Assembly: GCA_905215695.1 (NCBI GenBank)
Contig: CAJMQN010000006.1
Span: 60,726-124,725 of the forward strand
DNA: 64,000 nt
DNA from: an uncultured bacterium
GTDB lineage: Bacteria > Bacillota > Clostridia > Christensenellales > HGM11417
Reading direction: 5' to 3'
The notes under the pieces are model-generated. The model was given only the letters and a program-made list of their open reading frames with translations. It had not been told where the DNA came from and made no database searches. This document shows, in pieces, positions 1 to 64,000 of this stretch. How positions within the stretch are numbered: position 1 is the first letter of the stretch; every line of letters starts with the position of its first letter. Made by a program: the position numbers and the translations under genes.

Positions 1-293
1 AAGGACGGAGAATCGTCGCAGTGGGGACGACCTCGTTGCGCACGCTGGAGTCCGCGGCGGACGAAAACGGAATCCTGCACGCGGGGAAGGGGGAGACTTC
101 GATTTTTATCTACCCGCCCTACAGATTCAAGTTTGCGGACGCGCTCGTGACAAATTTTCACCTGCCCGAATCCACGCTCATTATGCTCGTGTCCGCCCTC
201 GTCGGGCGGGAAAAGACGCTTGCGCTCTACGACCTCGCGGTTCGGGAAAGATACCGATTTTTCTCCTTCGGCGACGCGATGATGGTCATATAA
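1..293 (+). CDS. queA: S-adenosylmethionine:tRNA ribosyltransferase-isomerase QueA, C-terminal fragment (5' end lies outside the window)
   Basis: The frame is open from the window edge (codons from nt 3). Translation ..[43 protein letters not shown] matches the conserved QueA C-terminus. It is followed by tgt, the usual neighbour. Confidence 0.85.
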
Positions 294-431
294 CCGTCGA
301 AATACGGTGTTGCGCTGTGGCAACCCTCAGTCATTTGCGTTTTAGTAAACTCCTTCGGGTTATCCTCGCGCGCCTTGTCTTTCTCGGTTCTATGCCCCTC
401 ATGGGAACGGGCTATATAGATTTATGAATAA

Positions 432-1556
<1,125 letters not shown>

Positions 1557-1618
1557 TATTGTTGCAAATTCGGGAAAATTAGGGTAAACTATTGAGTATC
1601 ACGCAAGGAGATTTCCAT

Positions 1619-2071
1619 ATGTTGAGTTTATTGTTTGCTGAAGAAAATCCGACGAATTGGGGTTCTATCATTCTGATTGTCGTCCTCATCGTCGCATTTG
1701 TGGGTCTGATCTGGTTCTCGAGCTATTCGCAGAAGAAGAAACAGAAACAGGCTGCCGAGATGAACAACGCCCTGAAGGTGGGCGACCGCGTCAAGAGCAT
1801 CGGCGGAATCGTCGGCGTCATCGTGGGCGTGGACGAGGAGAACGGAAACTTCGAAATTCAGACCGGCACGACCACTATGGTGCTCGACCGCAACGCCGTC
1901 TATCCGCTCGCGTACTTCGACGCGCAGAACGCCAAGCCCGCGGGAAAAGCCGTGCCTGCCGAGGAGCCCGCTCCTGCGGAAATTCCCGAAGACACTGCGG
2001 AACAGCCCGCCGAAGAGACTCCCGCCGAGGAGAAAAAGCCTGAATCGGAAGATGCTCCGAAAGAGGAATAA
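1619..2071 (+). CDS. yajC: preprotein translocase subunit YajC with a long acidic Pro/Glu/Ala-rich C-terminal tail
   Basis: ATG at 1619 sits 8 nt after aaggag, so the track start at 1592 is unlikely. It has a single TM segment (IILIVVLIVAFVGLIWF), then the YajC core QKKKQK..LKVGDRVKSIGGIVGVIVGV. It sits after tgt, as in many bacteria. Confidence 0.85.
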   Translation: MLSLLFAEENPTNWGSIILIVVLIVAFVGLIWFSSYSQKKKQKQAAEMNNALKVGDRVKSIGGIVGVIVGVDEENGNFEIQTGTTTMVLDRNAVYPLAYFDAQNAKPAGKAVPAEEPAPAEIPEDTAEQPAEETPAEEKKPESEDAPKEE

Positions 2072-2128
2072 TTGAAGAAGTAACCTCATAGCTTATGTAT
2101 CAGGAATACAAAGTTGTGAGGTTTTTTT

Positions 2129-2503
2129 ATGGAAAATATCAAGTCGAAGAGCGCACTCGAGGTATTGAAAACCGTCCTCATCGCGGTAATTCTAAACCTT
2201 GCGTTCGTTTTGCTGTTCGCCGCGCTCTTAAAGGTACTCACGCTTTCGGACGGGGCGATTAAGATCGTCAATCAGGTCGCGAAGGTTGTCATCATTCTCG
2301 TCTCCTGTCTCGTCTCCGTCAAGAGCGGAAAAGCGCTCTGGAAGTGCGCTGTTGCGGGTTTTGTCGTGATGGTGCTCTCCTATTTCATCTTCAATCTGCT
2401 CTCGCACGGCGCGATTGTGTTTCTGTCCCTGCTGACCGAGGCAATCTTCGGACTGGTCGTCGGTATCATCAGCGGCGTTATTGTCGCAATGATTCGCAAA
2501 TAG
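2129..2503 (+). CDS. small integral membrane protein (4 predicted TM segments, YrzE/TIGR04086-like by context)
   Basis: 124-aa ORF that is hydrophobic throughout. Its position between yajC and the SCIFF pair is common in Clostridia. The family name is from memory only. Confidence 0.6.
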   Translation: MENIKSKSALEVLKTVLIAVILNLAFVLLFAALLKVLTLSDGAIKIVNQVAKVVIILVSCLVSVKSGKALWKCAVAGFVVMVLSYFIFNLLSHGAIVFLSLLTEAIFGLVVGIISGVIVAMIRK

Positions 2504-2516
2504 TTCGGAAAATCGC

Positions 2517-2545
2517 TTGATTAACCGCCGCGAATGTTGTATAAT
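2517..2545 (+). promoter_or_regulatory. candidate sigma-A promoter for the SCIFF precursor
   Basis: ttgatt (2517-2522), a 17-nt spacer, then tataat (2540-2545). Confidence 0.4.
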
Positions 2546-2652
2546 GTTCTCAAGAAATGTTTGAACCCGAAGGGCTCAAGAACATTTCGACGGAACATTA
2601 CACGAAGTATAATGTTTCCGTTAAGTAAAATTTAAACCTTTCGGAGGATATT

Positions 2653-2820
2653 ATGAAAAAATTTGTGACGATCTCCAAGTCCTGTATCAGAAACGGCGCC
2701 GATACCGGCTGCGGCGAGTGCAGATCGAGCTGTCAGTCCGCCTGCAAGACGAGCTGCACCGTGGGCAATCAGTCCTGCGAGAATGCAAGAGCGACCAAGA
2801 ATCAGGAAATCAAAGGCTAA
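2653..2820 (+). CDS. scfA: six-cysteine ranthipeptide precursor SCIFF (55 aa, not in the supplied ORF track)
   Basis: ATG at 2653 sits 5 nt after ggagg (2643-2647). Translation is MKKFVTISKSCIRNGADTGCGECRSSCQSACKTSCTVGNQSCENARATKNQEIKG. The core GCGEC..SCQSACKTSCTVGNQ.CEN is the SCIFF signature. A radical SAM/SPASM maturase gene follows directly. Confidence 0.9.
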   Translation: MKKFVTISKSCIRNGADTGCGECRSSCQSACKTSCTVGNQSCENARATKNQEIKG

Positions 2821-2837
2821 ATTCGAAAGAGGACGGT

Positions 2838-2868
2838 AGAGCAGTAACTTTGGTTACTGCTCTTTTTT
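2838..2868 (+). terminator. intrinsic terminator/attenuator hairpin between the SCIFF precursor and its maturase
   Basis: Stem agagcagtaac (2838-2848), loop tttg, stem gttactgctct (2853-2863), then ttttt (2864-2868). It ends 5 nt before the maturase ATG. Confidence 0.6.
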
Positions 2869-2873
2869 GAGTG

Positions 2874-4199
2874 ATGGTACATACTTTTACAATAGACGGA
2901 AAATATTTGGTATTCGACGTGGAGAGCGGAAGTCTCCACCTCTGTGACGAGCCTTCCTACCGCGTGATCCGGCATCTCTGCGGGCAGGGAGACTTAAAGG
3001 GCGTTTCCAAGAGCGACCGTGAGGCAGCGATGGAGGACATTGAATTTCTGAAATATCAGAAATGTCTCTTTAGCCCGCCCGTCAAGGCGGAGATGGACGT
3101 CGAACCCGGCGAAATCAAGGCGCTTTGCCTGCACATTTCCCACGACTGCAACCTCGCGTGCACCTACTGTTTCGCGGGGGGCGGAAACTACTGCGGAGAA
3201 AAGGGGAATATGCCCCTCGAGGTCGCGAAAGCCGCGGTCGATTTTCTCATGCAAAAGAGCGGGAAGATTAAAAATCTCGAGATGGATTTCTTCGGCGGCG
3301 AGCCGCTTTTAAACCTCGGCGTGGTCAAAGAGACGGTGGAGTACGCGAAAGCGCGCGCGGCAGAGCAGGGCAAGAATATCAAGTTCACGCTCACCACAAA
3401 CACCCTTCTTTTGGACGACGAGACGACGAAGTTTTTGAACGAGGAAATGGACAACGTGGTGCTCTCCATCGACGGCAGACCGGAGGTGCACGACGCCGTC
3501 AGAAAGACCCGGAACGGAAAGGGGAGTTTTGCGCCCGTCCTCGAGCACTGCAAGAGATTCCGCGCGGTGCGCGGGGACAAGAGCTACTACGTGCGGGGGA
3601 CGTTCACGGCGAAGAACCTCGATTTCGCGGAGGACGTGCTCTTCTTAAACGATCAGGGGTTTGACCAAATTTCGATAGAGCCCGTCGTATTGGACGCAGG
3701 GGATCCGCTCGCGCTCTCGGAGGAGCATCTCGAAAAGATTAAATCCGAATACGAGCGGCTCGCGATCGAATACGTCAAGCGGCGCAGGACGGACAAGTGG
3801 TTTAATTTCTTCCACTTTATGATAGACTTAAAGGGCGGTCCCTGTCTGAAAAAGCGTCTGACCGGGTGCGGTGCGGGCAACAACTATCTCGCGGTCACCC
3901 CGAACGGAAATATTTATCCCTGCCACCGCTTCGCGGAGAACCTCGAGTACAAGCTCGGAAACGTGTTCGAGGGGACGCTCGACCACGAATTGCGGGCGAA
4001 GTTCTCGCATTCCAATCTTTTGACAAAGCCGGATTGCGAGGGGTGTTTCGCCAAGTATATCTGTAGCGGCGGTTGCGCGGCGAATTCCATTTTCCAATGC
4101 GGGGACATCAACAAGCCCTACAAACTCTCCTGTGAGATGATGAGAAAGCGTACCGAATGCGCGCTTTACGTCTATGCGATGGAGCACAACGGAAACTGA
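2874..4199 (+). CDS. scfB: SCIFF radical SAM/SPASM maturase (thioether cross-link forming)
   Basis: The N-terminus MVHTFTIDGKYLVFDVESGSLHLCDE is typical of the family. It has the radical SAM motif CNLACTYC, and a C-terminal SPASM Cys cluster (GCGAG..YPCH..CEGCFAKYICSGGCAA). It lies adjacent to scfA. The track start GTG 2871 is one codon upstream. Confidence 0.9.
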   Translation: MVHTFTIDGKYLVFDVESGSLHLCDEPSYRVIRHLCGQGDLKGVSKSDREAAMEDIEFLKYQKCLFSPPVKAEMDVEPGEIKALCLHISHDCNLACTYCFAGGGNYCGEKGNMPLEVAKAAVDFLMQKSGKIKNLEMDFFGGEPLLNLGVVKETVEYAKARAAEQGKNIKFTLTTNTLLLDDETTKFLNEEMDNVVLSIDGRPEVHDAVRKTRNGKGSFAPVLEHCKRFRAVRGDKSYYVRGTFTAKNLDFAEDVLFLNDQGFDQISIEPVVLDAGDPLALSEEHLEKIKSEYERLAIEYVKRRRTDKWFNFFHFMIDLKGGPCLKKRLTGCGAGNNYLAVTPNGNIYPCHRFAENLEYKLGNVFEGTLDHELRAKFSHSNLLTKPDCEGCFAKYICSGGCAANSIFQCGDINKPYKLSCEMMRKRTECALYVYAMEHNGN

Positions 4200-4212
4200 T
4201 TCGGAGGCGGAA

Positions 4213-4728
4213 ATGAAGGAAGAGGCTGCGGGCTGTGTCCCGAAGATTGCAAAGACCGCGGCGCTGCATAAGCTGTGCTACGTTTCGGGCGAAGTGGAAA
4301 TCTGCGACCGCGCGAGCGTTTGGCCCTTTGCGGTACTGCGCGGGGATGCCGAAAAGATTACGGTCGGCGAGTGCTCAAACGTACAGGACAACGCCGTCCT
4401 GCACGCGAGCGCGGGACATCCGGTCGTTCTCGGAAAATACGTTTCGGTGGGGCACGGCGCGATTGTGCACGGCGCGGAGGTGGAGGACTGCACCGTCGTC
4501 GGCATGGGTGCGATCGTTCTCGACGGCGCGCATGTGGGCAAGGGCTGTATCGTCGGCGCAGGGTGCGTGATTCCTTCGGGAAAGCGGATTCCCGACTACA
4601 GTGTCGTCGTCGGAAATCCGTATCGCGTCCTTCGGAACGCCGACGCCACCGAGGCAGAGGACAACCGCCGCAACGCAAAGCACTATGTCGAACTCTCCGA
4701 AAGTTTCCGCGGCGCGGATTTTTTGTGA
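4213..4728 (+). CDS. gamma-carbonic-anhydrase-like / hexapeptide-repeat (LbH) family protein
   Basis: ATG at 4213 follows ggaggcgg. It has left-handed beta-helix hexapeptide repeats (VGHGAIVHGAEVEDCTVVGMGAIVLDGAHVGKGCIVGAGCVI) and His residues placed as in gamma-CA/YrdA proteins. Confidence 0.8.
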   Translation: MKEEAAGCVPKIAKTAALHKLCYVSGEVEICDRASVWPFAVLRGDAEKITVGECSNVQDNAVLHASAGHPVVLGKYVSVGHGAIVHGAEVEDCTVVGMGAIVLDGAHVGKGCIVGAGCVIPSGKRIPDYSVVVGNPYRVLRNADATEAEDNRRNAKHYVELSESFRGADFL

Positions 4729-4786
4729 AAACTCGGTGAATTTTTTGCGCGAAGAGGAAAATTTTGCAAAAAGTTCGCTGGAATTA

Positions 4787-4815
4787 TTGACGAAAAAGGG
4801 TTTGTCCTTTATAAT
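4787..4815 (+). promoter_or_regulatory. candidate sigma-A promoter for secDF
   Basis: ttgacg (4787-4792), a 17-nt spacer, then tataat (4810-4815), about 40 nt upstream of the secD RBS aaggagg. Confidence 0.45.
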
Positions 4816-4857
4816 GATTAAGATACTGTTCAGGTGTTACTTTAAGGAGGTTGCGGC

Positions 4858-6174
4858 ATGAAGAAGAAAAAGAAAGCAAGCCGGGGGAGGTCAATCTTCG
4901 GATTGGCTGTGATCGGCGTGCTTATCATCACCGCTTCGATTTTTACGTTTATCACATTTACCTTCGGCGCAGTGGGACAACACAAGTACGTTTCGGTCGT
5001 CGGTGCGATCAAGCTTGGCATTGACCTGAAGGGCGGCGTCTATAACGTCATGGAAGTCATTCCCGACGAGGATATGGACAACGACACTTTGGTCGCGAAT
5101 ATCGAGGGGTCCATGAAGATTATTTCGGACCGTCTCTCCGCGAAGGGCTATACCGAGGCGACCGTTCAGATGCAGCAGTCCGGCGGTACTTACTTTATCC
5201 GCGTGGAGGTGCCGGACGTGGACGAGCCCTCCGAACTATTCGACCTCATCGGAAAACCTGCGCAGTTACAGTTCAAATCCGGCGACGAAGTCATCATCAA
5301 GGGTTCCAACGTAAAGAAGGCTTACGCCTCCTACGACTCGGACGGCAAGCCCTGCGTACAGCTCGAGCTTGACGAAGAGGGAACCAAGAAGTTTGCGGAC
5401 TTCACCACCGAAGCGGCGGGAAACAACGGAACGCTCGACATCGTTCTCGACGGCGAGACGATTTCTTCGCCGACGGTCTCCGTTGCAATCACCAACGGCA
5501 AGCCGCAGATTACCGGCAACTATACTTGGGAATCCGCGACGGACTTCGCCCTACAGTTGCAGAGCGGCTCGCTCGCAGTCAAGTTTAAGGACAGTGAGCC
5601 GGGCGTTATCTCCGCGACCCTCGGCGAGAACGCCATTCAGGCAGGTCTCTGGGCAGGCGTCATCGGTCTCGTGCTCGTCATGATCTTCATGGCGGTCTAT
5701 TATAAGGGACTCGGGCTTGCGGCGGATATTTCGCTCATTATCTATGTGCTCATCGTACTGTTTTTGATGAGTCAGCTCCCTTGGGTGCAGCTCACTCTCC
5801 CGGGTATCGCCGGCGTTATCCTCGGTATCGGTATGGCGGTTGACGGAAACGTCATCATCTTTGAGAGAATCAAGGACGAATATAAGATCGGAAAGACGCC
5901 GAAAGCCGCGAGGCTTTCCGGATTCCGCAGAGCGAGCGCGGCGATTTGGGACGCGAACATCACCACGATGATTGCGGCGGTCGTCCTGTGGATTCTCGGA
6001 ACGGGTTCGATTCAGGGCTTCGCGATCACGCTTGCGCTCTCCATCGTCGTCTCCGTGTTCTGTTCGCTCGTCATCACGCGCGGAATTACAAAGCTGTTCT
6101 ATAATATCGGAAACAGGAACGTCAAGTTCTATGGCCTGAAGAGGGATCCGGAGGTGCTCGAAGATGTCGAATAA
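4858..6174 (+). CDS. secD: protein translocase subunit SecD
   Basis: 438 aa with an N-terminal TM segment, a large extracytoplasmic domain and a C-terminal 5-6 TM block containing GIGMAVDGNVIIFERIKDE. It overlaps secF by 11 nt. Confidence 0.95.
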   Translation: MKKKKKASRGRSIFGLAVIGVLIITASIFTFITFTFGAVGQHKYVSVVGAIKLGIDLKGGVYNVMEVIPDEDMDNDTLVANIEGSMKIISDRLSAKGYTEATVQMQQSGGTYFIRVEVPDVDEPSELFDLIGKPAQLQFKSGDEVIIKGSNVKKAYASYDSDGKPCVQLELDEEGTKKFADFTTEAAGNNGTLDIVLDGETISSPTVSVAITNGKPQITGNYTWESATDFALQLQSGSLAVKFKDSEPGVISATLGENAIQAGLWAGVIGLVLVMIFMAVYYKGLGLAADISLIIYVLIVLFLMSQLPWVQLTLPGIAGVILGIGMAVDGNVIIFERIKDEYKIGKTPKAARLSGFRRASAAIWDANITTMIAAVVLWILGTGSIQGFAITLALSIVVSVFCSLVITRGITKLFYNIGNRNVKFYGLKRDPEVLEDVE

Positions 6175-7192
6175 TCCCGAAGTCAAGAACTTCAAGCTCG
6201 TAGAGAAATATAAAATTTGGTACTCCATCTCCGCGGCGGTGCTCGCGGTGGGAATCATCTTCGCCGTGATTTTTGCCTGCCTCGGGCAGGGGGTGTTCAA
6301 CCTCGGTATTGATTTCACCGGCGGCACGAACCTCTCGATTACCATCGGGAGTGAGTTCAACGAGGCGGGAAACAAGGAAAAGGTGACCGAATACCTCGAG
6401 GACCAACTCGCGGAACTCGGCGTCACCAATCACGACGCCATTCAGTACACGGGCTCCGGGCTCTCTGCCGGACTCTCGGTGACCTTCGGGACCATCGAGG
6501 GCAAGGAGCTTGCGGACATTACCGATTTCTTCACCAACAGCGAGACGGAGGGCGGTTTCTATCAGGGACTTGTCGCACTGCTTGGGGAAAATTACGACAC
6601 GGACAACTTGCAGATTTCTCCCCAATCCATCAGCGCGAAGGCGTCTTCAAACCTCCTACAGACCACGATTTTGAGTTTGGTCATCGCGGTATTTTTGATT
6701 CTTGTCTATATCACGATTCGGTTTGAAATGCTCTCGGGCTTTGTCGCGGTGCTCGCGCTCGTACACGATGCGCTCATCGTCTGTGCCTTCATGGCAATCC
6801 TGCGCATTCCCATCAATGCGCCCTTCATCGCCGCGCTGATTACCATCATCGGTTATTCCATCAATGCGACCATCGTCATCTTCGACCGTATCCGCGAAAA
6901 CTGCAAGAAACTTTCTCTCAAGCAGTTCTCCGCGCACGACATTGCGAACCTCTCCATTAAAGAGACGATGACGCGCTCGATCAACACGACGATTACGACG
7001 CTGTTCACCATCGTGGTGCTCGCGTGCTTCCCGATTCCCGACATGCGGAACTTTGCGATTCCGATTATCATCGGTCTCCTTGCGGGTACGTTCTCCTCGG
7101 TGTTCCTCGCGGGCACGAGCTGGGCGCTCATCCGCGACTATCGGGATAAGAAGAAGGCGCGTTCGGAATATCAGCTCGCGAAAAACAAATAA
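6164..7192 (+). CDS. secF: protein translocase subunit SecF
   Basis: 342 aa with SecF motifs GIDFTGGT and IGYSINATIVIFDRIREN. It is translationally coupled to secD. Confidence 0.95.
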   Translation: MSNNPEVKNFKLVEKYKIWYSISAAVLAVGIIFAVIFACLGQGVFNLGIDFTGGTNLSITIGSEFNEAGNKEKVTEYLEDQLAELGVTNHDAIQYTGSGLSAGLSVTFGTIEGKELADITDFFTNSETEGGFYQGLVALLGENYDTDNLQISPQSISAKASSNLLQTTILSLVIAVFLILVYITIRFEMLSGFVAVLALVHDALIVCAFMAILRIPINAPFIAALITIIGYSINATIVIFDRIRENCKKLSLKQFSAHDIANLSIKETMTRSINTTITTLFTIVVLACFPIPDMRNFAIPIIIGLLAGTFSSVFLAGTSWALIRDYRDKKKARSEYQLAKNK

Positions 7193-7206
7193 GTCACACA
7201 AGGACA

Positions 7207-7238
7207 GAGCCTTCCGAAACCGGGAGGCTCGCCTTTTA
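7207..7238 (+). terminator. possible intrinsic terminator after secF
   Basis: A 10-bp stem gagccttccg/cgggaggctc (one G-T pair), loop aaac, then gcctttta (a weak U-tract). Confidence 0.45.
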
Positions 7239-7253
7239 CGCAAGAGGAAAAAT

Positions 7254-9497
7254 ATGGACGCAAGCGAACTTGCCATGCAACTGAAAATCAGTCCGATTAC
7301 GGCGGAACTGCTCCTCGCGAGGGGGGCGGACACGCCGGAGTCCGCGCGTGCCTTTCTCTATGCGGGATACGAGGACCTCTCCGACCCCTTCGAGATTCCC
7401 GACATGCGGGAGGCGGCGGCACGGATTCGCCGCGCCTGCGAGGCGGGGGAGAGCGTGGTCATCTTCGGGGATTACGACGCGGACGGGATTTCGAGTGTCT
7501 CGATTTTCTATCAGTACCTGACGGACAGGGGCGCGAACGCGCATTGGTATGTTCCCGAGCGGGAGGAGGGCTACGGCTTAAATACCGACGCGGTGGAGTA
7601 CATCGCGGACACCTATCTGCCCGACCTCATCGTCACCTGCGACTGCGGCGTCTCCTCGCACGACGAGGTTGAGTACATAAAGGACCTCGGAATCGAGGTT
7701 ATCGTCACCGACCACCACGAGCTTCCCGAACTTCTTCCGGACTGCCTTGTCGTCAATCCCAAGCGCGGGAACAATCCGGCTACGGCGATGCTCTGCGGCG
7801 CGGGAGTCGTGTTCAAGGTTGTGGAGGCGGCGGAGGGCAGGGAATATGTCAAACGCTTTTTGGACATTGCGGCAATCGCGACGGTGGCGGACAGCGTGCC
7901 GCTGTCGGGCGAGAACCGTATCCTCGTGCGCGAGGGACTCAAGGTCTTAAACTCCGACCTGCGCCCGGGAATTCGCGCGCTACGGGACGTCGCCGGTATC
8001 AAGGAATTCAATTCGAAATCCCTTGCCTTTTCGGTGGTGCCCCGCATCAACGCGGCGGGACGGGTGGGCGCGGCAAAGCGCGCGATCTCCCTCTTCTGCG
8101 GGCAGGACGAGGAGGAAATCCTTTCGACCGCGCAGGAGCTCGACCGCGCCAATTCGGAGCGGCAGTCGGTTTGCGACGCGATTTTAAAGGATATTTTTTC
8201 TTCCGAAGAATTTCGCACACAGGCGGGAACCCGTGCGCTGATTTTGGTCAATCCGCGCTGGCAGTCCGGAATGATCGGCATTGTCGCCTCAAAACTTGCA
8301 GAACGGTTCTGCCGTCCCGTCTTTGTCTTCACCGAGTCCGAGGGCAGTTACAAGGGCTCCGGGCGGAGCGTGGAGGGGGTAAACCTCTTTACCATGCTCC
8401 AATCGATGTCAGACCTCTTTGTCCGCTACGGCGGGCACTCGCAGGCAGCGGGCATGACTTTGCTCCCCGAACGCTACGAAGAGTTCAAAAGCCGGGTGGA
8501 AAGGTATCTTGCGGACTTCCCGCGCTCCTGTTTCCTGCGCGCGGCGAAAGGAGAAATGCCGATTGCGACCGCGGACATCACCCTTGCGCTCTGCCGAGAG
8601 CTCGCGCTCCTCGAGCCCTACGGCGTGGGCAATCGTCAGCCGACCTTTCTCCTGACCGACGACCTTCCGCTCCGTCCCATGAAAAAGCACCCCGCACATT
8701 TTTCGGGCAGTGTGGGACAGGCGGGATTTACCGCCTTCAACGCGGGTCCCCGCAGGCGCTGGCTGTGCTCTCCCTGCAAGAAGGATTACCTTGTCGATCT
8801 ATCGGTAAACGAATACAACAACCGCTGTTCTCCCCGGGCGAACGTGCGCAGCTTTTCGATTCCCTTTGACCGCGCGCAAGCGGACAAGCGGGACGCTGTG
8901 TCCTGGCTCCTCGAAGCCCTGCGCGGGGAAGAATCTCCCGCGCCGCTCACCGCCGCGGAGGTCGCGGAAGCGCTGAAAACGGAGTACGGCGTTCTCGTTC
9001 TCTCCTATGACCTTGCGCACCTGCGCCGTTTCCTTGCCGAGACCGGACTTGACGCGCAGGTTTGCTGTTACGCGGGCAACCGCAACAACGACTCCAAGAT
9101 TCTCTTTTCGCCGGACTCGGATTTCGAGGGCGAGGGATATTCCAAAATCGTCTATCTCGAGCCGCCCGTGCGCGGACGAAAGGGGAGTTTCGGACTCGCG
9201 GAGGAGAAGTACCGCCTGCATATTTCGCTCGAACGCGGGGTGTTCGGCGCATACTTCCGGGCGATTTCGCGGCACCTTGAACGGAGCGCGAAGTTTGAAG
9301 ATGTGCGGGATCTGTATGATATGATCGGCAAGAGGGAAGAATTGGACGAGATTCAGTTTTTCGCATGCCTTTTGACCTTTTTGGAACTCGGTTTTTTCAA
9401 GCTCGAGGAAAATTCGCTATTTTTGATTCGCGGCGTGCGCGCGGAACTCGAACAGTCCGCCTTTTACCGGAGTTTGCGGGACCATCTCGCGGAGTGA
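7254..9497 (+). CDS. recJ: single-stranded-DNA-specific exonuclease RecJ
   Basis: ATG at 7254 gives MDASELAMQLKISPITAELLLARG. It has DHH-family motifs (VIFGDYDADGISS, IVTCDCG, VTDHHE) and the DHHA1 motif GGHSQAAG. The track start at 7053 adds an Arg-rich extension overlapping secF and was rejected. Confidence 0.9.
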   Translation: MDASELAMQLKISPITAELLLARGADTPESARAFLYAGYEDLSDPFEIPDMREAAARIRRACEAGESVVIFGDYDADGISSVSIFYQYLTDRGANAHWYVPEREEGYGLNTDAVEYIADTYLPDLIVTCDCGVSSHDEVEYIKDLGIEVIVTDHHELPELLPDCLVVNPKRGNNPATAMLCGAGVVFKVVEAAEGREYVKRFLDIAAIATVADSVPLSGENRILVREGLKVLNSDLRPGIRALRDVAGIKEFNSKSLAFSVVPRINAAGRVGAAKRAISLFCGQDEEEILSTAQELDRANSERQSVCDAILKDIFSSEEFRTQAGTRALILVNPRWQSGMIGIVASKLAERFCRPVFVFTESEGSYKGSGRSVEGVNLFTMLQSMSDLFVRYGGHSQAAGMTLLPERYEEFKSRVERYLADFPRSCFLRAAKGEMPIATADITLALCRELALLEPYGVGNRQPTFLLTDDLPLRPMKKHPAHFSGSVGQAGFTAFNAGPRRRWLCSPCKKDYLVDLSVNEYNNRCSPRANVRSFSIPFDRAQADKRDAVSWLLEALRGEESPAPLTAAEVAEALKTEYGVLVLSYDLAHLRRFLAETGLDAQVCCYAGNRNNDSKILFSPDSDFEGEGYSKIVYLEPPVRGRKGSFGLAEEKYRLHISLERGVFGAYFRAISRHLERSAKFEDVRDLYDMIGKREELDEIQFFACLLTFLELGFFKLEENSLFLIRGVRAELEQSAFYRSLRDHLAE

Positions 9498-9504
9498 GGA
9501 GAAC

Positions 9505-11634
9505 ATGGACAACCTGCTCGCTAAAATGAGACATTACTATCAGGACGCGTACTTCGACACTCTCGAGCGCGCCTACGAAATCGCCAAGCAAAAACACGCG
9601 GGGCAGAAACGCATGTCCGGTGAGGAGTACTTCGTCCACCCCTACAATGTGGCGGAGATTCTCGTCGATCTCGGACTGGATACCGCGACGGTCGCCGCCG
9701 CGCTTCTCCACGATGTCGTGGAGGACACGGACTTTACGCGGGAGGACATGCTTCGGGAATTTGGGGAGGAAATCGCCTCGCTCGTGGACGGCGTGACCAA
9801 ACTCGACCGAATCACTTTTGCCTCCAAGGAGGAGGAGCAGGCGGAAAATCTGCGCAAAATGTTCTTCGCGATGGCGAAGGACGTACGGGTGATTCTCATC
9901 AAGCTCGCGGACCGGCTTGACAATATGCGCACGCTCTCCTATCTGCCCCTGCCGCGGCAGACCGCGATGGCGCGGGAGACTTTGGACATCTATGCCCCCC
10001 TCGCGGGCAGGCTGGGTATCTCGAGCATCAAGTGCGAGCTTGAGGACCTCTGCTTAAAGTACCTTGACCCCGAATTTTACAACTATCTTGCCGAACAGAT
10101 CAACTTAAAGCGCGCGGAGCGCAACGAGATGGTGGAGCGAATTATCCGCGACCTCGAGGACATGCTTCGGGAGATGGGAATAAAAGGCGAGGTGTTCGGG
10201 CGTCCCAAACACTTTTACAGCATCTACAAAAAGATGATGAAACAGCACAAGAGCCTGGACGAAATCTACGACCTCATCGCGGTGCGTATCGTAGTGGACA
10301 GCGTCAAAGACTGCTACAATGTGCTCGGCACCATTCATACCAAGTGGCGCCCCATTCCCGGGCGAATCAAGGACTATATCGCCACTCCCAAACAGAACAT
10401 GTACCAAAGTCTGCACACGACGGTCATCACCAACTACGGGCAGACCTTCGAGATTCAGATCCGAACGGCGGAGATGCACAAGATCGCGGAGTTCGGTATC
10501 GCGGCGCATTGGAAATACAAGGAGGGACGGGCGAGCGTCTCGCTGCTCGACGAAAAACTCTCCTGGCTCCGCGAACTTATGGAGTACGAGGGGGAATTTC
10601 AGGATTCCAAGCACTTTTACAACAACCTGAAGATTGACCTCGACCTCGGCGAAGTGCTGGTCTTTACCCCGAAGGGGGACGTCATCAGCCTACCCTCGGG
10701 CTCTACGCCCATTGACTTTGCCTACCACATTCACAGCCAAATCGGTAACAAATGCGTGGGGGCAAAGGTCAATTCCAAGATGGTTCCCCTCGACTATCAG
10801 TTGCAGGTGGGGGACGTGGTGGAGGTCATCACCAACCAAAACGCGAAGGGACCGAGCTGGGACTGGCTCAAACTCGTCAAGAGCTCGGGCGCGAAGGCAA
10901 AAATTCGGCAGTTCTTCAAAAAGCAGATGAAGGAGGAGAATATCCGAAAAGGTCGGGAAATGCTCGAACTCGAGGCGAAACGCCGGGGATTCAAGCTCGC
11001 GGACCTTCTGACGCAGAAGGGCTTGAACGTGGTCTATGACAGATTTTCCTTCGAGGACCTCGACGAAGTGTGTTCTGCGGTGGGGTACGGCGCGGTCACG
11101 ACCAATCAGATTATCTTCCGACTCATCGAGAGCTACACCGAGGAGAGCCGTCGTCCCGATCAGCCGATTATCGTCTCCAAGAGCAAGACCTCCTCGCACG
11201 GCGTTCTCATCAACGGCTACGAGGGGATGCTCGTGCGCTATGCGGGTTGCTGTAACCCGGTGCCCGGGGACGAAATCGTGGGCTTTGTGTCCCGCGGGCG
11301 GGGCGTGTCCATTCACCGCACGGACTGCCCCAACCTGAAAAACGCGGAGCCCGAGCGGCTCATACCGGCGGCGTGGGACAGTCAGCCTGTCTCCGCCTAC
11401 ACCGTGACCATGCAGATTACGGCTTCGGACAAACCGGGTATCATCGCGGACATCACGCAGATTCTGACCAAGATGAATCTCAATATCACCGCCTTCAACG
11501 CGCGGCTTGATAAGCGCGGAAACGCGGTCATCAGCGTGAGCGTGCAGGTCAAGCGCAGGGAGGAATTCGAGATGATTCAGAAGAAACTTCTCGAGAATCC
11601 CTTTATCAACGACGTTTTCCGCACTACGAATTAG
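9505..11634 (+). CDS. relA: bifunctional (p)ppGpp synthetase/hydrolase (RelA/SpoT homologue)
   Basis: 709 aa with an HD hydrolase domain (HPYNVAEIL..LLHDVVEDT), a synthetase domain (GRPKHFYSIYKKM..DLIAVRIVV..RIKDYIATPK), then TGS and ACT regions. Confidence 0.95.
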   Translation: MDNLLAKMRHYYQDAYFDTLERAYEIAKQKHAGQKRMSGEEYFVHPYNVAEILVDLGLDTATVAAALLHDVVEDTDFTREDMLREFGEEIASLVDGVTKLDRITFASKEEEQAENLRKMFFAMAKDVRVILIKLADRLDNMRTLSYLPLPRQTAMARETLDIYAPLAGRLGISSIKCELEDLCLKYLDPEFYNYLAEQINLKRAERNEMVERIIRDLEDMLREMGIKGEVFGRPKHFYSIYKKMMKQHKSLDEIYDLIAVRIVVDSVKDCYNVLGTIHTKWRPIPGRIKDYIATPKQNMYQSLHTTVITNYGQTFEIQIRTAEMHKIAEFGIAAHWKYKEGRASVSLLDEKLSWLRELMEYEGEFQDSKHFYNNLKIDLDLGEVLVFTPKGDVISLPSGSTPIDFAYHIHSQIGNKCVGAKVNSKMVPLDYQLQVGDVVEVITNQNAKGPSWDWLKLVKSSGAKAKIRQFFKKQMKEENIRKGREMLELEAKRRGFKLADLLTQKGLNVVYDRFSFEDLDEVCSAVGYGAVTTNQIIFRLIESYTEESRRPDQPIIVSKSKTSSHGVLINGYEGMLVRYAGCCNPVPGDEIVGFVSRGRGVSIHRTDCPNLKNAEPERLIPAAWDSQPVSAYTVTMQITASDKPGIIADITQILTKMNLNITAFNARLDKRGNAVISVSVQVKRREEFEMIQKKLLENPFINDVFRTTN

Positions 11635-11643
11635 AGGAAGATT

Positions 11644-12258
11644 ATGCAGATACTTTGCATGCGGACGGGACTTATCACCGTCAACACGTATATTGTCACG
11701 AACGACAGAAAGGAGGGGTTTATCGTTGACCCCGGCGGCAACTACAAGCGAATCCGTATGGAGCTTGACTCCCGCGGAATTCAGCTCAAAGCCCAACTTC
11801 TGACGCACGGACATTTCGACCATTTCGGGGCAAGTGCCGCGCTTCAGCGGGACGGGATTCCCGTCTATATCCACCGCTCGGACGCCGAAAAACTGCACTC
11901 TTCCGGCAATCTCGCCTCCTATATGAACGCGGAGGTGGAGGAACTGACTGCGGACGTTCTCGTCGAGGACGGACAAACCCTCGAAATTGCGGGGTTTGAA
12001 ATCCGCGTCCTGCACACGCCCGGGCACTCCTCGGGGAGCGTGTGCTATCTCGTCGGGGACGTCATCTTTTCGGGGGATACCCTGTTCTGTCTCTCCGTGG
12101 GGCGCACGGACTTCCCGGACGGCAGTCCCGCCGCGCTCATGAATTCCATTCGCTACAAGCTCTTCACGCTGGAGGGGAACTACCGCGTTCTTCCCGGGCA
12201 CGAGGAGGAGACCACTCTCGAATACGAGCGCAGGCACAATCCGCTCGTGGAGTTTTAG
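11644..12258 (+). CDS. MBL-fold metallo-hydrolase (glyoxalase II-like)
   Basis: 204 aa with the HxHxDH motif THGHFDHFG, plus later HTPGHS and a C-terminal PGH. Confidence 0.85.
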   Translation: MQILCMRTGLITVNTYIVTNDRKEGFIVDPGGNYKRIRMELDSRGIQLKAQLLTHGHFDHFGASAALQRDGIPVYIHRSDAEKLHSSGNLASYMNAEVEELTADVLVEDGQTLEIAGFEIRVLHTPGHSSGSVCYLVGDVIFSGDTLFCLSVGRTDFPDGSPAALMNSIRYKLFTLEGNYRVLPGHEEETTLEYERRHNPLVEF

Positions 12259-12260
12259 GC

Positions 12261-13673
12261 ATGGTTTTGCTCGACCCCAAGTATCGGTATCTCGAAAAGG
12301 ATTTGACCGACTATCTGCGCGTCTTTGACGGGGAAACCTCCCGCGAGGTCGGCGTAGAGATTTCGGAGGGGGAGGAAATCCGCGTGCGCGTCTCCGCGTC
12401 GGGGCGGAATTGGGAAAGCGTCTTCGCCGTACCGGGATTTTTCGGGAAATCGTTGCTCCACAGAAAGCGCATTCTCAAACGCTACGCGATGGCGTGCGTC
12501 TATCGCGCGCTCAAAAGTCTTTCGGGGAAGCGCCTGCCCTACGGCGCGTTTACGGGAATCCGTCCGACCAAGCAGTACTATCAGATTCTCGAGGAGGGGC
12601 TTGACCCCAAGGATTTCTTCCTGAACTTTTTGGACGTTTCGCCCGAAAAATTCGCGCTCGTCCGGGATATCGTGCGGGCGCAGTCCGGGGTGTATTCCCG
12701 AGATCCGCGAAATCTCGACGTGTATGCGGGCATTCCCTTCTGTCACGGGCGCTGTTCGTACTGTTCCTTTGTGTCCTGCGACATTGACCGCGCGGGGGAA
12801 TGGGAGAATCCGTATATTGACGCGCTCACCCGGGAACTCGAGGCGGGGCAGCGCATTCTTTCGGAGTCCGACTTTTCGGCGCGTGCGCTGTACATCGGCG
12901 GCGGCACGCCCTCCGCGATTTCCAAAGCAAACATTCGGCGCGTGCTCGAGGGAGTGCGAGAAATGGCGCCCGAAGGCGTCGAATTCACCTTCGAGGCGGG
13001 GCGACCGGACAGTATCGACAGGGAACTCTTTGACCTTTTGGCGGAGTTCGGCGTCACGCGGGTATCGGTCAATCCGCAGAGCGCGAACGACGCGACTCTC
13101 GCCGAAATCGGCAGGCGTCACACCTTTGGAGAGGTGGTCGAAAAGGTGCGGCTCGCGCGCGAATATCCGTTTTCTCTCAACATGGATCTCATCATGGGGC
13201 TCGGCAAGGAGACCGCGGCGGACTTTGCGCGGTCGGTGGACGCGGTGATTGCGCTTGCCCCGGACAACGTGACGGTGCACGCGCTCGCCCTCAAGCGTGG
13301 CTCCCGGCTCAAGGAGGAGGAACGCGAACATCTTTCGCCCGAATCCGAGGAGATGTCCCGGCTTGCGGAGGAGAAACTCCGAAGGGCGGGGTATCAGCCC
13401 TACTATATGTACCGCCAAAAATACAGCGTCGGCAACCTCGAAAATGCCGGTTACGCAAAGCCGGGCAGGGTATGCGTTTACAACGTGGACAACATGGAGG
13501 AGACCGCGTCCGTGCTTGCCTTCGGGGCGAACGCCATCTCCAAGCGCGTCTATTCGGGAGAAGAATTTATCGAGCGGCTCGCAAGCCCCAAGGATATCCC
13601 CTCATACATTGCGAAAATACCCAAAATCATTGCGAACAAGTCCGTATTCCGTGGAGGAAACCGTGAAATTTAA
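12261..13673 (+). CDS. HemN/HemZ-like oxygen-independent coproporphyrinogen-III-oxidase-family radical SAM protein
   Basis: ATG at 12261 sits immediately after the MBL stop. It has the radical SAM motif CHGRCSYCSF and the HemN-type motif YIGGGTPS. The track start at 12042 overlaps the MBL gene and was rejected. Confidence 0.8.
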   Translation: MVLLDPKYRYLEKDLTDYLRVFDGETSREVGVEISEGEEIRVRVSASGRNWESVFAVPGFFGKSLLHRKRILKRYAMACVYRALKSLSGKRLPYGAFTGIRPTKQYYQILEEGLDPKDFFLNFLDVSPEKFALVRDIVRAQSGVYSRDPRNLDVYAGIPFCHGRCSYCSFVSCDIDRAGEWENPYIDALTRELEAGQRILSESDFSARALYIGGGTPSAISKANIRRVLEGVREMAPEGVEFTFEAGRPDSIDRELFDLLAEFGVTRVSVNPQSANDATLAEIGRRHTFGEVVEKVRLAREYPFSLNMDLIMGLGKETAADFARSVDAVIALAPDNVTVHALALKRGSRLKEEEREHLSPESEEMSRLAEEKLRRAGYQPYYMYRQKYSVGNLENAGYAKPGRVCVYNVDNMEETASVLAFGANAISKRVYSGEEFIERLASPKDIPSYIAKIPKIIANKSVFRGGNREI

Positions 13674-14274
13674 CCGTGAAATCAAAGATGAGAGCGGAAG
13701 AGCTTTTTCTTGGTTCTTCGCCTTCTTTTCCCTCTTTTTAATGGCGCTCGGATTCGGCGCGGGCATGCCCTGGTACGTCTGTTTCGTATTTATCGGGTTC
13801 TCGCTCCTCTGCGTCGGCTCTATCATCGACCTTCAGCCCTGCCGCTTTCGGGAGGAGGAGATTCTATATTTTCGACACTGTGTGCGACGCCGGGCGAAGG
13901 TAGCGGACGCGAATATTCTGCTTTTGACCGAATATTCCGGTCCGCTGCGCAAGAACGGCGCAAAGACCTATGAGGTCAAAGTGCGCCCCGGGGAGAAGGA
14001 GAAACGCAACCGCATGTATATTCTCCTTTTAAAGCTCGACGACGTCAAACTCCTCGGAAAGAGCGTGAATAGTTCGACCGCAAAGATTTATTTCAAAAAG
14101 TCAACCGTATTTTCGATGATGTATGAAAAAGAGGTGCTTGCGGAAACATTAAAGAGTGGCTTTGCCGGGGATATTTACGTCTTTCGCGGTCTGTACGAGA
14201 GTTATCGGGAGGACTTCGACGCGGTTTGCAAGGAGACTGGCTTCGACTATTCCCGCGTGCTCGTCATGGGTTAG
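13663..14274 (+). CDS. hypothetical membrane protein (2 TM segments plus a soluble C-terminal domain)
   Basis: GTG at 13663 sits 5 nt after ggagg (13653-13657) and overlaps the previous stop by 11 nt. It has a hydrophobic N-terminus (FSWFFAFFSLFLMALGFGAGMPWYVCFVFIGFSLLCVG). I recognised no family. Confidence 0.55.
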   Translation: MKFNREIKDESGRAFSWFFAFFSLFLMALGFGAGMPWYVCFVFIGFSLLCVGSIIDLQPCRFREEEILYFRHCVRRRAKVADANILLLTEYSGPLRKNGAKTYEVKVRPGEKEKRNRMYILLLKLDDVKLLGKSVNSSTAKIYFKKSTVFSMMYEKEVLAETLKSGFAGDIYVFRGLYESYREDFDAVCKETGFDYSRVLVMG

Positions 14275-14293
14275 AAAAAGAGGGCGAAAACAG

Positions 14294-14322
14294 TTTACAA
14301 CAGAGGGAATTTGTGTTAAAAT
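14294..14322 (+). promoter_or_regulatory. candidate sigma-A promoter for rpsO
   Basis: tttaca (14294-14299), a 17-nt spacer ending in tgt, then taaaat (14317-14322). This leaves a leader of about 75 nt. Confidence 0.45.
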
Positions 14323-14403
14323 AATTAGGAATTGCGGCTTGGTTGGTCGGGTCTCCGCCGTCCTGCTCGGTTGCGATTGACATTTATTTTGGAGGAATTT
14401 ATC

Positions 14404-14661
14404 ATGGAGAAGAAGATCGACACCATCAACGCCTATGCAAGAAAGGAAGGCGACACCGGCTCGCCCGAAGTGCAGATTGCGCTTCTGACCGCGAGAATCA
14501 ACCACTTAAACGACCACTTTGCTGCGAATCCCAAGGATTTCCACAGCAAGCGCGGCCTTCTCAAAATGGTGGGACGCAGAAGAAACCTGCTCGCTTACCT
14601 GAAGAAGACCGACATCAACAAATACAGAGAGTTAATCGAAAAGCTGGGCTTGAGAAAGTAA
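14404..14661 (+). CDS. rpsO: 30S ribosomal protein S15
   Basis: ATG at 14404 follows ggagg. The 85-aa product [59 protein letters not shown] is unmistakably S15. Confidence 0.97.
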
Positions 14662-14672
14662 CTCAAAAATGG

Positions 14673-14712
14673 AGAGCGGGCGAAGGATTTTTCCCGCTCT
14701 TTCTTTGTTTTT
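14673..14712 (+). terminator. intrinsic terminator (or partial terminator) between rpsO and pnp
   Basis: Stem agagcggg (14673-14680) pairs with cccgctct (14693-14700), followed by ttctttgtttttt. Confidence 0.7.
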
Positions 14713-14739
14713 TCACGGATATAATTATGGAGGATCGAT

Positions 14740-16824
14740 ATGAAAGAAAATGTCAGGACTTTTGAGACAGAAGTCGGCGGAAGGAAGGTGACGGTCGAGA
14801 CCGGCAAGTACTGCGGTCAGGCAAACGGCTCCTGTATCGTGCGTTGCGGGGACACGATGGTGCTCACCAACGTCACGATGAGCAAGGAACCCCGCCCGGG
14901 TATGGATTTCTTCCCGCTTGGGGTGGATTTTGAGGAAAAGATGTATTCCGTCGGAAAGATTCCCGGCGGCTTTAAAAAGAGAGAGGGGAGACCAAGCGAC
15001 AAGGCGATTCTGACCTCGCGGCTCATTGACCGCCCGATTCGTCCGCTCTTCCCCAAGGGACTTTTCAATGACGTCGCGGTCGTCGTGACCGCGCTCTCGG
15101 TGGATACCAACTATCCTCCCGAGGTCTATGGCATGCTCGGCAGTTCGATTGCGCTTTCGATTTCGGACATTCCCTTCTACGGACCGACGGGTTCCGTGGT
15201 CGTGGGCATGGTGGACGGAGAATTCGTCATCAACCCCGACACCGAACAGCGCGCGAAATCCAAACTGCACCTCTCGCTCTCGGGCACCAAGGACGCCATT
15301 ATGATGGTCGAGGCGGGCGCGAACGAGGTTGCGGAAGAGGACATGATCAACGCGATTCTCTTCGGGCACGAGGAAATCAAGAAGATTTGCGCCTGGATTG
15401 AGGAGATTCAGAAGGAAATCGGCAAGCCCAAGCTTCAGATGAACCTCTATACGATTCCCGAAGAGATTGACAAGGCTGTGCGCGAGTACGCGGACAAGAT
15501 GCTGACTGAGGCGCTTCTGCCCTTCGACCGCAAGGAGCGGCAGGAGGGAGAGGACCGCGTTGCCGAGGACGTGCAGGCGCACTTTGCGGAGATTTTCCCG
15601 GACAAGCAGAGGGAGATTGCGGACGTTCTCTACTATATGACCAAAGAGAAAGTGCGCGCGCGCATCGTCAACGAGGGTGTGCGTCCCGACGGTCGTAAGC
15701 TCACGGATATCCGCGATATCTGGTGCGAAGTGGGAATTCTGCCCCGCGTACACGGCAGTGCGGTGTTCACGAGGGGACAGTCGCAGGCAATGACCGCGAC
15801 CACTCTCGGCACCATTCGCGAGGCGCAGAAACTCGAAGGACTCGATGACGAGGAATTCAAGCGGTATATGCACCACTACAATATGCCCCCGTACTCCACG
15901 GGCGAGGCGAAACAGCTTCGTTCGCCCGGTCGCCGCGAAATCGGTCACGGCGCACTCGCCGAGCGCGCGCTCGAGCCCGTACTTCCGAGCGAGGATGAGT
16001 TCCCTTACGCAATCCGTACCGTTTCGGAGATTCTCTCCTCGAACGGTTCCACTTCGCAGGCGTCCGTCTGCGGCTCCACGCTGTCCCTGATGGACGCGGG
16101 CGTTCCGATCAAGGCGCCTGTCGCGGGTATCGCGATGGGACTGATTAAGGACGTCGAGAGCGGAAAGGTCGTCGTGCTGTCGGATATTCAGGGACTTGAG
16201 GACTTCCTCGGCGACATGGACTTCAAGGTTGCGGGCACCGAGAAAGGCATCACCGCGATTCAGATGGACATCAAGATCAAGGGTATAGACGAAAAGATTC
16301 TTCGTCAGGCGATTGCGCAGGCGAAGGCGGGTCGTTCCTTCATTCTCGGCAAGATGCTCGAAGTTTTGGACGCGCCCCGCGCGGAACTCTCGCCCTTTGC
16401 GCCCAAGATTACGAGTTTCAATATCGACCCGGATAAGATTCGCGAGGTCATCGGCACCGGCGGAAAGGTCATCAACAAGATTATCGAGGAGACCGGGGTC
16501 AAGATCGACATCACCGACGACGGCAAAGTCTGCATCGCGACCACGGATTCGGAGGCTGCCGAACGCGCAAAGGGAATTATTCTCTCCATCGCGCGGGACC
16601 CTGAGGTCGGAGACCTGTATATCGGCAAGGTCGCCCGAATCATCACCATCGGCGCCTTTGTCGAGCTTGCGCCGGGCAAGGACGGCATGATTCACATCTC
16701 CAAGCTCTCGAACAAGCGGGTGGAGAAGGTAGAGGACGTTGTCAATATCGGCGATACCGTCAAGGTCGAGGTCGTCAAAATCAGCGAGAAGGGCGTGGAT
16801 TTGAAACTCATCGAAAAACTTTAA
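14740..16824 (+). CDS. pnp: polyribonucleotide nucleotidyltransferase (PNPase)
   Basis: 694 aa with two RNase PH domains, a KH domain (VIGTGGKVINKIIEETG) and an S1 domain (GDLYIGKVARIITIGAFVEL). The rpsO-pnp order is canonical. Confidence 0.97.
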   Translation: MKENVRTFETEVGGRKVTVETGKYCGQANGSCIVRCGDTMVLTNVTMSKEPRPGMDFFPLGVDFEEKMYSVGKIPGGFKKREGRPSDKAILTSRLIDRPIRPLFPKGLFNDVAVVVTALSVDTNYPPEVYGMLGSSIALSISDIPFYGPTGSVVVGMVDGEFVINPDTEQRAKSKLHLSLSGTKDAIMMVEAGANEVAEEDMINAILFGHEEIKKICAWIEEIQKEIGKPKLQMNLYTIPEEIDKAVREYADKMLTEALLPFDRKERQEGEDRVAEDVQAHFAEIFPDKQREIADVLYYMTKEKVRARIVNEGVRPDGRKLTDIRDIWCEVGILPRVHGSAVFTRGQSQAMTATTLGTIREAQKLEGLDDEEFKRYMHHYNMPPYSTGEAKQLRSPGRREIGHGALAERALEPVLPSEDEFPYAIRTVSEILSSNGSTSQASVCGSTLSLMDAGVPIKAPVAGIAMGLIKDVESGKVVVLSDIQGLEDFLGDMDFKVAGTEKGITAIQMDIKIKGIDEKILRQAIAQAKAGRSFILGKMLEVLDAPRAELSPFAPKITSFNIDPDKIREVIGTGGKVINKIIEETGVKIDITDDGKVCIATTDSEAAERAKGIILSIARDPEVGDLYIGKVARIITIGAFVELAPGKDGMIHISKLSNKRVEKVEDVVNIGDTVKVEVVKISEKGVDLKLIEKL

Positions 16825-16841
16825 GATTCGCTGTCAAGGGA

Positions 16842-16878
16842 AGGGCGCGCAAAGTGGGTTTTGCGCGCTCTTTCTCTT
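16842..16878 (+). terminator. possible intrinsic terminator after pnp
   Basis: Stem agggcgcgcaaa pairs with tttgcgcgctct (one mismatch), then ttctctt (a poor U-tract). Confidence 0.5.
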
Positions 16879-16992
16879 GCGGAAGAGTTTAACGGGGACA
16901 CACTGTCCGTATCAACTCGCGGGGTTCTCTGTCCGCATACTCCGCGCGCCCGCGGCATAAAATGTAGCAATACGGTTTTATGGAGCGGAACG

Positions 16993-17703
16993 ATGAAAAA
17001 GAGAGGAGTCCTTGCGAGCATTCTGACAAATGTGGTCATCTTCGGGGTTTTGACGGTGGTGTTTGTTTTGGCATTTTCGGGCAGCGTGCTGACCGCAAAT
17101 GTGTCGGTCGATGCTGCGCCCTACTATCACGGCAACACCGACCGAAAAAACGTCACGCTTATGGTCAACGTCTATTGGGGAACCGAATATCTCGAGGATA
17201 TGCTCGCGACTTTCAAGGAATACGAGGTCAAGACAACCTTTTTCGTGGGCGGGAGCTGGGCAGAAAAGAACCCCGAAATGCTCGAAAAAATTTACGCGGA
17301 CGGGCACGAAATCGGCAATCACGGATATTTCCACCTCGACCATAAAAAGATTTCCGATGAGAAAAATACGGAGGAAATTTTGGTATGCGAAAGCATGGTA
17401 AAGTCAATAATCGGTGTAAAGACCACGCTCTTTGCACCGCCCTCCGGTTCCTTTTCCAAACAGACGCTATCCATTGCCAAGGACCTCGGTTATCAGACAA
17501 TCATGTGGAGCAAGGACACCATCGACTGGCGGGATAAGGACGAAAGTCTCGTCTTTTCCCGGGCGACCAAGAATTTGAAGGGCGGAGACCTCATTCTCAT
17601 GCACCCCACCGAACACACAAAAAACGCGCTGAAAAAGATTCTCGACTACTACAAAGAGAATGGTTTTTCGGCGGTAACGGTCAGCGAGAACATCGCGGCT
17701 TAA
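16993..17703 (+). CDS. polysaccharide deacetylase (NodB homology domain, PdaB-like)
   Basis: ATG at 16993 gives MKKRGVLASILTNVVIFGVL, a signal/anchor sequence. It has NodB motifs (TFFVGGSW, GHEIGNHGYFH, LFAPPSGS, LMHP). Its position after pnp is as in spore-forming Firmicutes. Confidence 0.8.
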   Translation: MKKRGVLASILTNVVIFGVLTVVFVLAFSGSVLTANVSVDAAPYYHGNTDRKNVTLMVNVYWGTEYLEDMLATFKEYEVKTTFFVGGSWAEKNPEMLEKIYADGHEIGNHGYFHLDHKKISDEKNTEEILVCESMVKSIIGVKTTLFAPPSGSFSKQTLSIAKDLGYQTIMWSKDTIDWRDKDESLVFSRATKNLKGGDLILMHPTEHTKNALKKILDYYKENGFSAVTVSENIAA

Positions 17704-17742
17704 ATGACACGGGGAAACCCCGAAACAAGAAGGAAGGTTTTT

Positions 17743-18978
17743 ATGCAACAAACAAAGACGATGAAAAATGGAATTCGTATCGTGACAAAGAGCGTCCCCG
17801 ACCTCTACTCGGTCTCTATGGGAATCTATGTCGGGACGGGGAGCGCGAACGAGAACGAGAAGAACAACGGAATTTCCCACCTCATCGAACACATGATGTT
17901 CAAGGGCACGAAAAAGCGTTCGGCGTTTCAGATTGCGGACGAGATGGACAGCATCGGCGCCAAGATGAACGCCTTTACCACAAAGGAGATGACCTGTTAC
18001 TACGCCAAGAGCACCGCGGACCACGCGGAGGAATGTTTTGAAATTCTCTCCGATCTCTTCTGCCATTCGGTCTTTCCCGAGGAGGAGCTGGAGCGGGAAA
18101 AGAAAGTCATTCTCGAGGAAATTTCCATGACGGAGGACAGCCCCGAAGACCTCGCGTCGGATATTCTCTCCGAACAGTTCTTCCGTGGCATTTCACTGGC
18201 GCGTCCCATCATCGGAACGCCCGAAAACGTGCTTGCCGCAACCCGACAGGATTTACTCGATTATATTGCAGAGTACTATGCAAACTCACATATCGTCATA
18301 GCTTTTGCGGGCAATATTACTATGCAAGAGGCAGAAAAACTCGTAAAAGAGCACTTTGAATGGGACAACCCTGCCGAGCGGTGCGATGTCTGCTACGGCA
18401 CGGATTACACCTCGGGCGGCATCATCACGCGCGCCAAGGACGTGGAGCAGGCGAGTATCTGCATCGGCTATGATTTCGCACCCTTTGCGGACAAGGACAG
18501 CTATAAGTATCTGCTCTTAAATACCGTTTTGGGCGGGGGCATGAGCTCGCGGCTGTTTCAGGAGATTCGTGAAAAACTCGGCTATGCCTACTCGGTCTAT
18601 TCCTACGCGACGCAGTACCGAAACGCGGGACTGTTTACCATCTATGTGGGAACCAACCCGGACAACACGAAGAAGTGTCTTGAGACGGTGGATCGGCTCC
18701 TCGAGGAATTTCAGGAGAAGGGAATCACGCAAAAAGAATTCGAGCGGGGCAGGGAACAGCTCAAGAGCAGTGTGGTGTTCGGGCAGGAGAACAACACGGG
18801 ACTCATGAACGTGTTCGGAAAATACCTTCTGTTTACGGGCGAACTCTTCGACTTTGACGGCAAGCTCAAAGAGTTTGAGTCCTACACGCTCGAGGAGATG
18901 AACAGGCTTGCAAAGACCATGTTCGACCGCAGGCGCAAGACGATTTCCATGGTCGCAAAGGAGAAATTTTTGCTGTAA
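17743..18978 (+). CDS. M16-family (pitrilysin/insulinase-like) zinc peptidase
   Basis: ATG at 17743 follows aggaagg. It carries the inverted zinc motif HxxEH in GISHLIEHMMFKGT and is 411 aa long. Confidence 0.85.
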   Translation: MQQTKTMKNGIRIVTKSVPDLYSVSMGIYVGTGSANENEKNNGISHLIEHMMFKGTKKRSAFQIADEMDSIGAKMNAFTTKEMTCYYAKSTADHAEECFEILSDLFCHSVFPEEELEREKKVILEEISMTEDSPEDLASDILSEQFFRGISLARPIIGTPENVLAATRQDLLDYIAEYYANSHIVIAFAGNITMQEAEKLVKEHFEWDNPAERCDVCYGTDYTSGGIITRAKDVEQASICIGYDFAPFADKDSYKYLLLNTVLGGGMSSRLFQEIREKLGYAYSVYSYATQYRNAGLFTIYVGTNPDNTKKCLETVDRLLEEFQEKGITQKEFERGREQLKSSVVFGQENNTGLMNVFGKYLLFTGELFDFDGKLKEFESYTLEEMNRLAKTMFDRRRKTISMVAKEKFLL

Positions 18979-19029
18979 GGGCAGAAATTTCCGCTATCAG
19001 GTTTGAAGGAAAATATCTCCCGCAAAACA

Positions 19030-19058
19030 TTGAAAAAAAAACGAGAATATGATATACT
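19030..19058 (+). promoter_or_regulatory. candidate sigma-A promoter for ftsK
   Basis: ttgaaa (19030-19035), a 17-nt spacer, then tatact (19053-19058). Confidence 0.4.
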
Positions 19059-19094
19059 TGTAGCAATGGAAAAAATCGGAGAGATACTCTGACT

Positions 19095-22000
19095 TTGAAT
19101 CGAGGAAATACAGTGGATAACGAAACACAGAAAAAACAAAAGGGATCGTTTTCGACCAAGCAGGCATTCGGCATCATTCTCTTCGTTGTGTCCTTTGTCG
19201 TCATGCTGTGTTTGATTTCGGCGGGAAAGCTGTTCGGAATGCTGGGCGTGGAGATTTTTCACTTCGTGCTCGGCGCTTTCGGCTACAGCGCGTACGCGGT
19301 CTTTCTCTTTCTCATCTATCTCGGGCTGTCGATCTTTGCCGACCTCAAGCTGAAGATTAAAAAGCGCACGCTTGCCTTTCTCTTTCTGAGTCTTTTGTTT
19401 CTCATCTTCATCGTGCATATCGCGACCGCGGCGGGCAATTTTGCCTATTCCTTCGGCGAATACTCAAAGCGGTGTTTCGAGCAGGGGCTCGAAGGACTTT
19501 CCACCTCCACGTTCGGGGGGGTGGTATTCGGCTTTCCCTGCTTTTTTCTCGCAAAGATGCTCTCCGTGCCGGGGAGCTACGTTGTCTGCTCCCTTCTGCT
19601 CGTCCTGATGCTCGCGCTCCTCTTCGACGTGAAGAAGTTCTGGAACAAGCATAAGACGGACGGATTCGGAAGGACCAAGAAGGTCAAAGCGGAGGGCGTG
19701 AAGGATTACGACCTTTCGGACGTGCCCCCGGAGGAGACCCTCGAGGTCGCGCCCGTTGCGCAAAAGCTCTTTGTGGCTGACGTGGACGATTTTCTGCCCA
19801 AGCGCGGGAGAAAGAAGTCCGAGGCGCTCGACATTCTCTTAAACAATCAGACGCCCAACGCCTCCGCGGAAAAGATTACCTTCATGAACGGCAAGATGTA
19901 CACCGCGAAGGAGGACATCGCCGAGAAACTCGGCGCGGATATTTTCAAAGGGGAAACTTCGTACAGCGACGCCTATACCGATTCCCGTCCGACAAAAGAG
20001 AAGAAACAGGAGACGGTTTCCCGTCCGCCCAAGGACAGGCGTTCTTTGATTCTGACCCCGCCCGAGAACATTGACGAATACCTGCAAAACTTGAGCATTA
20101 CGCCCGAGAGCCGCAAGGCGCGGGGCGCGGAACCGCCCCGGACGGACATTGTTCCGCCCGCGCCGGGCAAGATTCAGGCGACAGACCTGCGGGGGGAGAT
20201 TCCGCCCGAAGTGCCGGAGGAGCCCCGCGAGGTCAACCGTTACGAAAATTACGCGAACGGAATCTTTATCGACAACACCGAAAAGGACCGCCGCAAGCGC
20301 GCCGCCGCGGAGCGGGCGGCAGAGGAGCCAAAACCCGCGCCCGCGGAGGAACCGCCCTTTGCGCCCGCGCCCCCCAAGGCGAACCTTTACGGCGGAAGCG
20401 CGGATATCTACGGGGACAGATTGGACGCCGTACCCGAACAGCGACCCATCATCAGTCAGCCCGCGCCAAAGGCGCAGGACCCGGCGACGCCCGATTTCGA
20501 GCGTTTGAAACCCGAACCGCAGCAGCCGCCCATCATCAGCGGGAGCACCCGTCCGGCGGAGGAGCGGAGAGAAGAACCCGTTTCTTCGGAAATCCTTTCC
20601 GACCCTCGGACGGCAAAACCCTCGCCGGAGTTCCGCTCCGACCCTCGCACGGCAAAGCCCGCAGAGGAGCGCACGCCCATTCTCTCCAATTCGGGGACGG
20701 GCGAGGTGAGTTATCACGAACAGAAGCCTGTCGATTTTGAATCCGAGGACGACCGCCCCGAGCCGAAGAGCAAATTCGACCTTGCCGGAACGTCTGCACC
20801 CGAAGAGGCGAAGATACCCGACGCGCCCGTCTATGACGATTCGACCATCGTCACGATGCCCAAGAAACCGAGAAAGTATATCTACAGCACGCCTCCCGTC
20901 GAGCTGTTGAATGATTTTTCCTTCAATCCGAACAGTGTGGAGGAGAATTTCGAGGAGCGCAAGGAAGTGATCGAGCAGACGCTCTCCAATTTCCGTATCG
21001 ACGCGAAGGTCGTCAATATCGTGCCCGGTCCTTCGGTCACGCGATACGAATTGCAGATGCCCCCGGGAATTCCTGTCAACCGCGTCATTCAGCGCGCGGA
21101 CGATCTTGCCATGGCGGTTGCGTCCTCTTCGGGCGTGCGTATCGAAGCGCCCATTCCGGGAAAGAGCCTTGTCGGTATCGAAGTGCCGAACAAGAAACGG
21201 CAGATGGTCGTTCTTCGCGACGTATTGGACAATCCCACATTCTTTGCGCATCAGTCGCCCATTGTGTTTGCATTGGGCAAGGAAATCGACGGCAAAAATA
21301 TGCTCTGCGACATCGCCAAGATGCCGCACCTGCTCGTCGCCGGTTCCACCGGAAGCGGCAAAAGCGTGTGCTTGAACGCGCTCATTCTGTCCATTCTCTT
21401 CAAGGCGAGTCCGGAGGACGTGCGGATTATCCTCATCGACCCCAAGCGCGTGGAATTCACCGTTTACGGCGGATTGCCGCACTTACTCTTAAAGGATATC
21501 ATCACGGACGTGGACAAGGCGATTTCCGCGCTGAACTGGACGGTCGGGGAGATGACCCGTCGTTTCGACCTCTTCAAGCAGGTCGGTGCAAAGGACATCA
21601 CCTCATACAATCAGCGCATCGACCGCGAGACCACCGAAAAGCTCCCGCGCATCGTCGTCATCGTGGACGAGCTCGCGGAGCTCATGGCGACCAAGGCGAA
21701 AGCGGACGTCGAACTCAAGATTCAGCGAATTACACAGCTCTCCCGCGCGGCGGGCATTCACTTGGTGCTCGCGACACAGCGTCCCTCGGTGGACGTCATT
21801 ACGGGCGTGATCAAGGCGAATCTGCCCTCGAGAATCGCCTTCCGCGTCTCCTCGCAGGTGGATTCCCGCACCATTTTGGACGCGGCGGGTGGCGAAAAAC
21901 TCCTCGGCAACGGCGATATGATCTACACCACGCCGAGCGTGCAGACGCAGATGCGCTTGCAGGGTCCCTTCGTCTCCATGGAGGAGGTCGAGGCTGTCGT

Positions 22001-22352
22001 AGACTATATCAAGACCAATAACGAGGCATACTTCGACGAACTCATCGAGCAGACCATCTCCAATGTCAAGCCCCCGCAGTCCGAAAACGAGGAGAAGGGG
22101 GGCGGCTCGGAGGAAGAGGAGGACAGCGGCGTGGACAAGATCTTTGTGGACGCCCTGCGCCTCGCGATCGAGAGCGGACAGATCTCCATTTCCATGGTAC
22201 AGCGGCGTTTCTCCGTAGGCTATGCCCGCGCGGGCAAACTCATCGACGAAATGGAGAAGATGGGCTTTGTCTCGCCCTTCGAGGGGAGCAAGCCGAGAAA
22301 GGTGCTCCTGACCATGGACGAGTTCAATCAGCGTTTCGGCGGTGACCTGTAA
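19095..22352 (+). CDS. ftsK: DNA translocase FtsK/SpoIIIE
   Basis: It has N-terminal TM segments and a low-complexity Pro/Glu/Ala linker of about 450 aa. The motor domain has Walker A GSTGSGKS and Walker B IVVIVDELA, and the gamma winged helix is QRRFSVGYARAGKLIDEME. The start is ambiguous: TTG 19095, or GTG 19113, which has a better-spaced gagga. Confidence 0.9.
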   Translation: MNRGNTVDNETQKKQKGSFSTKQAFGIILFVVSFVVMLCLISAGKLFGMLGVEIFHFVLGAFGYSAYAVFLFLIYLGLSIFADLKLKIKKRTLAFLFLSLLFLIFIVHIATAAGNFAYSFGEYSKRCFEQGLEGLSTSTFGGVVFGFPCFFLAKMLSVPGSYVVCSLLLVLMLALLFDVKKFWNKHKTDGFGRTKKVKAEGVKDYDLSDVPPEETLEVAPVAQKLFVADVDDFLPKRGRKKSEALDILLNNQTPNASAEKITFMNGKMYTAKEDIAEKLGADIFKGETSYSDAYTDSRPTKEKKQETVSRPPKDRRSLILTPPENIDEYLQNLSITPESRKARGAEPPRTDIVPPAPGKIQATDLRGEIPPEVPEEPREVNRYENYANGIFIDNTEKDRRKRAAAERAAEEPKPAPAEEPPFAPAPPKANLYGGSADIYGDRLDAVPEQRPIISQPAPKAQDPATPDFERLKPEPQQPPIISGSTRPAEERREEPVSSEILSDPRTAKPSPEFRSDPRTAKPAEERTPILSNSGTGEVSYHEQKPVDFESEDDRPEPKSKFDLAGTSAPEEAKIPDAPVYDDSTIVTMPKKPRKYIYSTPPVELLNDFSFNPNSVEENFEERKEVIEQTLSNFRIDAKVVNIVPGPSVTRYELQMPPGIPVNRVIQRADDLAMAVASSSGVRIEAPIPGKSLVGIEVPNKKRQMVVLRDVLDNPTFFAHQSPIVFALGKEIDGKNMLCDIAKMPHLLVAGSTGSGKSVCLNALILSILFKASPEDVRIILIDPKRVEFTVYGGLPHLLLKDIITDVDKAISALNWTVGEMTRRFDLFKQVGAKDITSYNQRIDRETTEKLPRIVVIVDELAELMATKAKADVELKIQRITQLSRAAGIHLVLATQRPSVDVITGVIKANLPSRIAFRVSSQVDSRTILDAAGGEKLLGNGDMIYTTPSVQTQMRLQGPFVSMEEVEAVVDYIKTNNEAYFDELIEQTISNVKPPQSENEEKGGGSEEEEDSGVDKIFVDALRLAIESGQISISMVQRRFSVGYARAGKLIDEMEKMGFVSPFEGSKPRKVLLTMDEFNQRFGGDL

Positions 22353-23698
22353 TGGACAATGTGAACCGCGTCGCCTTCGTCTCGCTGGGCTGTGACAAAA
22401 ACAGAGTGGATACCGAGTACATGCTCGGACTCCTTGCGCAAAACGGGTACAGAATCGTACAGGACCTGGACGAAGCGGATTTCGTCGTAGTCAATACCTG
22501 CGCGTTTCTGGAGACCGCCCGCGCGGAAGCAATCGACACGATTCTATCGCTGTCGGCGGGCAGACCCGCGGGGCAGAAGCTCGTGGTGTGCGGTTGTCTG
22601 CCCGAAAAGTATCTGTCCGAACTCTCCGCCGGTTTGCCGGAGGTGGACGCCTTTCTCGGAATCGAGGCGCGCGGAGACCTTTTGACCGCGCTCACCCGCC
22701 TGCGGCGGGAGAGCATGGCGGGGCGTCCCGCGCAGTCCTTTTCGATGGTGGGGAAACCGCATGAAGAGGACTTCGAGAACCGCGCGCGGGTGCTGACCAC
22801 GCCCCCGCACCTTGCCTATCTCAAGATTGCGGACGGATGTGACAACCGCTGTACCTACTGCCTGATTCCCTCGATTCGGGGAAGATACCGTTCCGTGCCC
22901 ATGGAGCGGCTTGTCGCGGAAGCGGCGGATTTGGTCGAAGAGGGGGTGACGGAACTTGTGCTCGTCGCGCAGGATTTGACCCGTTACGGCGCGGACCTGT
23001 ACGGCGCGCCCCGACTGCCCGAGCTGATCAGAGAACTCTCCCAACTCGACCTCGTATGGATTCGACTGCTCTACTGCTACCCGGAGTCCGTGACGGAGGA
23101 ACTGATTGCGGAAATTTCCCGAAATCCAAAGGTCTCCAAGTATATCGATATTCCTCTTCAGCACGTTTCGGACTCTGTCCTAAAGCGAATGGGGCGCCGC
23201 TCCTCGCGGGCGCAGATTGAAAAATTGATTCAAACGCTCCGCGCGCAGGTACCCGGCATTGCGATTCGCTCCACCTTTATCGTGGGCTTTCCGGGGGAGA
23301 CGGAGGAAAACTTTTCCGAACTTTTGGAGTTTCTCGATACATACCGTCCCGACCACGCGGGTTTCTTTGCCTATTCGGACGAAGAGGACGCGCCATCCTT
23401 CCGGCTTCCGGACAAGGTTTCGGAGGAGGTCAAAGCGGAGCGGCTCTTCCGCGCTCTCTCCCTCTGCGAGAAATTGCAGGCGGAACGCTTGGACGCGCGG
23501 GTGGGAAAGACGTATCGTGCGGTATGCGACGGCGCGGACTTCGATGCGGACTGCTTTGTGGGCAGGACGGAGAGCGAAGCGCCCGAGGTCGATACCCGGC
23601 TGATTCTCTCCGGCGAAGGCGAGATCGGGAGCGGTGCGTACTATGAGGTCGAAATCACCGGGCGGCAGGGGGACGAACTCCTCGCAAAAATTCTTTGA
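22352..23698 (+). CDS. rimO: ribosomal protein S12 methylthiotransferase RimO (MiaB-family radical SAM)
   Basis: It has a UPF0004 N-domain (VSLGCDKNRVDTEYM), a radical SAM motif CDNRCTYC and a TRAM-like C-terminus. The ftsK-rimO-pgsA-cinA-recA-rny order is typical of Clostridia. RimO versus another MiaB-family member was decided from context. Confidence 0.8.
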   Translation: MDNVNRVAFVSLGCDKNRVDTEYMLGLLAQNGYRIVQDLDEADFVVVNTCAFLETARAEAIDTILSLSAGRPAGQKLVVCGCLPEKYLSELSAGLPEVDAFLGIEARGDLLTALTRLRRESMAGRPAQSFSMVGKPHEEDFENRARVLTTPPHLAYLKIADGCDNRCTYCLIPSIRGRYRSVPMERLVAEAADLVEEGVTELVLVAQDLTRYGADLYGAPRLPELIRELSQLDLVWIRLLYCYPESVTEELIAEISRNPKVSKYIDIPLQHVSDSVLKRMGRRSSRAQIEKLIQTLRAQVPGIAIRSTFIVGFPGETEENFSELLEFLDTYRPDHAGFFAYSDEEDAPSFRLPDKVSEEVKAERLFRALSLCEKLQAERLDARVGKTYRAVCDGADFDADCFVGRTESEAPEVDTRLILSGEGEIGSGAYYEVEITGRQGDELLAKIL

Positions 23699-23708
23699 GG
23701 GTGTAAGC

Positions 23709-24284
23709 ATGAATTTACCGAACAAGATTACGATGACGAGAATCTGTCTGATTCCGGTTGTCGTCGCAGTATTCTATCTCGAGGTTATCCCATACAACCG
23801 GCTGATTGCAGCCGTGCTGTTTATCGTCACCGCGCTGACGGACTTTATCGACGGGCATCTCGCGCGCAAGCACAACCTTGTGACCAACCTCGGTAAATTC
23901 CTCGACCCGATTGCGGACAAAGTACTCGTCATCGTCATGCTCTTTCTCATCATCGAGGCGGGAATCATCCCCGCGCCCTACGGCGCGCTCGGCTGCTCGT
24001 TTATCGTGGCGCGGGAGCTTATGATCGGGGGATTCCGGCAGATTGCCGCGACCTCCAACATCGTCATCGCCGCGGACAAGACCGGCAAAATCAAGACCAT
24101 TACGCAGGACGTCTCCATCGTCGCGCTTCTGATTCTGAAGGACGCGGTCACAATCGTTCCGTGGTTCGACATCGTCGCCTACGTCATCTTCGGAATCGCA
24201 GTCGTTTTGACCGTGTATTCCGGATTCAACTATATCGTGCGCAACCGTCAGGTGCTCTTCCCGAAACGGGAGGACAAAGAATAA
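23709..24284 (+). CDS. pgsA: CDP-diacylglycerol--glycerol-3-phosphate 3-phosphatidyltransferase
   Basis: ATG at 23709 gives MNLPNKITMTRI. It has the CDP-alcohol phosphatidyltransferase motif DFIDGHLARKHNLVTNLGKFLDPIADK. Confidence 0.9.
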   Translation: MNLPNKITMTRICLIPVVVAVFYLEVIPYNRLIAAVLFIVTALTDFIDGHLARKHNLVTNLGKFLDPIADKVLVIVMLFLIIEAGIIPAPYGALGCSFIVARELMIGGFRQIAATSNIVIAADKTGKIKTITQDVSIVALLILKDAVTIVPWFDIVAYVIFGIAVVLTVYSGFNYIVRNRQVLFPKREDKE

Positions 24285-24306
24285 AATTTTTACGAGAGAG
24301 GAAACC

Positions 24307-25293
24307 GTGAACGCTGTCGTGCTCTATCAGGAAAGAGATTCGGGAATTTTTCAGGAGGATTTCCCCAAACTTCGGGGAATCTTCCGTTTCCTTACGCTGT
24401 ACGGTTTCGAATACGATTTTATTTGCAATCAACCGCCTAAGCGCGGCACGCACTACGACCTCGGTGTTGTCGTTTCGCGGGAGGAAGTGCGGGTCAAATG
24501 CGGACTCTATTTCCGGTTCGAGCGTGCGGACGAGGGAATTCCCGCCGCAATCCGCCTGCGCCTCGACGAGAAATATCCCGCCGTGCGCAGGGAGTTCAAG
24601 CTCTTCGGGCTTGCGCCCGAGGAAGCCTCCGCACTTGTCGGGGGAATCCCGCGCCCCGCGGACCTTTCCGTTACTTATCTGACCGAGCATCGGGACACCG
24701 CGGTCTATGCGCGGAGCGAAAACCCCGCGTCCGTGGAGCAATTCACTCTCATGCTCTACCAAAAGGCGGGCGAGGCGGTCTATTCGGATCGGGACGAGTC
24801 CCTCGAATCCTGCGCGCTCGAGCTTTTGCGCCTGCGCAAAAAGCGGGTTTGTGTGTCCGAGTCTTTGACCGGCGGACTGATTTCGGACCGGATTGTGCGC
24901 CTGCCCGGGGCGAGCGAGGTCTTTTTTGAGGGCATGGTCACCTATCACAACGATTCCAAGGCGGCGCGGCTCGGGGTGGAGGAGCGCACGCTCCGAAACT
25001 TCGGCGCGGTCTCCGAGGGAACCGCCTACGAGATGTGCCGGGGACTCATGGCGACGGGAAAAGCGGACTACGCGCTCTCGACGACGGGAATCGCCGGACC
25101 GGGTGGCGGAACCAACTTAAAGCCCGTGGGCACCGTGTTCATCGGCGTGGCGAACGCGGAGAATATCGTGGTCTTCAAGCACTGTTTCGCGGGAACGCGG
25201 GACGAGGTGCGACAGCTTTCGGCGTCCTATGCGCTTTGGTATCTCATCCGGCGCATTCAGAACAATTTGGACTATTACACGATCGTAAAATGA
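24307..25293 (+). CDS. cinA: CinA-like protein: C-terminal CinA/PncC (nicotinamide-nucleotide amidase-type) domain with an atypical N-terminal half
   Basis: GTG at 24307 follows gagagagg. The C-terminal roughly 160 aa carry [43 protein letters not shown] saw no canonical MoCF-type N-domain motifs. It sits directly upstream of recA. Confidence 0.75.
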
Positions 25294-25310
25294 GTAAGGA
25301 GAATTCACAT

Positions 25311-26342
25311 ATGGCAGACGACAACAGGAAAAAGGCGCTCGATCAGGCGATCGCGCAGATCGAAAAGCAGTACGGCAAGGGCTCGATTATGAAGATGGGC
25401 GCGGGCGCGGCGAAGGACGTGGACGTGATTCCGACGGGCTGTCTCGCGCTCGACATTGCGCTCGGCATCGGCGGCGTGCCCCGCGGAAGGATTATCGAAA
25501 TCTACGGACCGGAGTCCTCGGGCAAGACGACGGTTTCCCTGCACGTGGTCGCGGAGGCGCAGAAGATGGGCGGTACGGCGGCGTTTATCGACGCGGAGCA
25601 CGCGCTCGACCCGATTTACGCAAAAAAACTCGGCGTCAATCTCGACGAACTCTACGTCTCCCAGCCGGACAACGGCGAGCAAGGGCTCGATATTGTGGAC
25701 TCCTTGGTGCGGAGCGGCGCTGTGGATATCGTGGTCGTGGACTCGGTCGCGGCGCTCACGCCGAAGGCGGAAATCGACGGGGAAATGGGGGATTCGCACG
25801 TGGGACTTCAGGCGCGGCTCATGAGTCAGGCGCTCCGCAAGATTGCGGGTATCGCGAGCAAATCCAACACCTGTATCATCTTTATCAATCAGCTCCGCGA
25901 AAAAATCGGCGTCATGTTCGGCAATCCCGAGACGACGACGGGCGGAAAGGCGCTCAAGTTCTATGCCTCCGTGCGCATGGATGTGCGCAAGATCGAGACA
26001 CTCAAGGACGGCACCGAAATGGTCGGAAACCGCACCCGTGTCAAAGTGGTCAAGAACAAGCTTGCCCCCCCCTTCAAGACAGCGGAGTTCGACATCATGT
26101 ATGGCGAGGGCGTCTCGCAGGCGGGGTGTATTTTAGACCTTGCCATCGGCGCGGACATCATCGAAAAGAGCGGTTCGTGGTTCAGCTACAAGGGCGAGAA
26201 AATCGGACAGGGCAAGGAGAACGTCAAGAAATTTATTTCGGAGCGTCCCGAACTCTGCGCAGAGCTCGAGGCACAGATCAAGGAAAAGTACAAAAAAGAG
26301 GACGAAGTGGGCGGAGAGCCCGCAAAATCCGAGGAAAAATGA
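25311..26342 (+). CDS. recA: recombinase RecA
   Basis: ATG at 25311 sits 7 nt after aaggaga. The product [27 protein letters not shown] has Walker [19 protein letters not shown] and L2 loop sequences. The track start at 25035 overlaps cinA and was rejected. Confidence 0.97.
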
Positions 26343-26347
26343 AATCT

Positions 26348-26372
26348 GCCGCCCACTTCGGGCGGCTTTTTT
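26348..26372 (+). terminator. intrinsic terminator after recA
   Basis: gccgccc, loop acttc, gggcggc, followed by tttttt. Confidence 0.75.
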
Positions 26373-26401
26373 CCTGTTTTTAGGGAAATGTGCTCCCGCA
26401 C

Positions 26402-26430
26402 TTGACAGAAAGACAAAATTTGTGTAAAAT
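26402..26430 (+). promoter_or_regulatory. candidate sigma-A promoter for rny
   Basis: ttgaca (26402-26407), a 17-nt spacer ending in tgtg, then taaaat (26425-26430). Confidence 0.5.
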
Positions 26431-26521
26431 AATCTTGTTATCTAATGAATCAAAATCATTAAATATCCGACGGCGCTTTTGCTGCCGACTTGAAAAATCA
26501 AAAGTGAATAGGAGGACATGT

Positions 26522-28114
26522 ATGTTAAGCAATTTGATGGTGTCCGCGGTTGGTGCAGGATTCATCGGAGCAGCTGTTGCCCTTGTTGCCGGCGCGGTTG
26601 CTACTTGGGTGTTTTTTTCTGTGAAAAAGAAAAAGGCAAAAAAGACGGTGGAGACGGCGAAGGAAATCGCGGATCGGCTGATCGAGGAAGCCAAACTCGA
26701 CTGCAAAAATATGAGGAAGGAGGCGTCCATCGAGGCCAAGGAAGAGATCCACAAATTGCGAATCGAATTTGACAAGGAATCGAGAGAGAGACGCGCCGAA
26801 ATCACGAAATCCGAACAGCGGATTTTGCAGAGAGAGGACCTTTTGGACAAGAAGGAACTTCAGCTCGACAAGAAGTCCGAGCAGGTCGATCAACAGCTCA
26901 AGAACCTTCAGAAGAAGGAGGCGGAGACCGACCGCAAGGCGCAGGACGTTCAGCAGGCGCATGAGAAGATGCTCGCGGAGCTTGAAAAGGTGTCGCAGAT
27001 GACCCGGGACGAGGCGAAACAGATTCTCGTGGACGGCATGAAACTCGACGCGCAGAAGGACGCGGCGGTTCTCGTCCGCGAAATCGAGTCCGAGGCGAAA
27101 CAGTCCGCGGACAAGAAGGCGAAAGAGATTGTGACGCTCGCCATTCAGAAGTGCGCGGCGGACCATGCGAGCGAGGTGACCGTTTCGGTCGTTCCGCTCC
27201 CCAATGACGACATGAAGGGTCGAATCATCGGCAGAGAAGGCAGAAACATCCGCGCGCTCGAGAATGCGACGGGTATCGACCTCATCATCGACGACACGCC
27301 CGAAGTCGTTATTTTGTCCGGCTTTGACCCGATTCGGAGAGAGGTCGCGAGGGTCGCCCTCGAAAAGCTCATTGTGGACGGACGGATTCATCCGGCGCGC
27401 ATCGAGGAAATCGTGGAGAAGGTCAAGCGCGATCTCGAGAATCAGATCAAGGAGGCAGGCGAAGCCGCCGCGTTCGACGCAGGCGTCTATGGACTGCACC
27501 CGGAGATTATCAAACTTCTCGGACGTTTAAAATTTCGGACAAGCTACGGTCAGAACGTCTTAAAGCACTCTTTGGAAGTCGCGTTTCTCGCGGCGACCAT
27601 GGCGGGCGAGCTGGGCGCGGACGTCGCGCTCGCAAAGCGCGCGGGGCTTTTGCATGACATCGGCAAGGCTGTGGACTTCGAGGTGGAGGGAACGCACATT
27701 CAGATCGGCGCCGACCTCGCGAAGAAGTACCGCGAGAACAAGGACGTCGTCAACGCCATTATGGCGCACCACGGGGATGTAGAGCCTCTGACTTTGGAGG
27801 CGGTATTGGTGCAGGCGGCGGACGCGATCTCGGGCGCAAGACCGGGCGCGCGCAGAGAATCTCTGGACAATTACGTCAAACGGCTCGAAAAACTTGAGGA
27901 GATTGCAAATTCGTTTGCAGGGGTTGAAAAATCCTTTGCGATTCAGGCGGGACGCGAAGTCCGCATCATCGTCAAACCCGACGCGGTGGACGACGCGGGC
28001 GCGGTCTTTATGGCAAAGGAAATCGCGAAGAAGATTGAATCCGAACTTGAATATCCCGGCATGATTAAGGTCAATGTCATTCGGGAATTCCGGGGAACGG
28101 AATTCGCAAAGTAA
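26522..28114 (+). CDS. rny: ribonuclease Y
   Basis: ATG at 26522 follows aggagg. It has an N-terminal TM segment, a Lys/Glu-rich coiled coil, a KH domain ([15 protein letters not shown]) and an HD domain ([10 protein letters not shown]). Confidence 0.95.
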
Positions 28115-28122
28115 CAGAATCG

Positions 28123-28156
28123 GAGAGGAACGAGAAAATCGTTCCTCTCTTTTTTT
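28123..28156 (+). terminator. intrinsic terminator after rny
   Basis: A 10-bp stem gagaggaacg/cgttcctctc, loop agaaaat, then ttttttt. Confidence 0.75.
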
Positions 28157-28252
28157 GTGCAAAAAAACCGTCTTTTTTTGCAAATGAAAACCGCGACAGG
28201 GCGCGGCGTTTTGTGGTACAATAGGAACAACGATAAGAGCGAGGTGCTTTTT

Positions 28253-30334
28253 ATGGCAATGCAAGGGGCGAAATGGGTGTGGACTGCCGGTAATGACGGC
28301 ACAATCAACGCATACGCGGATTTTGCGGTGGACTTCGAGGCGGAGAGCCGCGCGGTTGCGCGCGTCTGCGCATCGACGGACTATGCGCTGTACTGCAACG
28401 GCGTATTCGTCTCCGCGGGCGCGTATGCAAGCTATCCCGAAAAGAAATATTACGACGAAATCGAGCTCCCGGTTCGTCCGGGCAAAAATCGGCTCGCGAT
28501 TGTGGGTTACTGCGTGAATTTTCCCTTTTCCACGAGCGTAAAGGACAGTCGGGGCGTGCTCTTCGAGGTGGAATCCGATTGCGCGCGCGTCTGTTCGGGG
28601 GAGGACACGCTCTGCCGTGTTTCCCGCGAATATAAAAGCGGTCTTGTCCCGCACGTGACGCCCCAGCTCGGCTACACGGTTTGCGCGGATTTGACAGCAT
28701 ACGACGGTTGGAGGAAACAGGATGGGAAACTTTCGGGTTTTGCGCCCGCGCGCGCGCTCGAAAATAAATCCGAACTTGCGCCCCGTCCCGTCTCGCGGTT
28801 GACCCGCGGCGCGCCCGCGTTCGGGCGGCTGCACGGACAGGGACTCTTCCGTCTCGGCGCGGGGGAGAGTCTCGGGGACAAAATTCAGAAATCCTATCTT
28901 GCCGCGCGGCGGCTCGGGGACTTTACGCAGGTGATTCCCGAGGACAAGACGCCCTATGTCTTTCAGCCGACGGGCGAGAAGGCTGACGGCGTATATCTCC
29001 TCTTTGACCTCGGCGGAGAGCGGACGGGGAGTTTTGCGGCGGAATTTGAATTTTCCGCGGAGACAGAGGTTGATTACTGCTGGGGCGAGCACCTCGACGA
29101 CCTGCGCGTGCGCACGGAAATTTCGGGTCGGAATTTTGTCGGTTCCTATCGCGCGCCGAAAGGTCGGTCGCTGTATGTCGAGCGTTTCCGCCGTTTGGGG
29201 CTTCGGTATCTCATGGTATTCGTGCATGCGGAATGCTTTACGCTGTACGGCGCGGGAATCGAACCCGCGGTGTATCCCGTGACGAAAAAGCCGGGCAAGC
29301 TCTCCGACCCCCTGCACGAGAAGATCCGCGAGGTCGGCGTGCACACCCTGCACTGCTGTATGCACGAACACTACGAGGACTGTCCCTGGAGAGAGCAGTC
29401 GCAGTATGTCATGGACTCCCGCAATCAGATGCTTGCGGGGTACTATTGCTTCGAGAACCGCGAGTTTGCGCGGGCGAGCCTTCTGCTCATGTCCGACCGA
29501 ATCGACGAAAACGGGCAGATTCCCCTGATGCAGCCCTCCGAATTTCCGACTTACATTCCCGACTTTACGCTCTGCTATCCGGCGGTAGTCGCGGACTATC
29601 TCGAATATACGGGGGACGAGAGCGTGCTCCCCGTGCTTCTTCCGCGGCTCGAGCGCATTGTCGCAGGCTTTGAGAGCCGTTTGGACGAGACGGGAATGAT
29701 TCCTCGCAGTCACGACGAGAACGAATGGAACTTCTTTGAATGGACGGACGGCATGGCGAACGGGTGCGGGTATGACGCGCGGAAATTCGGAAAGGAGTAC
29801 GCGCTCCCGAATCAGGCGTTTTTCGTCATAGCGCTCGAGGGCTATCTCGACTGCCTCGCGCGCGCGGGGAAGAGGGACGAAAAGCGCGAAACGCTGAAAG
29901 CATCCCTTATCGAACGCGCGGACGCGGCGTTTTGGCAGGAGCGGGAGGGAAGATACGCGACCTATCTCACGGACGGGGAGCTTACGCACGGCGCGGAATA
30001 CACGCAGGTACTCGCGGCGTATGCGGGAATCGCGCGCGGGGAGCGCAGGGAAAGGGTGCTTTCTCTTCTGACCTCTTCGGACAACGGTCTTGTCGGACTT
30101 TCCCTGTCAAACTACCTCTATAAATACGACGTCCTGCTCTCCGAAGGGGGGAGATTCCGTGACTTTGTCAGGGCGGAAATCGAACGGATTTGGGGAGACA
30201 TGCTGTATTCGGGCGCGACGACCTTCTACGAGGTTCAGGAGGGCGCGGACGCATTCTATTATGCGGGTTCGCTCTGCCACGGCTGGAGCGCGCTTCCAGT
30301 GTATATCTACGGCAAATACGGTTTGGTAAAATAG
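28253..30334 (+). CDS. cytoplasmic six-hairpin glycoside hydrolase, alpha-L-rhamnosidase-like (GH78-type), paralogue 1
   Basis: ATG at 28253 gives MAMQGAKWVWTAG. There is no signal peptide. The central segment HYEDCPWREQSQYVMDSRNQ resembles the start of the (alpha/alpha)6 domain of bacterial rhamnosidases. It shares layout and the N-terminal xWxW motif with the ORF at 42217. The family call is from memory of motifs only. Confidence 0.55.
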   Translation: MAMQGAKWVWTAGNDGTINAYADFAVDFEAESRAVARVCASTDYALYCNGVFVSAGAYASYPEKKYYDEIELPVRPGKNRLAIVGYCVNFPFSTSVKDSRGVLFEVESDCARVCSGEDTLCRVSREYKSGLVPHVTPQLGYTVCADLTAYDGWRKQDGKLSGFAPARALENKSELAPRPVSRLTRGAPAFGRLHGQGLFRLGAGESLGDKIQKSYLAARRLGDFTQVIPEDKTPYVFQPTGEKADGVYLLFDLGGERTGSFAAEFEFSAETEVDYCWGEHLDDLRVRTEISGRNFVGSYRAPKGRSLYVERFRRLGLRYLMVFVHAECFTLYGAGIEPAVYPVTKKPGKLSDPLHEKIREVGVHTLHCCMHEHYEDCPWREQSQYVMDSRNQMLAGYYCFENREFARASLLLMSDRIDENGQIPLMQPSEFPTYIPDFTLCYPAVVADYLEYTGDESVLPVLLPRLERIVAGFESRLDETGMIPRSHDENEWNFFEWTDGMANGCGYDARKFGKEYALPNQAFFVIALEGYLDCLARAGKRDEKRETLKASLIERADAAFWQEREGRYATYLTDGELTHGAEYTQVLAAYAGIARGERRERVLSLLTSSDNGLVGLSLSNYLYKYDVLLSEGGRFRDFVRAEIERIWGDMLYSGATTFYEVQEGADAFYYAGSLCHGWSALPVYIYGKYGLVK

Positions 30335-30340
30335 AAGAAG

Positions 30341-30369
30341 AGCGGCGGAACAACTCCGCCGCTTTTTTT
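30341..30369. terminator. bidirectional terminator between convergent genes
   Basis: agcggcgga, loop acaac, tccgccgct, then tttttt. The T-tract reaches into the stop codon of the minus-strand macrodomain gene. Confidence 0.7.
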
Positions 30370-31138
30370 ATGCCAAAATCAGTTTTTGGTAGATTTCTCG
30401 GTCGCTGTCGAGGAATACGTCAAAGATAACCCGAACTTTCCGCGGAACCTCAGCAAGCCATTCCCGCACGGTGTCGAGGGCGAGCGCCGCGGCGTCCTCC
30501 TGCGGGTATCCGAACACGCCCGTCGAGATACAGCAGAAGGCGATGCTTGTAAGTCCCATTTCTTCCGCCTTGGCGAGGCAGGAGCGGTAACAGCTTTGGA
30601 GGTCTCTGCGGTTCTCGGGCGTGACATTTCCGCGGACGATCGGTCCCACCGTGTGGAAGATGTAGCGCGAGGGGAGATTATACGCGGAAGTGACCCGAAC
30701 TCCGCCGTTCTTTTCGAGCCTGCCCTTCATCATCTTGTCGCAGTCCAACCGCACCTGCACGCCCGCAAAGGAGTGAATCACGTTGTCGATGCAGTTGTGC
30801 AGTGGCTGAAAACAGCCGAGCAGAGCGGCGTTGCAGGCGTTGACGATAGCCTCCGCGTTGAGCCGCGCAATGTCTCCCTGCCAGAGCGCGATTCCGTCCT
30901 GATACTCGAGACTGTTAACATCCATAATACCCCGCTTTTGGGTGAGGTCAGAGAGGTAGCGGTCCTGCAAACGCAGAAATTCCTCGGAGACAGGCGCGGG
31001 GGGACGCAGGTTGCAGAGTGCGCGGAAAAGCTCCGGCTTTCCCCCCGAATGCGGCAGAAAATAGGAATTCCACCCCTCGGCTTGCAGAATTTCAATCAGT
31101 CTGTCCAAAATTCGGTCGGTTTCATATTCGGTCGGCAT
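30368..31138 (-). CDS. macrodomain protein-ADP-ribose hydrolase of the SirTM-linked type
   Basis: 256 aa with the N-terminal extension LRPPAPVSEEFLRLQDRYLSDL. Macro core motifs are WQGDIARLNAEAIVNACNAALLGC, CIDNVIHSFAGVQVRLDC, IFHTVGP and FCCISTGVFGYP. It overlaps the upstream sirtuin gene by 17 nt. Confidence 0.85.
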   Translation of the reverse strand: MPTEYETDRILDRLIEILQAEGWNSYFLPHSGGKPELFRALCNLRPPAPVSEEFLRLQDRYLSDLTQKRGIMDVNSLEYQDGIALWQGDIARLNAEAIVNACNAALLGCFQPLHNCIDNVIHSFAGVQVRLDCDKMMKGRLEKNGGVRVTSAYNLPSRYIFHTVGPIVRGNVTPENRRDLQSCYRSCLAKAEEMGLTSIAFCCISTGVFGYPQEDAAALALDTVREWLAEVPRKVRVIFDVFLDSDREIYQKLILA

Positions 31139-31964
31139 GAAACACCTCGTTCATATTTTCCGAAAATGAGATTGTCCGCTCCCGCGTCTCGGGAAACCCT
31201 TCCGGTGCGTCCCGATTACAGCGTATGAGTGTCGCGTTCTCATTTTCATAGGTCATCTGTTCAAAGGGAAACCTGATGATGCCGGGGGTGTTGAATCCGA
31301 CTCCGAGTTCGAGAAAGACCGTGCGCCCCTTTGCCGCCCGCCCAAGAAAATCTTCGTATCTATCCCGCATGCGCCGCCAGTCCGCGTTTTCCACGAAAAA
31401 GGCGTCCTTTCGGATATGGATTTCCATTTCTTCGCCGCAGACGGGGCATAGGGGAATCAGTTCCGAGGGAATCCGATAGTCTAGCGTCCTGCTCGCCATT
31501 TCCCTGACAAGTCCTTCGTCGGCGTAGAGTCGGTCGTGGCATCCCTTCGCGCACTGTAAAAATCCGTAATTGCCCTGCACCTCGAAGATTTTTGAGGAAT
31601 CGAATCCCGCCTTTTCGAATTGGCTCTCGACATTGGTGGTGACGACGAAGTGCTCCCGCTCTTCAAAGAGGGAAAATAACCTGCGGTAGAGAGGCGAGGC
31701 GGGCTCTTCGAATCGGTTGACGAGGATATGGCGGGCGTGGTGCGCCCAACGCTCTTCCGAACTTCGGAAGGGATAGAACATGCCCGCATACATATCGGTT
31801 ATCCCGTATTTCTCTTTATAATCCGAAAAATACCTTTCAAAACGTGCGCCGCCGTAGTCGAGTCCTGCGGCGGCAGAAAGTCCCGCACCGCCGCCCAAGA
31901 GGACAAAATCCGCTTGCGCGAGCGCATTCCGCGCCATTTCAAGTCTTTTCTCGAAGGGGAGCAT
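31122..31964 (-). CDS. macrodomain-linked sirtuin (SirTM class, predicted protein ADP-ribosyltransferase)
   Basis: 280 aa with the Rossmann motif LLGGGAGLSAAAG and zinc Cys pairs CAKGC and CPVCG. It has VQGN where classical sirtuins have the catalytic HG, and LELGVGFNTP near the C-terminus. The layout matches the Staphylococcus/Streptococcus SirTM proteins as I recall them. It is coupled to a macrodomain gene. Confidence 0.8.
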   Translation of the reverse strand: MLPFEKRLEMARNALAQADFVLLGGGAGLSAAAGLDYGGARFERYFSDYKEKYGITDMYAGMFYPFRSSEERWAHHARHILVNRFEEPASPLYRRLFSLFEEREHFVVTTNVESQFEKAGFDSSKIFEVQGNYGFLQCAKGCHDRLYADEGLVREMASRTLDYRIPSELIPLCPVCGEEMEIHIRKDAFFVENADWRRMRDRYEDFLGRAAKGRTVFLELGVGFNTPGIIRFPFEQMTYENENATLIRCNRDAPEGFPETRERTISFSENMNEVFHADRI

Positions 31965-31970
31965 ACCGAT

Positions 31971-32605
31971 TTATTCTCCGATCACCGAAAACCGTTTGCC
32001 GTCGTGTTTTCCGCTTTCTGCCTCGTCAATCATGGCAACGGCGTAATCCGCATAGCTGATTGCGCTCAATCCCCGAGCGTTTTCAAAGTATTCTTCCCCG
32101 CCCGAAAGATACCTGCCTGTCCGCGCGCCCTCCGCCCGGAAGTCTGCGGCGGGGGAAAGATAGGTCCATTTCACATCCCTGCGCTCGCGGAGCATATCGA
32201 GCGCACTACGCATACTTTCTGCAAGAGGCTTATAGGCTTCGGGAAAACTCGGAAGTTCCATGAGCATTTTTGCATGTGCGGGATTGACGAAAAGACTGCC
32301 CGCACCGCCCACGACGAGCAGCCGGGTTTCCGTTCCCGAAAGCGCGTCGCAGAGGTGCATAAGCGAAGTCGTGTGTTGGGGGAGCGTCTCTTCCGTCCAG
32401 GCGCCGAACGCATCGATCACGGCGTCGAATCCCTGCAAGTCCTCCCGGGTCAGCGCAAAAAGGCTTTGACAATTTTCTTTGCGCCGAGTGCAAGCTCTGC
32501 TTCCGCATTCCGCACAAAACCTGTCACCTCGTGTCCCCGGGACAATGCCTCGCTCACAAGAAGGCGCCCTTGCTTTCCCGCCGCACATACCACTGCAATC
32601 TTCAT
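31971..32605 (-). pseudogene. YwnB/NmrA-like NAD(P)H-binding oxidoreductase interrupted by a -1/+1 frameshift (or an assembly indel)
   Basis: ATG at 32605 follows aggagg and gives MKIAVVCAAGKQGRLLVSEALSRGHEVTGFVRNAEAELALGAKKIVKAFLR, which then hits TGA at 32450-32452. The rest of the family sequence (SLFALTREDLQGFDAVIDAFGAW..LLVVGGAGSLF..) continues in another frame down to 31971. Adding one A in gtcaaagcc (plus-strand 32462-32470) restores a single ORF of about 211 aa. Confidence 0.7.
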
Positions 32606-32631
32606 ACTGTTGTTCCTCCTAAAAAAATTTA

Positions 32632-32696
32632 GTTGTAATCATTTCAATTATAACAACAACATAGCATGGTTTTGTTGTAATGTCAAGTGTTACAAC
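32632..32696 (-). promoter_or_regulatory. promoter plus two inverted-repeat operators for the YwnB-like/SirTM/macro operon
   Basis: On the minus strand: GTTGTAAcacTTGACAtTACAAC (plus 32674-32696), a 17-nt spacer after TTGACA, then TATGTT (plus 32658-32663). A second imperfect inverted repeat GTTGTTATAAT-tgaa-ATGATTACAAC (plus 32632-32657) covers the predicted +1 region. The RBS aggagg follows. Confidence 0.5.
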
Positions 32697-32740
32697 AAAA
32701 AAATAAAAATTTCGGCGCTTCCGAAAGGGGAATGCCGAAA
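32695..32740 (-). terminator. intrinsic terminator after the Rrf2 gene
   Basis: On the minus strand: tttcggc attcccctttcggaagc gccgaaa, followed by tttttattttttt. Confidence 0.65.
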
Positions 32741-32743
32741 CTT

Positions 32744-33175
32744 TCAGTTGTTTGCGAGAGGGGTTAGTTCGTCGAGAAGATTTTGAAGAGTGACCCCTTG
32801 AAGCTCGCGTTCCATGGCGGACTGCGCGTCCGCAAGGTGCGGAGTCAGCAAGTCATGCACATGTTTTCCCACAGGGCAGGCGGGGTTCGGGTTTTCATGG
32901 AAGTGGAAGAGCAAATCCTCCGCGCATCCCACCGCCCGGAAGATATCGAGCAAAGTGATGTCCGCCGGGTCGCGGGCGAGCTTTGCGCCGCCGCTTCCCG
33001 CCGCGACTTCGACGAGCCCCGCGGCTTTCAGCGCACCGAGGGTGCGCCGGATGACAACGGGGTTGACCTGTACGCTTGAGGCGATGAATTCCGAAGTGGT
33101 CTTATAGTTGTTCCCGAAAAACTGTACGGCAAGCAAGGTGTGAACCGCAACCGTAAATCTCGATGCAATTTTCAT
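32744..33175 (-). CDS. Rrf2-family transcriptional regulator (YwnA/HypR-like, two Cys only)
   Basis: 143 aa starting MKIASRFTVAVHTLLAV, with a winged helix (TSEFIASSVQVNPVVIRRTLGALKAAGLV). It has Cys84 and Cys100 and no three-Cys Fe-S cluster motif. The track start at 33211 would put the promoter inside the ORF and was rejected. Confidence 0.85.
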   Translation of the reverse strand: MKIASRFTVAVHTLLAVQFFGNNYKTTSEFIASSVQVNPVVIRRTLGALKAAGLVEVAAGSGGAKLARDPADITLLDIFRAVGCAEDLLFHFHENPNPACPVGKHVHDLLTPHLADAQSAMERELQGVTLQNLLDELTPLANN

Positions 33176-33182
33176 ATCTGAT

Positions 33183-33221
33183 ATTATACACGTACATACG
33201 TGTAATGTCAACGATTACAAC
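33183..33221 (-). promoter_or_regulatory. consensus sigma-A promoter with embedded operators giving a (near-)leaderless rrf2 mRNA
   Basis: On the minus strand: GTTGTAAtcgTTGACAtTACACGtatgtacgtgTATAATatcagatATG. TTGACA is at plus 33206-33211, followed by a 17-nt spacer. TATAAT is at plus 33183-33188, only 7 nt before the ATG, with no SD. The spacer holds the perfect palindrome tacacgt-atgt-acgtgta (plus-strand tacacgt-acat-acgtgta, 33187-33204). Confidence 0.6.
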
Positions 33222-34702
33222 GGGAGGTCTTTTTTCTCGAACCGAACCACGGAGAGAACATAGGCGATGATACCGATAACGGCGAGGATTCCGAGTTTCC
33301 AAAGCCAGGTGAGAGAACCTGCGAGAATGGATGCGCTGTCAAAGAGGGAGATGAGCGTAACATAGTTAAAGTAGTTCATCGCCTCGATGCGGATTGCGCT
33401 TGGAATAACGTGAGAACCGAAGAGTCCGAGTATGGTTGCAACGAGGAAGAACATGGACAGACCTCCTCCCACGCCCATGGATTCCTTGCTCCGGTTGAAC
33501 CAAGCGGACGCGAGGAAACAGATGCCTGAGATTGCAAACATGGTCACAAATGCCCCGAGATTAAAAAGAATAAGTTGTCCGTAGGTGATCGTGACGACAC
33601 TTGTGTCAATGGTCGCGAGACAGACGATTCCGGTCAGTGTAGTAAACGAGAACATGGCGAGGAGGGAGAGAATGAGAAAACTCATCTGTGTGAGGGTGAC
33701 CTGTCTGCGCTTGGTGGGAGTGGAGAGCACGTACGCCATGGAGCCGGAATCCACCTGTCCCGCAATGAGATTGTTTGCGACCATGATCGTATAGACAATG
33801 GGAAGAAGCAGACCTGCCATCTTGAAAAAGATAGAACCGACGATGAGCCCGAACATATCGAGGTCTTTGATTTCAACGAGAGAATTCTGCACATTTTCGG
33901 GGAGCTCATCGAGCATGTTTTTGGAGAGCCGTTCGATGAGCGCGGCGGTGTCCTGCTGAGGGTCGAGTGAAAGCTCGGCACGGAAACTCAGGATTGCGCT
34001 CCGCGCCTCTGCCGATATTTCTTCGGCGGTATATAGGAGACCTTCCTTCTCCAACTCGGGAGGCATTTGTTCCCCGAGCATGTCGGAGATGAACCTTGTC
34101 GCAAAAAAATCGGCATTATCTTCGGAGGTCACAAACTGTTCGATCGCAGTGGCGATGAGCATCTTTGCCTGTTCGGCGGACTCCTCGCCGTACTCGGCGA
34201 GCACCTGGTCATAGACCTCCGCGGCGACGCCATCGAGCACGTATTCGGTACGCTTCTCGTCGGAAAGGTCGTTCCCGTTTGAGAGATAGTATTCGATAAG
34301 AGAATCGACGACATTCCGTTCCAATCCGGTCGCGGCGCATACTTTTTGACGCGCGGTTTCGTCCGAATCTCCCGTGTCCACGCTTGCCGCGTATGTACCG
34401 GTTATCATTTCATAATTGTCACCCGTGCCCGCGAGCAGGGCGTCGAGACCGGCGCGCTTCTCTTCGTAGCCGGAGAGGGCGGTCCGGGTCATGTCATAGT
34501 AGGTCATGGCGTTCTTGTCGATTTCGGAATTGACGTAACTGTCCGTGAACATGTCAACCATGGAATTTCGTATTTCGCTCGCGTCCGAATTTCCCATGAT
34601 GAGGAGAATGGCGGCGAGCATGAAACAGGTCGCAAAGGTCACAAGTGACCAAATGAGAATATTTGCCTTGCAGGACTGTTTGAAAAGCGGTTTACTGAAC
34701 AT
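33215..34702 (-). CDS. ABC-2-type transporter permease with a large acidic extracytoplasmic loop
   Basis: 495 aa with one N-terminal TM segment, a hydrophilic Asp/Glu-rich region of about 250 aa, then 5 TM segments. It overlaps the ATPase gene by 11 nt. Confidence 0.8.
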   Translation of the reverse strand: MFSKPLFKQSCKANILIWSLVTFATCFMLAAILLIMGNSDASEIRNSMVDMFTDSYVNSEIDKNAMTYYDMTRTALSGYEEKRAGLDALLAGTGDNYEMITGTYAASVDTGDSDETARQKVCAATGLERNVVDSLIEYYLSNGNDLSDEKRTEYVLDGVAAEVYDQVLAEYGEESAEQAKMLIATAIEQFVTSEDNADFFATRFISDMLGEQMPPELEKEGLLYTAEEISAEARSAILSFRAELSLDPQQDTAALIERLSKNMLDELPENVQNSLVEIKDLDMFGLIVGSIFFKMAGLLLPIVYTIMVANNLIAGQVDSGSMAYVLSTPTKRRQVTLTQMSFLILSLLAMFSFTTLTGIVCLATIDTSVVTITYGQLILFNLGAFVTMFAISGICFLASAWFNRSKESMGVGGGLSMFFLVATILGLFGSHVIPSAIRIEAMNYFNYVTLISLFDSASILAGSLTWLWKLGILAVIGIIAYVLSVVRFEKKDLPL

Positions 34703-35603
34703 TTTTTTTGAGCTCCTTTTCTCTCAAGAGTTTGTCTTTGAAGTATTTTTCAAGTGTGAACTTGACCTCTGCGATAAATTTGACGTCCAATGCCAAGAGG
34801 TCCGAAAAGAGTTTCCCGATATCCGTGCGGGGGAGGGAGATTGTGACCTGACAATATTCGGGCTGTTCCCGCAAGACGGCATATCCTTTTTTTCGGAATG
34901 TGAGGTAGTCCTCACGGTTGCGGAACTCGATTTTGAAATCGACAAAAGGACGGTTTCGTATGGCGTCTGTGACGGCGACATCGTCGATTCTGCCGCGGTT
35001 GATGAGCGCAACGCGGTCGCAGGTCGCCTCAAGTTCCTCGAACATGTGACTGCTCATGAGTACGGTCTTGCCCCGTGAATGAACCTCTCGTATGATGTCG
35101 AGGAACGCCGCCCGCATGAGGGGATCAAGTCCCGTGGTGGGTTCGTCGAGAATGACGATTTCGGGGTCAGCCATGAGCGCCTCGACCAGTGCGGTCTTTT
35201 GTTTCATGCCCTTGCTCATGCGCCGCAGGTTTGCGGAGGGGTCGAGCTGAAGCCGCTCAATGAGTTCGTTTGCATACTTCATGTCCGTTACGCCGAGGAA
35301 CTCGGCTTGAGATTTCAGGAACTCCGTTCCCGTGGCGAGGTCGGGAAAAGCGATTTCCCCGGGGACATAGCCGATATGTCTTTTGATTTCGCTTGCGTCT
35401 CGCCAAGCGTCAAGTCCCTTGACCCGCACGTGCCCCGCGTCCGGTTTCAAAAACCCCATGATATGCCGAATGGTTGTCGTCTTTCCCGCGCCGTTGGTGC
35501 CGACGAACCCGAACATTTCGCCCTCTCGGATACCGAGGCTTACGTCAAAAACGCCGCGTCCGTCGCCGTAGTCCTTGGTCAGTTTATCGATTTCTATCTG
35601 CAT
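34692..35603 (-). CDS. ABC transporter ATP-binding protein (second NBD)
   Basis: Walker A GTNGAGKTT, signature MSKGMKQK, Walker B IVILDEPTTGLD and H-loop SSHMF. All catalytic motifs look intact. Confidence 0.9.
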   Translation of the reverse strand: MQIEIDKLTKDYGDGRGVFDVSLGIREGEMFGFVGTNGAGKTTTIRHIMGFLKPDAGHVRVKGLDAWRDASEIKRHIGYVPGEIAFPDLATGTEFLKSQAEFLGVTDMKYANELIERLQLDPSANLRRMSKGMKQKTALVEALMADPEIVILDEPTTGLDPLMRAAFLDIIREVHSRGKTVLMSSHMFEELEATCDRVALINRGRIDDVAVTDAIRNRPFVDFKIEFRNREDYLTFRKKGYAVLREQPEYCQVTISLPRTDIGKLFSDLLALDVKFIAEVKFTLEKYFKDKLLREKELKKNVQ

Positions 35604-36529
35604 GACAGCGCACCTCCGAAGTCCTTTTCTTCCCGGTAATAGCTCATAAAATAATCCTCGAGAGTTTCTTTTCTGTGCCGGAAATCCCGGAGTTCTGCGC
35701 CCGCGGCGGCGCGCACAAGCGCATTGATATTGCTGTCGTCCACATTGACAAGCAGGGTAAGCGCATTTTCGTCGGCATCCGCGACGGAGAAGTCCCGGCA
35801 GTCTGCGTACTTTGTTCGGAATGTTTCATATGAAGTTCTATTCCGGAAACCGAGCTCGTAATTCTTGTTGGATTTGTGCCGCAGGTCGTCTGCGATAAAT
35901 TCGGAAACAATGCGTCCGTCCTTGATGATGGCAATGCGGTCGCAGGTCGTGTCCACTTCAGTGAAAATGTGGCTCGAGAGGAGAACGGTTTTGCCCCGCG
36001 CCTTCTCCCGTCGCACGAATTCGATAAAAATTTCTTGCATGACAGGGTCAAGACCGCTTGTAGGCTCGTCGAGAATGAGAATGTCAGGGTCGTGCATAAA
36101 CGCCGCGACAACGGCGAGTTTTCGCTTGACGCCCAAGCTCATGCGCTTTGTCTCTCCCGACGGGTCGAGTTCAAAGAGTTCGATGAGCTCATCGATTTGG
36201 GCGTCGCAGTCATGTTTCCGAAGCCCTTTCATCATGTCAAGGAATTCCCAACCCGTAAGTCCTGCGGGGAGCGCGATTTCGCCGGGAAGATAACCGACCC
36301 GGTCCATCACTTCCGCATAGTGGGGGAAACTTTCCTTTCCGAAGAGCGTAACGCTTCCCGCGTCGGGTTTTGAAAACCCCATCAGGTGCCGAATTGTAGT
36401 GGACTTTCCCGCGCCGTTCGGACCCAAGAATCCGAACACTTCACCCTCGTTGACCTCGAAGTTTACGTCGAAAACACCGCGCCCGTGTCCGTAGTCCTTG
36501 GTCAGGCATTCTACGCCGATCTGTTTCAA
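35594..36529 (-). CDS. ABC transporter ATP-binding protein (first NBD)
   Basis: Walker A GPNGAGKST, signature MSLGVKRK, Walker B ILILDEPTSGLD and H-loop SSHIF. It starts with TTG, 10 nt after aaggagg, and overlaps the next gene by 10 nt. Confidence 0.9.
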   Translation of the reverse strand: MKQIGVECLTKDYGHGRGVFDVNFEVNEGEVFGFLGPNGAGKSTTIRHLMGFSKPDAGSVTLFGKESFPHYAEVMDRVGYLPGEIALPAGLTGWEFLDMMKGLRKHDCDAQIDELIELFELDPSGETKRMSLGVKRKLAVVAAFMHDPDILILDEPTSGLDPVMQEIFIEFVRREKARGKTVLLSSHIFTEVDTTCDRIAIIKDGRIVSEFIADDLRHKSNKNYELGFRNRTSYETFRTKYADCRDFSVADADENALTLLVNVDDSNINALVRAAAGAELRDFRHRKETLEDYFMSYYREEKDFGGALSCR

Positions 36530-36568
36530 TATGTAGAACCTCCTTTTTGGAACAAAATAGTTTTTAGC

Positions 36569-36597
36569 TTTACACTTGTATAATTATATGCTATACT
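36569..36597 (+). promoter_or_regulatory. candidate sigma-A promoter for the TetR gene (divergent from the ABC operon)
   Basis: tttaca (36569-36574), a 17-nt spacer, then tatact (36592-36597). Confidence 0.45.
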
Positions 36598-36672
36598 GTA
36601 AAAAACGAAACGAAAAACGCGCATACATGCGCGGGGAAGTGTTTGAAAAGCATACAGAGGAGGCATTTTTGT

Positions 36673-37284
36673 ATGGAAAAGGAGCGCAGAGAGGACGTCC
36701 GTATCTTTAAGACAAAGCGGGACCTTCGGGCTGCGATGCTCCGGCTGTTGGAACGGGAAAGTTTCGGCAAGCTCAGCGTAAGTGATATCTGCGCCGAAGC
36801 GATGGTCAACCGCATGACTTTCTATAAGCATTACCAGGACAAATATGATCTTTTGAATGACCTGATATTGGAGGTCAAGCGTTCCATTGTGGCGCGCTGT
36901 GCCGAGACGGAACCCGGAGAAGCGATTGCGGAGGACCCTACGGGGTTTCTTTGCCGCATGATTGAAGCCGTAGCGGACGAGTGCTTGGAGCGCAAAAAGC
37001 TCATGACCTCGCTTGAAAACGACGAAGTAGTGCTCACTATGATTTCAACAACCATCGAAAAGGCGATGCGGGAGCTTTTGACCGCGCTTGACCGAAGGTA
37101 CCCGCTCCGATACCCGATCGACGCCTTGGCGGCGGCGGTGACGGGAGCGGCGTCCTTTCTCATTCGGTTTTGGCTCAATCATCAGCCCGAGAAATCAAAA
37201 GAGACCTTCCTTCTCGAGACGGGGAACTTTTTTCGGGATCTCATGAAGGCGGACGTACTCTTTCTTACTCCGCCGCAAATATAA
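36673..37284 (+). CDS. TetR/AcrR-family transcriptional regulator
   Basis: ATG at 36673 gives MEKERREDVRIFKTKRDLRAAMLRLLERESFGKLSVSDICAEAMVNRMTFYKHY, a TetR N-terminal HTH. It is divergent from the ABC exporter. Confidence 0.85.
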   Translation: MEKERREDVRIFKTKRDLRAAMLRLLERESFGKLSVSDICAEAMVNRMTFYKHYQDKYDLLNDLILEVKRSIVARCAETEPGEAIAEDPTGFLCRMIEAVADECLERKKLMTSLENDEVVLTMISTTIEKAMRELLTALDRRYPLRYPIDALAAAVTGAASFLIRFWLNHQPEKSKETFLLETGNFFRDLMKADVLFLTPPQI

Positions 37285-37315
37285 AAAAAGCCTTCCCAAG
37301 GAGGGAAGGCTTTTT
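37284..37315. terminator. bidirectional terminator between the TetR gene and the convergent oxidoreductase gene
   Basis: aaaaaa, gccttccc, loop aagga, gggaaggc, then ttttt. Confidence 0.7.
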
Positions 37316-37326
37316 AATTTATTGGT

Positions 37327-38394
37327 TCAGCGAATTTCGACCTCTCTGCCCATACGCGCGGACTCGTAGGCGGACTCGAGAATCTTCATGAGCAAGACGC
37401 CGTCCTCGGCGGGCGCTTTGACGGGCGCGCCGGTACGGACTGCGTTTAAAAAGTCGTCAATCTCCGCGCGGAAGGCGTCGTCGATGTCGAGCGCGGGATT
37501 GGGAACAGGGGAAACGTCAACAAGATAGCCGTTCTGTTCGGAGTAGAGGGTAAGTTTCGGTTCAAATTCAATACCCCCTTTGTCCCCGTACAGCGCGACC
37601 TCGGCGGAATCCCGTCCGTTTAAGCAAAAACTTGTCTCGACAGAGAGCACTGCACCGTTGTCGAATCGGATCAACGCGGTTGCAAAGTCTTCGACATTGT
37701 TGACCGTTTCAGACTCCTCAGTTTCGGAAAGATATCCCTTTTGAGAGAGTTTGAGCCCCGAACGATTGCCAAGCTTGTCAAAGGTTGCGGCGGAGACCGA
37801 GAGGGGGCGGGGGTTGCCCATGAGGTAGCGCAGAAGGTCGATGACATGGACGCCGAGGTCGATGAGAGGACCGCCGCCCGAGCGGGATCTGTCCCCGAAC
37901 CAACCGCCGGGATTGCCGTCCCTGCGGATATATTTCGCCTTTGCGAAATAGACCTCACCCAGAGCGCCGGCTTCCGCAAAATCCTTGGCAAATGCGCAGT
38001 CGCGCCCGAACCGCCGCACGAATCCCATGGCGAGAATTTTACCGTTTCGCTCTGCGGCGCGCAACATTTCCTCGGCTTGCGCGGCGTCCGTCGCCATCGG
38101 CTTTTCACAGAGCACGTGCTTGCCCGCGTTGAGCGCGGCGATGACGCAGGGCGCATGCGCGCTGTTCCAGGTGCAGACGGAAACCGCATCCAGTTCGGGG
38201 AGCGCGCACATTTCTTCTGCGCTCGTAAAGAGCCGGGTGATTCCGTAGGCTTTGCCTTTTTCTTCGAGCCGTTTTTTGTCGATGTCGCAGAAGGCGTACA
38301 GTTCGGCGTTCGGGTTGGCGCGGTAGGCAGCGATATGCATCTGCGAAATTCCACCGACGCCAATGATTCCGATTTTTAGCTTATCTTTCGTCAT
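37327..38394 (-). CDS. Gfo/Idh/MocA-family NAD(P)-dependent oxidoreductase
   Basis: ATG at 38394 gives [24 protein letters not shown] (Rossmann fold). It has the EKP motif in VLCEKPMA and a C-terminal alpha/beta domain. Its start overlaps the upstream stop (ATGA). Confidence 0.85.
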
Positions 38395-39242
38395 TTCAGT
38401 TTCTCCTCCAAAAAGCAAACGGCTCTTTTGATGTCCTCTTCGGGGGTATCGCCGCACTCGCGCTCGATTGTCAGAAAACCGTCATAGCCGATTTCCTTCA
38501 GCGCGCCGATGTACGCGCTCCAATCGACGCCGCCCTCGCCGAGCGGAACTTCCCGGAAACAAGCTTCTGCATTCTCGAGGGGGGACAGTCCGTAGTAGTC
38601 CGGGCAGTACAGCCTGCGCGTATCGAAGGGCTTAAACTGAATACCGTCTTTGGCATGCGTGTGGACAATATAGTCCCGAAGGGTATAGACCGCTTGAACA
38701 GGGTCGTCGCCTGCGCACATAACGAGATTCGCGGGGTCGAGGTTGACGGATACGCCCCTGCTCCCGAGTTTGTCGAGAAAACTCTTTAAAAACTCCGCTT
38801 TTTCGGGACCTGTTTCGACGGCAAACCGTCCTCCGACGGAGTCCGCAAATTCCGCGAGTTCCCGGCAGACCCGGTGCATACTCTCGTACTGCGTCGTGTT
38901 TTCGTCCTCGGGGACGACCCCGATGTGCGTGGTCACGATGGGAGTGCCGAGCTCCCGCGCGGTCTCTAACATGCGTTTTTCGTCCTCGATGAGCGCGCGG
39001 CACTCCTCGGGCTTGTAGTACATACGGCACCCGACGTCCCCGCAGAGCGCGGAGAAGACCAATCCCTCTCCCGAAACAATCCGCTTTGTCTCCGCAATTT
39101 CCGCGGAAGTCATGCGCGCCCGCAACACTTCGCCGTTGGCGTAGGTTTGAATACCCTGCGCGCCGAGCTTTGCTGCGAGTTTGACCGCCTCCGGGAAGGG
39201 GCGCCGGAAACTCTCCGTCATCGCACCGATTTTTAACATCAT
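38391..39242 (-). CDS. sugar phosphate isomerase/epimerase (xylose-isomerase-like TIM barrel)
   Basis: ATG at 39242 sits 8 nt after aggag. The 283-aa product has [25 protein letters not shown] and TIERE blocks typical of the AP-endonuclease-2/xylose-isomerase-like fold. Confidence 0.8.
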
Positions 39243-39273
39243 AAACAAATCTCCTATCGGTCATTGGAAGGAG

Positions 39274-39310
39274 AAAAACCCCTTCTGCGGATATCATACC
39301 GCAAAAGGGG
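39274..39310 (-). terminator. intrinsic terminator after AraC regulator 1
   Basis: On the minus strand: ccccttttgcgg tatgatat ccgcagaagggg, then ttttt. Confidence 0.6.
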
Positions 39311-39350
39311 CGTCCGGTCTATGCAAAACACAAGAGATTCATCCCAAAAG

Positions 39351-40118
39351 TTAAGATTGTTCGTGCCGCCGCAACGCACGGTAAAAAGTATTGAGACTGT
39401 TAAAACCGCAGTCGGAAGCAATCTCAAGCACGGTTTCGGAACGGTTTGTGCTGTCGAGTCTAGCCTTGGCGCGTTGAAGCCGCAATCGGTTGACGTAATC
39501 CTTTAAGTGCATGCCGGTCACGCGGTTGAACATGGCGGAAAAATAATTTTTACTGTACCCGAACGCGGCGGCGAGTCCCTCGAGCGTGAGGCTTTCGGTT
39601 AAATGGTCCTCGATATATTGGAGAATAGGGGCGGCGGAGACTGCTTTGGGGTCAATTCTGCGCGTCGGCGGGTAAGCCTTCGCAAGCAGACCGAACAGAA
39701 AATTGATGAGTCCGTAATGCATGAGAAAGTCCGAATTTTCCCAATTCTCCTCGATGGTCCGAAACCATGCAAAAATGCGGTCGGTATAAGGTCCTCTCGG
39801 CAGGAAGTTCTCGAAGGTTGCAGAGTGAATGCTTAAAAATTTTTGGAGCGTGCTCTGTGAAATGGTGAGCACGAAATCCTCATTTCCGGGTGCGCAAAGG
39901 AAATCGTGAACATGGTAGCTTGGAATCACCGCAATTTCTCCCGCCGTGAGCACACGGGAATCGCCGTTGATAAAGACTTCGATTTGTCCCTGAATGACGC
40001 CTACGACTTCGGTTGCGAGGTGAAAGTGCGTATAACATTTTCCTCCGTAGCTGTGTTCAAAATAGAGATGGTCGGTCTCGTCTGAACGCTTGTCATAGAC
40101 TATGCCGCTCGTTTTCAT
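39351..40118 (-). CDS. AraC-family regulator with an N-terminal cupin domain (paralogue 1)
   Basis: MKTSGIVYDK.., cupin GEIAVIPSYHVH, and a C-terminal double HTH (LTLEGLAAAFGYSKNYFSAMFNRVTGMHLKDYVNRLRL..IASDCGFNSLNTFYRALR). An alternative upstream ATG lies at 40154. Confidence 0.85.
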   Translation of the reverse strand: MKTSGIVYDKRSDETDHLYFEHSYGGKCYTHFHLATEVVGVIQGQIEVFINGDSRVLTAGEIAVIPSYHVHDFLCAPGNEDFVLTISQSTLQKFLSIHSATFENFLPRGPYTDRIFAWFRTIEENWENSDFLMHYGLINFLFGLLAKAYPPTRRIDPKAVSAAPILQYIEDHLTESLTLEGLAAAFGYSKNYFSAMFNRVTGMHLKDYVNRLRLQRAKARLDSTNRSETVLEIASDCGFNSLNTFYRALRRHEQS

Positions 40119-40264
40119 TCCCTCCGAACCTCCTTTTTTTTCATCATATCCCAAACTTCTCCTGTTGTCAACCCTAAAATCGTAATTATTGACATATTTT
40201 AGCTTGTTTTTGGGTAGATTTTGCTCGTCCGGCGCGTTATGATAGGAATAGAATCAAAGGGGAA

Positions 40265-42070
40265 ATGGGAATGAGAGTCAACATTTCGGAACTGAACGGG
40301 GAATGCCTCGGCGCATTTTTTGAGACCTGTAGGTTCACGGGGCTCAAGCCTTCGCCGGAGGGTGTGGTTCTTCGTGCGGAAAAGAGGCTCGAACCCGGCG
40401 TTTGCGTTCGTCGGAGTGAAGAGGGGATTCTCATTCGCTATTCGGAGCTGTCTCTCTTTTGCCGTGCGCTCGGAAGACTTGAAGAGGAATGGGAGGAGAC
40501 TCCGGACTTTGGAACGCGTGCGGTCATGTTGGATATGAGCCGGAACGGCGTCATGACTCCCGAAGCGGCAGAGGATTTTGCGCGGAGCGCGGCTCTGCTC
40601 GGTTTCAATCGGATACAGTTCTATCTTGAAGATATTTACGAAGTGCCCGAAGAGCCCTACTTCGGCGCCCTGCGCGGTCGTTATACGCCGGAAGAAATCT
40701 CCCGTATCGAAGAGGTATCGCACAGGCTCGGGCTCGAACTGATGCCATGTATCCAAACACTCGCGCATTTCAACGCCCCCTTCAAGTGGTGGAGATATGC
40801 CGAGCGTATCGTGGATTGCGAGGACATTCTGCTCATGGACAGCGAGGAGAGCGATCTCTTCTTGCGTCATCTTATTTCGTCGATTGCGAGGATATTTTCT
40901 TCCCGAAATATTCATGTGGGCATGGATGAGGCGTTCCGCATGTGCTGTGGAAAATATCGCGCATTGCACGGGCGGCAGGACCCGGCGAAAGTCTTTTTCC
41001 GTCACCTTGAGAAGGTTTGCGCGCTATGCCAAGAGTTTGGCTTGAAGCCTGCAATTTGGAGCGACATGGCGTATGAGAGTGCGCAGGGAGAGCGAGTGGA
41101 ACTTCCGAAAAACCTCGCGCTCGTCTATTGGGAATATTCCTGCACCGAAGAAGAAAAGTATTTTGAAATTTTGAATCGGCATCGAATGCTCTTTGCAAAT
41201 GAGGTGCGCTTTGCGGGCTGTGCGCTGACCCATGCAGGCGTTGTGCCTGACAACGGGAACGCCTTCCGAACCGCTCCGCCCGCCGTCGCCGCCTGTAGGC
41301 GCGCGGGAGTGCGGGATGTGACGGTGACAATGTGGGGGGACGACGGGCAGGAGTGTTCGCGTTGGGCGGCAATACCCTCTCTCGTTCTTTGGGCGCAATT
41401 GCTCTGCGGCGGGGAAACGGAAGAGTCCGTTTTGACTCTCCGCGCGGCGCGCAGTTTCGGTGCGGAGTGGAAAAACTTTTCCGCAATCGATAAAATCTGG
41501 CGTTTTCGTAAAGGTGAACCCTTCAACACCGCGGCAAAGTATCTCCTTTACAACGACCCTCTGTTGGGAATTTTCGATTCGCTTGCGGGGGATGGGAGTT
41601 ACGCGAAACATTACCGCCGCACCGCCTCCGAATTGGCGGCAATCGTGGCGCGCGGCGGCAGATATTCCAAACTTTTCAACACCTATGCCGCGCTCTGCCG
41701 AGCGCTCGAGATGAAGTGCGACCTTGGCGTCCGTTTGAAGAATTGTTACGATGCGGGAAACAGGGTTGGTTTGGAGGCACTCCGCACGGAGCTTCCCGAG
41801 CTGCTCGACCGCTTGCGGGCGTACCGGGACGCGCACTATTTACAGTGGACGGAGGAGAATAAAATTTTTGGTTTTGAGACCATTGATTTGCGAATCGGGG
41901 GACTCTGCCGCAGAATTCAGACCCTCGGCGAACGACTGAACGGCTATTTGTCAGGCGCACTTGCGGAGCTTCCCGAGCTGAAGGAAGCGCGTTTAGACTT
42001 CACGGGGCACGGCGTTCCGAATACGTCAATGCCGACCTATCAGTATATGCCCACACCCGGCGTACTGTAA
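40265..42070 (+). CDS. GH20-like beta-N-acetylhexosaminidase-family protein (cytoplasmic)
   Basis: 601 aa with no signal peptide. The TIM-barrel start is RAVMLDMSRNGV, and HVGMDEA corresponds to the H-x-G-G-D-E catalytic Asp-Glu pair of GH20. The assignment is from motifs only. Confidence 0.6.
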   Translation: MGMRVNISELNGECLGAFFETCRFTGLKPSPEGVVLRAEKRLEPGVCVRRSEEGILIRYSELSLFCRALGRLEEEWEETPDFGTRAVMLDMSRNGVMTPEAAEDFARSAALLGFNRIQFYLEDIYEVPEEPYFGALRGRYTPEEISRIEEVSHRLGLELMPCIQTLAHFNAPFKWWRYAERIVDCEDILLMDSEESDLFLRHLISSIARIFSSRNIHVGMDEAFRMCCGKYRALHGRQDPAKVFFRHLEKVCALCQEFGLKPAIWSDMAYESAQGERVELPKNLALVYWEYSCTEEEKYFEILNRHRMLFANEVRFAGCALTHAGVVPDNGNAFRTAPPAVAACRRAGVRDVTVTMWGDDGQECSRWAAIPSLVLWAQLLCGGETEESVLTLRAARSFGAEWKNFSAIDKIWRFRKGEPFNTAAKYLLYNDPLLGIFDSLAGDGSYAKHYRRTASELAAIVARGGRYSKLFNTYAALCRALEMKCDLGVRLKNCYDAGNRVGLEALRTELPELLDRLRAYRDAHYLQWTEENKIFGFETIDLRIGGLCRRIQTLGERLNGYLSGALAELPELKEARLDFTGHGVPNTSMPTYQYMPTPGVL

Positions 42071-42083
42071 GCAATACGAAAAT

Positions 42084-42190
42084 GTGTACCTTTTCAAACG
42101 AAGTACGAGCAACAAAAAAAAGGTTCGTTTTAAATCAAAACAGACCAATGTGACATCTTTGGTTGTGTTACGAAAAGGTACGCCTTTCCG
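42084..42190 (+). promoter_or_regulatory. inverted-repeat intergenic element, copy 1 (RNA structure or paired operators)
   Basis: Left arm gtgtaccttttc (42084-42095) and right arm gaaaaggtacgc (42172-42183) are complementary, with an A-rich 76-nt interior. The right arm lies within a local hairpin gttacgaaaagg-tacg-cctttccgtaac. The same architecture recurs at 62242-62344. Confidence 0.4.
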
Positions 42191-42216
42191 TAACCGAAGA
42201 GACAAGAGGAGAAATT

Positions 42217-44226
42217 ATGGGAGCGCAGTGGATCTGGCACAGGAACGAATTTGAGTATGACCTTTACCGTAAGGTCATGGCACGCCGTCGGGAACAGGAC
42301 GTCCGAGCGAATCCGGGCTGGCTGATACCAGCCGTCTATCCGTACGTACGTTTTTTGAGGTATTTCAATTGCGAAGAGGACATTGAAGTATCTATCTGTG
42401 CGGAGGGAGAAATTTCTCTGCGCGTGGACAACGAACCGGACTTCCGTCATCATTTTTCGGGTACACTTTTTCTTCCCGCGGGCAGGCACGGCTTGCTTGT
42501 CGAAGTGTACAATCCAACCGGATTGCCCTGTCTGTTTGTAGAGGGAAAGGGCTGTGAGAGCGGTGCAGATTGGACGACCAACTGCGGAGCCGGTCCATGG
42601 CAGAAGGCGGCGTGTGGATTTTTCGACCCCGATCGGGGTCCTTCTTCCTACCGTCTCCCGATTCGTGAAAAAGATCCGGCGAGCATGGAGCGCACGCAAA
42701 ATCTTGTTGGGGAGTCGGGCAGACTCTTTCTGTTCGACCGAGAAATCTTCGCCTATCCCGTGCTTCGGGAGGTGCGGGGATGCGGCGTTCTTTCGGTTAC
42801 GTACGGAGAGAGCAGGGAAGAAGCGTTGGACGGCGAACATGCCGAACAGTCGGACCTGTTTCCCGTGCCCGAAAACGGAGGGAATATCATCGGTCCGCTC
42901 ACCAAAGCATTTCGCTACGTATTTGTACCGGACAGAGAGAAAATAGAATTTTCGGGCTTCTCCTGTCTTGAGGAATACTATCCCGTTCCCAACCGTTCGA
43001 AATTTCACAGCGCCGACGAATTGTTGAACCGTATCTACGAGGTATCCCTCTATACGCTTGAACTGACCTCCCGAGAATTTTTTCTGGACGGACTCAAGCG
43101 CGATCGCTGGGTGTGGGCGGGAGATACCTATCAGAGCGAAATGATGTGTCTCTATTCTTTCTATGACAGAGAAATCATCAAGCGTACTCTGCTTGCGCTC
43201 GCGGGAAAGGACTTCATTCGTCAGCACGTCAACGGAATCATGGACTATTCTTTCTACGTCATACTCGCGGTAGGGGATTATTACCGCTATACGGCGGACC
43301 TTGATTTTGTGAACGTCATCTATCCTCAACTTTGTAAACTCCTCAATTTCTGTCTGCACCGCCGCAATGAAAGGGGATTTATGCAGAAGGTCGGAGAAGA
43401 TTGGGTTTTTGTGGATTGGGCGGAATTTCCCACGGACGGTGAACTGTGCGCGGAACAAATCCTGCTCCTTGAGAGCCTGCGCCGCATGGCGGAACTTTCG
43501 GACCTGCTTGGCAAAGATGCCGAGGAGTGGCGCAAAACGGCGGAGACGCTCCGTCCGAAAATTGACGAGACATTTTGGTCGGAGAACGGGTACTGTCACG
43601 ATGAGCGCCGGGACAGCGTGACGCGATACGGCGGCATCTTTGCCGTTCTTTTCGGGCTTGCGGACGAGGAGAAAAGAGAAGTGATTCTGCGCCGTACCCT
43701 TTTAAACGAGGACGTACAGGCAATCAAGACTCCATATATGAAGTTCTATGAGATGTCCGCGCTCGCGGAGCTTGGCGCGCGCGGGGAGATGCTCGACTAT
43801 ATCAAGTCCTATTGGGGGAGCATGCTGAACGAGGGCGCAACCTCGTTTTGGGAGGAATACGACCCCAACGTTCGGGGGGCGGAAAAGTATGCCATGTACG
43901 GTCGAAGATTCGGAAAGAGTCTCTGCCACTCTTGGGGCGCAAGTCCGGTTTACCTTGTGGGAAGATACCTCGTCGGTTTGTCTCCCTGCGGGGCGGGATA
44001 CGAGCGATTTACGCTTTCGCCCTATTTGGACGGAAAGACGTTTTTCGAGTCCGAGCTCCCTGCCGGAGAAGGTTTTGTTCGGGTAAACTATTGCGCGGAA
44101 TCTCTCGAAGTATATTCGGACCGCGCGGACGGCACGCTGAAACTCGGAGACGATACCTATGAAATTTGTGCGGGGGAACCCTTCCGCCTCACATTCGGAA
44201 AAGGAGAAAAAAGCCTATGCAAATGA
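42217..44226 (+). CDS. cytoplasmic six-hairpin glycoside hydrolase, alpha-L-rhamnosidase-like (GH78-type), paralogue 2
   Basis: ATG at 42217 follows agaggag and gives MGAQWIWHRNEF. The motif GLKRDRWVWAGDTYQ matches the rhamnosidase six-hairpin domain signature (R-D-R..W-x-G-D). The stop overlaps the next start. Confidence 0.6.
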   Translation: MGAQWIWHRNEFEYDLYRKVMARRREQDVRANPGWLIPAVYPYVRFLRYFNCEEDIEVSICAEGEISLRVDNEPDFRHHFSGTLFLPAGRHGLLVEVYNPTGLPCLFVEGKGCESGADWTTNCGAGPWQKAACGFFDPDRGPSSYRLPIREKDPASMERTQNLVGESGRLFLFDREIFAYPVLREVRGCGVLSVTYGESREEALDGEHAEQSDLFPVPENGGNIIGPLTKAFRYVFVPDREKIEFSGFSCLEEYYPVPNRSKFHSADELLNRIYEVSLYTLELTSREFFLDGLKRDRWVWAGDTYQSEMMCLYSFYDREIIKRTLLALAGKDFIRQHVNGIMDYSFYVILAVGDYYRYTADLDFVNVIYPQLCKLLNFCLHRRNERGFMQKVGEDWVFVDWAEFPTDGELCAEQILLLESLRRMAELSDLLGKDAEEWRKTAETLRPKIDETFWSENGYCHDERRDSVTRYGGIFAVLFGLADEEKREVILRRTLLNEDVQAIKTPYMKFYEMSALAELGARGEMLDYIKSYWGSMLNEGATSFWEEYDPNVRGAEKYAMYGRRFGKSLCHSWGASPVYLVGRYLVGLSPCGAGYERFTLSPYLDGKTFFESELPAGEGFVRVNYCAESLEVYSDRADGTLKLGDDTYEICAGEPFRLTFGKGEKSLCK

Positions 44227-45131
44227 CCGCTGTCCGAAAGAAACCGGTGAATTGGCGGAGAGGAATCTTTTTGCTTGGAATGACCATTGTGCCCCTCCTG
44301 CATTTTCTTGTCTTTTACGTATATGTAAACTTCAATTCGGTGCTCATGGGGTTTCAGGTGTTGGAGGGCGGAGACCTCGTGTGGTCGCTCGAAAACTTTT
44401 CTCTCTTTTTCTCGCAGATTACGGACACTGAAACTATCATCTTTCAGGCGTTCGGCAACACGATGGTATTCTTTGCGGTACAACTTCTCGTCATCATGCC
44501 GCTGACCACCTTCATCGCGTACTTTATCTACAAACGCATACTCGGCTATCAATTTTACCGTATCATATTCTTTCTGCCGACCATACTTTCGACGGTTGTT
44601 CTGACCATTCTGTATTCCAATATTCTTGGCGTCAAGGGACCGATTGCCTGGCTCGTTCAGCGAATCGCAGGGACGCCCGTTCCACCGGAATTCTTTGCGG
44701 ACAGCCGCTACGCACTCTGGGCAATCGTGTTCTATGTCATCTGGACAGGGTTCGGAACAAATTTGATTTTGCTCGGCGGCGCAATGAACCGTATTCCCGA
44801 GGAGACCATCGAGGCGTCACGGTTGGACGGAGCCGGTCTCTTCCGGGAACTTTGGCAGATCATTTTGCCCATGGTCTGGCCGACGATGACCACGCTCATC
44901 GTGTTCACCTTTGTGGGAATCTTCACGACTTCCGGTCCGATTCTGCTCTTTACCAAGGGCAAATGGAACACCTACACCATCTCGTATTGGATCTTCGAAC
45001 AGGTCTATGCCAACAGCGGTCGCCCGGAGTACGCCTCTGCGGTGGGACTCGTGTTTACCGTGGTCGCGCTTCCCATCGTATTGGGCATAAAACGCCTCAT
45101 GGAACGCTGGCAGAGCGCCATTGAGTATTAG
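44217..45131 (+). CDS. carbohydrate ABC transporter permease (MalF/LplB-type)
   Basis: ATG at 44217 follows aaaggagaa. It has 6 TM segments and an EAA-type loop (EASRLDGAGLFRELWQIILP). Confidence 0.9.
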   Translation: MQMTAVRKKPVNWRRGIFLLGMTIVPLLHFLVFYVYVNFNSVLMGFQVLEGGDLVWSLENFSLFFSQITDTETIIFQAFGNTMVFFAVQLLVIMPLTTFIAYFIYKRILGYQFYRIIFFLPTILSTVVLTILYSNILGVKGPIAWLVQRIAGTPVPPEFFADSRYALWAIVFYVIWTGFGTNLILLGGAMNRIPEETIEASRLDGAGLFRELWQIILPMVWPTMTTLIVFTFVGIFTTSGPILLFTKGKWNTYTISYWIFEQVYANSGRPEYASAVGLVFTVVALPIVLGIKRLMERWQSAIEY

Positions 45132-45142
45132 GAGGAGGAAGT

Positions 45143-46003
45143 ATGAAACACAAATCCGCTCCCAAATCCGTTGCGCAGAGAATTGTGTTTGGCATCGTGT
45201 TCGCGCTGTTCGCGCTGTATGCGGCGACCATGCTGTACGCCTTCCTGTTCGCACTCTTCTCCGCACTGAAAACGCACGAAGAATTTGTCAATCACATGTT
45301 CGACCTGCCGCGTGATTGGCTGTTCTCCAACTTCGGGAACGCCTTCACCAAACTCAAGGTAAACCGCACGGATATGATCGGCATGATATGGAACAGCGTG
45401 TGGTACACAGCGGGAGGGACGGTGCTCTCTGTGGCGTGCGCGACGACGCTCGCCTATGTCGTTTCCAAATTCAAATTTGTCGGTCGCAATCTGATTTACG
45501 CAATCTCCATCGTCATGATGGTTTTGCCCATCGTCGGAAGTCTTCCCGCCACCTACAAGCTCATCAAGGGTTTGGGCTTGGACAATTCTCCGGCGATTCT
45601 CGTGACTTTCTGCAACGGCTTCGGGTTCAACTTCATCGTGCTGTACGGCTTTTTCCAAAACCTCTCTTGGAGCTACGCGGAGGCGGCGTACGTGGACGGG
45701 GCATCCGATTTCAAAACCTTTGCGGGGGTCATGCTCCCGCAGGCGCTGCCCGCGGTGGTCTCTCTCATCATTCTTGCGGCAATCGGGATTTGGAACGACT
45801 ATCAAGGACCGCTTCTGTACCTGTCGAACATGCCCACGCTCTCGGTCGGACTCTACGAATTTAACAACAATATGAAGTACAATTCGGACTATCCGACGCT
45901 GTTTGCGGGGCTGCTCATTTCTATACTGCCGATACTTGCGATATTTATCGTCTTTCAGGAAACCATCATGAGCAACACGGTTGCCGGCGGACTGAAGGGC
46001 TGA
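45143..46003 (+). CDS. carbohydrate ABC transporter permease (MalG/LplC-type)
   Basis: 286 aa with the EAA loop EAAYVDGASDFKTFAGVMLPQA and the C-terminus NTVAGGLKG. Confidence 0.9.
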   Translation: MKHKSAPKSVAQRIVFGIVFALFALYAATMLYAFLFALFSALKTHEEFVNHMFDLPRDWLFSNFGNAFTKLKVNRTDMIGMIWNSVWYTAGGTVLSVACATTLAYVVSKFKFVGRNLIYAISIVMMVLPIVGSLPATYKLIKGLGLDNSPAILVTFCNGFGFNFIVLYGFFQNLSWSYAEAAYVDGASDFKTFAGVMLPQALPAVVSLIILAAIGIWNDYQGPLLYLSNMPTLSVGLYEFNNNMKYNSDYPTLFAGLLISILPILAIFIVFQETIMSNTVAGGLKG

Positions 46004-46025
46004 AATAAAGAAAAAAGGAGAAAAA

Positions 46026-47600
46026 ATGATGAAAAAAATCAGAACCGTACTTTGCACGTTGATCGCCGTACTCCTGTGCCTGCCTCTCGCGACGGCATGC
46101 GGCAGAGAAAAAATCCTTGATTCGGAGGGGAACGAGGTCACCGACCCTTCCAAGATTATCGAAATCAGCGTATGGGATTCCGGACTCGGCACGAAGTTTC
46201 TCTACAACCTCGTCGATGCGTTCAAAGCGCAGAATAAGGGCATCGGCGTGACCGTTACGCCCTCGAGTTCGCAGGATACCTTCTACAACACGATTTCGGC
46301 GGGCGCGCGGGCAAACAGTTTTGACCTGTACTTTACCTACGGTCCGAAATTCCGTCAGTACTTTGAAGGGCAGCACAAGGACAAGAATTACCTCGAGGAT
46401 CTGACCCCCGTGTTCCGCTCCACCGCAACGGGGGACACGCAGACCATCGAGTCCAAATTTCCCGAGGCAATGCGCGAGACCCTGAAGGTCGGGGACAAAT
46501 ATTACGCGGGGCTGTGGCAGGCGAGCGCAAACGGACTCACCTACAACGCCGCGGAGTTTGCAAAACACCCGGAATGGAAACTCCCCAATACGACCAAGGA
46601 GTTACAAAATCTCGCGCTTGCGATTGCGGAGACGGGGAAAACTCCTTTTGTACATGTTCCCGGCTATTGGGAATATGTCTGGGCTGTTTGGTGGGCGCAG
46701 TACGATGGCGCGACAGCGCATCAAGATTTCTGGACAAAGGACTTTTTCGAGTACTTCAACGCCATGTACAAGGCGGGAAATTGGAATCAGAGTGCGGACT
46801 ACGTGACGCCGGGCGTCAAAAAAGCGCTCGATGCGCTGTATGCGCTCGTATCGCCGGAGGGCTACACGCTCAACGGCTCCAATACGACGGACTTTTCGAT
46901 TTTGCAGACCCAATATTTGAGCGGAGACGCGATGATGATGGCGACGGGCGGTTGGTTGGAAACCGAGATGGCGAAAAATCAGTCCGCCGGCAGTCAGGTT
47001 TCGGACAAGGATATCCGCTTCATGAAAGTACCCGTTCTCTCCTCGGTCGTGGAGTTGCTCGAAATCGAAACCGACGAGGAACTTTCCGCAATCGTCTCCT
47101 ATATTGACAACGGCGAGACGGGGGAAAAGCCCGCTTCGGACGCGGATATTGCCAAAGTGCGCGCCATGCGGAATATCACCTATACATCGGGACCCGAAAT
47201 GAACGTCTTTATTCCCGCCTACGCGGAGGGCAAAGAGGCGGCGAAAGAATTTTTAAAATTCGTATATTCGGATGCCGGAACGAAGATTTATGTGGATACG
47301 ACGCACGTCCTGCCTCCTTGGTATGCGGGGGACGCTTCCGCGCTGGACGTGTCGGAGTGGTCGGTATTCTCGAAGTCCCACCTCGAACTTCAAAAGTCCG
47401 CCAACTATATTTTCAAGGACTTCTCTCACCCGATCGTATATAACACGGCGCGTGCAAACGTATTTTACGACACGCCGGAGAGCAAATTTACCGCGGCATA
47501 CGCCAACGACCGCGAGACGGTCACAGCATTTTTGAGCCGGGAGATCGGACAGCTTTCAAAGGATTGGGCGGTATTCCTGTCCGCATCCGGTCTGAAATAG
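46026..47600 (+). CDS. extracellular solute-binding lipoprotein (large family-1 sugar SBP)
   Basis: 524 aa with a signal peptide and lipobox (LPLATAC-G). Its size and position after two permease genes match the LplA-like SBPs of Firmicutes. Confidence 0.85.
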   Translation: MMKKIRTVLCTLIAVLLCLPLATACGREKILDSEGNEVTDPSKIIEISVWDSGLGTKFLYNLVDAFKAQNKGIGVTVTPSSSQDTFYNTISAGARANSFDLYFTYGPKFRQYFEGQHKDKNYLEDLTPVFRSTATGDTQTIESKFPEAMRETLKVGDKYYAGLWQASANGLTYNAAEFAKHPEWKLPNTTKELQNLALAIAETGKTPFVHVPGYWEYVWAVWWAQYDGATAHQDFWTKDFFEYFNAMYKAGNWNQSADYVTPGVKKALDALYALVSPEGYTLNGSNTTDFSILQTQYLSGDAMMMATGGWLETEMAKNQSAGSQVSDKDIRFMKVPVLSSVVELLEIETDEELSAIVSYIDNGETGEKPASDADIAKVRAMRNITYTSGPEMNVFIPAYAEGKEAAKEFLKFVYSDAGTKIYVDTTHVLPPWYAGDASALDVSEWSVFSKSHLELQKSANYIFKDFSHPIVYNTARANVFYDTPESKFTAAYANDRETVTAFLSREIGQLSKDWAVFLSASGLK

Positions 47601-47614
47601 AAAAGGAGGGAAAT

Positions 47615-49951
47615 ATGAAAAAGAAAAGGGGTATCTTGGCGGCGCTTATATTGAGCGTGGCGATGGGCTGTATGGGGCTGTCCGGCGCGGCGAGTGCGGG
47701 CACTGTAGATGTGACGCTCCTCGAGGAGGATTTTGCGGGGACGGAACTCGACCCTGCGGCGTGGTATTCAAGAAGTTCGACCGGAATCTCGCTGGAGCAG
47801 GACTACATTGCTCTGCGGGTCAAAGACGGATATACGGGTACGGGCGTCGCAACGAAGGCGAAGCTCTCCGGGAGCGCCGCAGTGGAAATTGATGTCAAGG
47901 AATTGGACTGGGCGGATACAAACGGAAGTTTCCGGATTGCCTTCGGACTGCCCACAAATACCGGGAATTTCCACAATGCCTATTGGGAGGACGGCAAGGC
48001 AGACGGAATCTACCTGACCTTCAACAAGGACTGTTCGGACCATGCGATCAGGCTTGCGGGGCTAAAATCCTCGCTTTCCGGTCTGGTGGACGGACAGGGG
48101 AATCCGCTTGCGACCCCGACGCCCTATGCCTTTACGGACGTGAAAGCGCTCGCCGACCCCGCATCTCCCGACAAAATACGCGACAAGACTCTGCGCGTCG
48201 AATATGGGGAGGACGGAAGCTTTACGCTGTCTGCCCGCCCGTTCGGCGAATCGGGAGATTTCACGGTTATCGCCCGCACAACAGGCTCCAAACTTCGTGC
48301 TTTTCCCGAGGGTTATCTCTCGGTTCATTGCATGGAGTCCGCAAAAGGATTTCCCTTCATCGACATTCGGGACGTTCGGGTGTACGACAAGGACGGGGGC
48401 GCGGTCGCTGCGTTCGGAGAAAACGTAGGCAAGGATTATCAGACCTTTCGGCATTCCTTTACCGGTTCGATGAGTGCAGGCGCGAAGAACGCGCTCACCT
48501 TCGGCGAGAAGTACGGGAACGCAAACCCGCTCTTCATGAGCAAAAGAATCGTCGCTACCGATCCAAAGGACAGTGTGGAAAGTCTCGCGCAGATCTCTTT
48601 CGGATTTACCGCCAAGAAGTGGCAGGGCAACAAAAAATTCGGACTTCTGCTGGGCGCGGAAAAACAGTCTTCGGGCAACGTGGGGCAGGCAGGAACCTCC
48701 TTCTTCTATCTGACCAAGAGCACAGAGGGCTGGCAGTACGGCATGGACGCTTACGCGCAGGCGGATGTTCCGACGGCGGTGATTCCCGAGCGGTCCCTAC
48801 CGAAAGGAGTTCTCCCGAACGATTTGAATATTTCGCTCACGCTTGGAAGCAAGGGCACTCTCGAAGTGAAATTCAACGGGGAAAGCGCGTATTCCGCCAA
48901 TGACGCGGCGTATGCATATGACGGCTATGCCGGCTTTGCGATGACGGGAGACGAGACCTCGGCGGAATGCGGTGTTTTGGTGACAATCGGTTCTTTCCTC
49001 GCGGAAAACAGCTATTACGACCGCCCCGAGAACGCAAACGTGCAGACGGATTTCTCGGGCGACTCCTACAATACGAATCTCTGGAATATGCGTTCGGAAT
49101 CCTATATGCAGGACTTTTTGAACGGCATGTACGTGAGGGAAGGCGGTCTGGTATTCGACAACGTGGCGATGAACAGCTATATTTCGACCAAATTTCAGTA
49201 TTCAAACTTTGAACTGAAATACAGCGTAACGGACTTGCGACGAGAGGTAGTGACGGACCCGGCGACGGGCGCGAAACTCTATCCTGTATCTTCTTGGATC
49301 GGCGCGATGTTCGGGGCGGCGTTCCCGCAGGACGAATTCGGCAGAATGGAGTCAAGCGTACCGCTCATCTATCTTGAGGCGCCCGTGGATGCAAACACCT
49401 GGGACCGTCAAAGGCAGGGAACAGGATATGCGCCCACCCAACTCGTTGTTTTAAATGTCGGCAGGAGCTTCATCACGCCTCTCCCGTCCAAGTATGATTT
49501 TTGGGACCCGAGCAAGGAGGGCTTGACCCTTGATATTCGCATCCGTGTGACGGACCGCAGGCTCACGGTGGGTCTGAAGTACCGGCAGGAGGAGGAATAT
49601 ACGGACTTTGTTGACGAGGAGATGCCCCGGGGACTCACCGGGTATCTCTACCTCTGCGGAATGGGAAACAACTACTATCTTGCCCCGCATTCGGTGGGCG
49701 CGAGTTGCGGACATTTCACTTTGGACGATATCAAAATTACGAATTTGGATGAGGGGGCAAACCTGACCGAGGTGAGTTTCGCCTCCAATCGCCCGGATAC
49801 CGTTCCGGGAGACTATCCATACGTTGACAAAAACGACGACGCGGATTATCTTACAGGGGGCGGTTCCGGGTGCGGAAAGGGTGACGCGGCGTCCGCGTCC
49901 CTCTGTGCGGCGCTCCTTTGCGCAGCGTTTGTAATCGGGAGGAGAGGATGA
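47615..49951 (+). CDS. secreted 778-aa protein with ConA/LamG-like regions and a Cys-Gly C-terminal anchor/sorting tail
   Basis: ATG at 47615 follows aaggaggg. It has the signal peptide MKKKRGILAALILSVAMGCMGLSGAASA and two segments beginning ..DF.G...D...W.. that recall concanavalin-A-like lectin/glucanase folds (weak evidence). The tail is GGGSGCGKGDAASASLCAALLCAAFVIGRRG. Confidence 0.7.
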   Translation: MKKKRGILAALILSVAMGCMGLSGAASAGTVDVTLLEEDFAGTELDPAAWYSRSSTGISLEQDYIALRVKDGYTGTGVATKAKLSGSAAVEIDVKELDWADTNGSFRIAFGLPTNTGNFHNAYWEDGKADGIYLTFNKDCSDHAIRLAGLKSSLSGLVDGQGNPLATPTPYAFTDVKALADPASPDKIRDKTLRVEYGEDGSFTLSARPFGESGDFTVIARTTGSKLRAFPEGYLSVHCMESAKGFPFIDIRDVRVYDKDGGAVAAFGENVGKDYQTFRHSFTGSMSAGAKNALTFGEKYGNANPLFMSKRIVATDPKDSVESLAQISFGFTAKKWQGNKKFGLLLGAEKQSSGNVGQAGTSFFYLTKSTEGWQYGMDAYAQADVPTAVIPERSLPKGVLPNDLNISLTLGSKGTLEVKFNGESAYSANDAAYAYDGYAGFAMTGDETSAECGVLVTIGSFLAENSYYDRPENANVQTDFSGDSYNTNLWNMRSESYMQDFLNGMYVREGGLVFDNVAMNSYISTKFQYSNFELKYSVTDLRREVVTDPATGAKLYPVSSWIGAMFGAAFPQDEFGRMESSVPLIYLEAPVDANTWDRQRQGTGYAPTQLVVLNVGRSFITPLPSKYDFWDPSKEGLTLDIRIRVTDRRLTVGLKYRQEEEYTDFVDEEMPRGLTGYLYLCGMGNNYYLAPHSVGASCGHFTLDDIKITNLDEGANLTEVSFASNRPDTVPGDYPYVDKNDDADYLTGGGSGCGKGDAASASLCAALLCAAFVIGRRG
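49856..49948 (+). other. tripartite C-terminal signal, copy 1 (GCGKG motif, hydrophobic helix, RRG)
   Basis: The last 31 codons of the 778-aa protein. Compare the second copy at 56280-56378. Confidence 0.6.
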
Positions 49952-51333
49952 TGAAATTGAAAAAAATCGGCGCCTTGGTACTTGCTGCGGCAATGCTTCC
50001 GGCTGCGGGCTGCGGCAGAGTGGAAGCCGCGCCTGTACACGAGGCGCAGACGGTACATAGTTATACCTTTGACAAGCTCGGGAAAAACGTGATGCCTGTG
50101 GGCGGATATATCGGACCCTTCGGCGGCTACGGCTACAACGGAACGTATATGGAAAGCCTTATCACGGAAGAGCAGTATCAGACCGTAGCGGACTGCGGAC
50201 TCAACTTTCTCATTGGAATGAAACAGGACTATAACCTCAACCGGGAAGAGACAATCGCATCGTTGGAGCTTGCGGACGACCATGAAATTATGCTCTTTAT
50301 CAAGGACAGTTATCTCTATGATTTGAGTGCGTCCTACCGCGCCCCGGTTTCGAAAGCGGACTTTGAGGAACGCGTAAAGCTATATAGCGACTACGGCTCG
50401 TTTGCGGGACTGGTGGGCAGGGACGAACCTTTCGGCTTTGAGCTTCCCAACTGTCAGGCGGTTCAACAGCGTTTCGACGAGGTGTTTCAAAAAGAATCTT
50501 CGACGGCGCTCTACATGAACTCGTTGTCCTATCAGTGCCCGGAGGACTGGCTTGCCGGGGGACCGAACGGTGTCATTTCCGAAAAGTGGGACCTTGACAA
50601 GTACATGGAAGAATATTTCAAGGCGATGTCAGGTATGAAATTTTATTCCTATGATACCTATCCTTTCGTCAACGGCGGAATCCGCGGTACATACTTTGAG
50701 AATCTTCAGCTTGTGCGAGACATGACCTCGGAGGCTGGCATTCCGTTCTGGACATTCATTCAAGGCGGCGGCTACTTTGACAACGACCCGGGCTGGGACC
50801 ACCCGACGGAGGGCGGACTTCTCTGGCAGGTCTCGACCTCGCTTGCCTACGGTGCAAAAGGGTATCAGTATTTTCCTTACTGCCATCCCGCGGAATTTAC
50901 GCAGGCGCCCACAGGCGGTTCAAGTTTGATCGGAAGGTATGGAGAGAAGACGGCAACTTGGTTCTATGCGCAGAAGGCAAACAGACAGACCCAAGCGGTG
51001 GATCACGTCCTGATGAACAGCGCGCACATGGGCGTTATCTCAAACGGACAGAGTCCTGCGGGAATCCCCGAAGGCTCAACCATCGAGAGTTTCCGCGAAC
51101 TTACGAAGGTTTCGGGCGCGGATTCGATTGTCGGCTGTTTCGACTACGCGGGCAAAACGGCGCTGTATGTCGTAAACAATTCTGTGACGCAGGACAAGGC
51201 AAAAGTCACGCTGGAATTTACGGGAAATTATGGTTATGAAGTGATACAACGCGCGACGTCAAGGGATTTGTCCGGAAAATCGATCACACTCACGTTTGCT
51301 CCGGGTGAAGGCGCACTCGTGGTGCTGAAATAG
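49948..51333 (+). CDS. lipoprotein, putative TIM-barrel glycoside-hydrolase-like protein (paralogue of the ORF at 63250)
   Basis: The ATG overlaps the previous stop (ATGATGA). It has a signal peptide plus lipobox (LPAAGC-G) and shares blocks with the 63250 ORF (EEQY..VA(D/E)CG(L/F)N, DEP, (Y/F)D(T/S)YP). No named family is claimed. Confidence 0.65.
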   Translation: MMKLKKIGALVLAAAMLPAAGCGRVEAAPVHEAQTVHSYTFDKLGKNVMPVGGYIGPFGGYGYNGTYMESLITEEQYQTVADCGLNFLIGMKQDYNLNREETIASLELADDHEIMLFIKDSYLYDLSASYRAPVSKADFEERVKLYSDYGSFAGLVGRDEPFGFELPNCQAVQQRFDEVFQKESSTALYMNSLSYQCPEDWLAGGPNGVISEKWDLDKYMEEYFKAMSGMKFYSYDTYPFVNGGIRGTYFENLQLVRDMTSEAGIPFWTFIQGGGYFDNDPGWDHPTEGGLLWQVSTSLAYGAKGYQYFPYCHPAEFTQAPTGGSSLIGRYGEKTATWFYAQKANRQTQAVDHVLMNSAHMGVISNGQSPAGIPEGSTIESFRELTKVSGADSIVGCFDYAGKTALYVVNNSVTQDKAKVTLEFTGNYGYEVIQRATSRDLSGKSITLTFAPGEGALVVLK

Positions 51334-51349
51334 AAATGGAGGGAAGAGT

Positions 51350-52315
51350 ATGAAGAGGAGAATCGCGGCGGCACTGCTGTCCGCACTGCTTGTGTGCGCG
51401 TGTCTGGGGCTCCCGAGCGCGGCACAGGAAGCGGGAAGTTCGGAGGACACGCCCGTCAAGTTTCACTTTCTCGACGTCAACAGCCTGAACAAGGGAGACG
51501 GTCCCATCGGAAGCGCGGATTGTATCGTCATTGAGGACCACGGCAAAATCACCATGGTGGATGCCGGAACTCCCTACGACGTATCCGTGCAGAAGATATT
51601 CGACTATCTCGACGGACTCGGGGTGACGAAGATTGAACACTTGTTTTTGAGTCACCCGCACGACGACCACGGAGGCGGTATGCCCGCCGTCATTGAGAAA
51701 TACGACATCGGGACGGTATATTGTAAGGCGTCCGATTGGGATACGCTTCGGGACATAGAAATCGAATGGCGTACCCGTGAAATTTACGACGACGTGCTTC
51801 TCGCGGCGCAGCGCAAGCAAAACAGCGACGGCAGCACGGTGAAAATTGTGCATCCGGAGACGGACGGCGAGACCGTGACCGTGAGCGCGGACAGCAGTTT
51901 TGAAATCTGGAACTGCGAAGCGCCCTGGGAAAACAAACACTATCACCCGGAATTTAACGACTATTCCATGGTGATGAAGTACACTTACAAAGATGTCTCC
52001 GCACTTTTAATGGGGGACATCAACCGCACCTATGAAAGCTCGCTCCTCGGTCATGTGGGAAAGTGCGATATTTTCAAGGCGGCGCACCACGGCACAAAGG
52101 GTTCGGTATCGTCCTCTGCGCTGTTCGATGAAATAAACGCGTCTGTTGCGGTCGTTACCGGGCTCCGCGCAAACTTCAATGTCGGGGGCGCGGCGACGGA
52201 CAAGGTCATCACGGAAGTCCTCGAATCGCGCGGAATTTCTTACAAGATTACCGAGGACGGCGACGTGGTTGTGACGACGGACGGCAGAACCGTCTCGATA
52301 GCGCAGACAGCGTAG
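51350..52315 (+). CDS. secreted MBL-fold hydrolase of the ComEC/Rec2-associated type
   Basis: It has the signal peptide MKRRIAAALLSALLVCACLGLPSAAQ, the metal motif SHPHDDHGGG, and a later AAHHGT. Confidence 0.8.
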   Translation: MKRRIAAALLSALLVCACLGLPSAAQEAGSSEDTPVKFHFLDVNSLNKGDGPIGSADCIVIEDHGKITMVDAGTPYDVSVQKIFDYLDGLGVTKIEHLFLSHPHDDHGGGMPAVIEKYDIGTVYCKASDWDTLRDIEIEWRTREIYDDVLLAAQRKQNSDGSTVKIVHPETDGETVTVSADSSFEIWNCEAPWENKHYHPEFNDYSMVMKYTYKDVSALLMGDINRTYESSLLGHVGKCDIFKAAHHGTKGSVSSSALFDEINASVAVVTGLRANFNVGGAATDKVITEVLESRGISYKITEDGDVVVTTDGRTVSIAQTA

Positions 52316-52325
52316 GGAGGAAAAA

Positions 52326-55300
52326 ATGGCAAAGAAAAAAATAGCGATTTTAGGATTATCGCTCCTGTTTCTCGTGTCAGTCCTTACCGGGCTGGGACTT
52401 GGCGTGAACCGCCCCGCGTCCGCGGCAGATACTCTTGAAATCGCCGGAATTTCGGGGTACGAGGCGTCTGGAGACCGAAACGATACGACCGCAATCGTGA
52501 ATTTTTCAGGCACAGGCGCAGGCGCGGAGGGAGACGACTTGACGGATGTCGCCTCTGTCATGGACAATATTCTCGTCAACAATGCTTCGCTTTCGGCGAT
52601 TCAGTCTGCGGGACAGCTCAAATCCGTGACTCGCGGACCCGGTTTCAGCGTAAAAATTGTGGTAAACAGCCAAGTGCACACCTTTTTGATGACCTTGAAA
52701 GCAGGGCTTACGTTGGACGGATTCACTCTTACCGCGGACGCGGTTTACGAGAAAGCTGCGGACAACAGCTTCTCCTTGCGCAGAGAAGAACCTGCCGCGG
52801 CAAAGGTGCTCTATATCGGTTCGCAGGCTTTCTATTATTCAAGTTTGCCCACGCCGGAGGTCGCAAAAGCGTTTTTTCTGGTATTTAACAAGCCGGGAAC
52901 TGATACGGAAGCCGACCTTGTTGACATGCGCACGCGCATACTGTACAGTGACGGACAGGGGAACGAACAACCGGTTTACGACTTGTACAGAAACGGCGGT
53001 TACTTCAACGGCGAAGTGCAGTTCGGCATGATGCAGTACGTTGTTTATATGCCTTCCGCCTATCAGGTCGCAGGCGCAACTTTGACAGTCCCTGCCGGGC
53101 TGTCTCTCGCGGACGGCGTCAAAACGGCGGCTGAACAGATCTTTACTTTTGACGGGAACAAGTGGACGGAGACCACCGAACCCCCTGAATCTGCCGAAGA
53201 AGTGACGGTCACCAAGATTCAGAGTATCGGCGCGAACGGCGATTACTGGCGGGTCAAGGTGTTCTTCAGCGACCCCGGTGAAAATGCGGACACAGAGGGA
53301 AAGGCTCTCTACAAGCTCCGTCGCGAGGTGAAGTTGAACGGCGCGCTCGGCATACCCGAAGGGGATGCGGACAGCATCGTTAACTCCATTTATTTTGACG
53401 AAGTCGAAGGCGTGGCGACCGGAAATCTCAATCTCTATTTCAAGGGATACAAGCCGGGTGAAATGAACACCCTCGAACTTCCGGGCGGGCTGAATTTCGC
53501 AGGCGGAAAGGTCATGACGGAGTCTGCCGTGTTCTACAATCAAAGCGGCAACCTATGGTATGAAAAACAGAGCGACGCTCTCCCGCCCACGGCAACGAGT
53601 GCGGTCGAAGGCGGAACTTCGGAATACGACGGTGAAACGTACCGTCAGCTTCTCATCACCTTTGATTGGACGGGGAGCAACGGCGCCGCGCTGTACAGCA
53701 GTCTGTTTCCCTGGCTTCATAGGGTTACGCTCAACGGCGAACTCATCAATGCGGAATCTTACGCGGATTTGGACGCCGCGGGCAGCGGCGTGAAATACTA
53801 TGGCAGTTCGTATTTTGACAGTCAGAATATGCGCGTGTTAAAGTGTTATTTCCCCGAATCCCTGCGTTCGGGCGGCATTGATGAACTTGTACTCCCTGCC
53901 GGACTCCGCCTCGACAACGAAAAGGATACGAAGGAAAAGACCTTTTACGGTTATCGCGGCGGCTGGTACAACACGCGGGAAGAGGCGGAAAACGCGAAAG
54001 CAAATATTTTGGGCGTGACGACCAAGAACATCTATGAGCTGAACCGGGACGGCGACCAAATCCACGATTCGGACGCATACATGGTGGTAGGCATCCGATT
54101 CGACCGCGCAGGCGCGAACGATATTTCGAGTGACGCAACCGCACTTTCTGTTCTGCGCGCGGGCGTCCTTTTCAACGGCAAACCGCTGACGGGAAATCTT
54201 GTGAATTCCTGCTATTTCGAGGACTCCGATTCTCAAATACTGAAATTTTGGCTGCCTTACTCGAACTGTAATTTTGACGGATACGACACACTGTATGTCC
54301 CCGGCGGATACACGCTTTCGGGCGGATATGTGGAGGAGGGTAAGACCTTCTACGGCAGGGCGGGCGTCTGGCAGGAGAGCGCAGAGGGACTGCCGCAATG
54401 GAACTTTGCGACCCTCGACAAACTTTATGACCCGGGTATCCCGCGCAACGCGGACGACGGTACTGTCCTGCGCGACGTCGAAATTTACTTTACGACGCCC
54501 GGCAATAACAGCGCGCACGAGAGTATTCTCACGCTGTGGTTTTTGCAGCGGAACATGACCCTGAACGGCGAAAAGATGTACAAAGCGGGAAACGGGTTCT
54601 ATTTTGACGACAACAATCTGTACCGGTTTTTCGCGCGCACCGCGGATTCTCTCCGCAGGTCGGACGGAACCCCGGACGAACTCTATCTTCCCGGTCCTTT
54701 CATGGTCGGAGACAAGATTTTTCCGGGCGGCGTGACCTACTACGGTCGTTACGGCGTATGGAGCGAGGACGCGTCCGAGCTTCCCGCGGTTACCGAGACG
54801 GGCAAGGTCTGCGAGGTTGTCGAACAGGGACAGGAAGAGGGGTTCTTCCGGCTGGTCAAACTGAAATTCGATATTTCTGCCGCCGCGTCGGACGGACAGG
54901 CAAACGTTGACGTGCCGGGTTACGCGCTCTACGAACTGCGCAGAGGGATTCGGATCAACGGAAATCCGATTCGCGAAGAGGTGATGAACAGCGCATATTT
55001 CAACCCGGAAGCCGAATACAACTGGCAGTGGTTCGTGGTGTGGCTGCATCAATCCGACCGGAATTCCTCCGGCTACGACGAACTGTATATCCCCGGCGGG
55101 CTGTGGATGAAGGACGGCAAGCGTACGGGCGAGGGACAGACGCTCTATTTCTATGAGAATGCGTGGCATTTGGAAAAGCCCGCCTTAAAGCCTTCTTTTA
55201 CCGAACTTGCGGGAGATGAGTTCCTCGAAGGAAGTATTCTGTTCAATCGTCCGGCGGCAGAGACCGGCGACGAATTCTCTGTGGGCGAAACGGCGCTCAA

Positions 55301-56381
55301 ATTTAACGGAAAGACGGTCGCTGAGCTCAATGCGGTGGAAACGGTCGTAACTCTCGAATGGGTCTCTGTGACAGAGCTGAAATATACCATCGCAAAATCT
55401 GCGCTCTCCGACGGCAAACTCAACCTGAAAATCGAAAAAGGTTTTGTGTTCCCGAACGGAGAGAGCCTTGGGGCGGAAACATTGCTGTACTATGATTTCG
55501 GCGAGGCGTTCTGGCTCAAAAATTCTTCTCCGATTGAAAAAGAGGTTTGGGAGGGCGTGCTTCCCGACAGCGTGGAGAAACCTGTCGCGCAGGCGGGCGG
55601 AGCATACATGATTGCGGTCAACTTCAAGAGCAACCTTGTCTCGCCCGAAAATTCTTATCTGCGTCTCGCAAATGTTGCGTTGCCCGCAAATACTCTGTTG
55701 GCGAGGACGCAAGCGCATGTTCCCGGCTATTATTACGACGCGGAGATTCTTGAATTCATGATTCGTTTCGGAGTGCGCGACTCTGTCCTCGACGGAATCC
55801 GTCTAAATGGCAAAAGCCTGCGCGAGATGATGGCGGAAGAGACTTCCGAAGCCCTCGCAAAGGACTGCCTCCAAGTGGATTTCCGAGGGAGTCAGCTCCT
55901 CATCTTCGTGACAGGGGAGAGCAAGTTCAAAATAACAGACCCCGAGGGCATGGAACTTGAGCTTTTGAAAAATCTTTCCTTCCAATCCGGCAAGTGGCTG
56001 AACGCAGACTCGAAATACGTTTACCGTTCGGGAGAATGGAGGACGGAGGACAGCGAAGAACCGACGCCCGACCCGGATAAAACTGCGGCGGAAGCGGTGG
56101 TTGCGCTCATTGATGCGATTCCCGCAGACATAACGCTTTCGGATAAGTCCAAGGTATCCGCGGCGCGGGCAGCTTATGACGCTTTGACCGCCGCGCAGAA
56201 GGAGCTTGTTCCCTCGGCAAAGCTCAACAAACTCACAAGCGCGGAGACGGCGCTCCGCGCACTCGAGTCGCCCGATGAACCGAAAGGCGGGTGCGGCGGC
56301 TGCGGCAAGGGAGGAAGTTCGGCATTGCTGTCCGTTCTGCTCCTGCTCGGCGGCTTGGCGTTCGTAGGAAAAATCAGATAG
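52326..56381 (+). CDS. 1351-aa secreted repeat protein with a Cys-Gly C-terminal anchor/sorting tail
   Basis: It has a signal peptide (MAKKKIAILGLSLLFLVSVLTGLGLG..ASAAD) and at least 5 tandem units of about 130-147 aa. A helical segment follows (AVVALIDAIPADITLSDKSKVSAARAAYDALTAAQKELV). The tail is PKGGCGGCGKGGSSALLSVLLLLGGLAFVGKIR. There is no LPXTG motif. Confidence 0.8.
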   Translation: MAKKKIAILGLSLLFLVSVLTGLGLGVNRPASAADTLEIAGISGYEASGDRNDTTAIVNFSGTGAGAEGDDLTDVASVMDNILVNNASLSAIQSAGQLKSVTRGPGFSVKIVVNSQVHTFLMTLKAGLTLDGFTLTADAVYEKAADNSFSLRREEPAAAKVLYIGSQAFYYSSLPTPEVAKAFFLVFNKPGTDTEADLVDMRTRILYSDGQGNEQPVYDLYRNGGYFNGEVQFGMMQYVVYMPSAYQVAGATLTVPAGLSLADGVKTAAEQIFTFDGNKWTETTEPPESAEEVTVTKIQSIGANGDYWRVKVFFSDPGENADTEGKALYKLRREVKLNGALGIPEGDADSIVNSIYFDEVEGVATGNLNLYFKGYKPGEMNTLELPGGLNFAGGKVMTESAVFYNQSGNLWYEKQSDALPPTATSAVEGGTSEYDGETYRQLLITFDWTGSNGAALYSSLFPWLHRVTLNGELINAESYADLDAAGSGVKYYGSSYFDSQNMRVLKCYFPESLRSGGIDELVLPAGLRLDNEKDTKEKTFYGYRGGWYNTREEAENAKANILGVTTKNIYELNRDGDQIHDSDAYMVVGIRFDRAGANDISSDATALSVLRAGVLFNGKPLTGNLVNSCYFEDSDSQILKFWLPYSNCNFDGYDTLYVPGGYTLSGGYVEEGKTFYGRAGVWQESAEGLPQWNFATLDKLYDPGIPRNADDGTVLRDVEIYFTTPGNNSAHESILTLWFLQRNMTLNGEKMYKAGNGFYFDDNNLYRFFARTADSLRRSDGTPDELYLPGPFMVGDKIFPGGVTYYGRYGVWSEDASELPAVTETGKVCEVVEQGQEEGFFRLVKLKFDISAAASDGQANVDVPGYALYELRRGIRINGNPIREEVMNSAYFNPEAEYNWQWFVVWLHQSDRNSSGYDELYIPGGLWMKDGKRTGEGQTLYFYENAWHLEKPALKPSFTELAGDEFLEGSILFNRPAAETGDEFSVGETALKFNGKTVAELNAVETVVTLEWVSVTELKYTIAKSALSDGKLNLKIEKGFVFPNGESLGAETLLYYDFGEAFWLKNSSPIEKEVWEGVLPDSVEKPVAQAGGAYMIAVNFKSNLVSPENSYLRLANVALPANTLLARTQAHVPGYYYDAEILEFMIRFGVRDSVLDGIRLNGKSLREMMAEETSEALAKDCLQVDFRGSQLLIFVTGESKFKITDPEGMELELLKNLSFQSGKWLNADSKYVYRSGEWRTEDSEEPTPDPDKTAAEAVVALIDAIPADITLSDKSKVSAARAAYDALTAAQKELVPSAKLNKLTSAETALRALESPDEPKGGCGGCGKGGSSALLSVLLLLGGLAFVGKIR
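53193..55181 (+). repeat. five clear tandem protein-level repeats inside the 1351-aa ORF
   Basis: The recurrent pattern is ..L(Y/S)..R..(V/I/M).(L/F/I)NG....YF(D/E/N)....(D/N)(E/T)L.(L/V/I)PGG......(F/Y)Y...G.W.(E). The NG motif falls at aa 338, 470, 617, 747 and 878. Nucleotide similarity between units is low. Confidence 0.65.
56280..56378 (+). other. tripartite C-terminal signal, copy 2 (GCGGCGKG motif, hydrophobic helix, KIR)
   Basis: The last 33 codons of the 1351-aa protein, with the same motif order as 49856-49948. Confidence 0.6.
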
Positions 56382-56390
56382 AACAGAACA

Positions 56391-56425
56391 GGGGCGGAGG
56401 ATTTCCTTCCGTCCCTTTCGTTTTT
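56391..56425 (+). terminator. intrinsic terminator after the 1351-aa ORF
   Basis: Stem ggggcgga pairs with tccgtccc (one G-T pair), then tttcgttttt. Confidence 0.65.
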
Positions 56426-56486
56426 ATCACAATGCGCGAAATATTTTTCAAAAGTTACGCATTTTGCGCGCAAACAAAAAAAAGGA

Positions 56487-56515
56487 TTGACCTTGCGGTG
56501 GAGCACCGCTATAAT
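56487..56515 (+). promoter_or_regulatory. candidate sigma-A promoter for the Gfo/Idh/MocA-GH13 operon
   Basis: ttgacc (56487-56492), a 17-nt spacer, then tataat (56510-56515). Confidence 0.55.
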
Positions 56516-56543
56516 AGAGAATGAATTTGCAGGGAGGAAAGAG

Positions 56544-57566
56544 ATGAGAAAGGTAAAATGGGGCATCGTAGGAAGCGGCGGTATCGCGGAGCGCAGGACG
56601 ATTCCGGGGCTGTTGAAGTGCGAAAACGCGGAGCTTGCCGCGTGTATGGACAGGGACGGGAACGCCGCCCGGCGGGTGGCGGATCAATTCGGGGCAAAGC
56701 TCGCATGCACGGAACTCGGCGAACTGCTTGCCGCGGAACTCGACGCGGTGTATATTGCGACGCCCGTATTCGCGCACGAGGAGCAGGCGCGCGCCGCGCT
56801 CGCCGCGGGCAAGCATGTGCTCGTCGAAAAGCCGCTCGCCATGAACGCGCTTTCGGCGGCAAGCCTTGTGGAGAGCTTTCGGGAGAAAAACCTGCTGCTG
56901 ATGGCGGGGTATATGATGCGTTACCACAACCTGCACGGAGAGATGAAGCGCATTCTCTCGGAAGGCGGCATCGGTACGCCCGTGAGCGCGGATTTACAGT
57001 TCTCTTGTTGGTATCCTCGAGTGTCGGGGAGCTGGCGACAGGACAGGGCAAAGGGGGGCGGCGGCGCGGTCATGGACCTCGGCGTGCACTGCCTTGACCT
57101 GCTGTCCTGGTTGACCGACGCCAAAGTGAAAGAGGTAAAGGCTTTTTGCGCGAATCAGGTGCAGGATTACGAGGTCGAGGACGGCGCGAATATCCTTTTG
57201 ACCCTTGAAAACGGGATTCTCGCCCGGGTGCAGGTCAACTTCAACGTGCCGGACGCCCTTCCCTCGCGGGTGGAGCTGAAGGGCACTGCGGGCGCTCTCG
57301 TCGCCGAGGGCACTCTCGGGCAGACGGAAAGCGGCAGTCTGACCTGGCTCTACGCGCCGCAGAAGAGCTACGACGCGGCGCAGAATAACCCCGAACCCCG
57401 AAAAACCGTCTTTCCCGGCGGAGGCGGGGATATTTACGCAAAGCAGGTCGCGGACTTTTCCCGGCGGGTGCTTGAGAAAAATTTTGACTGTTCATTTGCG
57501 GAGAGTTCCGTCGAGGTACAGCGATTGGTTCAGGAAATATACAGAAATTCGGAGGAAGGAAAATGA
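56544..57566 (+). CDS. Gfo/Idh/MocA-family oxidoreductase (paralogue 2)
   Basis: ATG at 56544 follows gggagga and gives MRKVKWGIVGSGGIAERRTIP (Rossmann fold). It has the EKP motif VLVEKPLA. Its stop overlaps the GH13 start (ATGA). Confidence 0.85.
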   Translation: MRKVKWGIVGSGGIAERRTIPGLLKCENAELAACMDRDGNAARRVADQFGAKLACTELGELLAAELDAVYIATPVFAHEEQARAALAAGKHVLVEKPLAMNALSAASLVESFREKNLLLMAGYMMRYHNLHGEMKRILSEGGIGTPVSADLQFSCWYPRVSGSWRQDRAKGGGGAVMDLGVHCLDLLSWLTDAKVKEVKAFCANQVQDYEVEDGANILLTLENGILARVQVNFNVPDALPSRVELKGTAGALVAEGTLGQTESGSLTWLYAPQKSYDAAQNNPEPRKTVFPGGGGDIYAKQVADFSRRVLEKNFDCSFAESSVEVQRLVQEIYRNSEEGK

Positions 57567-59152
57567 ACAAGTGGCTGAAGGACGCAATTATCTATCAGGT
57601 TTATCCGCTGACCTTCTGCGACGCAAACGGGGACGGAATCGGCGACCTTGCGGGCGTGGAGAGCAAGCTTGACTATATCAAAGACCTTGGGGCGGACGTT
57701 ATCTGGCTGAATCCCATCTATCCCTCGACCTTTACGGACGGCGGGTACGACGTGACGGAATTCTGCGATATCGACCCGCGCTTCGGCACGCTCGAGGATT
57801 TCGACTCCTTGGTTGCGGCGTGCAAGAAGAGGGGGCTTCGTCTCGTTCTCGACTTCGTGCCCGGACATACCTCTTACAAACATCCGTGGTTCGAGAAATC
57901 CGCGACCTTCGAGCCGAACGAGTATTGGGACCGCTACATTTGGACGGACAGCGTTTTCAATAAGTACGCGGACAAATCCATTCACGGCTTTTACGACCGC
58001 GACGGGGGATATGTGGTCAACTATTACGCCACGCAGCCCGCGCTGAACTACGGTTTCAATCGATTGACCGACCGTGCTCCCGAAAGTCCCTACGACTGCG
58101 GGGACAAGTGGAAGATGCACTACACGGACCCCCGACTCAAACCTCTGCGCGAGGGGATTGTTGCCGCGCTGAAATTCTGGCTGGACCGGGGAATCGACGG
58201 ATTCCGCATGGACTGCGCGAATTCTCTTGTCAAGGAGTGCCTGCCCAATTCGCCCCGGGACGAGGATCTCGAGGGACTTTTGTGGGTGTGGAAAGAAATA
58301 TTCGCCGCTCTGCGCCCCGCCTATCCCGACGCCATGTTCATCGCGGAATGGATTTGCCCGGAAAATTCCGTGGGTAAGGCGGGATTTGACCTCGACTACT
58401 TCGGGCACGACATGCCTTGGTACAACGCGCTCTTCCGCAACACGCCGGGTTCCAACATTCTGCGCGGACTCGAGCGCGGCGAAAACTATTTTTCGGAGAA
58501 GGGCGCGGGGTCGGTCTCGGAATTTCTGCGGTACTGCGAGAGCCTTTGGACAAAATTGGACGGAAAGGGATATTTCTCTGTGCCGAGCGGGTACCACGAC
58601 GTCATACGGCTCGCAAAGAACAAGACCGAATCGGAATTAAAGACGGCGTTTGCCTTTCTTTTGACCTTCAAGCACGTACCGCTCGTGTATTACGGGGACG
58701 AAATCGGCATGACCCAACGCGAGAACATCAACCGTGACGGCGGATACGTCCGCACGGGTGCGCGCACGCCCATGCAGTGGACGGACGGAAAGAACCGCGG
58801 GTTCTCTTCTGCGCCCGAAAAAGACCTCTATCTGCCCGTAAACGGGAATGCGGGGGAATCCGTCGAGTCGCAAAAAGCGCGTCCGGATTCGTTGTACAAT
58901 CTCGTCAAGAGACTGACAGCCCTTCGCAAGGCGCACGCCGCCCTGTGCGCGGACGGGTGTATCCGAATTCTCGCGGAAGGGTATCCGCTTTGCTACGAAC
59001 GGTTTGACGGGGAAGAACGTTTTTTGGTCTGCGTCAATCCGTCGGCGGAGTCCCGTCCGATTGTCGGGGCGTATTCGGAAATCGTTTATGCAGAGCATTT
59101 TGACGAAAAAAATCGCGAATTGAGCGGGGGCGGAATCCTGATTGCGCGTTAA
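57563..59152 (+). CDS. GH13 alpha-glucosidase / oligo-1,6-glucosidase-like enzyme (cytoplasmic)
   Basis: N-terminus MNKWLKDAIIYQVYPLTFCDANGDGIGDLAGV. It has GH13 regions DFVPGHTS (I), GIDGFRMDCAN (II, nucleophile Asp), FIAEW (III, acid/base Glu) and SGYHD (IV). Confidence 0.85.
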   Translation: MNKWLKDAIIYQVYPLTFCDANGDGIGDLAGVESKLDYIKDLGADVIWLNPIYPSTFTDGGYDVTEFCDIDPRFGTLEDFDSLVAACKKRGLRLVLDFVPGHTSYKHPWFEKSATFEPNEYWDRYIWTDSVFNKYADKSIHGFYDRDGGYVVNYYATQPALNYGFNRLTDRAPESPYDCGDKWKMHYTDPRLKPLREGIVAALKFWLDRGIDGFRMDCANSLVKECLPNSPRDEDLEGLLWVWKEIFAALRPAYPDAMFIAEWICPENSVGKAGFDLDYFGHDMPWYNALFRNTPGSNILRGLERGENYFSEKGAGSVSEFLRYCESLWTKLDGKGYFSVPSGYHDVIRLAKNKTESELKTAFAFLLTFKHVPLVYYGDEIGMTQRENINRDGGYVRTGARTPMQWTDGKNRGFSSAPEKDLYLPVNGNAGESVESQKARPDSLYNLVKRLTALRKAHAALCADGCIRILAEGYPLCYERFDGEERFLVCVNPSAESRPIVGAYSEIVYAEHFDEKNRELSGGGILIAR

Positions 59153-59231
59153 AACCGCTCGATAACCGCAAAAAAATACGTAAAAATCGATTAAAAACGC
59201 ATCAAAAAACAACGGATTAGAATTTGATTCT

Positions 59232-59274
59232 AAAAAATGTGAGACTTTTTGGCCAAAAAGTCTCACATTTTTTT
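59232..59274. terminator. strong bidirectional terminator between GH13 and the convergent AraC gene
   Basis: A perfect 19-nt palindrome arm aaaaaatgtgagacttttt, loop ggcc, then aaaaagtctcacatttttt. Confidence 0.85.
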
Positions 59275-60043
59275 ATCGAATCTGTTTTTCGCTGTCTTTG
59301 AGCGCGCGATAGTAACTGCTCAAACTGTTGAACCCGCATTCGGTCGCAATCTCGAGGACGGTATCTTTGCCGTCGTTTTTCTCAATCCGTTCCCTGACGA
59401 GCCGAAGCCTTGCGCGGTTGAGATACTCCTTTAGATGCATGCCTGTCACGCGGTTAAACATGGAGGAAAAATAATTTTTACAATAACCGAATTCGCCTGC
59501 GAGCCCTTCGAGCGTGAGCGGTTCTGCGGCATGTTCGTCGATATAGCGCAGAATCTGCGCGGCGGCGGCGTCCTTTGCGTCCGGTCTGCGGTCGGCGGGG
59601 TAAACGGTCGCGAGCAGTCCGAGAAGGTAGGTCGCGAGCCCGTAGCGCATGAGCGCGTCCGCGTCCTGCCATTTCACGCGCATGACCTCGAGCCAATCGA
59701 AAACTTCGGGCGTAATCTCCGAAACGGGCAGAAAACTGCGGAAAATTCCTCCGTGCATGTTGAAAAACCGCCGCAGAAGATTTTGGGAAATCAGCATGAC
59801 ATAGACCTCGTTCTCTTCGCCGCAGCGGTAGTGATGAACGTGGTAACTCGGAACAACGGCAATTTCGCCCGCCTCGAGAACTTTCGAGACGCCGTTGACA
59901 AAGACCTCCGCGCGTCCGGACTTGACGAAAAAGAATTCTGTTGTGAGATGAAAATGCGCACAGCAGTTGTCGCCGAAACTGTGCCTGAAGTAGAGATAGT
60001 CCGCGTGGTCCGCCTCGCGCTCATAGATACAATCCGCTTTCAT
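59273..60043 (-). CDS. AraC-family regulator with an N-terminal cupin domain (paralogue 2)
   Basis: 256 aa, collinear with the regulator at 39351-40118 (GEIAVVPSYHVH, LTLEGLAGEFGYCKNYFSSMFNRVTGMHLKEYLNRARL, GFNSLSSYYRALK). Stretches of about 100 nt are also visibly similar at the DNA level. Confidence 0.85.
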   Translation of the reverse strand: MKADCIYEREADHADYLYFRHSFGDNCCAHFHLTTEFFFVKSGRAEVFVNGVSKVLEAGEIAVVPSYHVHHYRCGEENEVYVMLISQNLLRRFFNMHGGIFRSFLPVSEITPEVFDWLEVMRVKWQDADALMRYGLATYLLGLLATVYPADRRPDAKDAAAAQILRYIDEHAAEPLTLEGLAGEFGYCKNYFSSMFNRVTGMHLKEYLNRARLRLVRERIEKNDGKDTVLEIATECGFNSLSSYYRALKDSEKQIR

Positions 60044-60164
60044 AGAATTTATTATAGCATAGGAAGCGTGTTTTGTGCGCTATTTTCTTACAAAATAGGG
60101 TAGAAAATAATGTGTCAATCGAGAAATTAAGGAAAATATTGGTATCCTTGCGGAAAGTTAGGGA

Positions 60165-60193
60165 TTTACAAGCGGTTTGCAATCGCTTATAAT
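60165..60193 (+). promoter_or_regulatory. candidate sigma-A promoter for the 664-aa ORF
   Basis: tttaca (60165-60170), a 17-nt spacer, then tataat (60188-60193). Confidence 0.45.
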
Positions 60194-60244
60194 AGGGGGG
60201 AACTCGGACAGGGAAACAATCTTGGATTTTGTGGGGAGGACGAG

Positions 60245-62239
60245 ATGGGAGGCGAAGGTATAGCGGGCGAAAAATGGTGTTGGATTGAGCTGATTGGATT
60301 TGACAGGGACAGCCCGGATTATGCCGTGGGAGAATTTTTGAAAAAGTTCGGCGGTGCTCCCGCGGGGGTATCCCTGCTCTTTGCGGACATCGGTTTTGTG
60401 CTGGGACACAGGAGTAACGGAGAGTATGCGTTCCGCCCCTGCGACTGTGTTTACGGAAAGAAGAATCGCAATGAGGAGCGGGAACGGCAGGCGTGGACCA
60501 GCCGAGACCTTGCGGAGTTGATTGCCCAACTACAGGCGCGGGGCATCAAGGTCTATCTCTCGTTTTTTAACTTTGCGAAGGATAATATAGCCGGAGAAAT
60601 CGACCTTTTACCCCTTCGGGAGCGGGACCGATTCGGCAACTATCGGGATTCTATCTTTGTGCTTAAGCACACCGCGGACGGTAAAGCCTTTTCGCGCACG
60701 CTTTTTCCAAAACTTCGTCAGGTCGTGCGGGACTTCGGATTTGACGGCGTACAGATTGCGGACGGCATCTCAAGCGCGCGATACTCCGTGGAGGCGGGGG
60801 ACTTTTCGGATGATATTGTCGGACGATTTTTCGCGGCAGAGGGAATTACGGGGCTACCTGTCCGCTGCGACGGTTCAGAGGAATACGGCGTTCGGCGGGA
60901 AAAAATTCTTTCGCGATATCGGCTTTCCTGGACAAAGTTTCTCATGGGGCTTTGGAAGGAATATTATGCGGATATGCACCGGGAATTGGCAGGCGTTCCG
61001 CTCCTAATCAACAGCTTTTGGACGCGCGACCCCTTTGAGGCGATGTACCGATACGGTATCGACTACCGGGACTGTATTCAAAAGGGAGACCGGCTCATGA
61101 TTGAGGAAGTTTCCGCGACGAGAAGAATTCTCGCAGACGAGGACCAAGGGAACTTCTATTTGTCCCTTGCCGAGCGCGATTTCTTTCACTATGAATTTTA
61201 CCTCATGCAGATGTCAATAAAATGCTGTTTGCCCCAGAACAGACAGCTTACTCTGACACCTATTAAGGATACGACAGAACAGTGGGATATTCTCAGGCAT
61301 GCGCCCATGGAGCTCGCCCGGGCTATTTATCGCAGAAATAACGGGTTTGTTACGCGGAATGGAAAACTTGTCCGATATTCGGATGGACCGCTGTACTGCC
61401 TTTCGGATGGTGTGCCCGAGGAGAACTGGCGGTATCTCGAAGGGCTGGAGCGTATGCGGCTCGATACGCCGGACGCCGCCGAGGGAATGACTCTGCTTTG
61501 GTCGGATACGCGGTTGGACAGAGAATTCGAGGAATACGGAAGTACAAGAAATTATACAGCGACGGCGATTCACAATGCGCTGATTTCTGCGGGACTCAGC
61601 GTGAGTGCGATGGCGCGTGCGGACGAGTTGGAGGGATTGAAAACGCCGCTGCTCATTGCGAACCCCGGTTTTCTTTCCGAATCGGAACGGGACGCTGTGC
61701 GGAGATGCGGCGCGCCGGTTATGACAGTCGGCTTTGGAGAACTCGGCGGAGAGGCGGTGTGGACGGCGGAGATCGGGGATTTTTCTTGTCGGCTGTACGG
61801 CGGAAAACCGCCCGAAGAGGATTGGGAGAAACCGCTCCGAAGTGTTCTTGCAGAGTTTGATTTTTCGCCCTGCGAACAGTCGGCTTTCGACGCGGAATTG
61901 GGAATATGGACTTATCCACTCCGATATCGGAGACTCCCGAAAGATTTTTTCTCCGCGCTTTCGCTGTTTGCGAACCGGTATTTCGGATTTCCGCACACGG
62001 ACTGCCCGAAAAAGCGGTGCAAGGTCACCGGATTTCGGCGGGGGGAGAAACTATTTCTGATTCTGAGCAACGACGACTATTTCTATATTATTCCCGAGGT
62101 GAAACTCGGGCGCAAAATCCGGTCTGCAAAATCGCTCGTTAAATACGACGGCTATGAGATTTTGTATGACGGCTGTACCTTCCGGGACAGAATCCCGCCG
62201 CGCGGCATGGATCTTGTTGAAATTATTTTTGATTCGTAA
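60245..62239 (+). CDS. hypothetical cytoplasmic 664-aa protein (possible glycoside-hydrolase-like enzyme, by position only)
   Basis: ATG at 60245 follows ggggagga. It has no signal peptide and I recognised no motif. It occupies the same slot as the GH20-like gene in the paralogous locus (divergent from AraC, followed by the inverted-repeat element and a permease). Confidence 0.6.
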   Translation: MGGEGIAGEKWCWIELIGFDRDSPDYAVGEFLKKFGGAPAGVSLLFADIGFVLGHRSNGEYAFRPCDCVYGKKNRNEERERQAWTSRDLAELIAQLQARGIKVYLSFFNFAKDNIAGEIDLLPLRERDRFGNYRDSIFVLKHTADGKAFSRTLFPKLRQVVRDFGFDGVQIADGISSARYSVEAGDFSDDIVGRFFAAEGITGLPVRCDGSEEYGVRREKILSRYRLSWTKFLMGLWKEYYADMHRELAGVPLLINSFWTRDPFEAMYRYGIDYRDCIQKGDRLMIEEVSATRRILADEDQGNFYLSLAERDFFHYEFYLMQMSIKCCLPQNRQLTLTPIKDTTEQWDILRHAPMELARAIYRRNNGFVTRNGKLVRYSDGPLYCLSDGVPEENWRYLEGLERMRLDTPDAAEGMTLLWSDTRLDREFEEYGSTRNYTATAIHNALISAGLSVSAMARADELEGLKTPLLIANPGFLSESERDAVRRCGAPVMTVGFGELGGEAVWTAEIGDFSCRLYGGKPPEEDWEKPLRSVLAEFDFSPCEQSAFDAELGIWTYPLRYRRLPKDFFSALSLFANRYFGFPHTDCPKKRCKVTGFRRGEKLFLILSNDDYFYIIPEVKLGRKIRSAKSLVKYDGYEILYDGCTFRDRIPPRGMDLVEIIFDS

Positions 62240-62241
62240 AA

Positions 62242-62344
62242 GCGTACCTTTCCGAAATTAAAAAATCACCCAAAAAAGCATAAAAAAAGCCCCGTTCCGA
62301 AGAGGAACAGAGCAAAATGTTTGGTACGGAAAGGTACACCTTTT
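62242..62344 (+). promoter_or_regulatory. inverted-repeat intergenic element, copy 2
   Basis: Left arm gcgtacctttcc (62242-62253) and right arm ggaaaggtacac (62328-62339) are complementary at 11 of 12 positions, with an A-rich interior. The right-arm box tttggtacggaaaggtacacctttt resembles copy 1. Confidence 0.4.
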
Positions 62345-62366
62345 AAAACGAGTAAGGGGGTCTCCA

Positions 62367-63215
62367 ATGAACTGTAAGCGAAATTATAAACCGCTCTATC
62401 TCTGCTGTTCGGTCCTGTTCGGACTGTATGCGCTGTCACTTATCTTTCCTTTCGTCTATATTCTGCTCAATTCCTTTAAGACAAACGGAGAATTTATCGA
62501 CAACGTTTGGTCGCTGCCTCAAAAACTATTTGCTCAAGGGGAGATTTTCAAAAACTACGCCGTTGCACTCACCGAGTCCGGACTCGTCGATATGATTATC
62601 AATTCCGTCGTTCTGACCGTCTTCGGAACCGTGCTCTCCACGCTCTTTCCCGTGATGGTCGCCTATATCCTCGCAAAGTACAGATTTCGGTTCAGCGGCT
62701 TTATCTTTACGCTTGCAATCGTCTTTATGGTCATACCAAACGTAGGCACTGCCGTCGCGACCTATGAACTTTTTAAGGAATTCAATCTCCTCGACACCTA
62801 TCAGGGGGTCATTTTGCTCTATGCAGCACCCTTCGGCGCATTCTTTCTTCTGCTGTACGGCTATTTCAAGGGAATCGCCTGGTCGTATGCCGAGGCCGCT
62901 TTCATCGACGGCGCGAGCGACCTGCGGGTATTTGCGGAAATCATGATTCCGCAGGCATGGCCCGGAATCAGCGCGGTTCTTCTGCTCAACGGGATTAACA
63001 CATGGAACGACTATTACAATCCGTACATGTTTATGCCGAGCGCAAAAACTGTCTCTACGGGGATTCAGAACATGTCCTTTAACGCTACGAGCACGGGCGC
63101 TTATACCGAACTCTTTGCCGCTATGATTGTTTCACTCATTCCTGTCGTCACGGTCTTTATCCTGACGCAGAAGGTTCTCATGAACAATACGATGGCCGGC
63201 GGACTCAAGGGATAG
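62367..63215 (+). CDS. carbohydrate ABC transporter permease (MalG/LplC-type, paralogue of 45143-46003)
   Basis: 282 aa with the EAA loop EAAFIDGASDLRVFAEIMIPQA and the C-terminus NTMAGGLKG. Confidence 0.9.
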   Translation: MNCKRNYKPLYLCCSVLFGLYALSLIFPFVYILLNSFKTNGEFIDNVWSLPQKLFAQGEIFKNYAVALTESGLVDMIINSVVLTVFGTVLSTLFPVMVAYILAKYRFRFSGFIFTLAIVFMVIPNVGTAVATYELFKEFNLLDTYQGVILLYAAPFGAFFLLLYGYFKGIAWSYAEAAFIDGASDLRVFAEIMIPQAWPGISAVLLLNGINTWNDYYNPYMFMPSAKTVSTGIQNMSFNATSTGAYTELFAAMIVSLIPVVTVFILTQKVLMNNTMAGGLKG

Positions 63216-63249
63216 CCGACATCAAATATAAAATCGATAGGAGGGAACT

Positions 63250-64000
63250 ATGAAGAAAAAGTTGGTTGGTCTGTTTGCTGCGCTCGTTCTCACGGTCACA
63301 GCCGCCGGGGGATGCGGCGGAGAAGAACGCAAGTTCGAGGAGTACGCGGATTCCGAGGAATTCCGTTTCTATGCCTACATGACGCCGCCGCCCGCTAATA
63401 CCGGCACGGGAGAACTTTCGGGGAATCCTGATTTTATGACGGATGAACAGTACGGGTATGTGGCAGAATGCGGGTTCAATTACGCCATTCCCATCTATGA
63501 GGGGAGTCTCGAGAATAACCTCAAGGCGATGGACGGACTTGCTAAATACGGAATCAAATTTTTTCCGTACGACAATTCGCTCGCCGCGCTTGCGGGTATG
63601 CTCAACGAAGAGGAACCGGATTCCTCCGCGGTCGAGACGACAAAGGCAAATATCGCGGCAAATATGGAGAAGTATCTCGAACGGGAAAACTTCGCGGGAA
63701 TCTATGCGTCCGATGAACCGAGCGCGGCGCTTTTTCCCGGTCTGAAGGCGGCGGGGGAATATTTCAAAACCTTTGGAAGCGGGGAGTGGTGGATCAACGT
63801 ACATCCCAATTCCGCGTCCCTGACCATTTTAGGCGCGGAGAGCTATGTCGCGTATCTCGACGACTATGCCAAAAATTCCTCGATTCAGCGCATGAGTTTC
63901 GACAGCTACCCTCTCATGAACGACGGACTCAAGGAGGGACACCTCGCAAACCTCGGTCAGGTCGCCGCGGTGGCGAAAGCGAACGGTCTGGATTTTGATT
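63250..64000 (+). CDS. lipoprotein, TIM-barrel glycoside-hydrolase-like paralogue of 49948-51333 (3' end outside the window, not in the ORF track)
   Basis: ATG at 63250 follows ggaggg. The frame is open to nt 64000. The product starts MKKKLVGLFAALVLTVTAAGGC-GGEE (lipobox), then ..MTDEQYGYVAECGFNYAIP..GIYASDEPS..MSFDSYPL.., collinear with the 49948 ORF. Confidence 0.7.
   Translation, partial: MKKKLVGLFAALVLTVTAAGGCGGEERKFEEYADSEEFRFYAYMTPPPANTGTGELSGNPDFMTDEQYGYVAECGFNYAIPIYEGSLENNLKAMDGLAKYGIKFFPYDNSLAALAGMLNEEEPDSSAVETTKANIAANMEKYLERENFAGIYASDEPSAALFPGLKAAGEYFKTFGSGEWWINVHPNSASLTILGAESYVAYLDDYAKNSSIQRMSFDSYPLMNDGLKEGHLANLGQVAAVAKANGLDFD

What the first reader, a model, noticed from the sequence alone, without database searches (positions are those of the whole stretch)
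30368..31964. Orphan SirTM sirtuin and macrodomain pair with no GcvH-L or LplA2 neighbours
The 280-aa Sir2-family protein has the Rossmann GAG motif and both zinc Cys pairs. It carries VQGN where deacylating sirtuins have the catalytic HG. It overlaps a macrodomain gene of the SirTM-associated type by 17 nt. Established knowledge (Rack et al. 2015, Mol Cell): in Staphylococcus and Streptococcus this pair forms a reversible, lipoylation-dependent protein ADP-ribosylation system. There it acts on a GcvH-like carrier encoded in the same operon, together with the lipoate ligase LplA2, and it is linked to oxidative stress. Here neither a GcvH-like gene nor a lipoate ligase gene is present within the visible flanks. 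The operon partner is instead a YwnB-like NAD(P)H-binding protein, and an Rrf2 regulator sits upstream. The target of this writer/eraser pair is therefore unknown. It may differ from the described system.
Basis: partly seen in the sequence, partly recalled or inferred. Interest (0 to 1): 0.6.

Follow-up and report, generated by a model that had tools for sequence, protein, structure and literature searches.

The report
Rrf2-controlled lone SirTM/zinc-macrodomain pair
This is an ordinary member of a published and very common gene pair that adds and removes ADP-ribose on a still unknown protein; here it sits behind a quinone-sensing repressor and a broken quinone-reductase gene, which links it to electrophile stress but does not reveal its target.

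Summary
Window 31964-31122 (-) encodes a class M sirtuin (SirTM). It matches the S. pyogenes SirTM structure 5A3A at E 2.7e-55 and has Gln130 where deacylases have the catalytic His. It overlaps by 17 nt a zinc macrodomain gene (31138-30368) that scores above NCBI's cut-off for protein-ADP-ribose hydrolase.

No GcvH gene was found in the 96%-complete genome. The only lipoate ligase lies on another contig.

"Orphan" is not unusual, though. Rack 2015 and Ariza 2024 already describe lone pairs and call their targets unknown. This scan has noted such pairs in at least 20 other genomes.

What I add:
- The upstream Rrf2 is a YwnA/SifR-type monothiol quinone sensor.
- Its published operator, TGTAA-N9-TTACA, lies on the -35 of both its own promoter and the operon promoter. 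Only three exact copies exist in the genome.
- The YwnB-like gene is split by a one-base frameshift.
- In the order sample, 43 of 50 SirTM-bearing genomes lack GcvH and 35 of 50 lack any lipoate ligase.
- Across 169 related loci, the pair travels with HxlR or Rrf2 regulators and small reductases.

Verdict: a new member of a known kind. The target remains unknown.

The parts
33183..33211 (-). Promoter of the rrf2 gene: TTGACA, 17-nt spacer, TATAAT (12 of 12). The -10 ends 7 nt before the ATG, so the transcript is probably leaderless.
33201..33219 (.). Operator O-rrf2: an exact TGTAA-N9-TTACA palindrome that encloses the -35 hexamer of the rrf2 promoter.
   Evidence: motif published for SifR and HypR in PMC9218516
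32744..33175 (-). YwnA/SifR-type monothiol Rrf2 repressor, 143 aa. The conserved Cys100 lies in the motif HENPNPACPVG.
   Evidence: Pfam Rrf2 104 bits; PDB 1YLF E 4.7e-33 and B. subtilis YwnA 1XD7 E 2e-30; Cys invariant in 13 Rrf2 proteins of SirTM loci
32710..32726 (-). Terminator-like hairpin plus T-run after rrf2.
32658..32686 (-). Operon promoter: TTGACA, 17-nt spacer, TATGTT, with TG before the -10 hexamer.
32676..32694 (.). Operator O1 of the operon: an exact TGTAA-N9-TTACA palindrome that encloses the -35 hexamer.
32634..32652 (.). Operator O2 of the operon: TATAA-N9-TTACA (one mismatch), just downstream of the -10. Exact second operators occupy the same position in related loci.
   Evidence: read; same layout in L004, L005, L135, L154, L163, L032 and L088
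31971..32605 (-). YwnB-like NAD(P)H-binding (quinone reductase type) gene, split by a one-base frameshift at 32464-32463. The first frame stops at TGA 32452-32450 after 51 codons. The rest continues in another frame to 31971.
   Evidence: alignment A1 with the intact 213-aa homologue of L004; Pfam NAD_binding_10 matches only profile positions 56-183
31122..31964 (-). SirTM (class M sirtuin, predicted protein mono-ADP-ribosyltransferase), 280 aa. The start lies 6 nt after the ywnB stop.
30368..31138 (-). Zinc-dependent MacroD-type macrodomain (protein-ADP-ribose hydrolase), 256 aa. It overlaps sirTM by 17 nt.
30341..30363 (-). Terminator-like hairpin (10-bp stem, 7 G-C pairs) that closes the operon. 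It faces the convergent glycoside-hydrolase gene.

Best explanation
This is a lone ('operon-type') SirTM/Zn-Macro module for reversible protein mono-ADP-ribosylation, placed under a YwnA/SifR-type quinone-sensing Rrf2 repressor.

Proposed working:
1. In unstressed cells the Rrf2 dimer sits on the TGTAA-N9-TTACA operators. One covers the -35 of its own promoter. One covers the -35 of the operon promoter, and a second, weaker copy lies after that promoter's -10.
2. A quinone or another reactive electrophile or oxidant modifies the single conserved thiol (Cys100), and the repressor leaves the DNA.
3. The operon ywnB'-sirTM-macro is transcribed and the last two genes are translated as a coupled pair.
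4. SirTM uses NAD+ to put one ADP-ribose on an acidic residue of a protein that is not GcvH-L. The zinc macrodomain takes it off again.
5. The YwnB-type quinone reductase that normally heads the operon is inactivated here by a one-base frameshift, unless that is an assembly error.

Shown here: the gene identities, catalytic and zinc motifs, operator copies and their genome-wide rarity, the frameshift, and the lack of any GcvH match in the genome.

Inferred from characterised homologues: the enzyme activities, quinone sensing, and repression.

Unknown: the target.
For: Enzyme identities: in the observation check.

Regulator. The Rrf2 matches B. subtilis YwnA (1XD7, E 2e-30) and 1YLF (E 4.7e-33). 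According to PMC9218516, SifR and YwnA form a monothiol Rrf2 class. One conserved Cys (C102 in SifR, C97 in YwnA) is alkylated by quinones, which releases the protein from a TGTAA-N9-TTACA operator. The same paper shows YwnB to be an NAD(P)H quinone reductase and notes that ywnA and ywnB are often adjacent.

Operators.
- The window has exact copies of that operator on both -35 hexamers.
- Only 3 exact copies exist in 2.05 Mb. The third fronts a second Rrf2 gene.
- The 21-nt extended motif occurs only at these two promoters.
- 10 of 13 Rrf2-linked SirTM loci from other genomes carry exact operators at the head of the SirTM operon, and all 13 regulators keep the Cys.

Target is not GcvH-L.
- No GcvH match was found in this genome.
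- In a 301-genome sample of the order, 50 genomes have SirTM. Only 7 of those have a GcvH, never nearby, and only 15 have any LplA/LipB domain.
- Lone-pair Zn-Macros cannot demodify GcvH-L (PMC11490716).

The pair looks functional. Both ORFs are intact. The 90%-identity clusters hold 28 and 27 variants seen on many contigs, and nearly all listed macrodomain members are full length.

Stress context is general. Of 169 related loci, 85 have a divergent HxlR-type regulator and 13 an Rrf2. Partners are small reductases: PNPOx-ferredoxin, cupin, nitroreductase, FMN reductase, flavin reductase, SDR and YwnB.
Against: - No activity, target, inducer or transcript was measured. Every functional step rests on homology.
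- This genome does keep one lipoate ligase and one lipoylated E2 subunit, so a lipoyl-dependent target cannot be excluded for this organism.
- The first gene of the operon is broken, which could mean the unit is decaying.
- A second Rrf2 with the same operator core exists, so which regulator binds here is not certain.
- The window's Rrf2 has a second Cys (Cys84, shared by 9 of the 13), so a disulfide switch like that of HypR is also possible.
Confidence: 0.75

Rival explanations
1. The module works as in Staphylococcus, on a lipoylated protein. In the absence of GcvH-L, SirTM ADP-ribosylates the lipoyl domain of the genome's single 2-oxoacid dehydrogenase E2 subunit after lipoylation by the one LplA.
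For: The genome has an LplA (contig 8) next to a radical-SAM gene, and an E2 with a lipoyl domain plus E3 at the start of contig 6. In the only characterised system, SirTM needs prior lipoylation of its target (PMC4518038).
Against: 35 of 50 SirTM-bearing genomes in the order sample have no LplA/LipB-domain match, and 43 of 50 have no GcvH, so the family cannot depend on lipoylation in general. Lone-pair Zn-Macros do not demodify GcvH-L and lack its positively charged docking patch (PMC11490716). The E2 and LplA genes are unlinked to the module, and no exact TGTAA-N9-TTACA operator lies near them: the only three copies are at this locus and on contig 7.
Confidence: 0.12
2. The operon is a decaying remnant. 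The frameshift in its first gene marks loss of function, and SirTM and the macrodomain are no longer used.
For: There is a one-base frameshift in the YwnB-like gene. SirTM is patchy among relatives: 3 of 7 genomes in the family, and one of those has a split SirTM.
Against: SirTM and the macrodomain are full length and keep every catalytic and zinc residue. Both promoters and operators are near consensus. Close variants of both proteins recur at full length on many independent contigs. The accessory reductase varies or is absent in most related loci, so losing it need not disable the pair. The frameshift may also be an assembly error.
Confidence: 0.08
3. The sirtuin is an ordinary NAD-dependent deacylase (CobB-like), or a defence-type Sir2 NADase, and the macrodomain only clears O-acyl-ADP-ribose.
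For: The weak Pfam SIR2 hit, and weak matches to CobB models. Several MacroD-type macrodomains deacetylate O-acetyl-ADP-ribose (names of the models).
Against: The catalytic His is replaced by Gln130, as in SirTMs, which showed no deacylase activity in the assays of PMC4518038. CobB models score about a tenth of their cut-offs. The best match by far is SpySirTM. Neither protein matches any PADLOC defence model. The macrodomain passes the equivalog model for the SirTM-linked protein-ADP-ribose hydrolase.
Confidence: 0.03

Closest known systems
Lone ('operon-type') SirTM/Zn-Macro pairs, for example those of Enterococcus faecalis, Treponema pedis and Methanobrevibacter oralis (Rack et al. 2015, PMC4518038; Ariza et al. 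2024, PMC11490716; PDB 8RSI-8RSK)
   Same: A two-gene writer/eraser unit with overlapping genes, Gln in place of the sirtuin His, a zinc motif in the macrodomain, no GcvH-L or LplA2, and an unknown target. The window's macrodomain matches 8RSI best (E 1.3e-70).
   Different: The gene order here is SirTM then Macro, seen in 26 of 169 loci against 120 with Macro first. The unit is fused behind a ywnA/ywnB-like sensor-reductase cassette. Regulators of lone pairs are not discussed in either paper, and no searched paper holds both SirTM and HxlR.
Extended SirTM operon of Staphylococcus aureus and Streptococcus pyogenes (GcvH-L, Zn-Macro, SirTM, LplA2, with OYE and LLM oxidoreductases)
   Same: Homologous writer and eraser (5A3A E 2.7e-55; 5KIV E 2.6e-64). 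Both are associated with NAD(P)H/flavin oxidoreductases and with oxidative or electrophile stress.
   Different: No GcvH-L or LplA2 lies in the locus and no GcvH match was found in the genome. The oxidoreductase partner is of the YwnB type, not OYE or LLM. Control by an Rrf2 quinone sensor is inferred here.
SifR/YwnA monothiol Rrf2 quinone-sensor regulons (Zhang et al. 2022, PMC9218516) and the S. aureus HypR regulon
   Same: A regulator of the YwnA type with the conserved Cys, the TGTAA-N9-TTACA operator, and a ywnB quinone-reductase gene as a direct target next to the regulator gene.
   Different: The described regulons contain catechol dioxygenase, reductases and merA. None contains an ADP-ribosylation writer/eraser pair.
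Fungal Mfs1 macrodomain-SirTM fusion proteins (PDB 8RSN)
   Same: The same two domains. The window's SirTM matches the sirtuin half at E 2.6e-29 and the macrodomain matches the macro half at E 1.5e-40. The target is also unknown, and the fusion is linked to oxidative stress.
   Different: Mfs1 is a single polypeptide with the macro domain first, and it is eukaryotic.

Membership tests
Class M sirtuins (SirTM) | The catalytic His of the HG motif is replaced by Gln (QG). | tested here: met
   Gln130-Gly131 aligns with the QG of SpySirTM and is invariant in 15 diverse SirTMs.
Class M sirtuins (SirTM) | The catalytic Asn (N118 of SpySirTM) and the Rossmann GAG motif are kept. | tested here: met
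   Asn111 in TTNV aligns with TTNA of 5A3A. Gly24, Gly28, Ser30 and Asn111 are invariant. The role of N118 is taken from PMC4518038.
Class M sirtuins (SirTM) | Full-length sequence similarity to a characterised SirTM rather than to deacylases. | tested here: met
   5A3A at E 2.7e-55 and 191 bits over residues 10-274. CobB models score 24 and 16 bits against cut-offs of 243 and 320.
Class M sirtuins (SirTM) | Genetic linkage to a zinc-type macrodomain. | tested here: met
   A 17-nt overlap with the macrodomain gene. A macrodomain lies within 4 kb in 150 of 169 related loci.
Class M sirtuins (SirTM) | Protein ADP-ribosyltransferase activity without deacylase activity. | not testable with these tools
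   Needs a biochemical assay.
Zn-Macro (zinc-dependent MacroD-type macrodomains) | A Cys/His/Cys zinc motif replaces the glycine-rich catalytic loop, followed by Dx3H. | tested here: met
   GCFQPLHNCIDNVIH aligns residue for residue with GCFIPMHNCIDNIIH of 8RSI. The motif is described in PMC11490716.
Zn-Macro (zinc-dependent MacroD-type macrodomains) | Passes the curated equivalog model for the SirTM-linked protein-ADP-ribose hydrolase. | tested here: met
   NF003163 at 312.6 bits, cut-off 272.
Extended SirTM operon (Staphylococcus/Streptococcus type) | A GcvH-L carrier gene in the operon. | tested here: not met
   The flanking genes are a glycoside hydrolase, a YwnB-like gene, Rrf2 and an ABC exporter. 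There is no PF01597 match in the whole genome.
Extended SirTM operon (Staphylococcus/Streptococcus type) | An LplA2 lipoate ligase gene in the operon. | tested here: not met
   The only LplA-type gene is on contig 8, next to a radical-SAM gene.
Extended SirTM operon (Staphylococcus/Streptococcus type) | Associated OYE and/or LLM oxidoreductases. | tested here: not met
   None among the ten flanking proteins scanned. The oxidoreductase partner is of the NAD_binding_10/YwnB type.
YwnA/SifR monothiol Rrf2 quinone sensors | Sequence similarity to YwnA, and a single conserved Cys in the HENPNxxCPVG region. | tested here: met
   1XD7 at E 2e-30 and 1YLF at E 4.7e-33. Cys100 is invariant in 13 homologues. 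The class is defined in PMC9218516.
YwnA/SifR monothiol Rrf2 quinone sensors | A TGTAA-N9-TTACA operator at regulated promoters. | tested here: met
   Exact copies lie on both -35 hexamers, out of 3 exact copies in 2.05 Mb. The operator is conserved in 10 of 13 related loci.
YwnA/SifR monothiol Rrf2 quinone sensors | Release from DNA on reaction with quinones. | not testable with these tools
   Needs EMSA or anisotropy measurements with quinones.
YwnB-type NAD(P)H quinone reductase | An intact open reading frame with the N-terminal Rossmann motif joined to the substrate domain. | tested here: not met
   A frameshift at 32464-32463 splits the gene into 51 codons and 163 codons. The homologue in L004 is intact at 213 aa, 68% identical to the second piece.
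Defence-associated Sir2 systems | A match to a known defence-system model. | tested here: not met
   No PADLOC match for any of the four proteins.

The most novel reading that the evidence does not exclude
Lone SirTM/Zn-Macro modules may form a switch that does not need lipoylation, is induced by quinones or electrophiles, and acts on a conserved non-lipoyl protein.

Two observations point that way. The thiol-sensor regulators that front them are of classes known to answer to quinones and related stress: YwnA/SifR-type Rrf2 here, HxlR/DUF24-type in half of the relatives. And most carriers in this order have no lipoate-ligase match.

If so, the Rrf2-controlled form, with its tiny two-promoter regulon, would be a clean genetic handle for finding the long-sought target.
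Probability: 0.45. Interest if true: 0.55.

Novelty: new member of a known kind. Interest (0 to 1): 0.3.

Why it matters
GcvH-L is the only protein known to be ADP-ribosylated by a SirTM. Ariza et al. 2024 state that the targets and the role of lone pairs are an open question.

This locus does not answer that question, but it narrows it in three ways:
- The organism has no GcvH match.
- Most related carriers have no lipoate-ligase match either.
- The module is wired to a repressor whose class, operator and inducers (quinones) have been characterised biochemically.

That gives an inducing condition and a simple repressor-deletion design for an ADP-ribosylome experiment.

The link between lone SirTM pairs and thiol-based electrophile sensors is not in the papers I could search. 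This scan, however, has seen the HxlR form many times already, so the added value of this one window is modest.

Tried and rejected
- Gene calling by greedy longest ORF. It failed. At 55% G+C, long antisense ORFs (30386-31228 +, 31728-32786 +) beat the real genes. I replaced it by clustering all ORFs and annotating the recurrent clusters.
- A tree that includes extended-operon SirTMs. A sample of 80 Streptococcaceae genomes held no SirTM other than the seed. The alignment-based locus search kept only the 80 relatives nearest to the query. The tree therefore covers lone pairs only. Placement relative to the Staphylococcus/S. pyogenes clade rests on the PDB match alone.
- Whether Rrf2-linked SirTMs are one lineage. 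They are not: the tree needs 12 changes for 13 rows, no better than shuffled labels. The regulator and the partners are swapped around a conserved pair.
The exact 205-aa frameshifted ORF is not in the protein collection, which decides nothing because gene callers may choose another start.
- Defence-system reading. There are no PADLOC hits.
- A target among the operon partners. I rejected this as a general answer, because the partners differ from locus to locus and are absent in many.
- A wider Rrf2 regulon that might contain the target. The operator search found only this locus and a second Rrf2-thioredoxin-CcdA operon.
Full report
**What is there**

On the minus strand the window holds, in order:
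- An rrf2 gene with its own consensus promoter (TTGACA-17-TATAAT, 33211-33183) and a terminator-like hairpin (32726-32710).
- A second promoter (32686-32658).
- A YwnB-like NAD(P)H-binding gene starting at ATG 32605, behind an AGGAGG.
- The sirtuin gene (31964-31122), which starts 6 nt after the YwnB stop.
- The macrodomain gene (31138-30368), which overlaps the sirtuin by 17 nt.
- A strong terminator-like hairpin (30363-30341), which faces a convergent glycoside-hydrolase gene.

Upstream of rrf2 lie an ABC-2 permease and two ABC ATPase genes. There are thus two transcription units: rrf2 alone, and ywnB'-sirTM-macro.

**The enzymes**

The sirtuin is a class M sirtuin.
- It matches the S. pyogenes SirTM structure 5A3A at E 2.7e-55 over residues 10-274. 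Gln130 aligns with the Gln that replaces the catalytic His, and Asn111 aligns with the catalytic Asn.
- CobB-type models score a tenth of their cut-offs. Pfam SIR2 falls just under its threshold (21.3 against 24 bits), as expected for this divergent class.
- In an alignment of 15 SirTMs from distant taxa, Gly24, Gly28, Ser30, Asn111, Gln130, Gly131 and Cys138/173/176 are invariant.

The macrodomain is a Zn-Macro.
- It passes NCBI's equivalog model for the SirTM-linked protein-ADP-ribose hydrolase (312.6 bits, cut-off 272).
- It matches Zn-Macro structures 8RSI (E 1.3e-70), 5KIV and 8RSL, and keeps the Cys-His-Cys zinc motif and the Dx3H motif.

Neither protein matches a PADLOC defence model.

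**No GcvH-L or LplA2**

The window's assembly is 2.05 Mb in 18 contigs and 96% complete.
- It has no GcvH match at all.
- It has one LplA, on contig 8, next to a radical-SAM gene.
- It has one lipoyl-domain E2 subunit with an E3, at the start of contig 6.
- It has one biotin carrier in a decarboxylase pump.

**This is already known**

- Rack et al. [quoted passage not shown] They list Clostridiaceae, Lachnospiraceae, Enterococcaceae, Spirochaetaceae and Veillonellaceae.
- Ariza et al. 2024 (PMC11490716) treat "alone, extended operon, or fusion" as the three contexts.
- The same paper shows that Zn-Macros from lone pairs and fusions cannot demodify GcvH-L, although they do demodify PARP1.
- It also states that GcvH-L is the only known SirTM substrate and that targets in the other systems remain elusive.

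The family is very common. Two peptide patterns alone found more than 596 species-representative genomes with a relative. 55 of 301 genomes sampled from the window's order have one. This scan has also noted lone SirTM pairs in at least 20 other genomes, several with HxlR regulators.

**The regulator (the main thing I add)**

The Rrf2 protein starts at ATG 33175 and has 143 aa. The TTG of the listed ORF is the -35 hexamer of its promoter.
- It matches B. subtilis YwnA (1XD7, E 2e-30) and 1YLF (E 4.7e-33).
- Zhang et al. 2022 (PMC9218516) showed that SifR and YwnA form a large class of monothiol Rrf2 repressors. A single conserved Cys is alkylated by quinones, which releases the protein from a TGTAA-N9-TTACA operator.

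The window's Rrf2 has that Cys (Cys100, in HENPNPACPVG).

Exact TGTAA-N9-TTACA palindromes enclose the -35 hexamers of both promoters (33219-33201 and 32694-32676). A one-mismatch copy lies just after the operon's -10 (32652-32634).

In the whole genome there are only three exact copies. The third fronts a second Rrf2 gene, followed by thioredoxin-like and CcdA/DsbD-like genes on contig 7. That Rrf2 is 40% identical to this one over the DNA-binding half only.

I reached the same observations independently before reading them.

**The layout is conserved elsewhere**

- Thirteen of the 169 compared SirTM loci have an Rrf2 of this type, and all keep the Cys.
- Ten of them carry exact operators at the head of the SirTM operon. 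Usually one encloses a TTGACA and a second lies about 42 nt downstream. Often there is another at the regulator's own promoter.
- The exact order Rrf2, YwnB, SirTM, Macro recurs in a Eubacterium MAG (L154).
- With small changes it also recurs in a Bacillaceae MAG (L132), a Lachnoclostridium isolate (L163) and a Coproplasma MAG (L135).

**The broken first gene**

From ATG 32605 the frame gives a normal Rossmann N-terminus for 47 codons. Four off-frame codons follow, and the frame stops at TGA 32452-32450. The rest of the protein continues in another frame to 31971.

Alignment with the intact 213-aa homologue of the closest locus (L004, 68% identity to the second piece) puts the break at 32464-32463. 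Two bases stand there where a codon is expected.

I could not tell a true pseudogene from an assembly error.

**Comparative context**

I clustered all ORFs within 4 kb of SirTM in 169 loci and annotated the recurrent clusters. The loci were the GTDB-wide relatives plus 40 from the order.

| Feature near SirTM | Loci (of 169) |
|---|---|
| Zn-Macro within 4 kb | 150 |
| Macro then SirTM, adjacent | 120 |
| SirTM then Macro, adjacent (as here) | 26 |
| HxlR-type regulator, mostly divergent upstream | 85 |
| PNPOx-like protein, often fused to a 2x[4Fe-4S] ferredoxin | 43 |
| Unassigned 263-aa protein | 28 |
| Cupin | 23 |
| YwnB-like gene | 16 |
| Rrf2 | 13 |

Smaller numbers have nitroreductase, FMN reductase, flavin reductase, SDR, SnoaL, Zn-ADH with MarR (Streptococcus suis), radical-SAM/SPASM, DUF1848 or aldo-keto reductase.

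None of these loci has a GcvH-L or LplA2 neighbour. That is expected, because the set was selected for similarity to this SirTM.

Four genomes whose SirTM has no adjacent macrodomain, including the two closest relatives, encode a Zn-Macro elsewhere.

On a FastTree of 167 SirTMs, the window's protein sits on a long branch. Its nearest neighbours are other YwnB-linked loci with either regulator type. Rrf2-linked SirTMs are not one clade, and the tree does not follow taxonomy: methanogens, Bacteroidales and streptococci are interleaved with Clostridia. The pair looks like a mobile core to which sensors and reductases are attached in many combinations.

**Lipoylation in the carriers**

The same 301 genomes of the order were searched three times, for SirTM, GcvH and the LplA/LipB domain.

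| Group | With GcvH (E < 1e-15) | With LplA/LipB domain |
|---|---|---|
| 50 genomes with a good SirTM match (E <= 1e-40) | 7 | 15 |
| All 301 genomes | about 96 | 134 |

In the 7 SirTM genomes with a GcvH, it is always on another contig or more than 100 kb away. A single-contig, 95%-complete genome (G015) has SirTM but neither of the other two.

These are samples of partly incomplete genomes. Still, the pattern argues that lone SirTMs do not need lipoylated targets in general. For this particular genome, which keeps LplA and one E2, a lipoyl target cannot be excluded.

**Mechanism**

My best reading is a quinone/electrophile-stress operon.
1. Reduced Rrf2 represses itself and ywnB'-sirTM-macro.
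2. Thiol modification at Cys100 lifts repression.
3. SirTM mono-ADP-ribosylates an acidic residue of an unidentified protein that is not GcvH.
4. The co-translated Zn-Macro reverses the modification.

The enzyme activities are inferred from the characterised homologues, and the regulation from the SifR work. Nothing here identifies the target.

The organism is an uncultured gut Clostridia lineage. A same-family genome carries the record title "Clostridia bacterium isolate HGM11417".

**Verdict**

- Observation: confirmed.
- Interpretation: partly supported. The identification is right, but "orphan" is the common, published state.
- Novelty: a new member of a known kind, with a well-supported regulatory annotation as the modest addition.

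Noticed in passing
own genome, contig 7: 125430-126984 (locus L210: 1931-3484); outside the window: The third and only other exact TGTAA-N9-TTACA site in the genome overlaps the -10 of a promoter. That promoter fronts a second Rrf2 gene (142 aa, 40% identical to the window's Rrf2 over the DNA-binding half), followed by thioredoxin-like and CcdA/DsbD-like membrane protein genes. The two Rrf2 regulators might cross-talk.
   Followed up: partly
window 33173-33211: The rrf2 -10 hexamer ends 7 nt before the ATG and there is no Shine-Dalgarno sequence, so the rrf2 mRNA is probably leaderless. The ORF lister's TTG 'start' at 33211 is in fact the -35 hexamer.
   Followed up: partly
window 30386-31228 (+) and 31728-32786 (+): Long antisense ORFs (280 and 352 aa) run opposite the macrodomain, SirTM and YwnB genes. 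They recur opposite the homologues in other genomes. They are artefacts of the coding strand's composition, but they beat the real genes in a longest-ORF gene call.
   Followed up: yes
L004, L005, L034 and L097, and their genomes (loci L126-L129): Some SirTM genes, including the two closest relatives of the window's SirTM (both behind the same Rrf2 and operators), have no adjacent macrodomain. Their genomes encode a Zn-Macro at an unlinked place (49-66% identity to the window's). I did not examine what lies next to those unlinked erasers.
   Followed up: partly
related loci, e.g. L096:3749-4540 (+): A protein of about 263 aa with no Pfam match sits between the HxlR gene and the macrodomain gene in 28 of 169 SirTM loci. 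It is the most frequent partner without any annotation.
   Followed up: no
window 33215-37284: Directly upstream of rrf2 lies an exporter unit: two ABC ATPase genes and one ABC-2 permease gene, with overlapping ends, divergent from a 213-aa ORF at 36643-37284. The permease stop overlaps the outer arm of the rrf2 operator.
   Followed up: no
own genome, contig 8: 54342-56257 (locus L001: 536-2451): The genome's only lipoate ligase gene (326 aa, LplA catalytic plus C-terminal domain) overlaps the end of a 312-aa radical-SAM gene. That gene may be a lipoyl synthase, which would make this a small lipoate unit for the single E2.
   Followed up: no

Follow-up and report, generated by a model that had tools for sequence, protein, structure and literature searches.

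Two large secreted proteins of an uncultured member of the Clostridia end in tails built on the same plan, in which a Gly-rich motif containing Cys is followed by a hydrophobic helix and a few basic residues at the very C-terminus. Does this tail act as a protein-sorting signal, and if so, to which of the known classes is it related? An earlier note on this DNA had read the tail as a sorting signal not yet assigned to any class. That interpretation is supported by the analysis described here, which covered a stretch of 64,000 nucleotides (hereafter the window) together with related loci and public databases.

Two secreted proteins in a glycan-utilisation gene cluster

The two proteins, here called P1 and P2, are encoded in one gene cluster:

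40265-59152, forward strand: glycan-utilisation gene cluster with P1 and P2, recognised by Pfam
47615-49951, forward strand: P1, secreted, 778 aa, a body of tandem LamG/concanavalin-like beta-sandwich domains plus the C-terminal tail
47615-47698, forward strand: N-terminal Sec signal peptide of P1, MKKKRGILAALILSVAMGCMGLSGAASA/G, read by eye from the sequence
52326-56381, forward strand: P2, secreted, 1351 aa, tandem beta-sandwich modules followed by a helical stalk and the tail
52326-52424, forward strand: N-terminal Sec signal peptide of P2, MAKKKIAILGLSLLFLVSVLTGLGLGVNRPASA/A, likewise read by eye

The cluster opens with a GH20 enzyme, a rhamnosidase-like enzyme, two ABC permeases, a lipoprotein solute-binding protein and P1, and continues with a 461-aa lipoprotein, a secreted MBL-fold protein, P2, a GFO/IDH/MocA oxidoreductase and an alpha-amylase-family enzyme. 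Its core, from the rhamnosidase-like enzyme through the two permeases, the solute-binding protein and P1 to a lipoprotein of about 460 aa, keeps this order in every related lineage, whereas only a relative of the window species and the Scatosoma-like loci also have GH20, the MBL protein and P2.

Translation of P1 starts at an ATG (47615) preceded by the ribosome-binding site AAGGAGGG and ends at a stop codon at 49949-49951; this TGA overlaps the ATG of the next gene at 49948. The N-terminal signal peptides that the earlier note had assigned to both proteins are borne out by a K-rich n-region, a hydrophobic core and an A-x-A site (ASA/G in P1, ASA/A in P2). In the orthologue alignment the A-x-A/G site of P1 is invariant (A29/G30 there, the numbering being offset by 1). 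A lipobox reading of the P1 signal peptide was ruled out, as its internal Cys19 varies among orthologues; because this Cys is not conserved, we assign the peptide to the signal peptidase I type.

The bodies of P1 and P2 are unrelated, as had been claimed (BLASTP best E = 0.13). No match to P1 was found in Pfam or NCBIfam scans, and its AF2 model is all-beta (pLDDT 61), with laminin LG and neurexin LNS domains as the best Foldseek matches (E = 4e-10). P2 consists of at least six tandem copies of a beta-sandwich module of about 125 aa; the repeat model has a pLDDT of 75, and a fold search with it gave no significant PDB match (best E = 0.29). Sequence searches of the PDB with P2, with the 461-aa partner and with P3, a third tail-bearing protein described below, gave no match either, and database records attach no name to any of these proteins.

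The tail and its conservation

The earlier note had placed the two tails at 49856 and 56280, and translation confirms both positions. Positions 49856-49951 encode GGGSGCGKGDAASASLCAALLCAAFVIGRRG and a stop codon, the C-terminal end of P1, and positions 56280-56381 encode PKGGCGGCGKGGSSALLSVLLLLGGLAFVGKIR and a stop codon, the C-terminal end of P2. The parts of the tails are as follows:

49856-49882, forward strand: P1 signature GGGSGCGKG, with the invariant Gly-Cys at 49868-49873 (the Cys is residue 753)
49886-49939, forward strand: P1 hydrophobic uncharged stretch AASASLCAALLCAAFVIG, 18 aa
49940-49948, forward strand: P1 basic C-terminal end, RRG
56286-56312, forward strand: P2 signature GGCGGCGKG, with Cys at 56292-56294 (C1323) and 56301-56303 (C1326)
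56310-56369, forward strand: P2 uncharged stretch GGSSALLSVLLLLGGLAFVG, 20 aa, with a mid-helix Gly-Gly
56370-56378, forward strand: P2 basic C-terminal end, KIR

When the DNA encoding the two tails was compared, no extended identity was found, and there has therefore been no recent cassette transfer between the two genes.

Fifteen distinct tails were collected. Their conserved core is [G/S]-C, doubled to C-G-[G/S]-C in the P2 family, and it is followed by 0-6 spacer residues, 15-23 uncharged residues and 2-4 Lys/Arg at the end. The distance from the Cys to the C-terminus is 25-29 residues in all 15, and exactly 25 in the three proteins of the window genome. Upstream lies an acidic, Pro/Ser-rich disordered linker. 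Gly occupies position -1 to the Cys in 13 of the 15 tails, mostly as part of a G-G. This Gly-Gly may stand up to about 8 residues ahead of the uncharged stretch, which itself frequently contains a mid-helix GG or Pro; Gly and Pro make up 14.5% of it over the 15 tails (a raw share without a control set), and Pro occurs within the helix in 3 of 15.

Across the P1 and P2 alignments and the 15 tails the Cys is invariant, while nearby linker residues vary freely. Every Cys is retained in orthologues at 41-46% identity, with motifs such as GGCSG, AGCAG, GCGGCSNS, GCGGCTGT and SCGSCTGT, and the same is true of all full-length strain variants listed in two 90%-identity clusters. The Gly-rich motif had been described as containing an invariant C-G-K-G; the invariance applies to [G/S]-C, whereas C-G-K-G is limited to this species. 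Over the final 45 residues of P1, just three columns (G, C and one Ala) are invariant among six sequences of about 45% identity. The Ala lies in the hydrophobic stretch. In a four-sequence alignment of P2, C1323, G1324 and C1326 are invariant, and both Cys are present in 16 of the 16 P2-family sequences on record (15 listed cluster members and P0013), including variants such as GGCGDCG and GGCCGCG.

How often such a tail would arise by chance was estimated by applying the expression [GS]C.{0,8}[^DEKR]{15,23}[KR].{0,6}$ to 2,000,000 random 40-mers of window composition. It matched 534 of them, which corresponds to 0.01 expected among the 39 window proteins, compared with 2 observed. Given an anchor, the chance of finding [GS]C at the right place is about 0.02 per protein.

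Distribution among unrelated proteins

The tail is not confined to P1 and P2. A protein search with P1 gave 11 homologues, and all 10 whose C-terminus is on record (44-46% identity) carry the tail, as do the P2 homologues at 98%, 84% and 41% identity. In JGI metagenomes the P1 family was found at 6 loci, one of which (L027) gave two new tail proteins; the same metagenomes contained no member of the P2 family. P3, of 1501 aa, is encoded on the same contig of 142 kb, 3 kb beyond the end of the window. The tail is thus shared by three unrelated proteins in the window genome and by five cargo families overall, all pairwise unrelated by BLASTP: P1 (LamG-like), P2 (repeat), P3, a 785-aa metallophosphoesterase and another C-terminal fragment in L027. 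The hosts are several lineages of uncultured Clostridia, uncultured Firmicutes and Candidatus Scatosoma, and because they encode lipoprotein solute-binding proteins they are apparently single-membrane cells. The cargo is best read as large Sec-exported glycan-binding or hydrolytic surface proteins of a clade of uncultured gut Clostridia.

A tail HMM built from 14 tails and run against 5300 six-frame ORFs matched these tails only. Its matches end at most 3 residues from the C-terminus, with a single exception, a short secondary match that lies within a genuine tail protein; among all remaining ORFs the highest score was 7.9 bits. In 1.84 billion representative proteins the profile recovered the two training families alone at E <= 0.001, but with 34 positions it lacks the power for this to show that the tail is absent elsewhere. 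A protein search with the tail alignment headed by a 40-aa row scored 1080 candidates, none at E <= 10, and a poorly placed pattern from the tail alignment found no match in viral contigs. A degenerate DNA pattern for the tail was rejected as a probe of the metagenome collection, since by estimate it would match by chance at least thousands of times.

Curated sorting models and sorting enzymes

As a class, tripartite sorting signals combine a dedicated, co-distributed enzyme with three features of sequence. These three are seen here, since several unrelated signal-peptide proteins of one genome share a short conserved signature, a helix and basic residues that close the chain. Nevertheless, in scans of NCBIfam r20 and Pfam no curated C-terminal sorting model exceeded its cut-off on a whole protein, so that there is no clean match to a described CTERM class. 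For most tails the best-scoring curated models are those for MYXO-CTERM. TIGR03901.2 gave 13.6, 16.2, 16.0 and 6.8 bits against a cut-off of 20, and TIGR03382 (GC_trans_RRR, cut-off 15.85) gave 18.3 bits on one isolated tail (P0004) but only 8.2 on full-length P0004 and 7.7-8.9 on the other tails. The C-terminal ends of several MXAN_ models of MYXO-CTERM-anchored families also match. Furthermore, the MYXO-CTERM-type combination of an invariant Cys near the C-terminus, an uncharged helix and a basic cluster was found in 15 of 15 tails. Sequence homology to MYXO-CTERM was considered and dropped, as the tail of Myxococcus xanthus TraA scored at noise level on the tail HMM (7.4 bits); the likeness is therefore architectural rather than demonstrable homology.

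Other models gave less. Synerg-CTERM (TIGR04564) reached at best 15.8 bits, on one tail, against a cut-off of 22.5. An LPXTG-like pentapeptide ([LN]P.[TSA][GANS]) is absent from every tail, in agreement with the earlier statement that neither P1 nor P2 has LPXTG. The LPXTG_anchor model TIGR01167 scored 16.7 bits on one isolated tail (cut-off 15.9), and its matches cover only the helix and basic part (profile positions 12-34), leaving the motif positions uncovered. GlyGly-CTERM (TIGR03501) had no match at E <= 10 in the 15 tails; for CGP-CTERM there was neither a C-G-P in these tails nor an HMM match, and Firmicu-CTERM did not match them. The models PGF-CTERM, PEP-CTERM, IPTL-CTERM, Loki-CTERM, Rumino_NPXTG and LPxTATN remained below cut-off on the helix and basic part only. 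GVDTG, with a match that also spans the motif region, reached 16.5 bits against a cut-off of 29.

The window had been said to encode no sorting enzyme. Consistent with this, Pfam found no sortase, CPBP, rhomboid or exosortase domain in its 42 ORFs, and a scan of multi-TM ORFs in the window gave no further candidate. The search was extended with Pfam and with a scan for multi-TM proteins bearing EExxxR, FxxxH and HxxxN motifs; no sorting-enzyme candidate was found in 83 kb of the source contig or in 27 related loci, and these loci (about 550 kb, partly redundant) contain no myxosortase-like gene. The only motif match, at 8910-9659 on the minus strand of locus L025, is spurious, since it lies antisense inside a solute-binding protein gene.

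A candidate Cys-dependent anchoring signal

Taken together, these observations indicate that the tail is very probably a selected, functional signal for Cys-dependent anchoring. On balance it also seems to be processed, and a CPBP protease as the enzyme responsible may be proposed tentatively. The explanation that we favour, by analogy with described systems, is that the tail is a so far uncatalogued form related to the Cys-containing tripartite sorting signals, operating in apparently single-membrane bacteria. The N-terminal signal peptide would direct Sec export of the cargo, whereupon the helix would serve as a stop-transfer anchor. The basic end would face the cytoplasm, and the Cys would lie immediately outside the membrane. 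Next, the Cys would be modified at its thiol, most likely with a lipid, and an intramembrane protease encoded elsewhere would cut off the helix, the protein remaining held by its modified C-terminal Cys. We infer this order, lipidation followed by helix removal, from the analogy. By the same analogy, with the myxosortases MrtX, MrtS and MrtA, the protease would most likely be a glutamic endopeptidase of the CPBP/Rce1 type. Counting against processing is that loss of the helix is unneeded for surface display in a single-membrane cell.

The most serious alternative, which we nevertheless consider somewhat unlikely, is that P1, P2 and their like are type I membrane proteins held by a plain, unprocessed C-terminal anchor. 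The helix would be kept, and the Cys would have a different role, for example in bridging co-encoded surface proteins by an intermolecular disulfide or a metal, or in reversible S-acylation. A hydrophobic helix with a basic end suffices as an anchor in a single-membrane cell, and no processing enzyme lies near any locus. Moreover, the sugar-uptake operons that encode P1, P2 and P3 also encode lipoproteins, which makes a membrane-proximal complex plausible. However, the presence in five unrelated families of an invariant [G/S]-C, held 25-29 residues from the C-terminus, typifies a site recognised by an enzyme and not an anchor, and a GG or Pro that repeatedly breaks the helix near its middle would suit a protease substrate. 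The closest database likenesses are to Cys-type sorting signals that are cleaved, and in a strict gut anaerobe an extracellular disulfide is unlikely to be stable.

It is also conceivable, if improbable, that the tail belongs to an undescribed sorting pathway of these apparently single-membrane gut Clostridia. In it, the C-terminal Cys of glycan-capturing surface proteins would be joined covalently to a wall polymer or a membrane lipid, while one enzyme or a pair of enzymes, not orthologous to the myxosortases, would remove the helix. Such a pathway would represent a new family of sorting enzymes for the Bacillota, alongside or instead of sortase.

We regard as quite improbable that the tail is processed in a manner other than that of MYXO-CTERM and CPBP proteases. 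A rhombosortase-like rhomboid might cut at the Gly-Gly and transfer the protein to a lipid head group, or a sortase- or exosortase-like transpeptidase might link it to the wall or to a polymer of the wall, the Cys forming part of the recognition motif. The prevalence of Gly at position -1, mostly as G-G before the Cys, is in keeping with this, as is the layout of signal peptide, linker, motif, helix and basic end common to all these systems, and the one isolated tail above the TIGR01167 cut-off points the same way, though through its helix and basic part only. Yet the tails lack an LPXTG-like pentapeptide, the TIGR01167 match misses the motif positions, and the GlyGly-CTERM and PEP-CTERM models show no motif-level match. 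In GlyGly-CTERM (TIGR03501) the GG abuts the helix, unlike the GG of these tails, which can lie up to about 8 residues upstream of it. Also weighing against such processing, it is the CPBP-processed class that is defined by an invariant Cys (10.1101/2023.06.07.544157).

Finally, a compositional coincidence of Gly-rich linkers with generic membrane anchors is scarcely credible: the motif is short and tail-profile searches of large protein databases gave nothing beyond the training families, but the idea is effectively refuted because of the conservation of the Cys, both in orthologues of 41-46% identity and in every full-length strain variant listed, and is further at odds with the excess over chance in the window and with three more unrelated families bearing the tail.

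If the favoured reading as a relative of the Cys-containing signals is correct, a member from the Clostridia would widen this class to apparently single-membrane Bacillota, and would add a second route of C-terminal anchoring beside sortase in Gram-positive gut bacteria. Because no outer-membrane step exists in such a system, its Cys-modifying step could be separated from type II secretion, and separating the two would help with a question left open for MYXO-CTERM. The tail would also identify giant proteins that have no relatives in Pfam, NCBIfam or the PDB as components, displayed on the surface, of glycan-foraging loci, and a new curated HMM for it would improve the annotation of gut metagenome-assembled genomes.

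Comparison with known systems

With LPXTG proteins and sortase A, the tails share their layout and cell context, in which the protein is exported by Sec and then retained by its helix and basic end. However, in place of an LPXTG-like pentapeptide they have Gly-Cys and 0-6 spacer residues. N-terminal lipoproteins (lipobox [LVI][ASTVI][GAS]C; Lgt, Lsp) likewise place [G/A/S]-C at the outer face beside a membrane helix, but with mirrored topology, as the helix of the tails is C-terminal to the Cys. In addition, the tails lack a hydrophobic lipobox upstream of the Cys, and their linker at that place is acidic and polar. The operons of tail proteins also encode classical lipobox lipoproteins.

In the literature consulted, Cys-type sorting signals are reported only from two-membrane bacteria and Thermococcales archaea. 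Synerg-CTERM (TIGR04564, MrtS) and JDVT-CTERM (MrtJ) resemble the tails in having a Ser/Gly-rich cluster that ends in an invariant Cys, then a helix and a basic end. They differ in that the spacer is missing from Synerg-CTERM, whose Leu-rich helix contains an invariant Pro, that a DP motif is present in JDVT-CTERM, and that both occur in two-membrane lineages and are linked to type II secretion.

The likeness to MYXO-CTERM (TIGR03901/TIGR03382) extends to the N-terminal signal peptide, the disordered linker, the uncharged helix, the basic cluster at the extreme C-terminus, and a Gly-Cys with an invariant Cys that is often doubled (GCGC in MYXO-CTERM, C-G-[G/S]-C in the Clostridia tails); in both cases the signal is found on many unrelated surface proteins. 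MYXO-CTERM is processed by the myxosortases MrtX, MrtC and MrtP, which are CPBP/Rce1-like glutamic intramembrane endopeptidases. MrtX cuts it in a Cys-dependent way, and Lgt is the leading candidate for lipidation of the Cys (PMC11980579). Nevertheless, MYXO-CTERM is restricted to Myxococcota and Bradymonadales with a myxosortase (core model NF040914), whereas the tails described here occur in Clostridia, where apparently neither an outer membrane nor a type II secretion step is present to account for a need for release. MYXO-CTERM also has an Arg-rich basic end, whereas that of the Clostridia tails is short and mixed in Lys and Arg (KIR, RRG, RKKDEE).

As regards cell type, the nearest parallel is CGP-CTERM (TIGR04288) of the Thermococcales, a Cys-containing tripartite C-terminal signal in a single-membrane cell. 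It is archaeal and shorter, and has an invariant Gly-Pro directly after the Cys, whereas C-G-P occurs in none of the 15 tails. The same logic as for MYXO-CTERM has been predicted for CGP-CTERM and MrtA in single-membrane archaea, and this system provides a precedent for a Cys-linked anchor that replaces the helix in the absence of an outer membrane (10.1101/2023.06.07.544157).

A cysteine-containing tail shared by unrelated secreted proteins

The large secreted proteins P1 and P2 end in a tail that consists of a [G/S]-C signature, an uncharged hydrophobic helix and a short Lys/Arg end. This tail is real, conserved and common to several protein families, and as far as curated models and the papers examined show, it is the first such signal in Clostridia. 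The carriers found in this genome are the following.

Tail-bearing genes of the source genome
47615-49951: P1, 778 aa, ATG start with AAGGAGGG ahead
52326-56381: P2, 1351 aa
L014:14641-19146 (window-equivalent 67007-71512; L014 is a stretch of the source contig that reaches past the window): P3, 1501 aa, 3 kb past the window end on the same 142-kb contig

Translation places the tails of P1 and P2 where the earlier note had put them, and both proteins begin, as it held, with typical Sec signal peptides ending in A-x-A (judged by inspection). Their bodies are indeed unrelated (best BLASTP E = 0.13). That of P1 models as tandem LamG/concanavalin-like beta-sandwiches (pLDDT 61; matches to laminin LG and neurexin LNS, E = 4e-10), with pLDDT below 50 from residue 715 to the end in the AF2 model. 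In P2, a beta-sandwich module of about 125 aa (window 53187-55523), whose F, N-G, G, L, Y and W positions never vary, occurs in at least six tandem copies. This module, modelled as a small beta-sandwich (pLDDT 75), has no significant match in PDB and may be an undescribed surface-repeat domain.

The tail is not confined to P1 and P2. Viewing the source contig to 10 kb beyond the window, via the last complete window gene, revealed P3, which ends in EEKGGCKSPSYELIGCLSLLLAGAAAFRKIS, is unrelated to P1 and P2, and has no Pfam match or PDB relatives; by eye, it contains repeated LamG-like and Big_2-like stretches. Two more carriers lie in a metagenome locus, L027: a 785-aa calcineurin-like metallophosphoesterase ending in SSSGGCGSSVSCAAGAALFLFFGAMLLKKKRS, and a gene ending in GKTGGCGSIISAGIIGGSALAAAAVVFTRRKKRG. 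The five tail-bearing cargo families are pairwise unrelated.

Part of L027 (8717-10460, 1744 bp) is 99.6% identical to the related locus L006, with unrelated sequence on both flanks. The identical stretch comprises the 3′ part of a solute-binding protein gene and the first ~460 nt of a P1 orthologue, whose reading frame then breaks and is followed by the tail-bearing 3′ end of a different gene. This looks like either a chimeric assembly or a genuine rearrangement, and the host organism of the two L027 tail proteins is therefore uncertain.

Conservation and statistical support

A search of a 5.8-billion-protein collection returned 11 P1 homologues, mostly of 44-46% identity, and the tail is present in all 10 whose C-terminus is on record; additional P1 orthologues were found in genome and metagenome loci. 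When the last 45 residues of six P1 sequences are aligned, only the G, the C and a single Ala within the hydrophobic part are invariant, the rest being variable. P2 has close homologues of 98% and 84% identity, together with 41%-identical homologues of 1801-1803 aa in Candidatus Scatosoma-like contigs. Because the tails of the latter differ after the Cys (GGCGGCSNS, VGCGGCTGT, VSCGSCTGT), the C-G-K-G previously described as invariant proves to be species-specific. What never varies is the Cys, which stands after a Gly as a rule and after a Ser once, and which is doubled in the P2 family as C-G-[G/S]-C. Every Cys is retained in all full-length sequences listed in two 90%-identity clusters, including the variants GGCGDCG and GGCCGCG.

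Across 15 distinct tails, 25-29 residues separate the Cys from the C-terminus (25 without exception in the three proteins of the window genome), the uncharged stretch spans 15-23 residues with 14.5% Gly plus Pro, frequently as a mid-helix GG or Pro, and the end carries 2-4 Lys/Arg. Ahead of the tail there is always an acidic linker rich in Pro and Ser.

Among 2 million random 40-mers with the composition of the window, 534 match a regular expression for this layout ([GS]C, at most 8 residues, 15-23 uncharged residues, K/R, end), and thus 0.01 matches are expected among the 39 window proteins, versus 2 observed. An HMM built from 14 tails, run on 5300 six-frame ORFs of the window plus 27 related loci, matched these tails only, all ending within 3 residues of the C-terminus except for one short secondary match near the N-terminus of a true tail protein. 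The best other ORF scored 7.9 bits. Searches of large protein databases with the short tail profile, which gave nothing beyond the training families, lacked power.

Genomic context

The window is chromosomal and of Clostridia type (tgt-yajC-SCIFF-secDF, recJ, relA, pnp, ftsK, recA, RNase Y), and related genomes are recorded as uncultured Clostridia, uncultured Firmicutes and Candidatus Scatosoma. By Pfam, P1 and P2 lie within a glycan-utilisation cluster ordered as AraC regulator, GH20, rhamnosidase-like enzyme, two ABC permeases, lipoprotein solute-binding protein, P1, 461-aa lipoprotein, MBL-fold protein and P2. Its core, running from the rhamnosidase-like enzyme through the lipoprotein that follows P1, occurs in all related lineages; only some also have GH20, the MBL protein and P2. 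P3 is the last gene of the next ABC sugar operon.

Other genes of the window and related loci
49948-51333; L009:12414-13829 and 13840-15168 (related locus); L014:10884-12272: ~460-aa lipoprotein and similar-looking gene
51350-52315: secreted MBL-fold protein, its gene conserved in the operon between those of P1 and P2
2653-2820 and 2871-4199: SCIFF (six-cysteines-in-forty-five) peptide gene and radical SAM/SPASM maturase, between yajC and secD, a typical Clostridia marker
2129-2503: protein of 124 aa lying between yajC and the SCIFF gene, with four transmembrane segments predicted; no Pfam family, kept in related contigs
60245-62239: 664-aa ORF heading the second ABC sugar operon; no Pfam match or signal peptide; also in an 84%-identity relative (L004)
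L006:21189-22361: first part of a 2560-aa lipoprotein that contains Flg_new and LRR repeats and lies 9 kb downstream of the L006 P1 orthologue, its C-terminus outside the covered DNA

The conserved ~460-aa lipoprotein always comes after P1, and the overlap of its ATG with the stop codon of P1 (ATGA) suggests translational coupling of the two. It has no match in Pfam, NCBIfam or PDB and may represent a family of glycoside hydrolases or binding proteins not described before. The gene is duplicated in Scatosoma-like loci, and the next operon holds a 462-aa gene similar in appearance, with an alike C-terminal end. Precomputed Pfam matches of the MBL-fold protein include a weak Anti-Pycsar Apyc1.

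A possible sorting mechanism and its relatives

The sequence itself shows a Sec signal peptide, then a linker, a Cys signature, a helix and a basic end. Stop-transfer anchoring would leave the Cys just outside the membrane, its thiol would then be modified, and an intramembrane protease would take off the helix. That the tail is a selected, Cys-dependent anchoring signal is very probable. By analogy, we lean slightly towards its being processed as well; a CPBP enzyme as the agent is plausible but less than even. The main rival, less likely, is that the helix is kept as the anchor and the Cys has another role. Two points speak against the processing model. A single-membrane cell could simply retain the helix, and the lipobox-type solute-binding proteins argue indirectly for such an envelope. 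Furthermore, no candidate processing enzyme was found in the window, as previously reported, nor in 83 kb of source contig or ~550 kb of related loci.

When 15 tails and several full-length proteins were scanned against NCBIfam release 20 and Pfam, no whole protein reached a model cut-off, in keeping with the earlier reading of the tail as unassigned. The recurrent best likenesses are Cys-class models: MYXO-CTERM TIGR03901.2 (13.6, 16.2 and 16.0 bits; cut-off 20), TIGR03382 'GC_trans_RRR' (18.3 bits for one isolated tail, 8.2 for its full-length version; cut-off 15.85) and Synerg-CTERM (15.8 bits; cut-off 22.5). Several MXAN_* 'MYXO-CTERM-anchored' family models also match, at their C-terminal ends. 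LPXTG_anchor, PGF-CTERM, PEP-CTERM and most other matches span the helix and basic part only. In the papers examined, Cys-type signals are described only from Myxococcota, Bradymonadales, some Proteobacteria, Synergistota and Thermococcales, with no mention of Firmicutes or Clostridia.

In MYXO-CTERM, the CPBP protease MrtX carries out a Cys-dependent cleavage, and lipidation by an Lgt-like enzyme has been proposed (PMC11980579). The Clostridia tail resembles MYXO-CTERM in architecture, although homology is not demonstrable, with the Myxococcus xanthus TraA tail scoring at noise (7.4 bits) on our tail HMM. The processing model proposed here for Clostridia is patterned on MYXO-CTERM/MrtX and on archaeal CGP-CTERM/MrtA, and the archaeal case implies that this logic works without an outer membrane.
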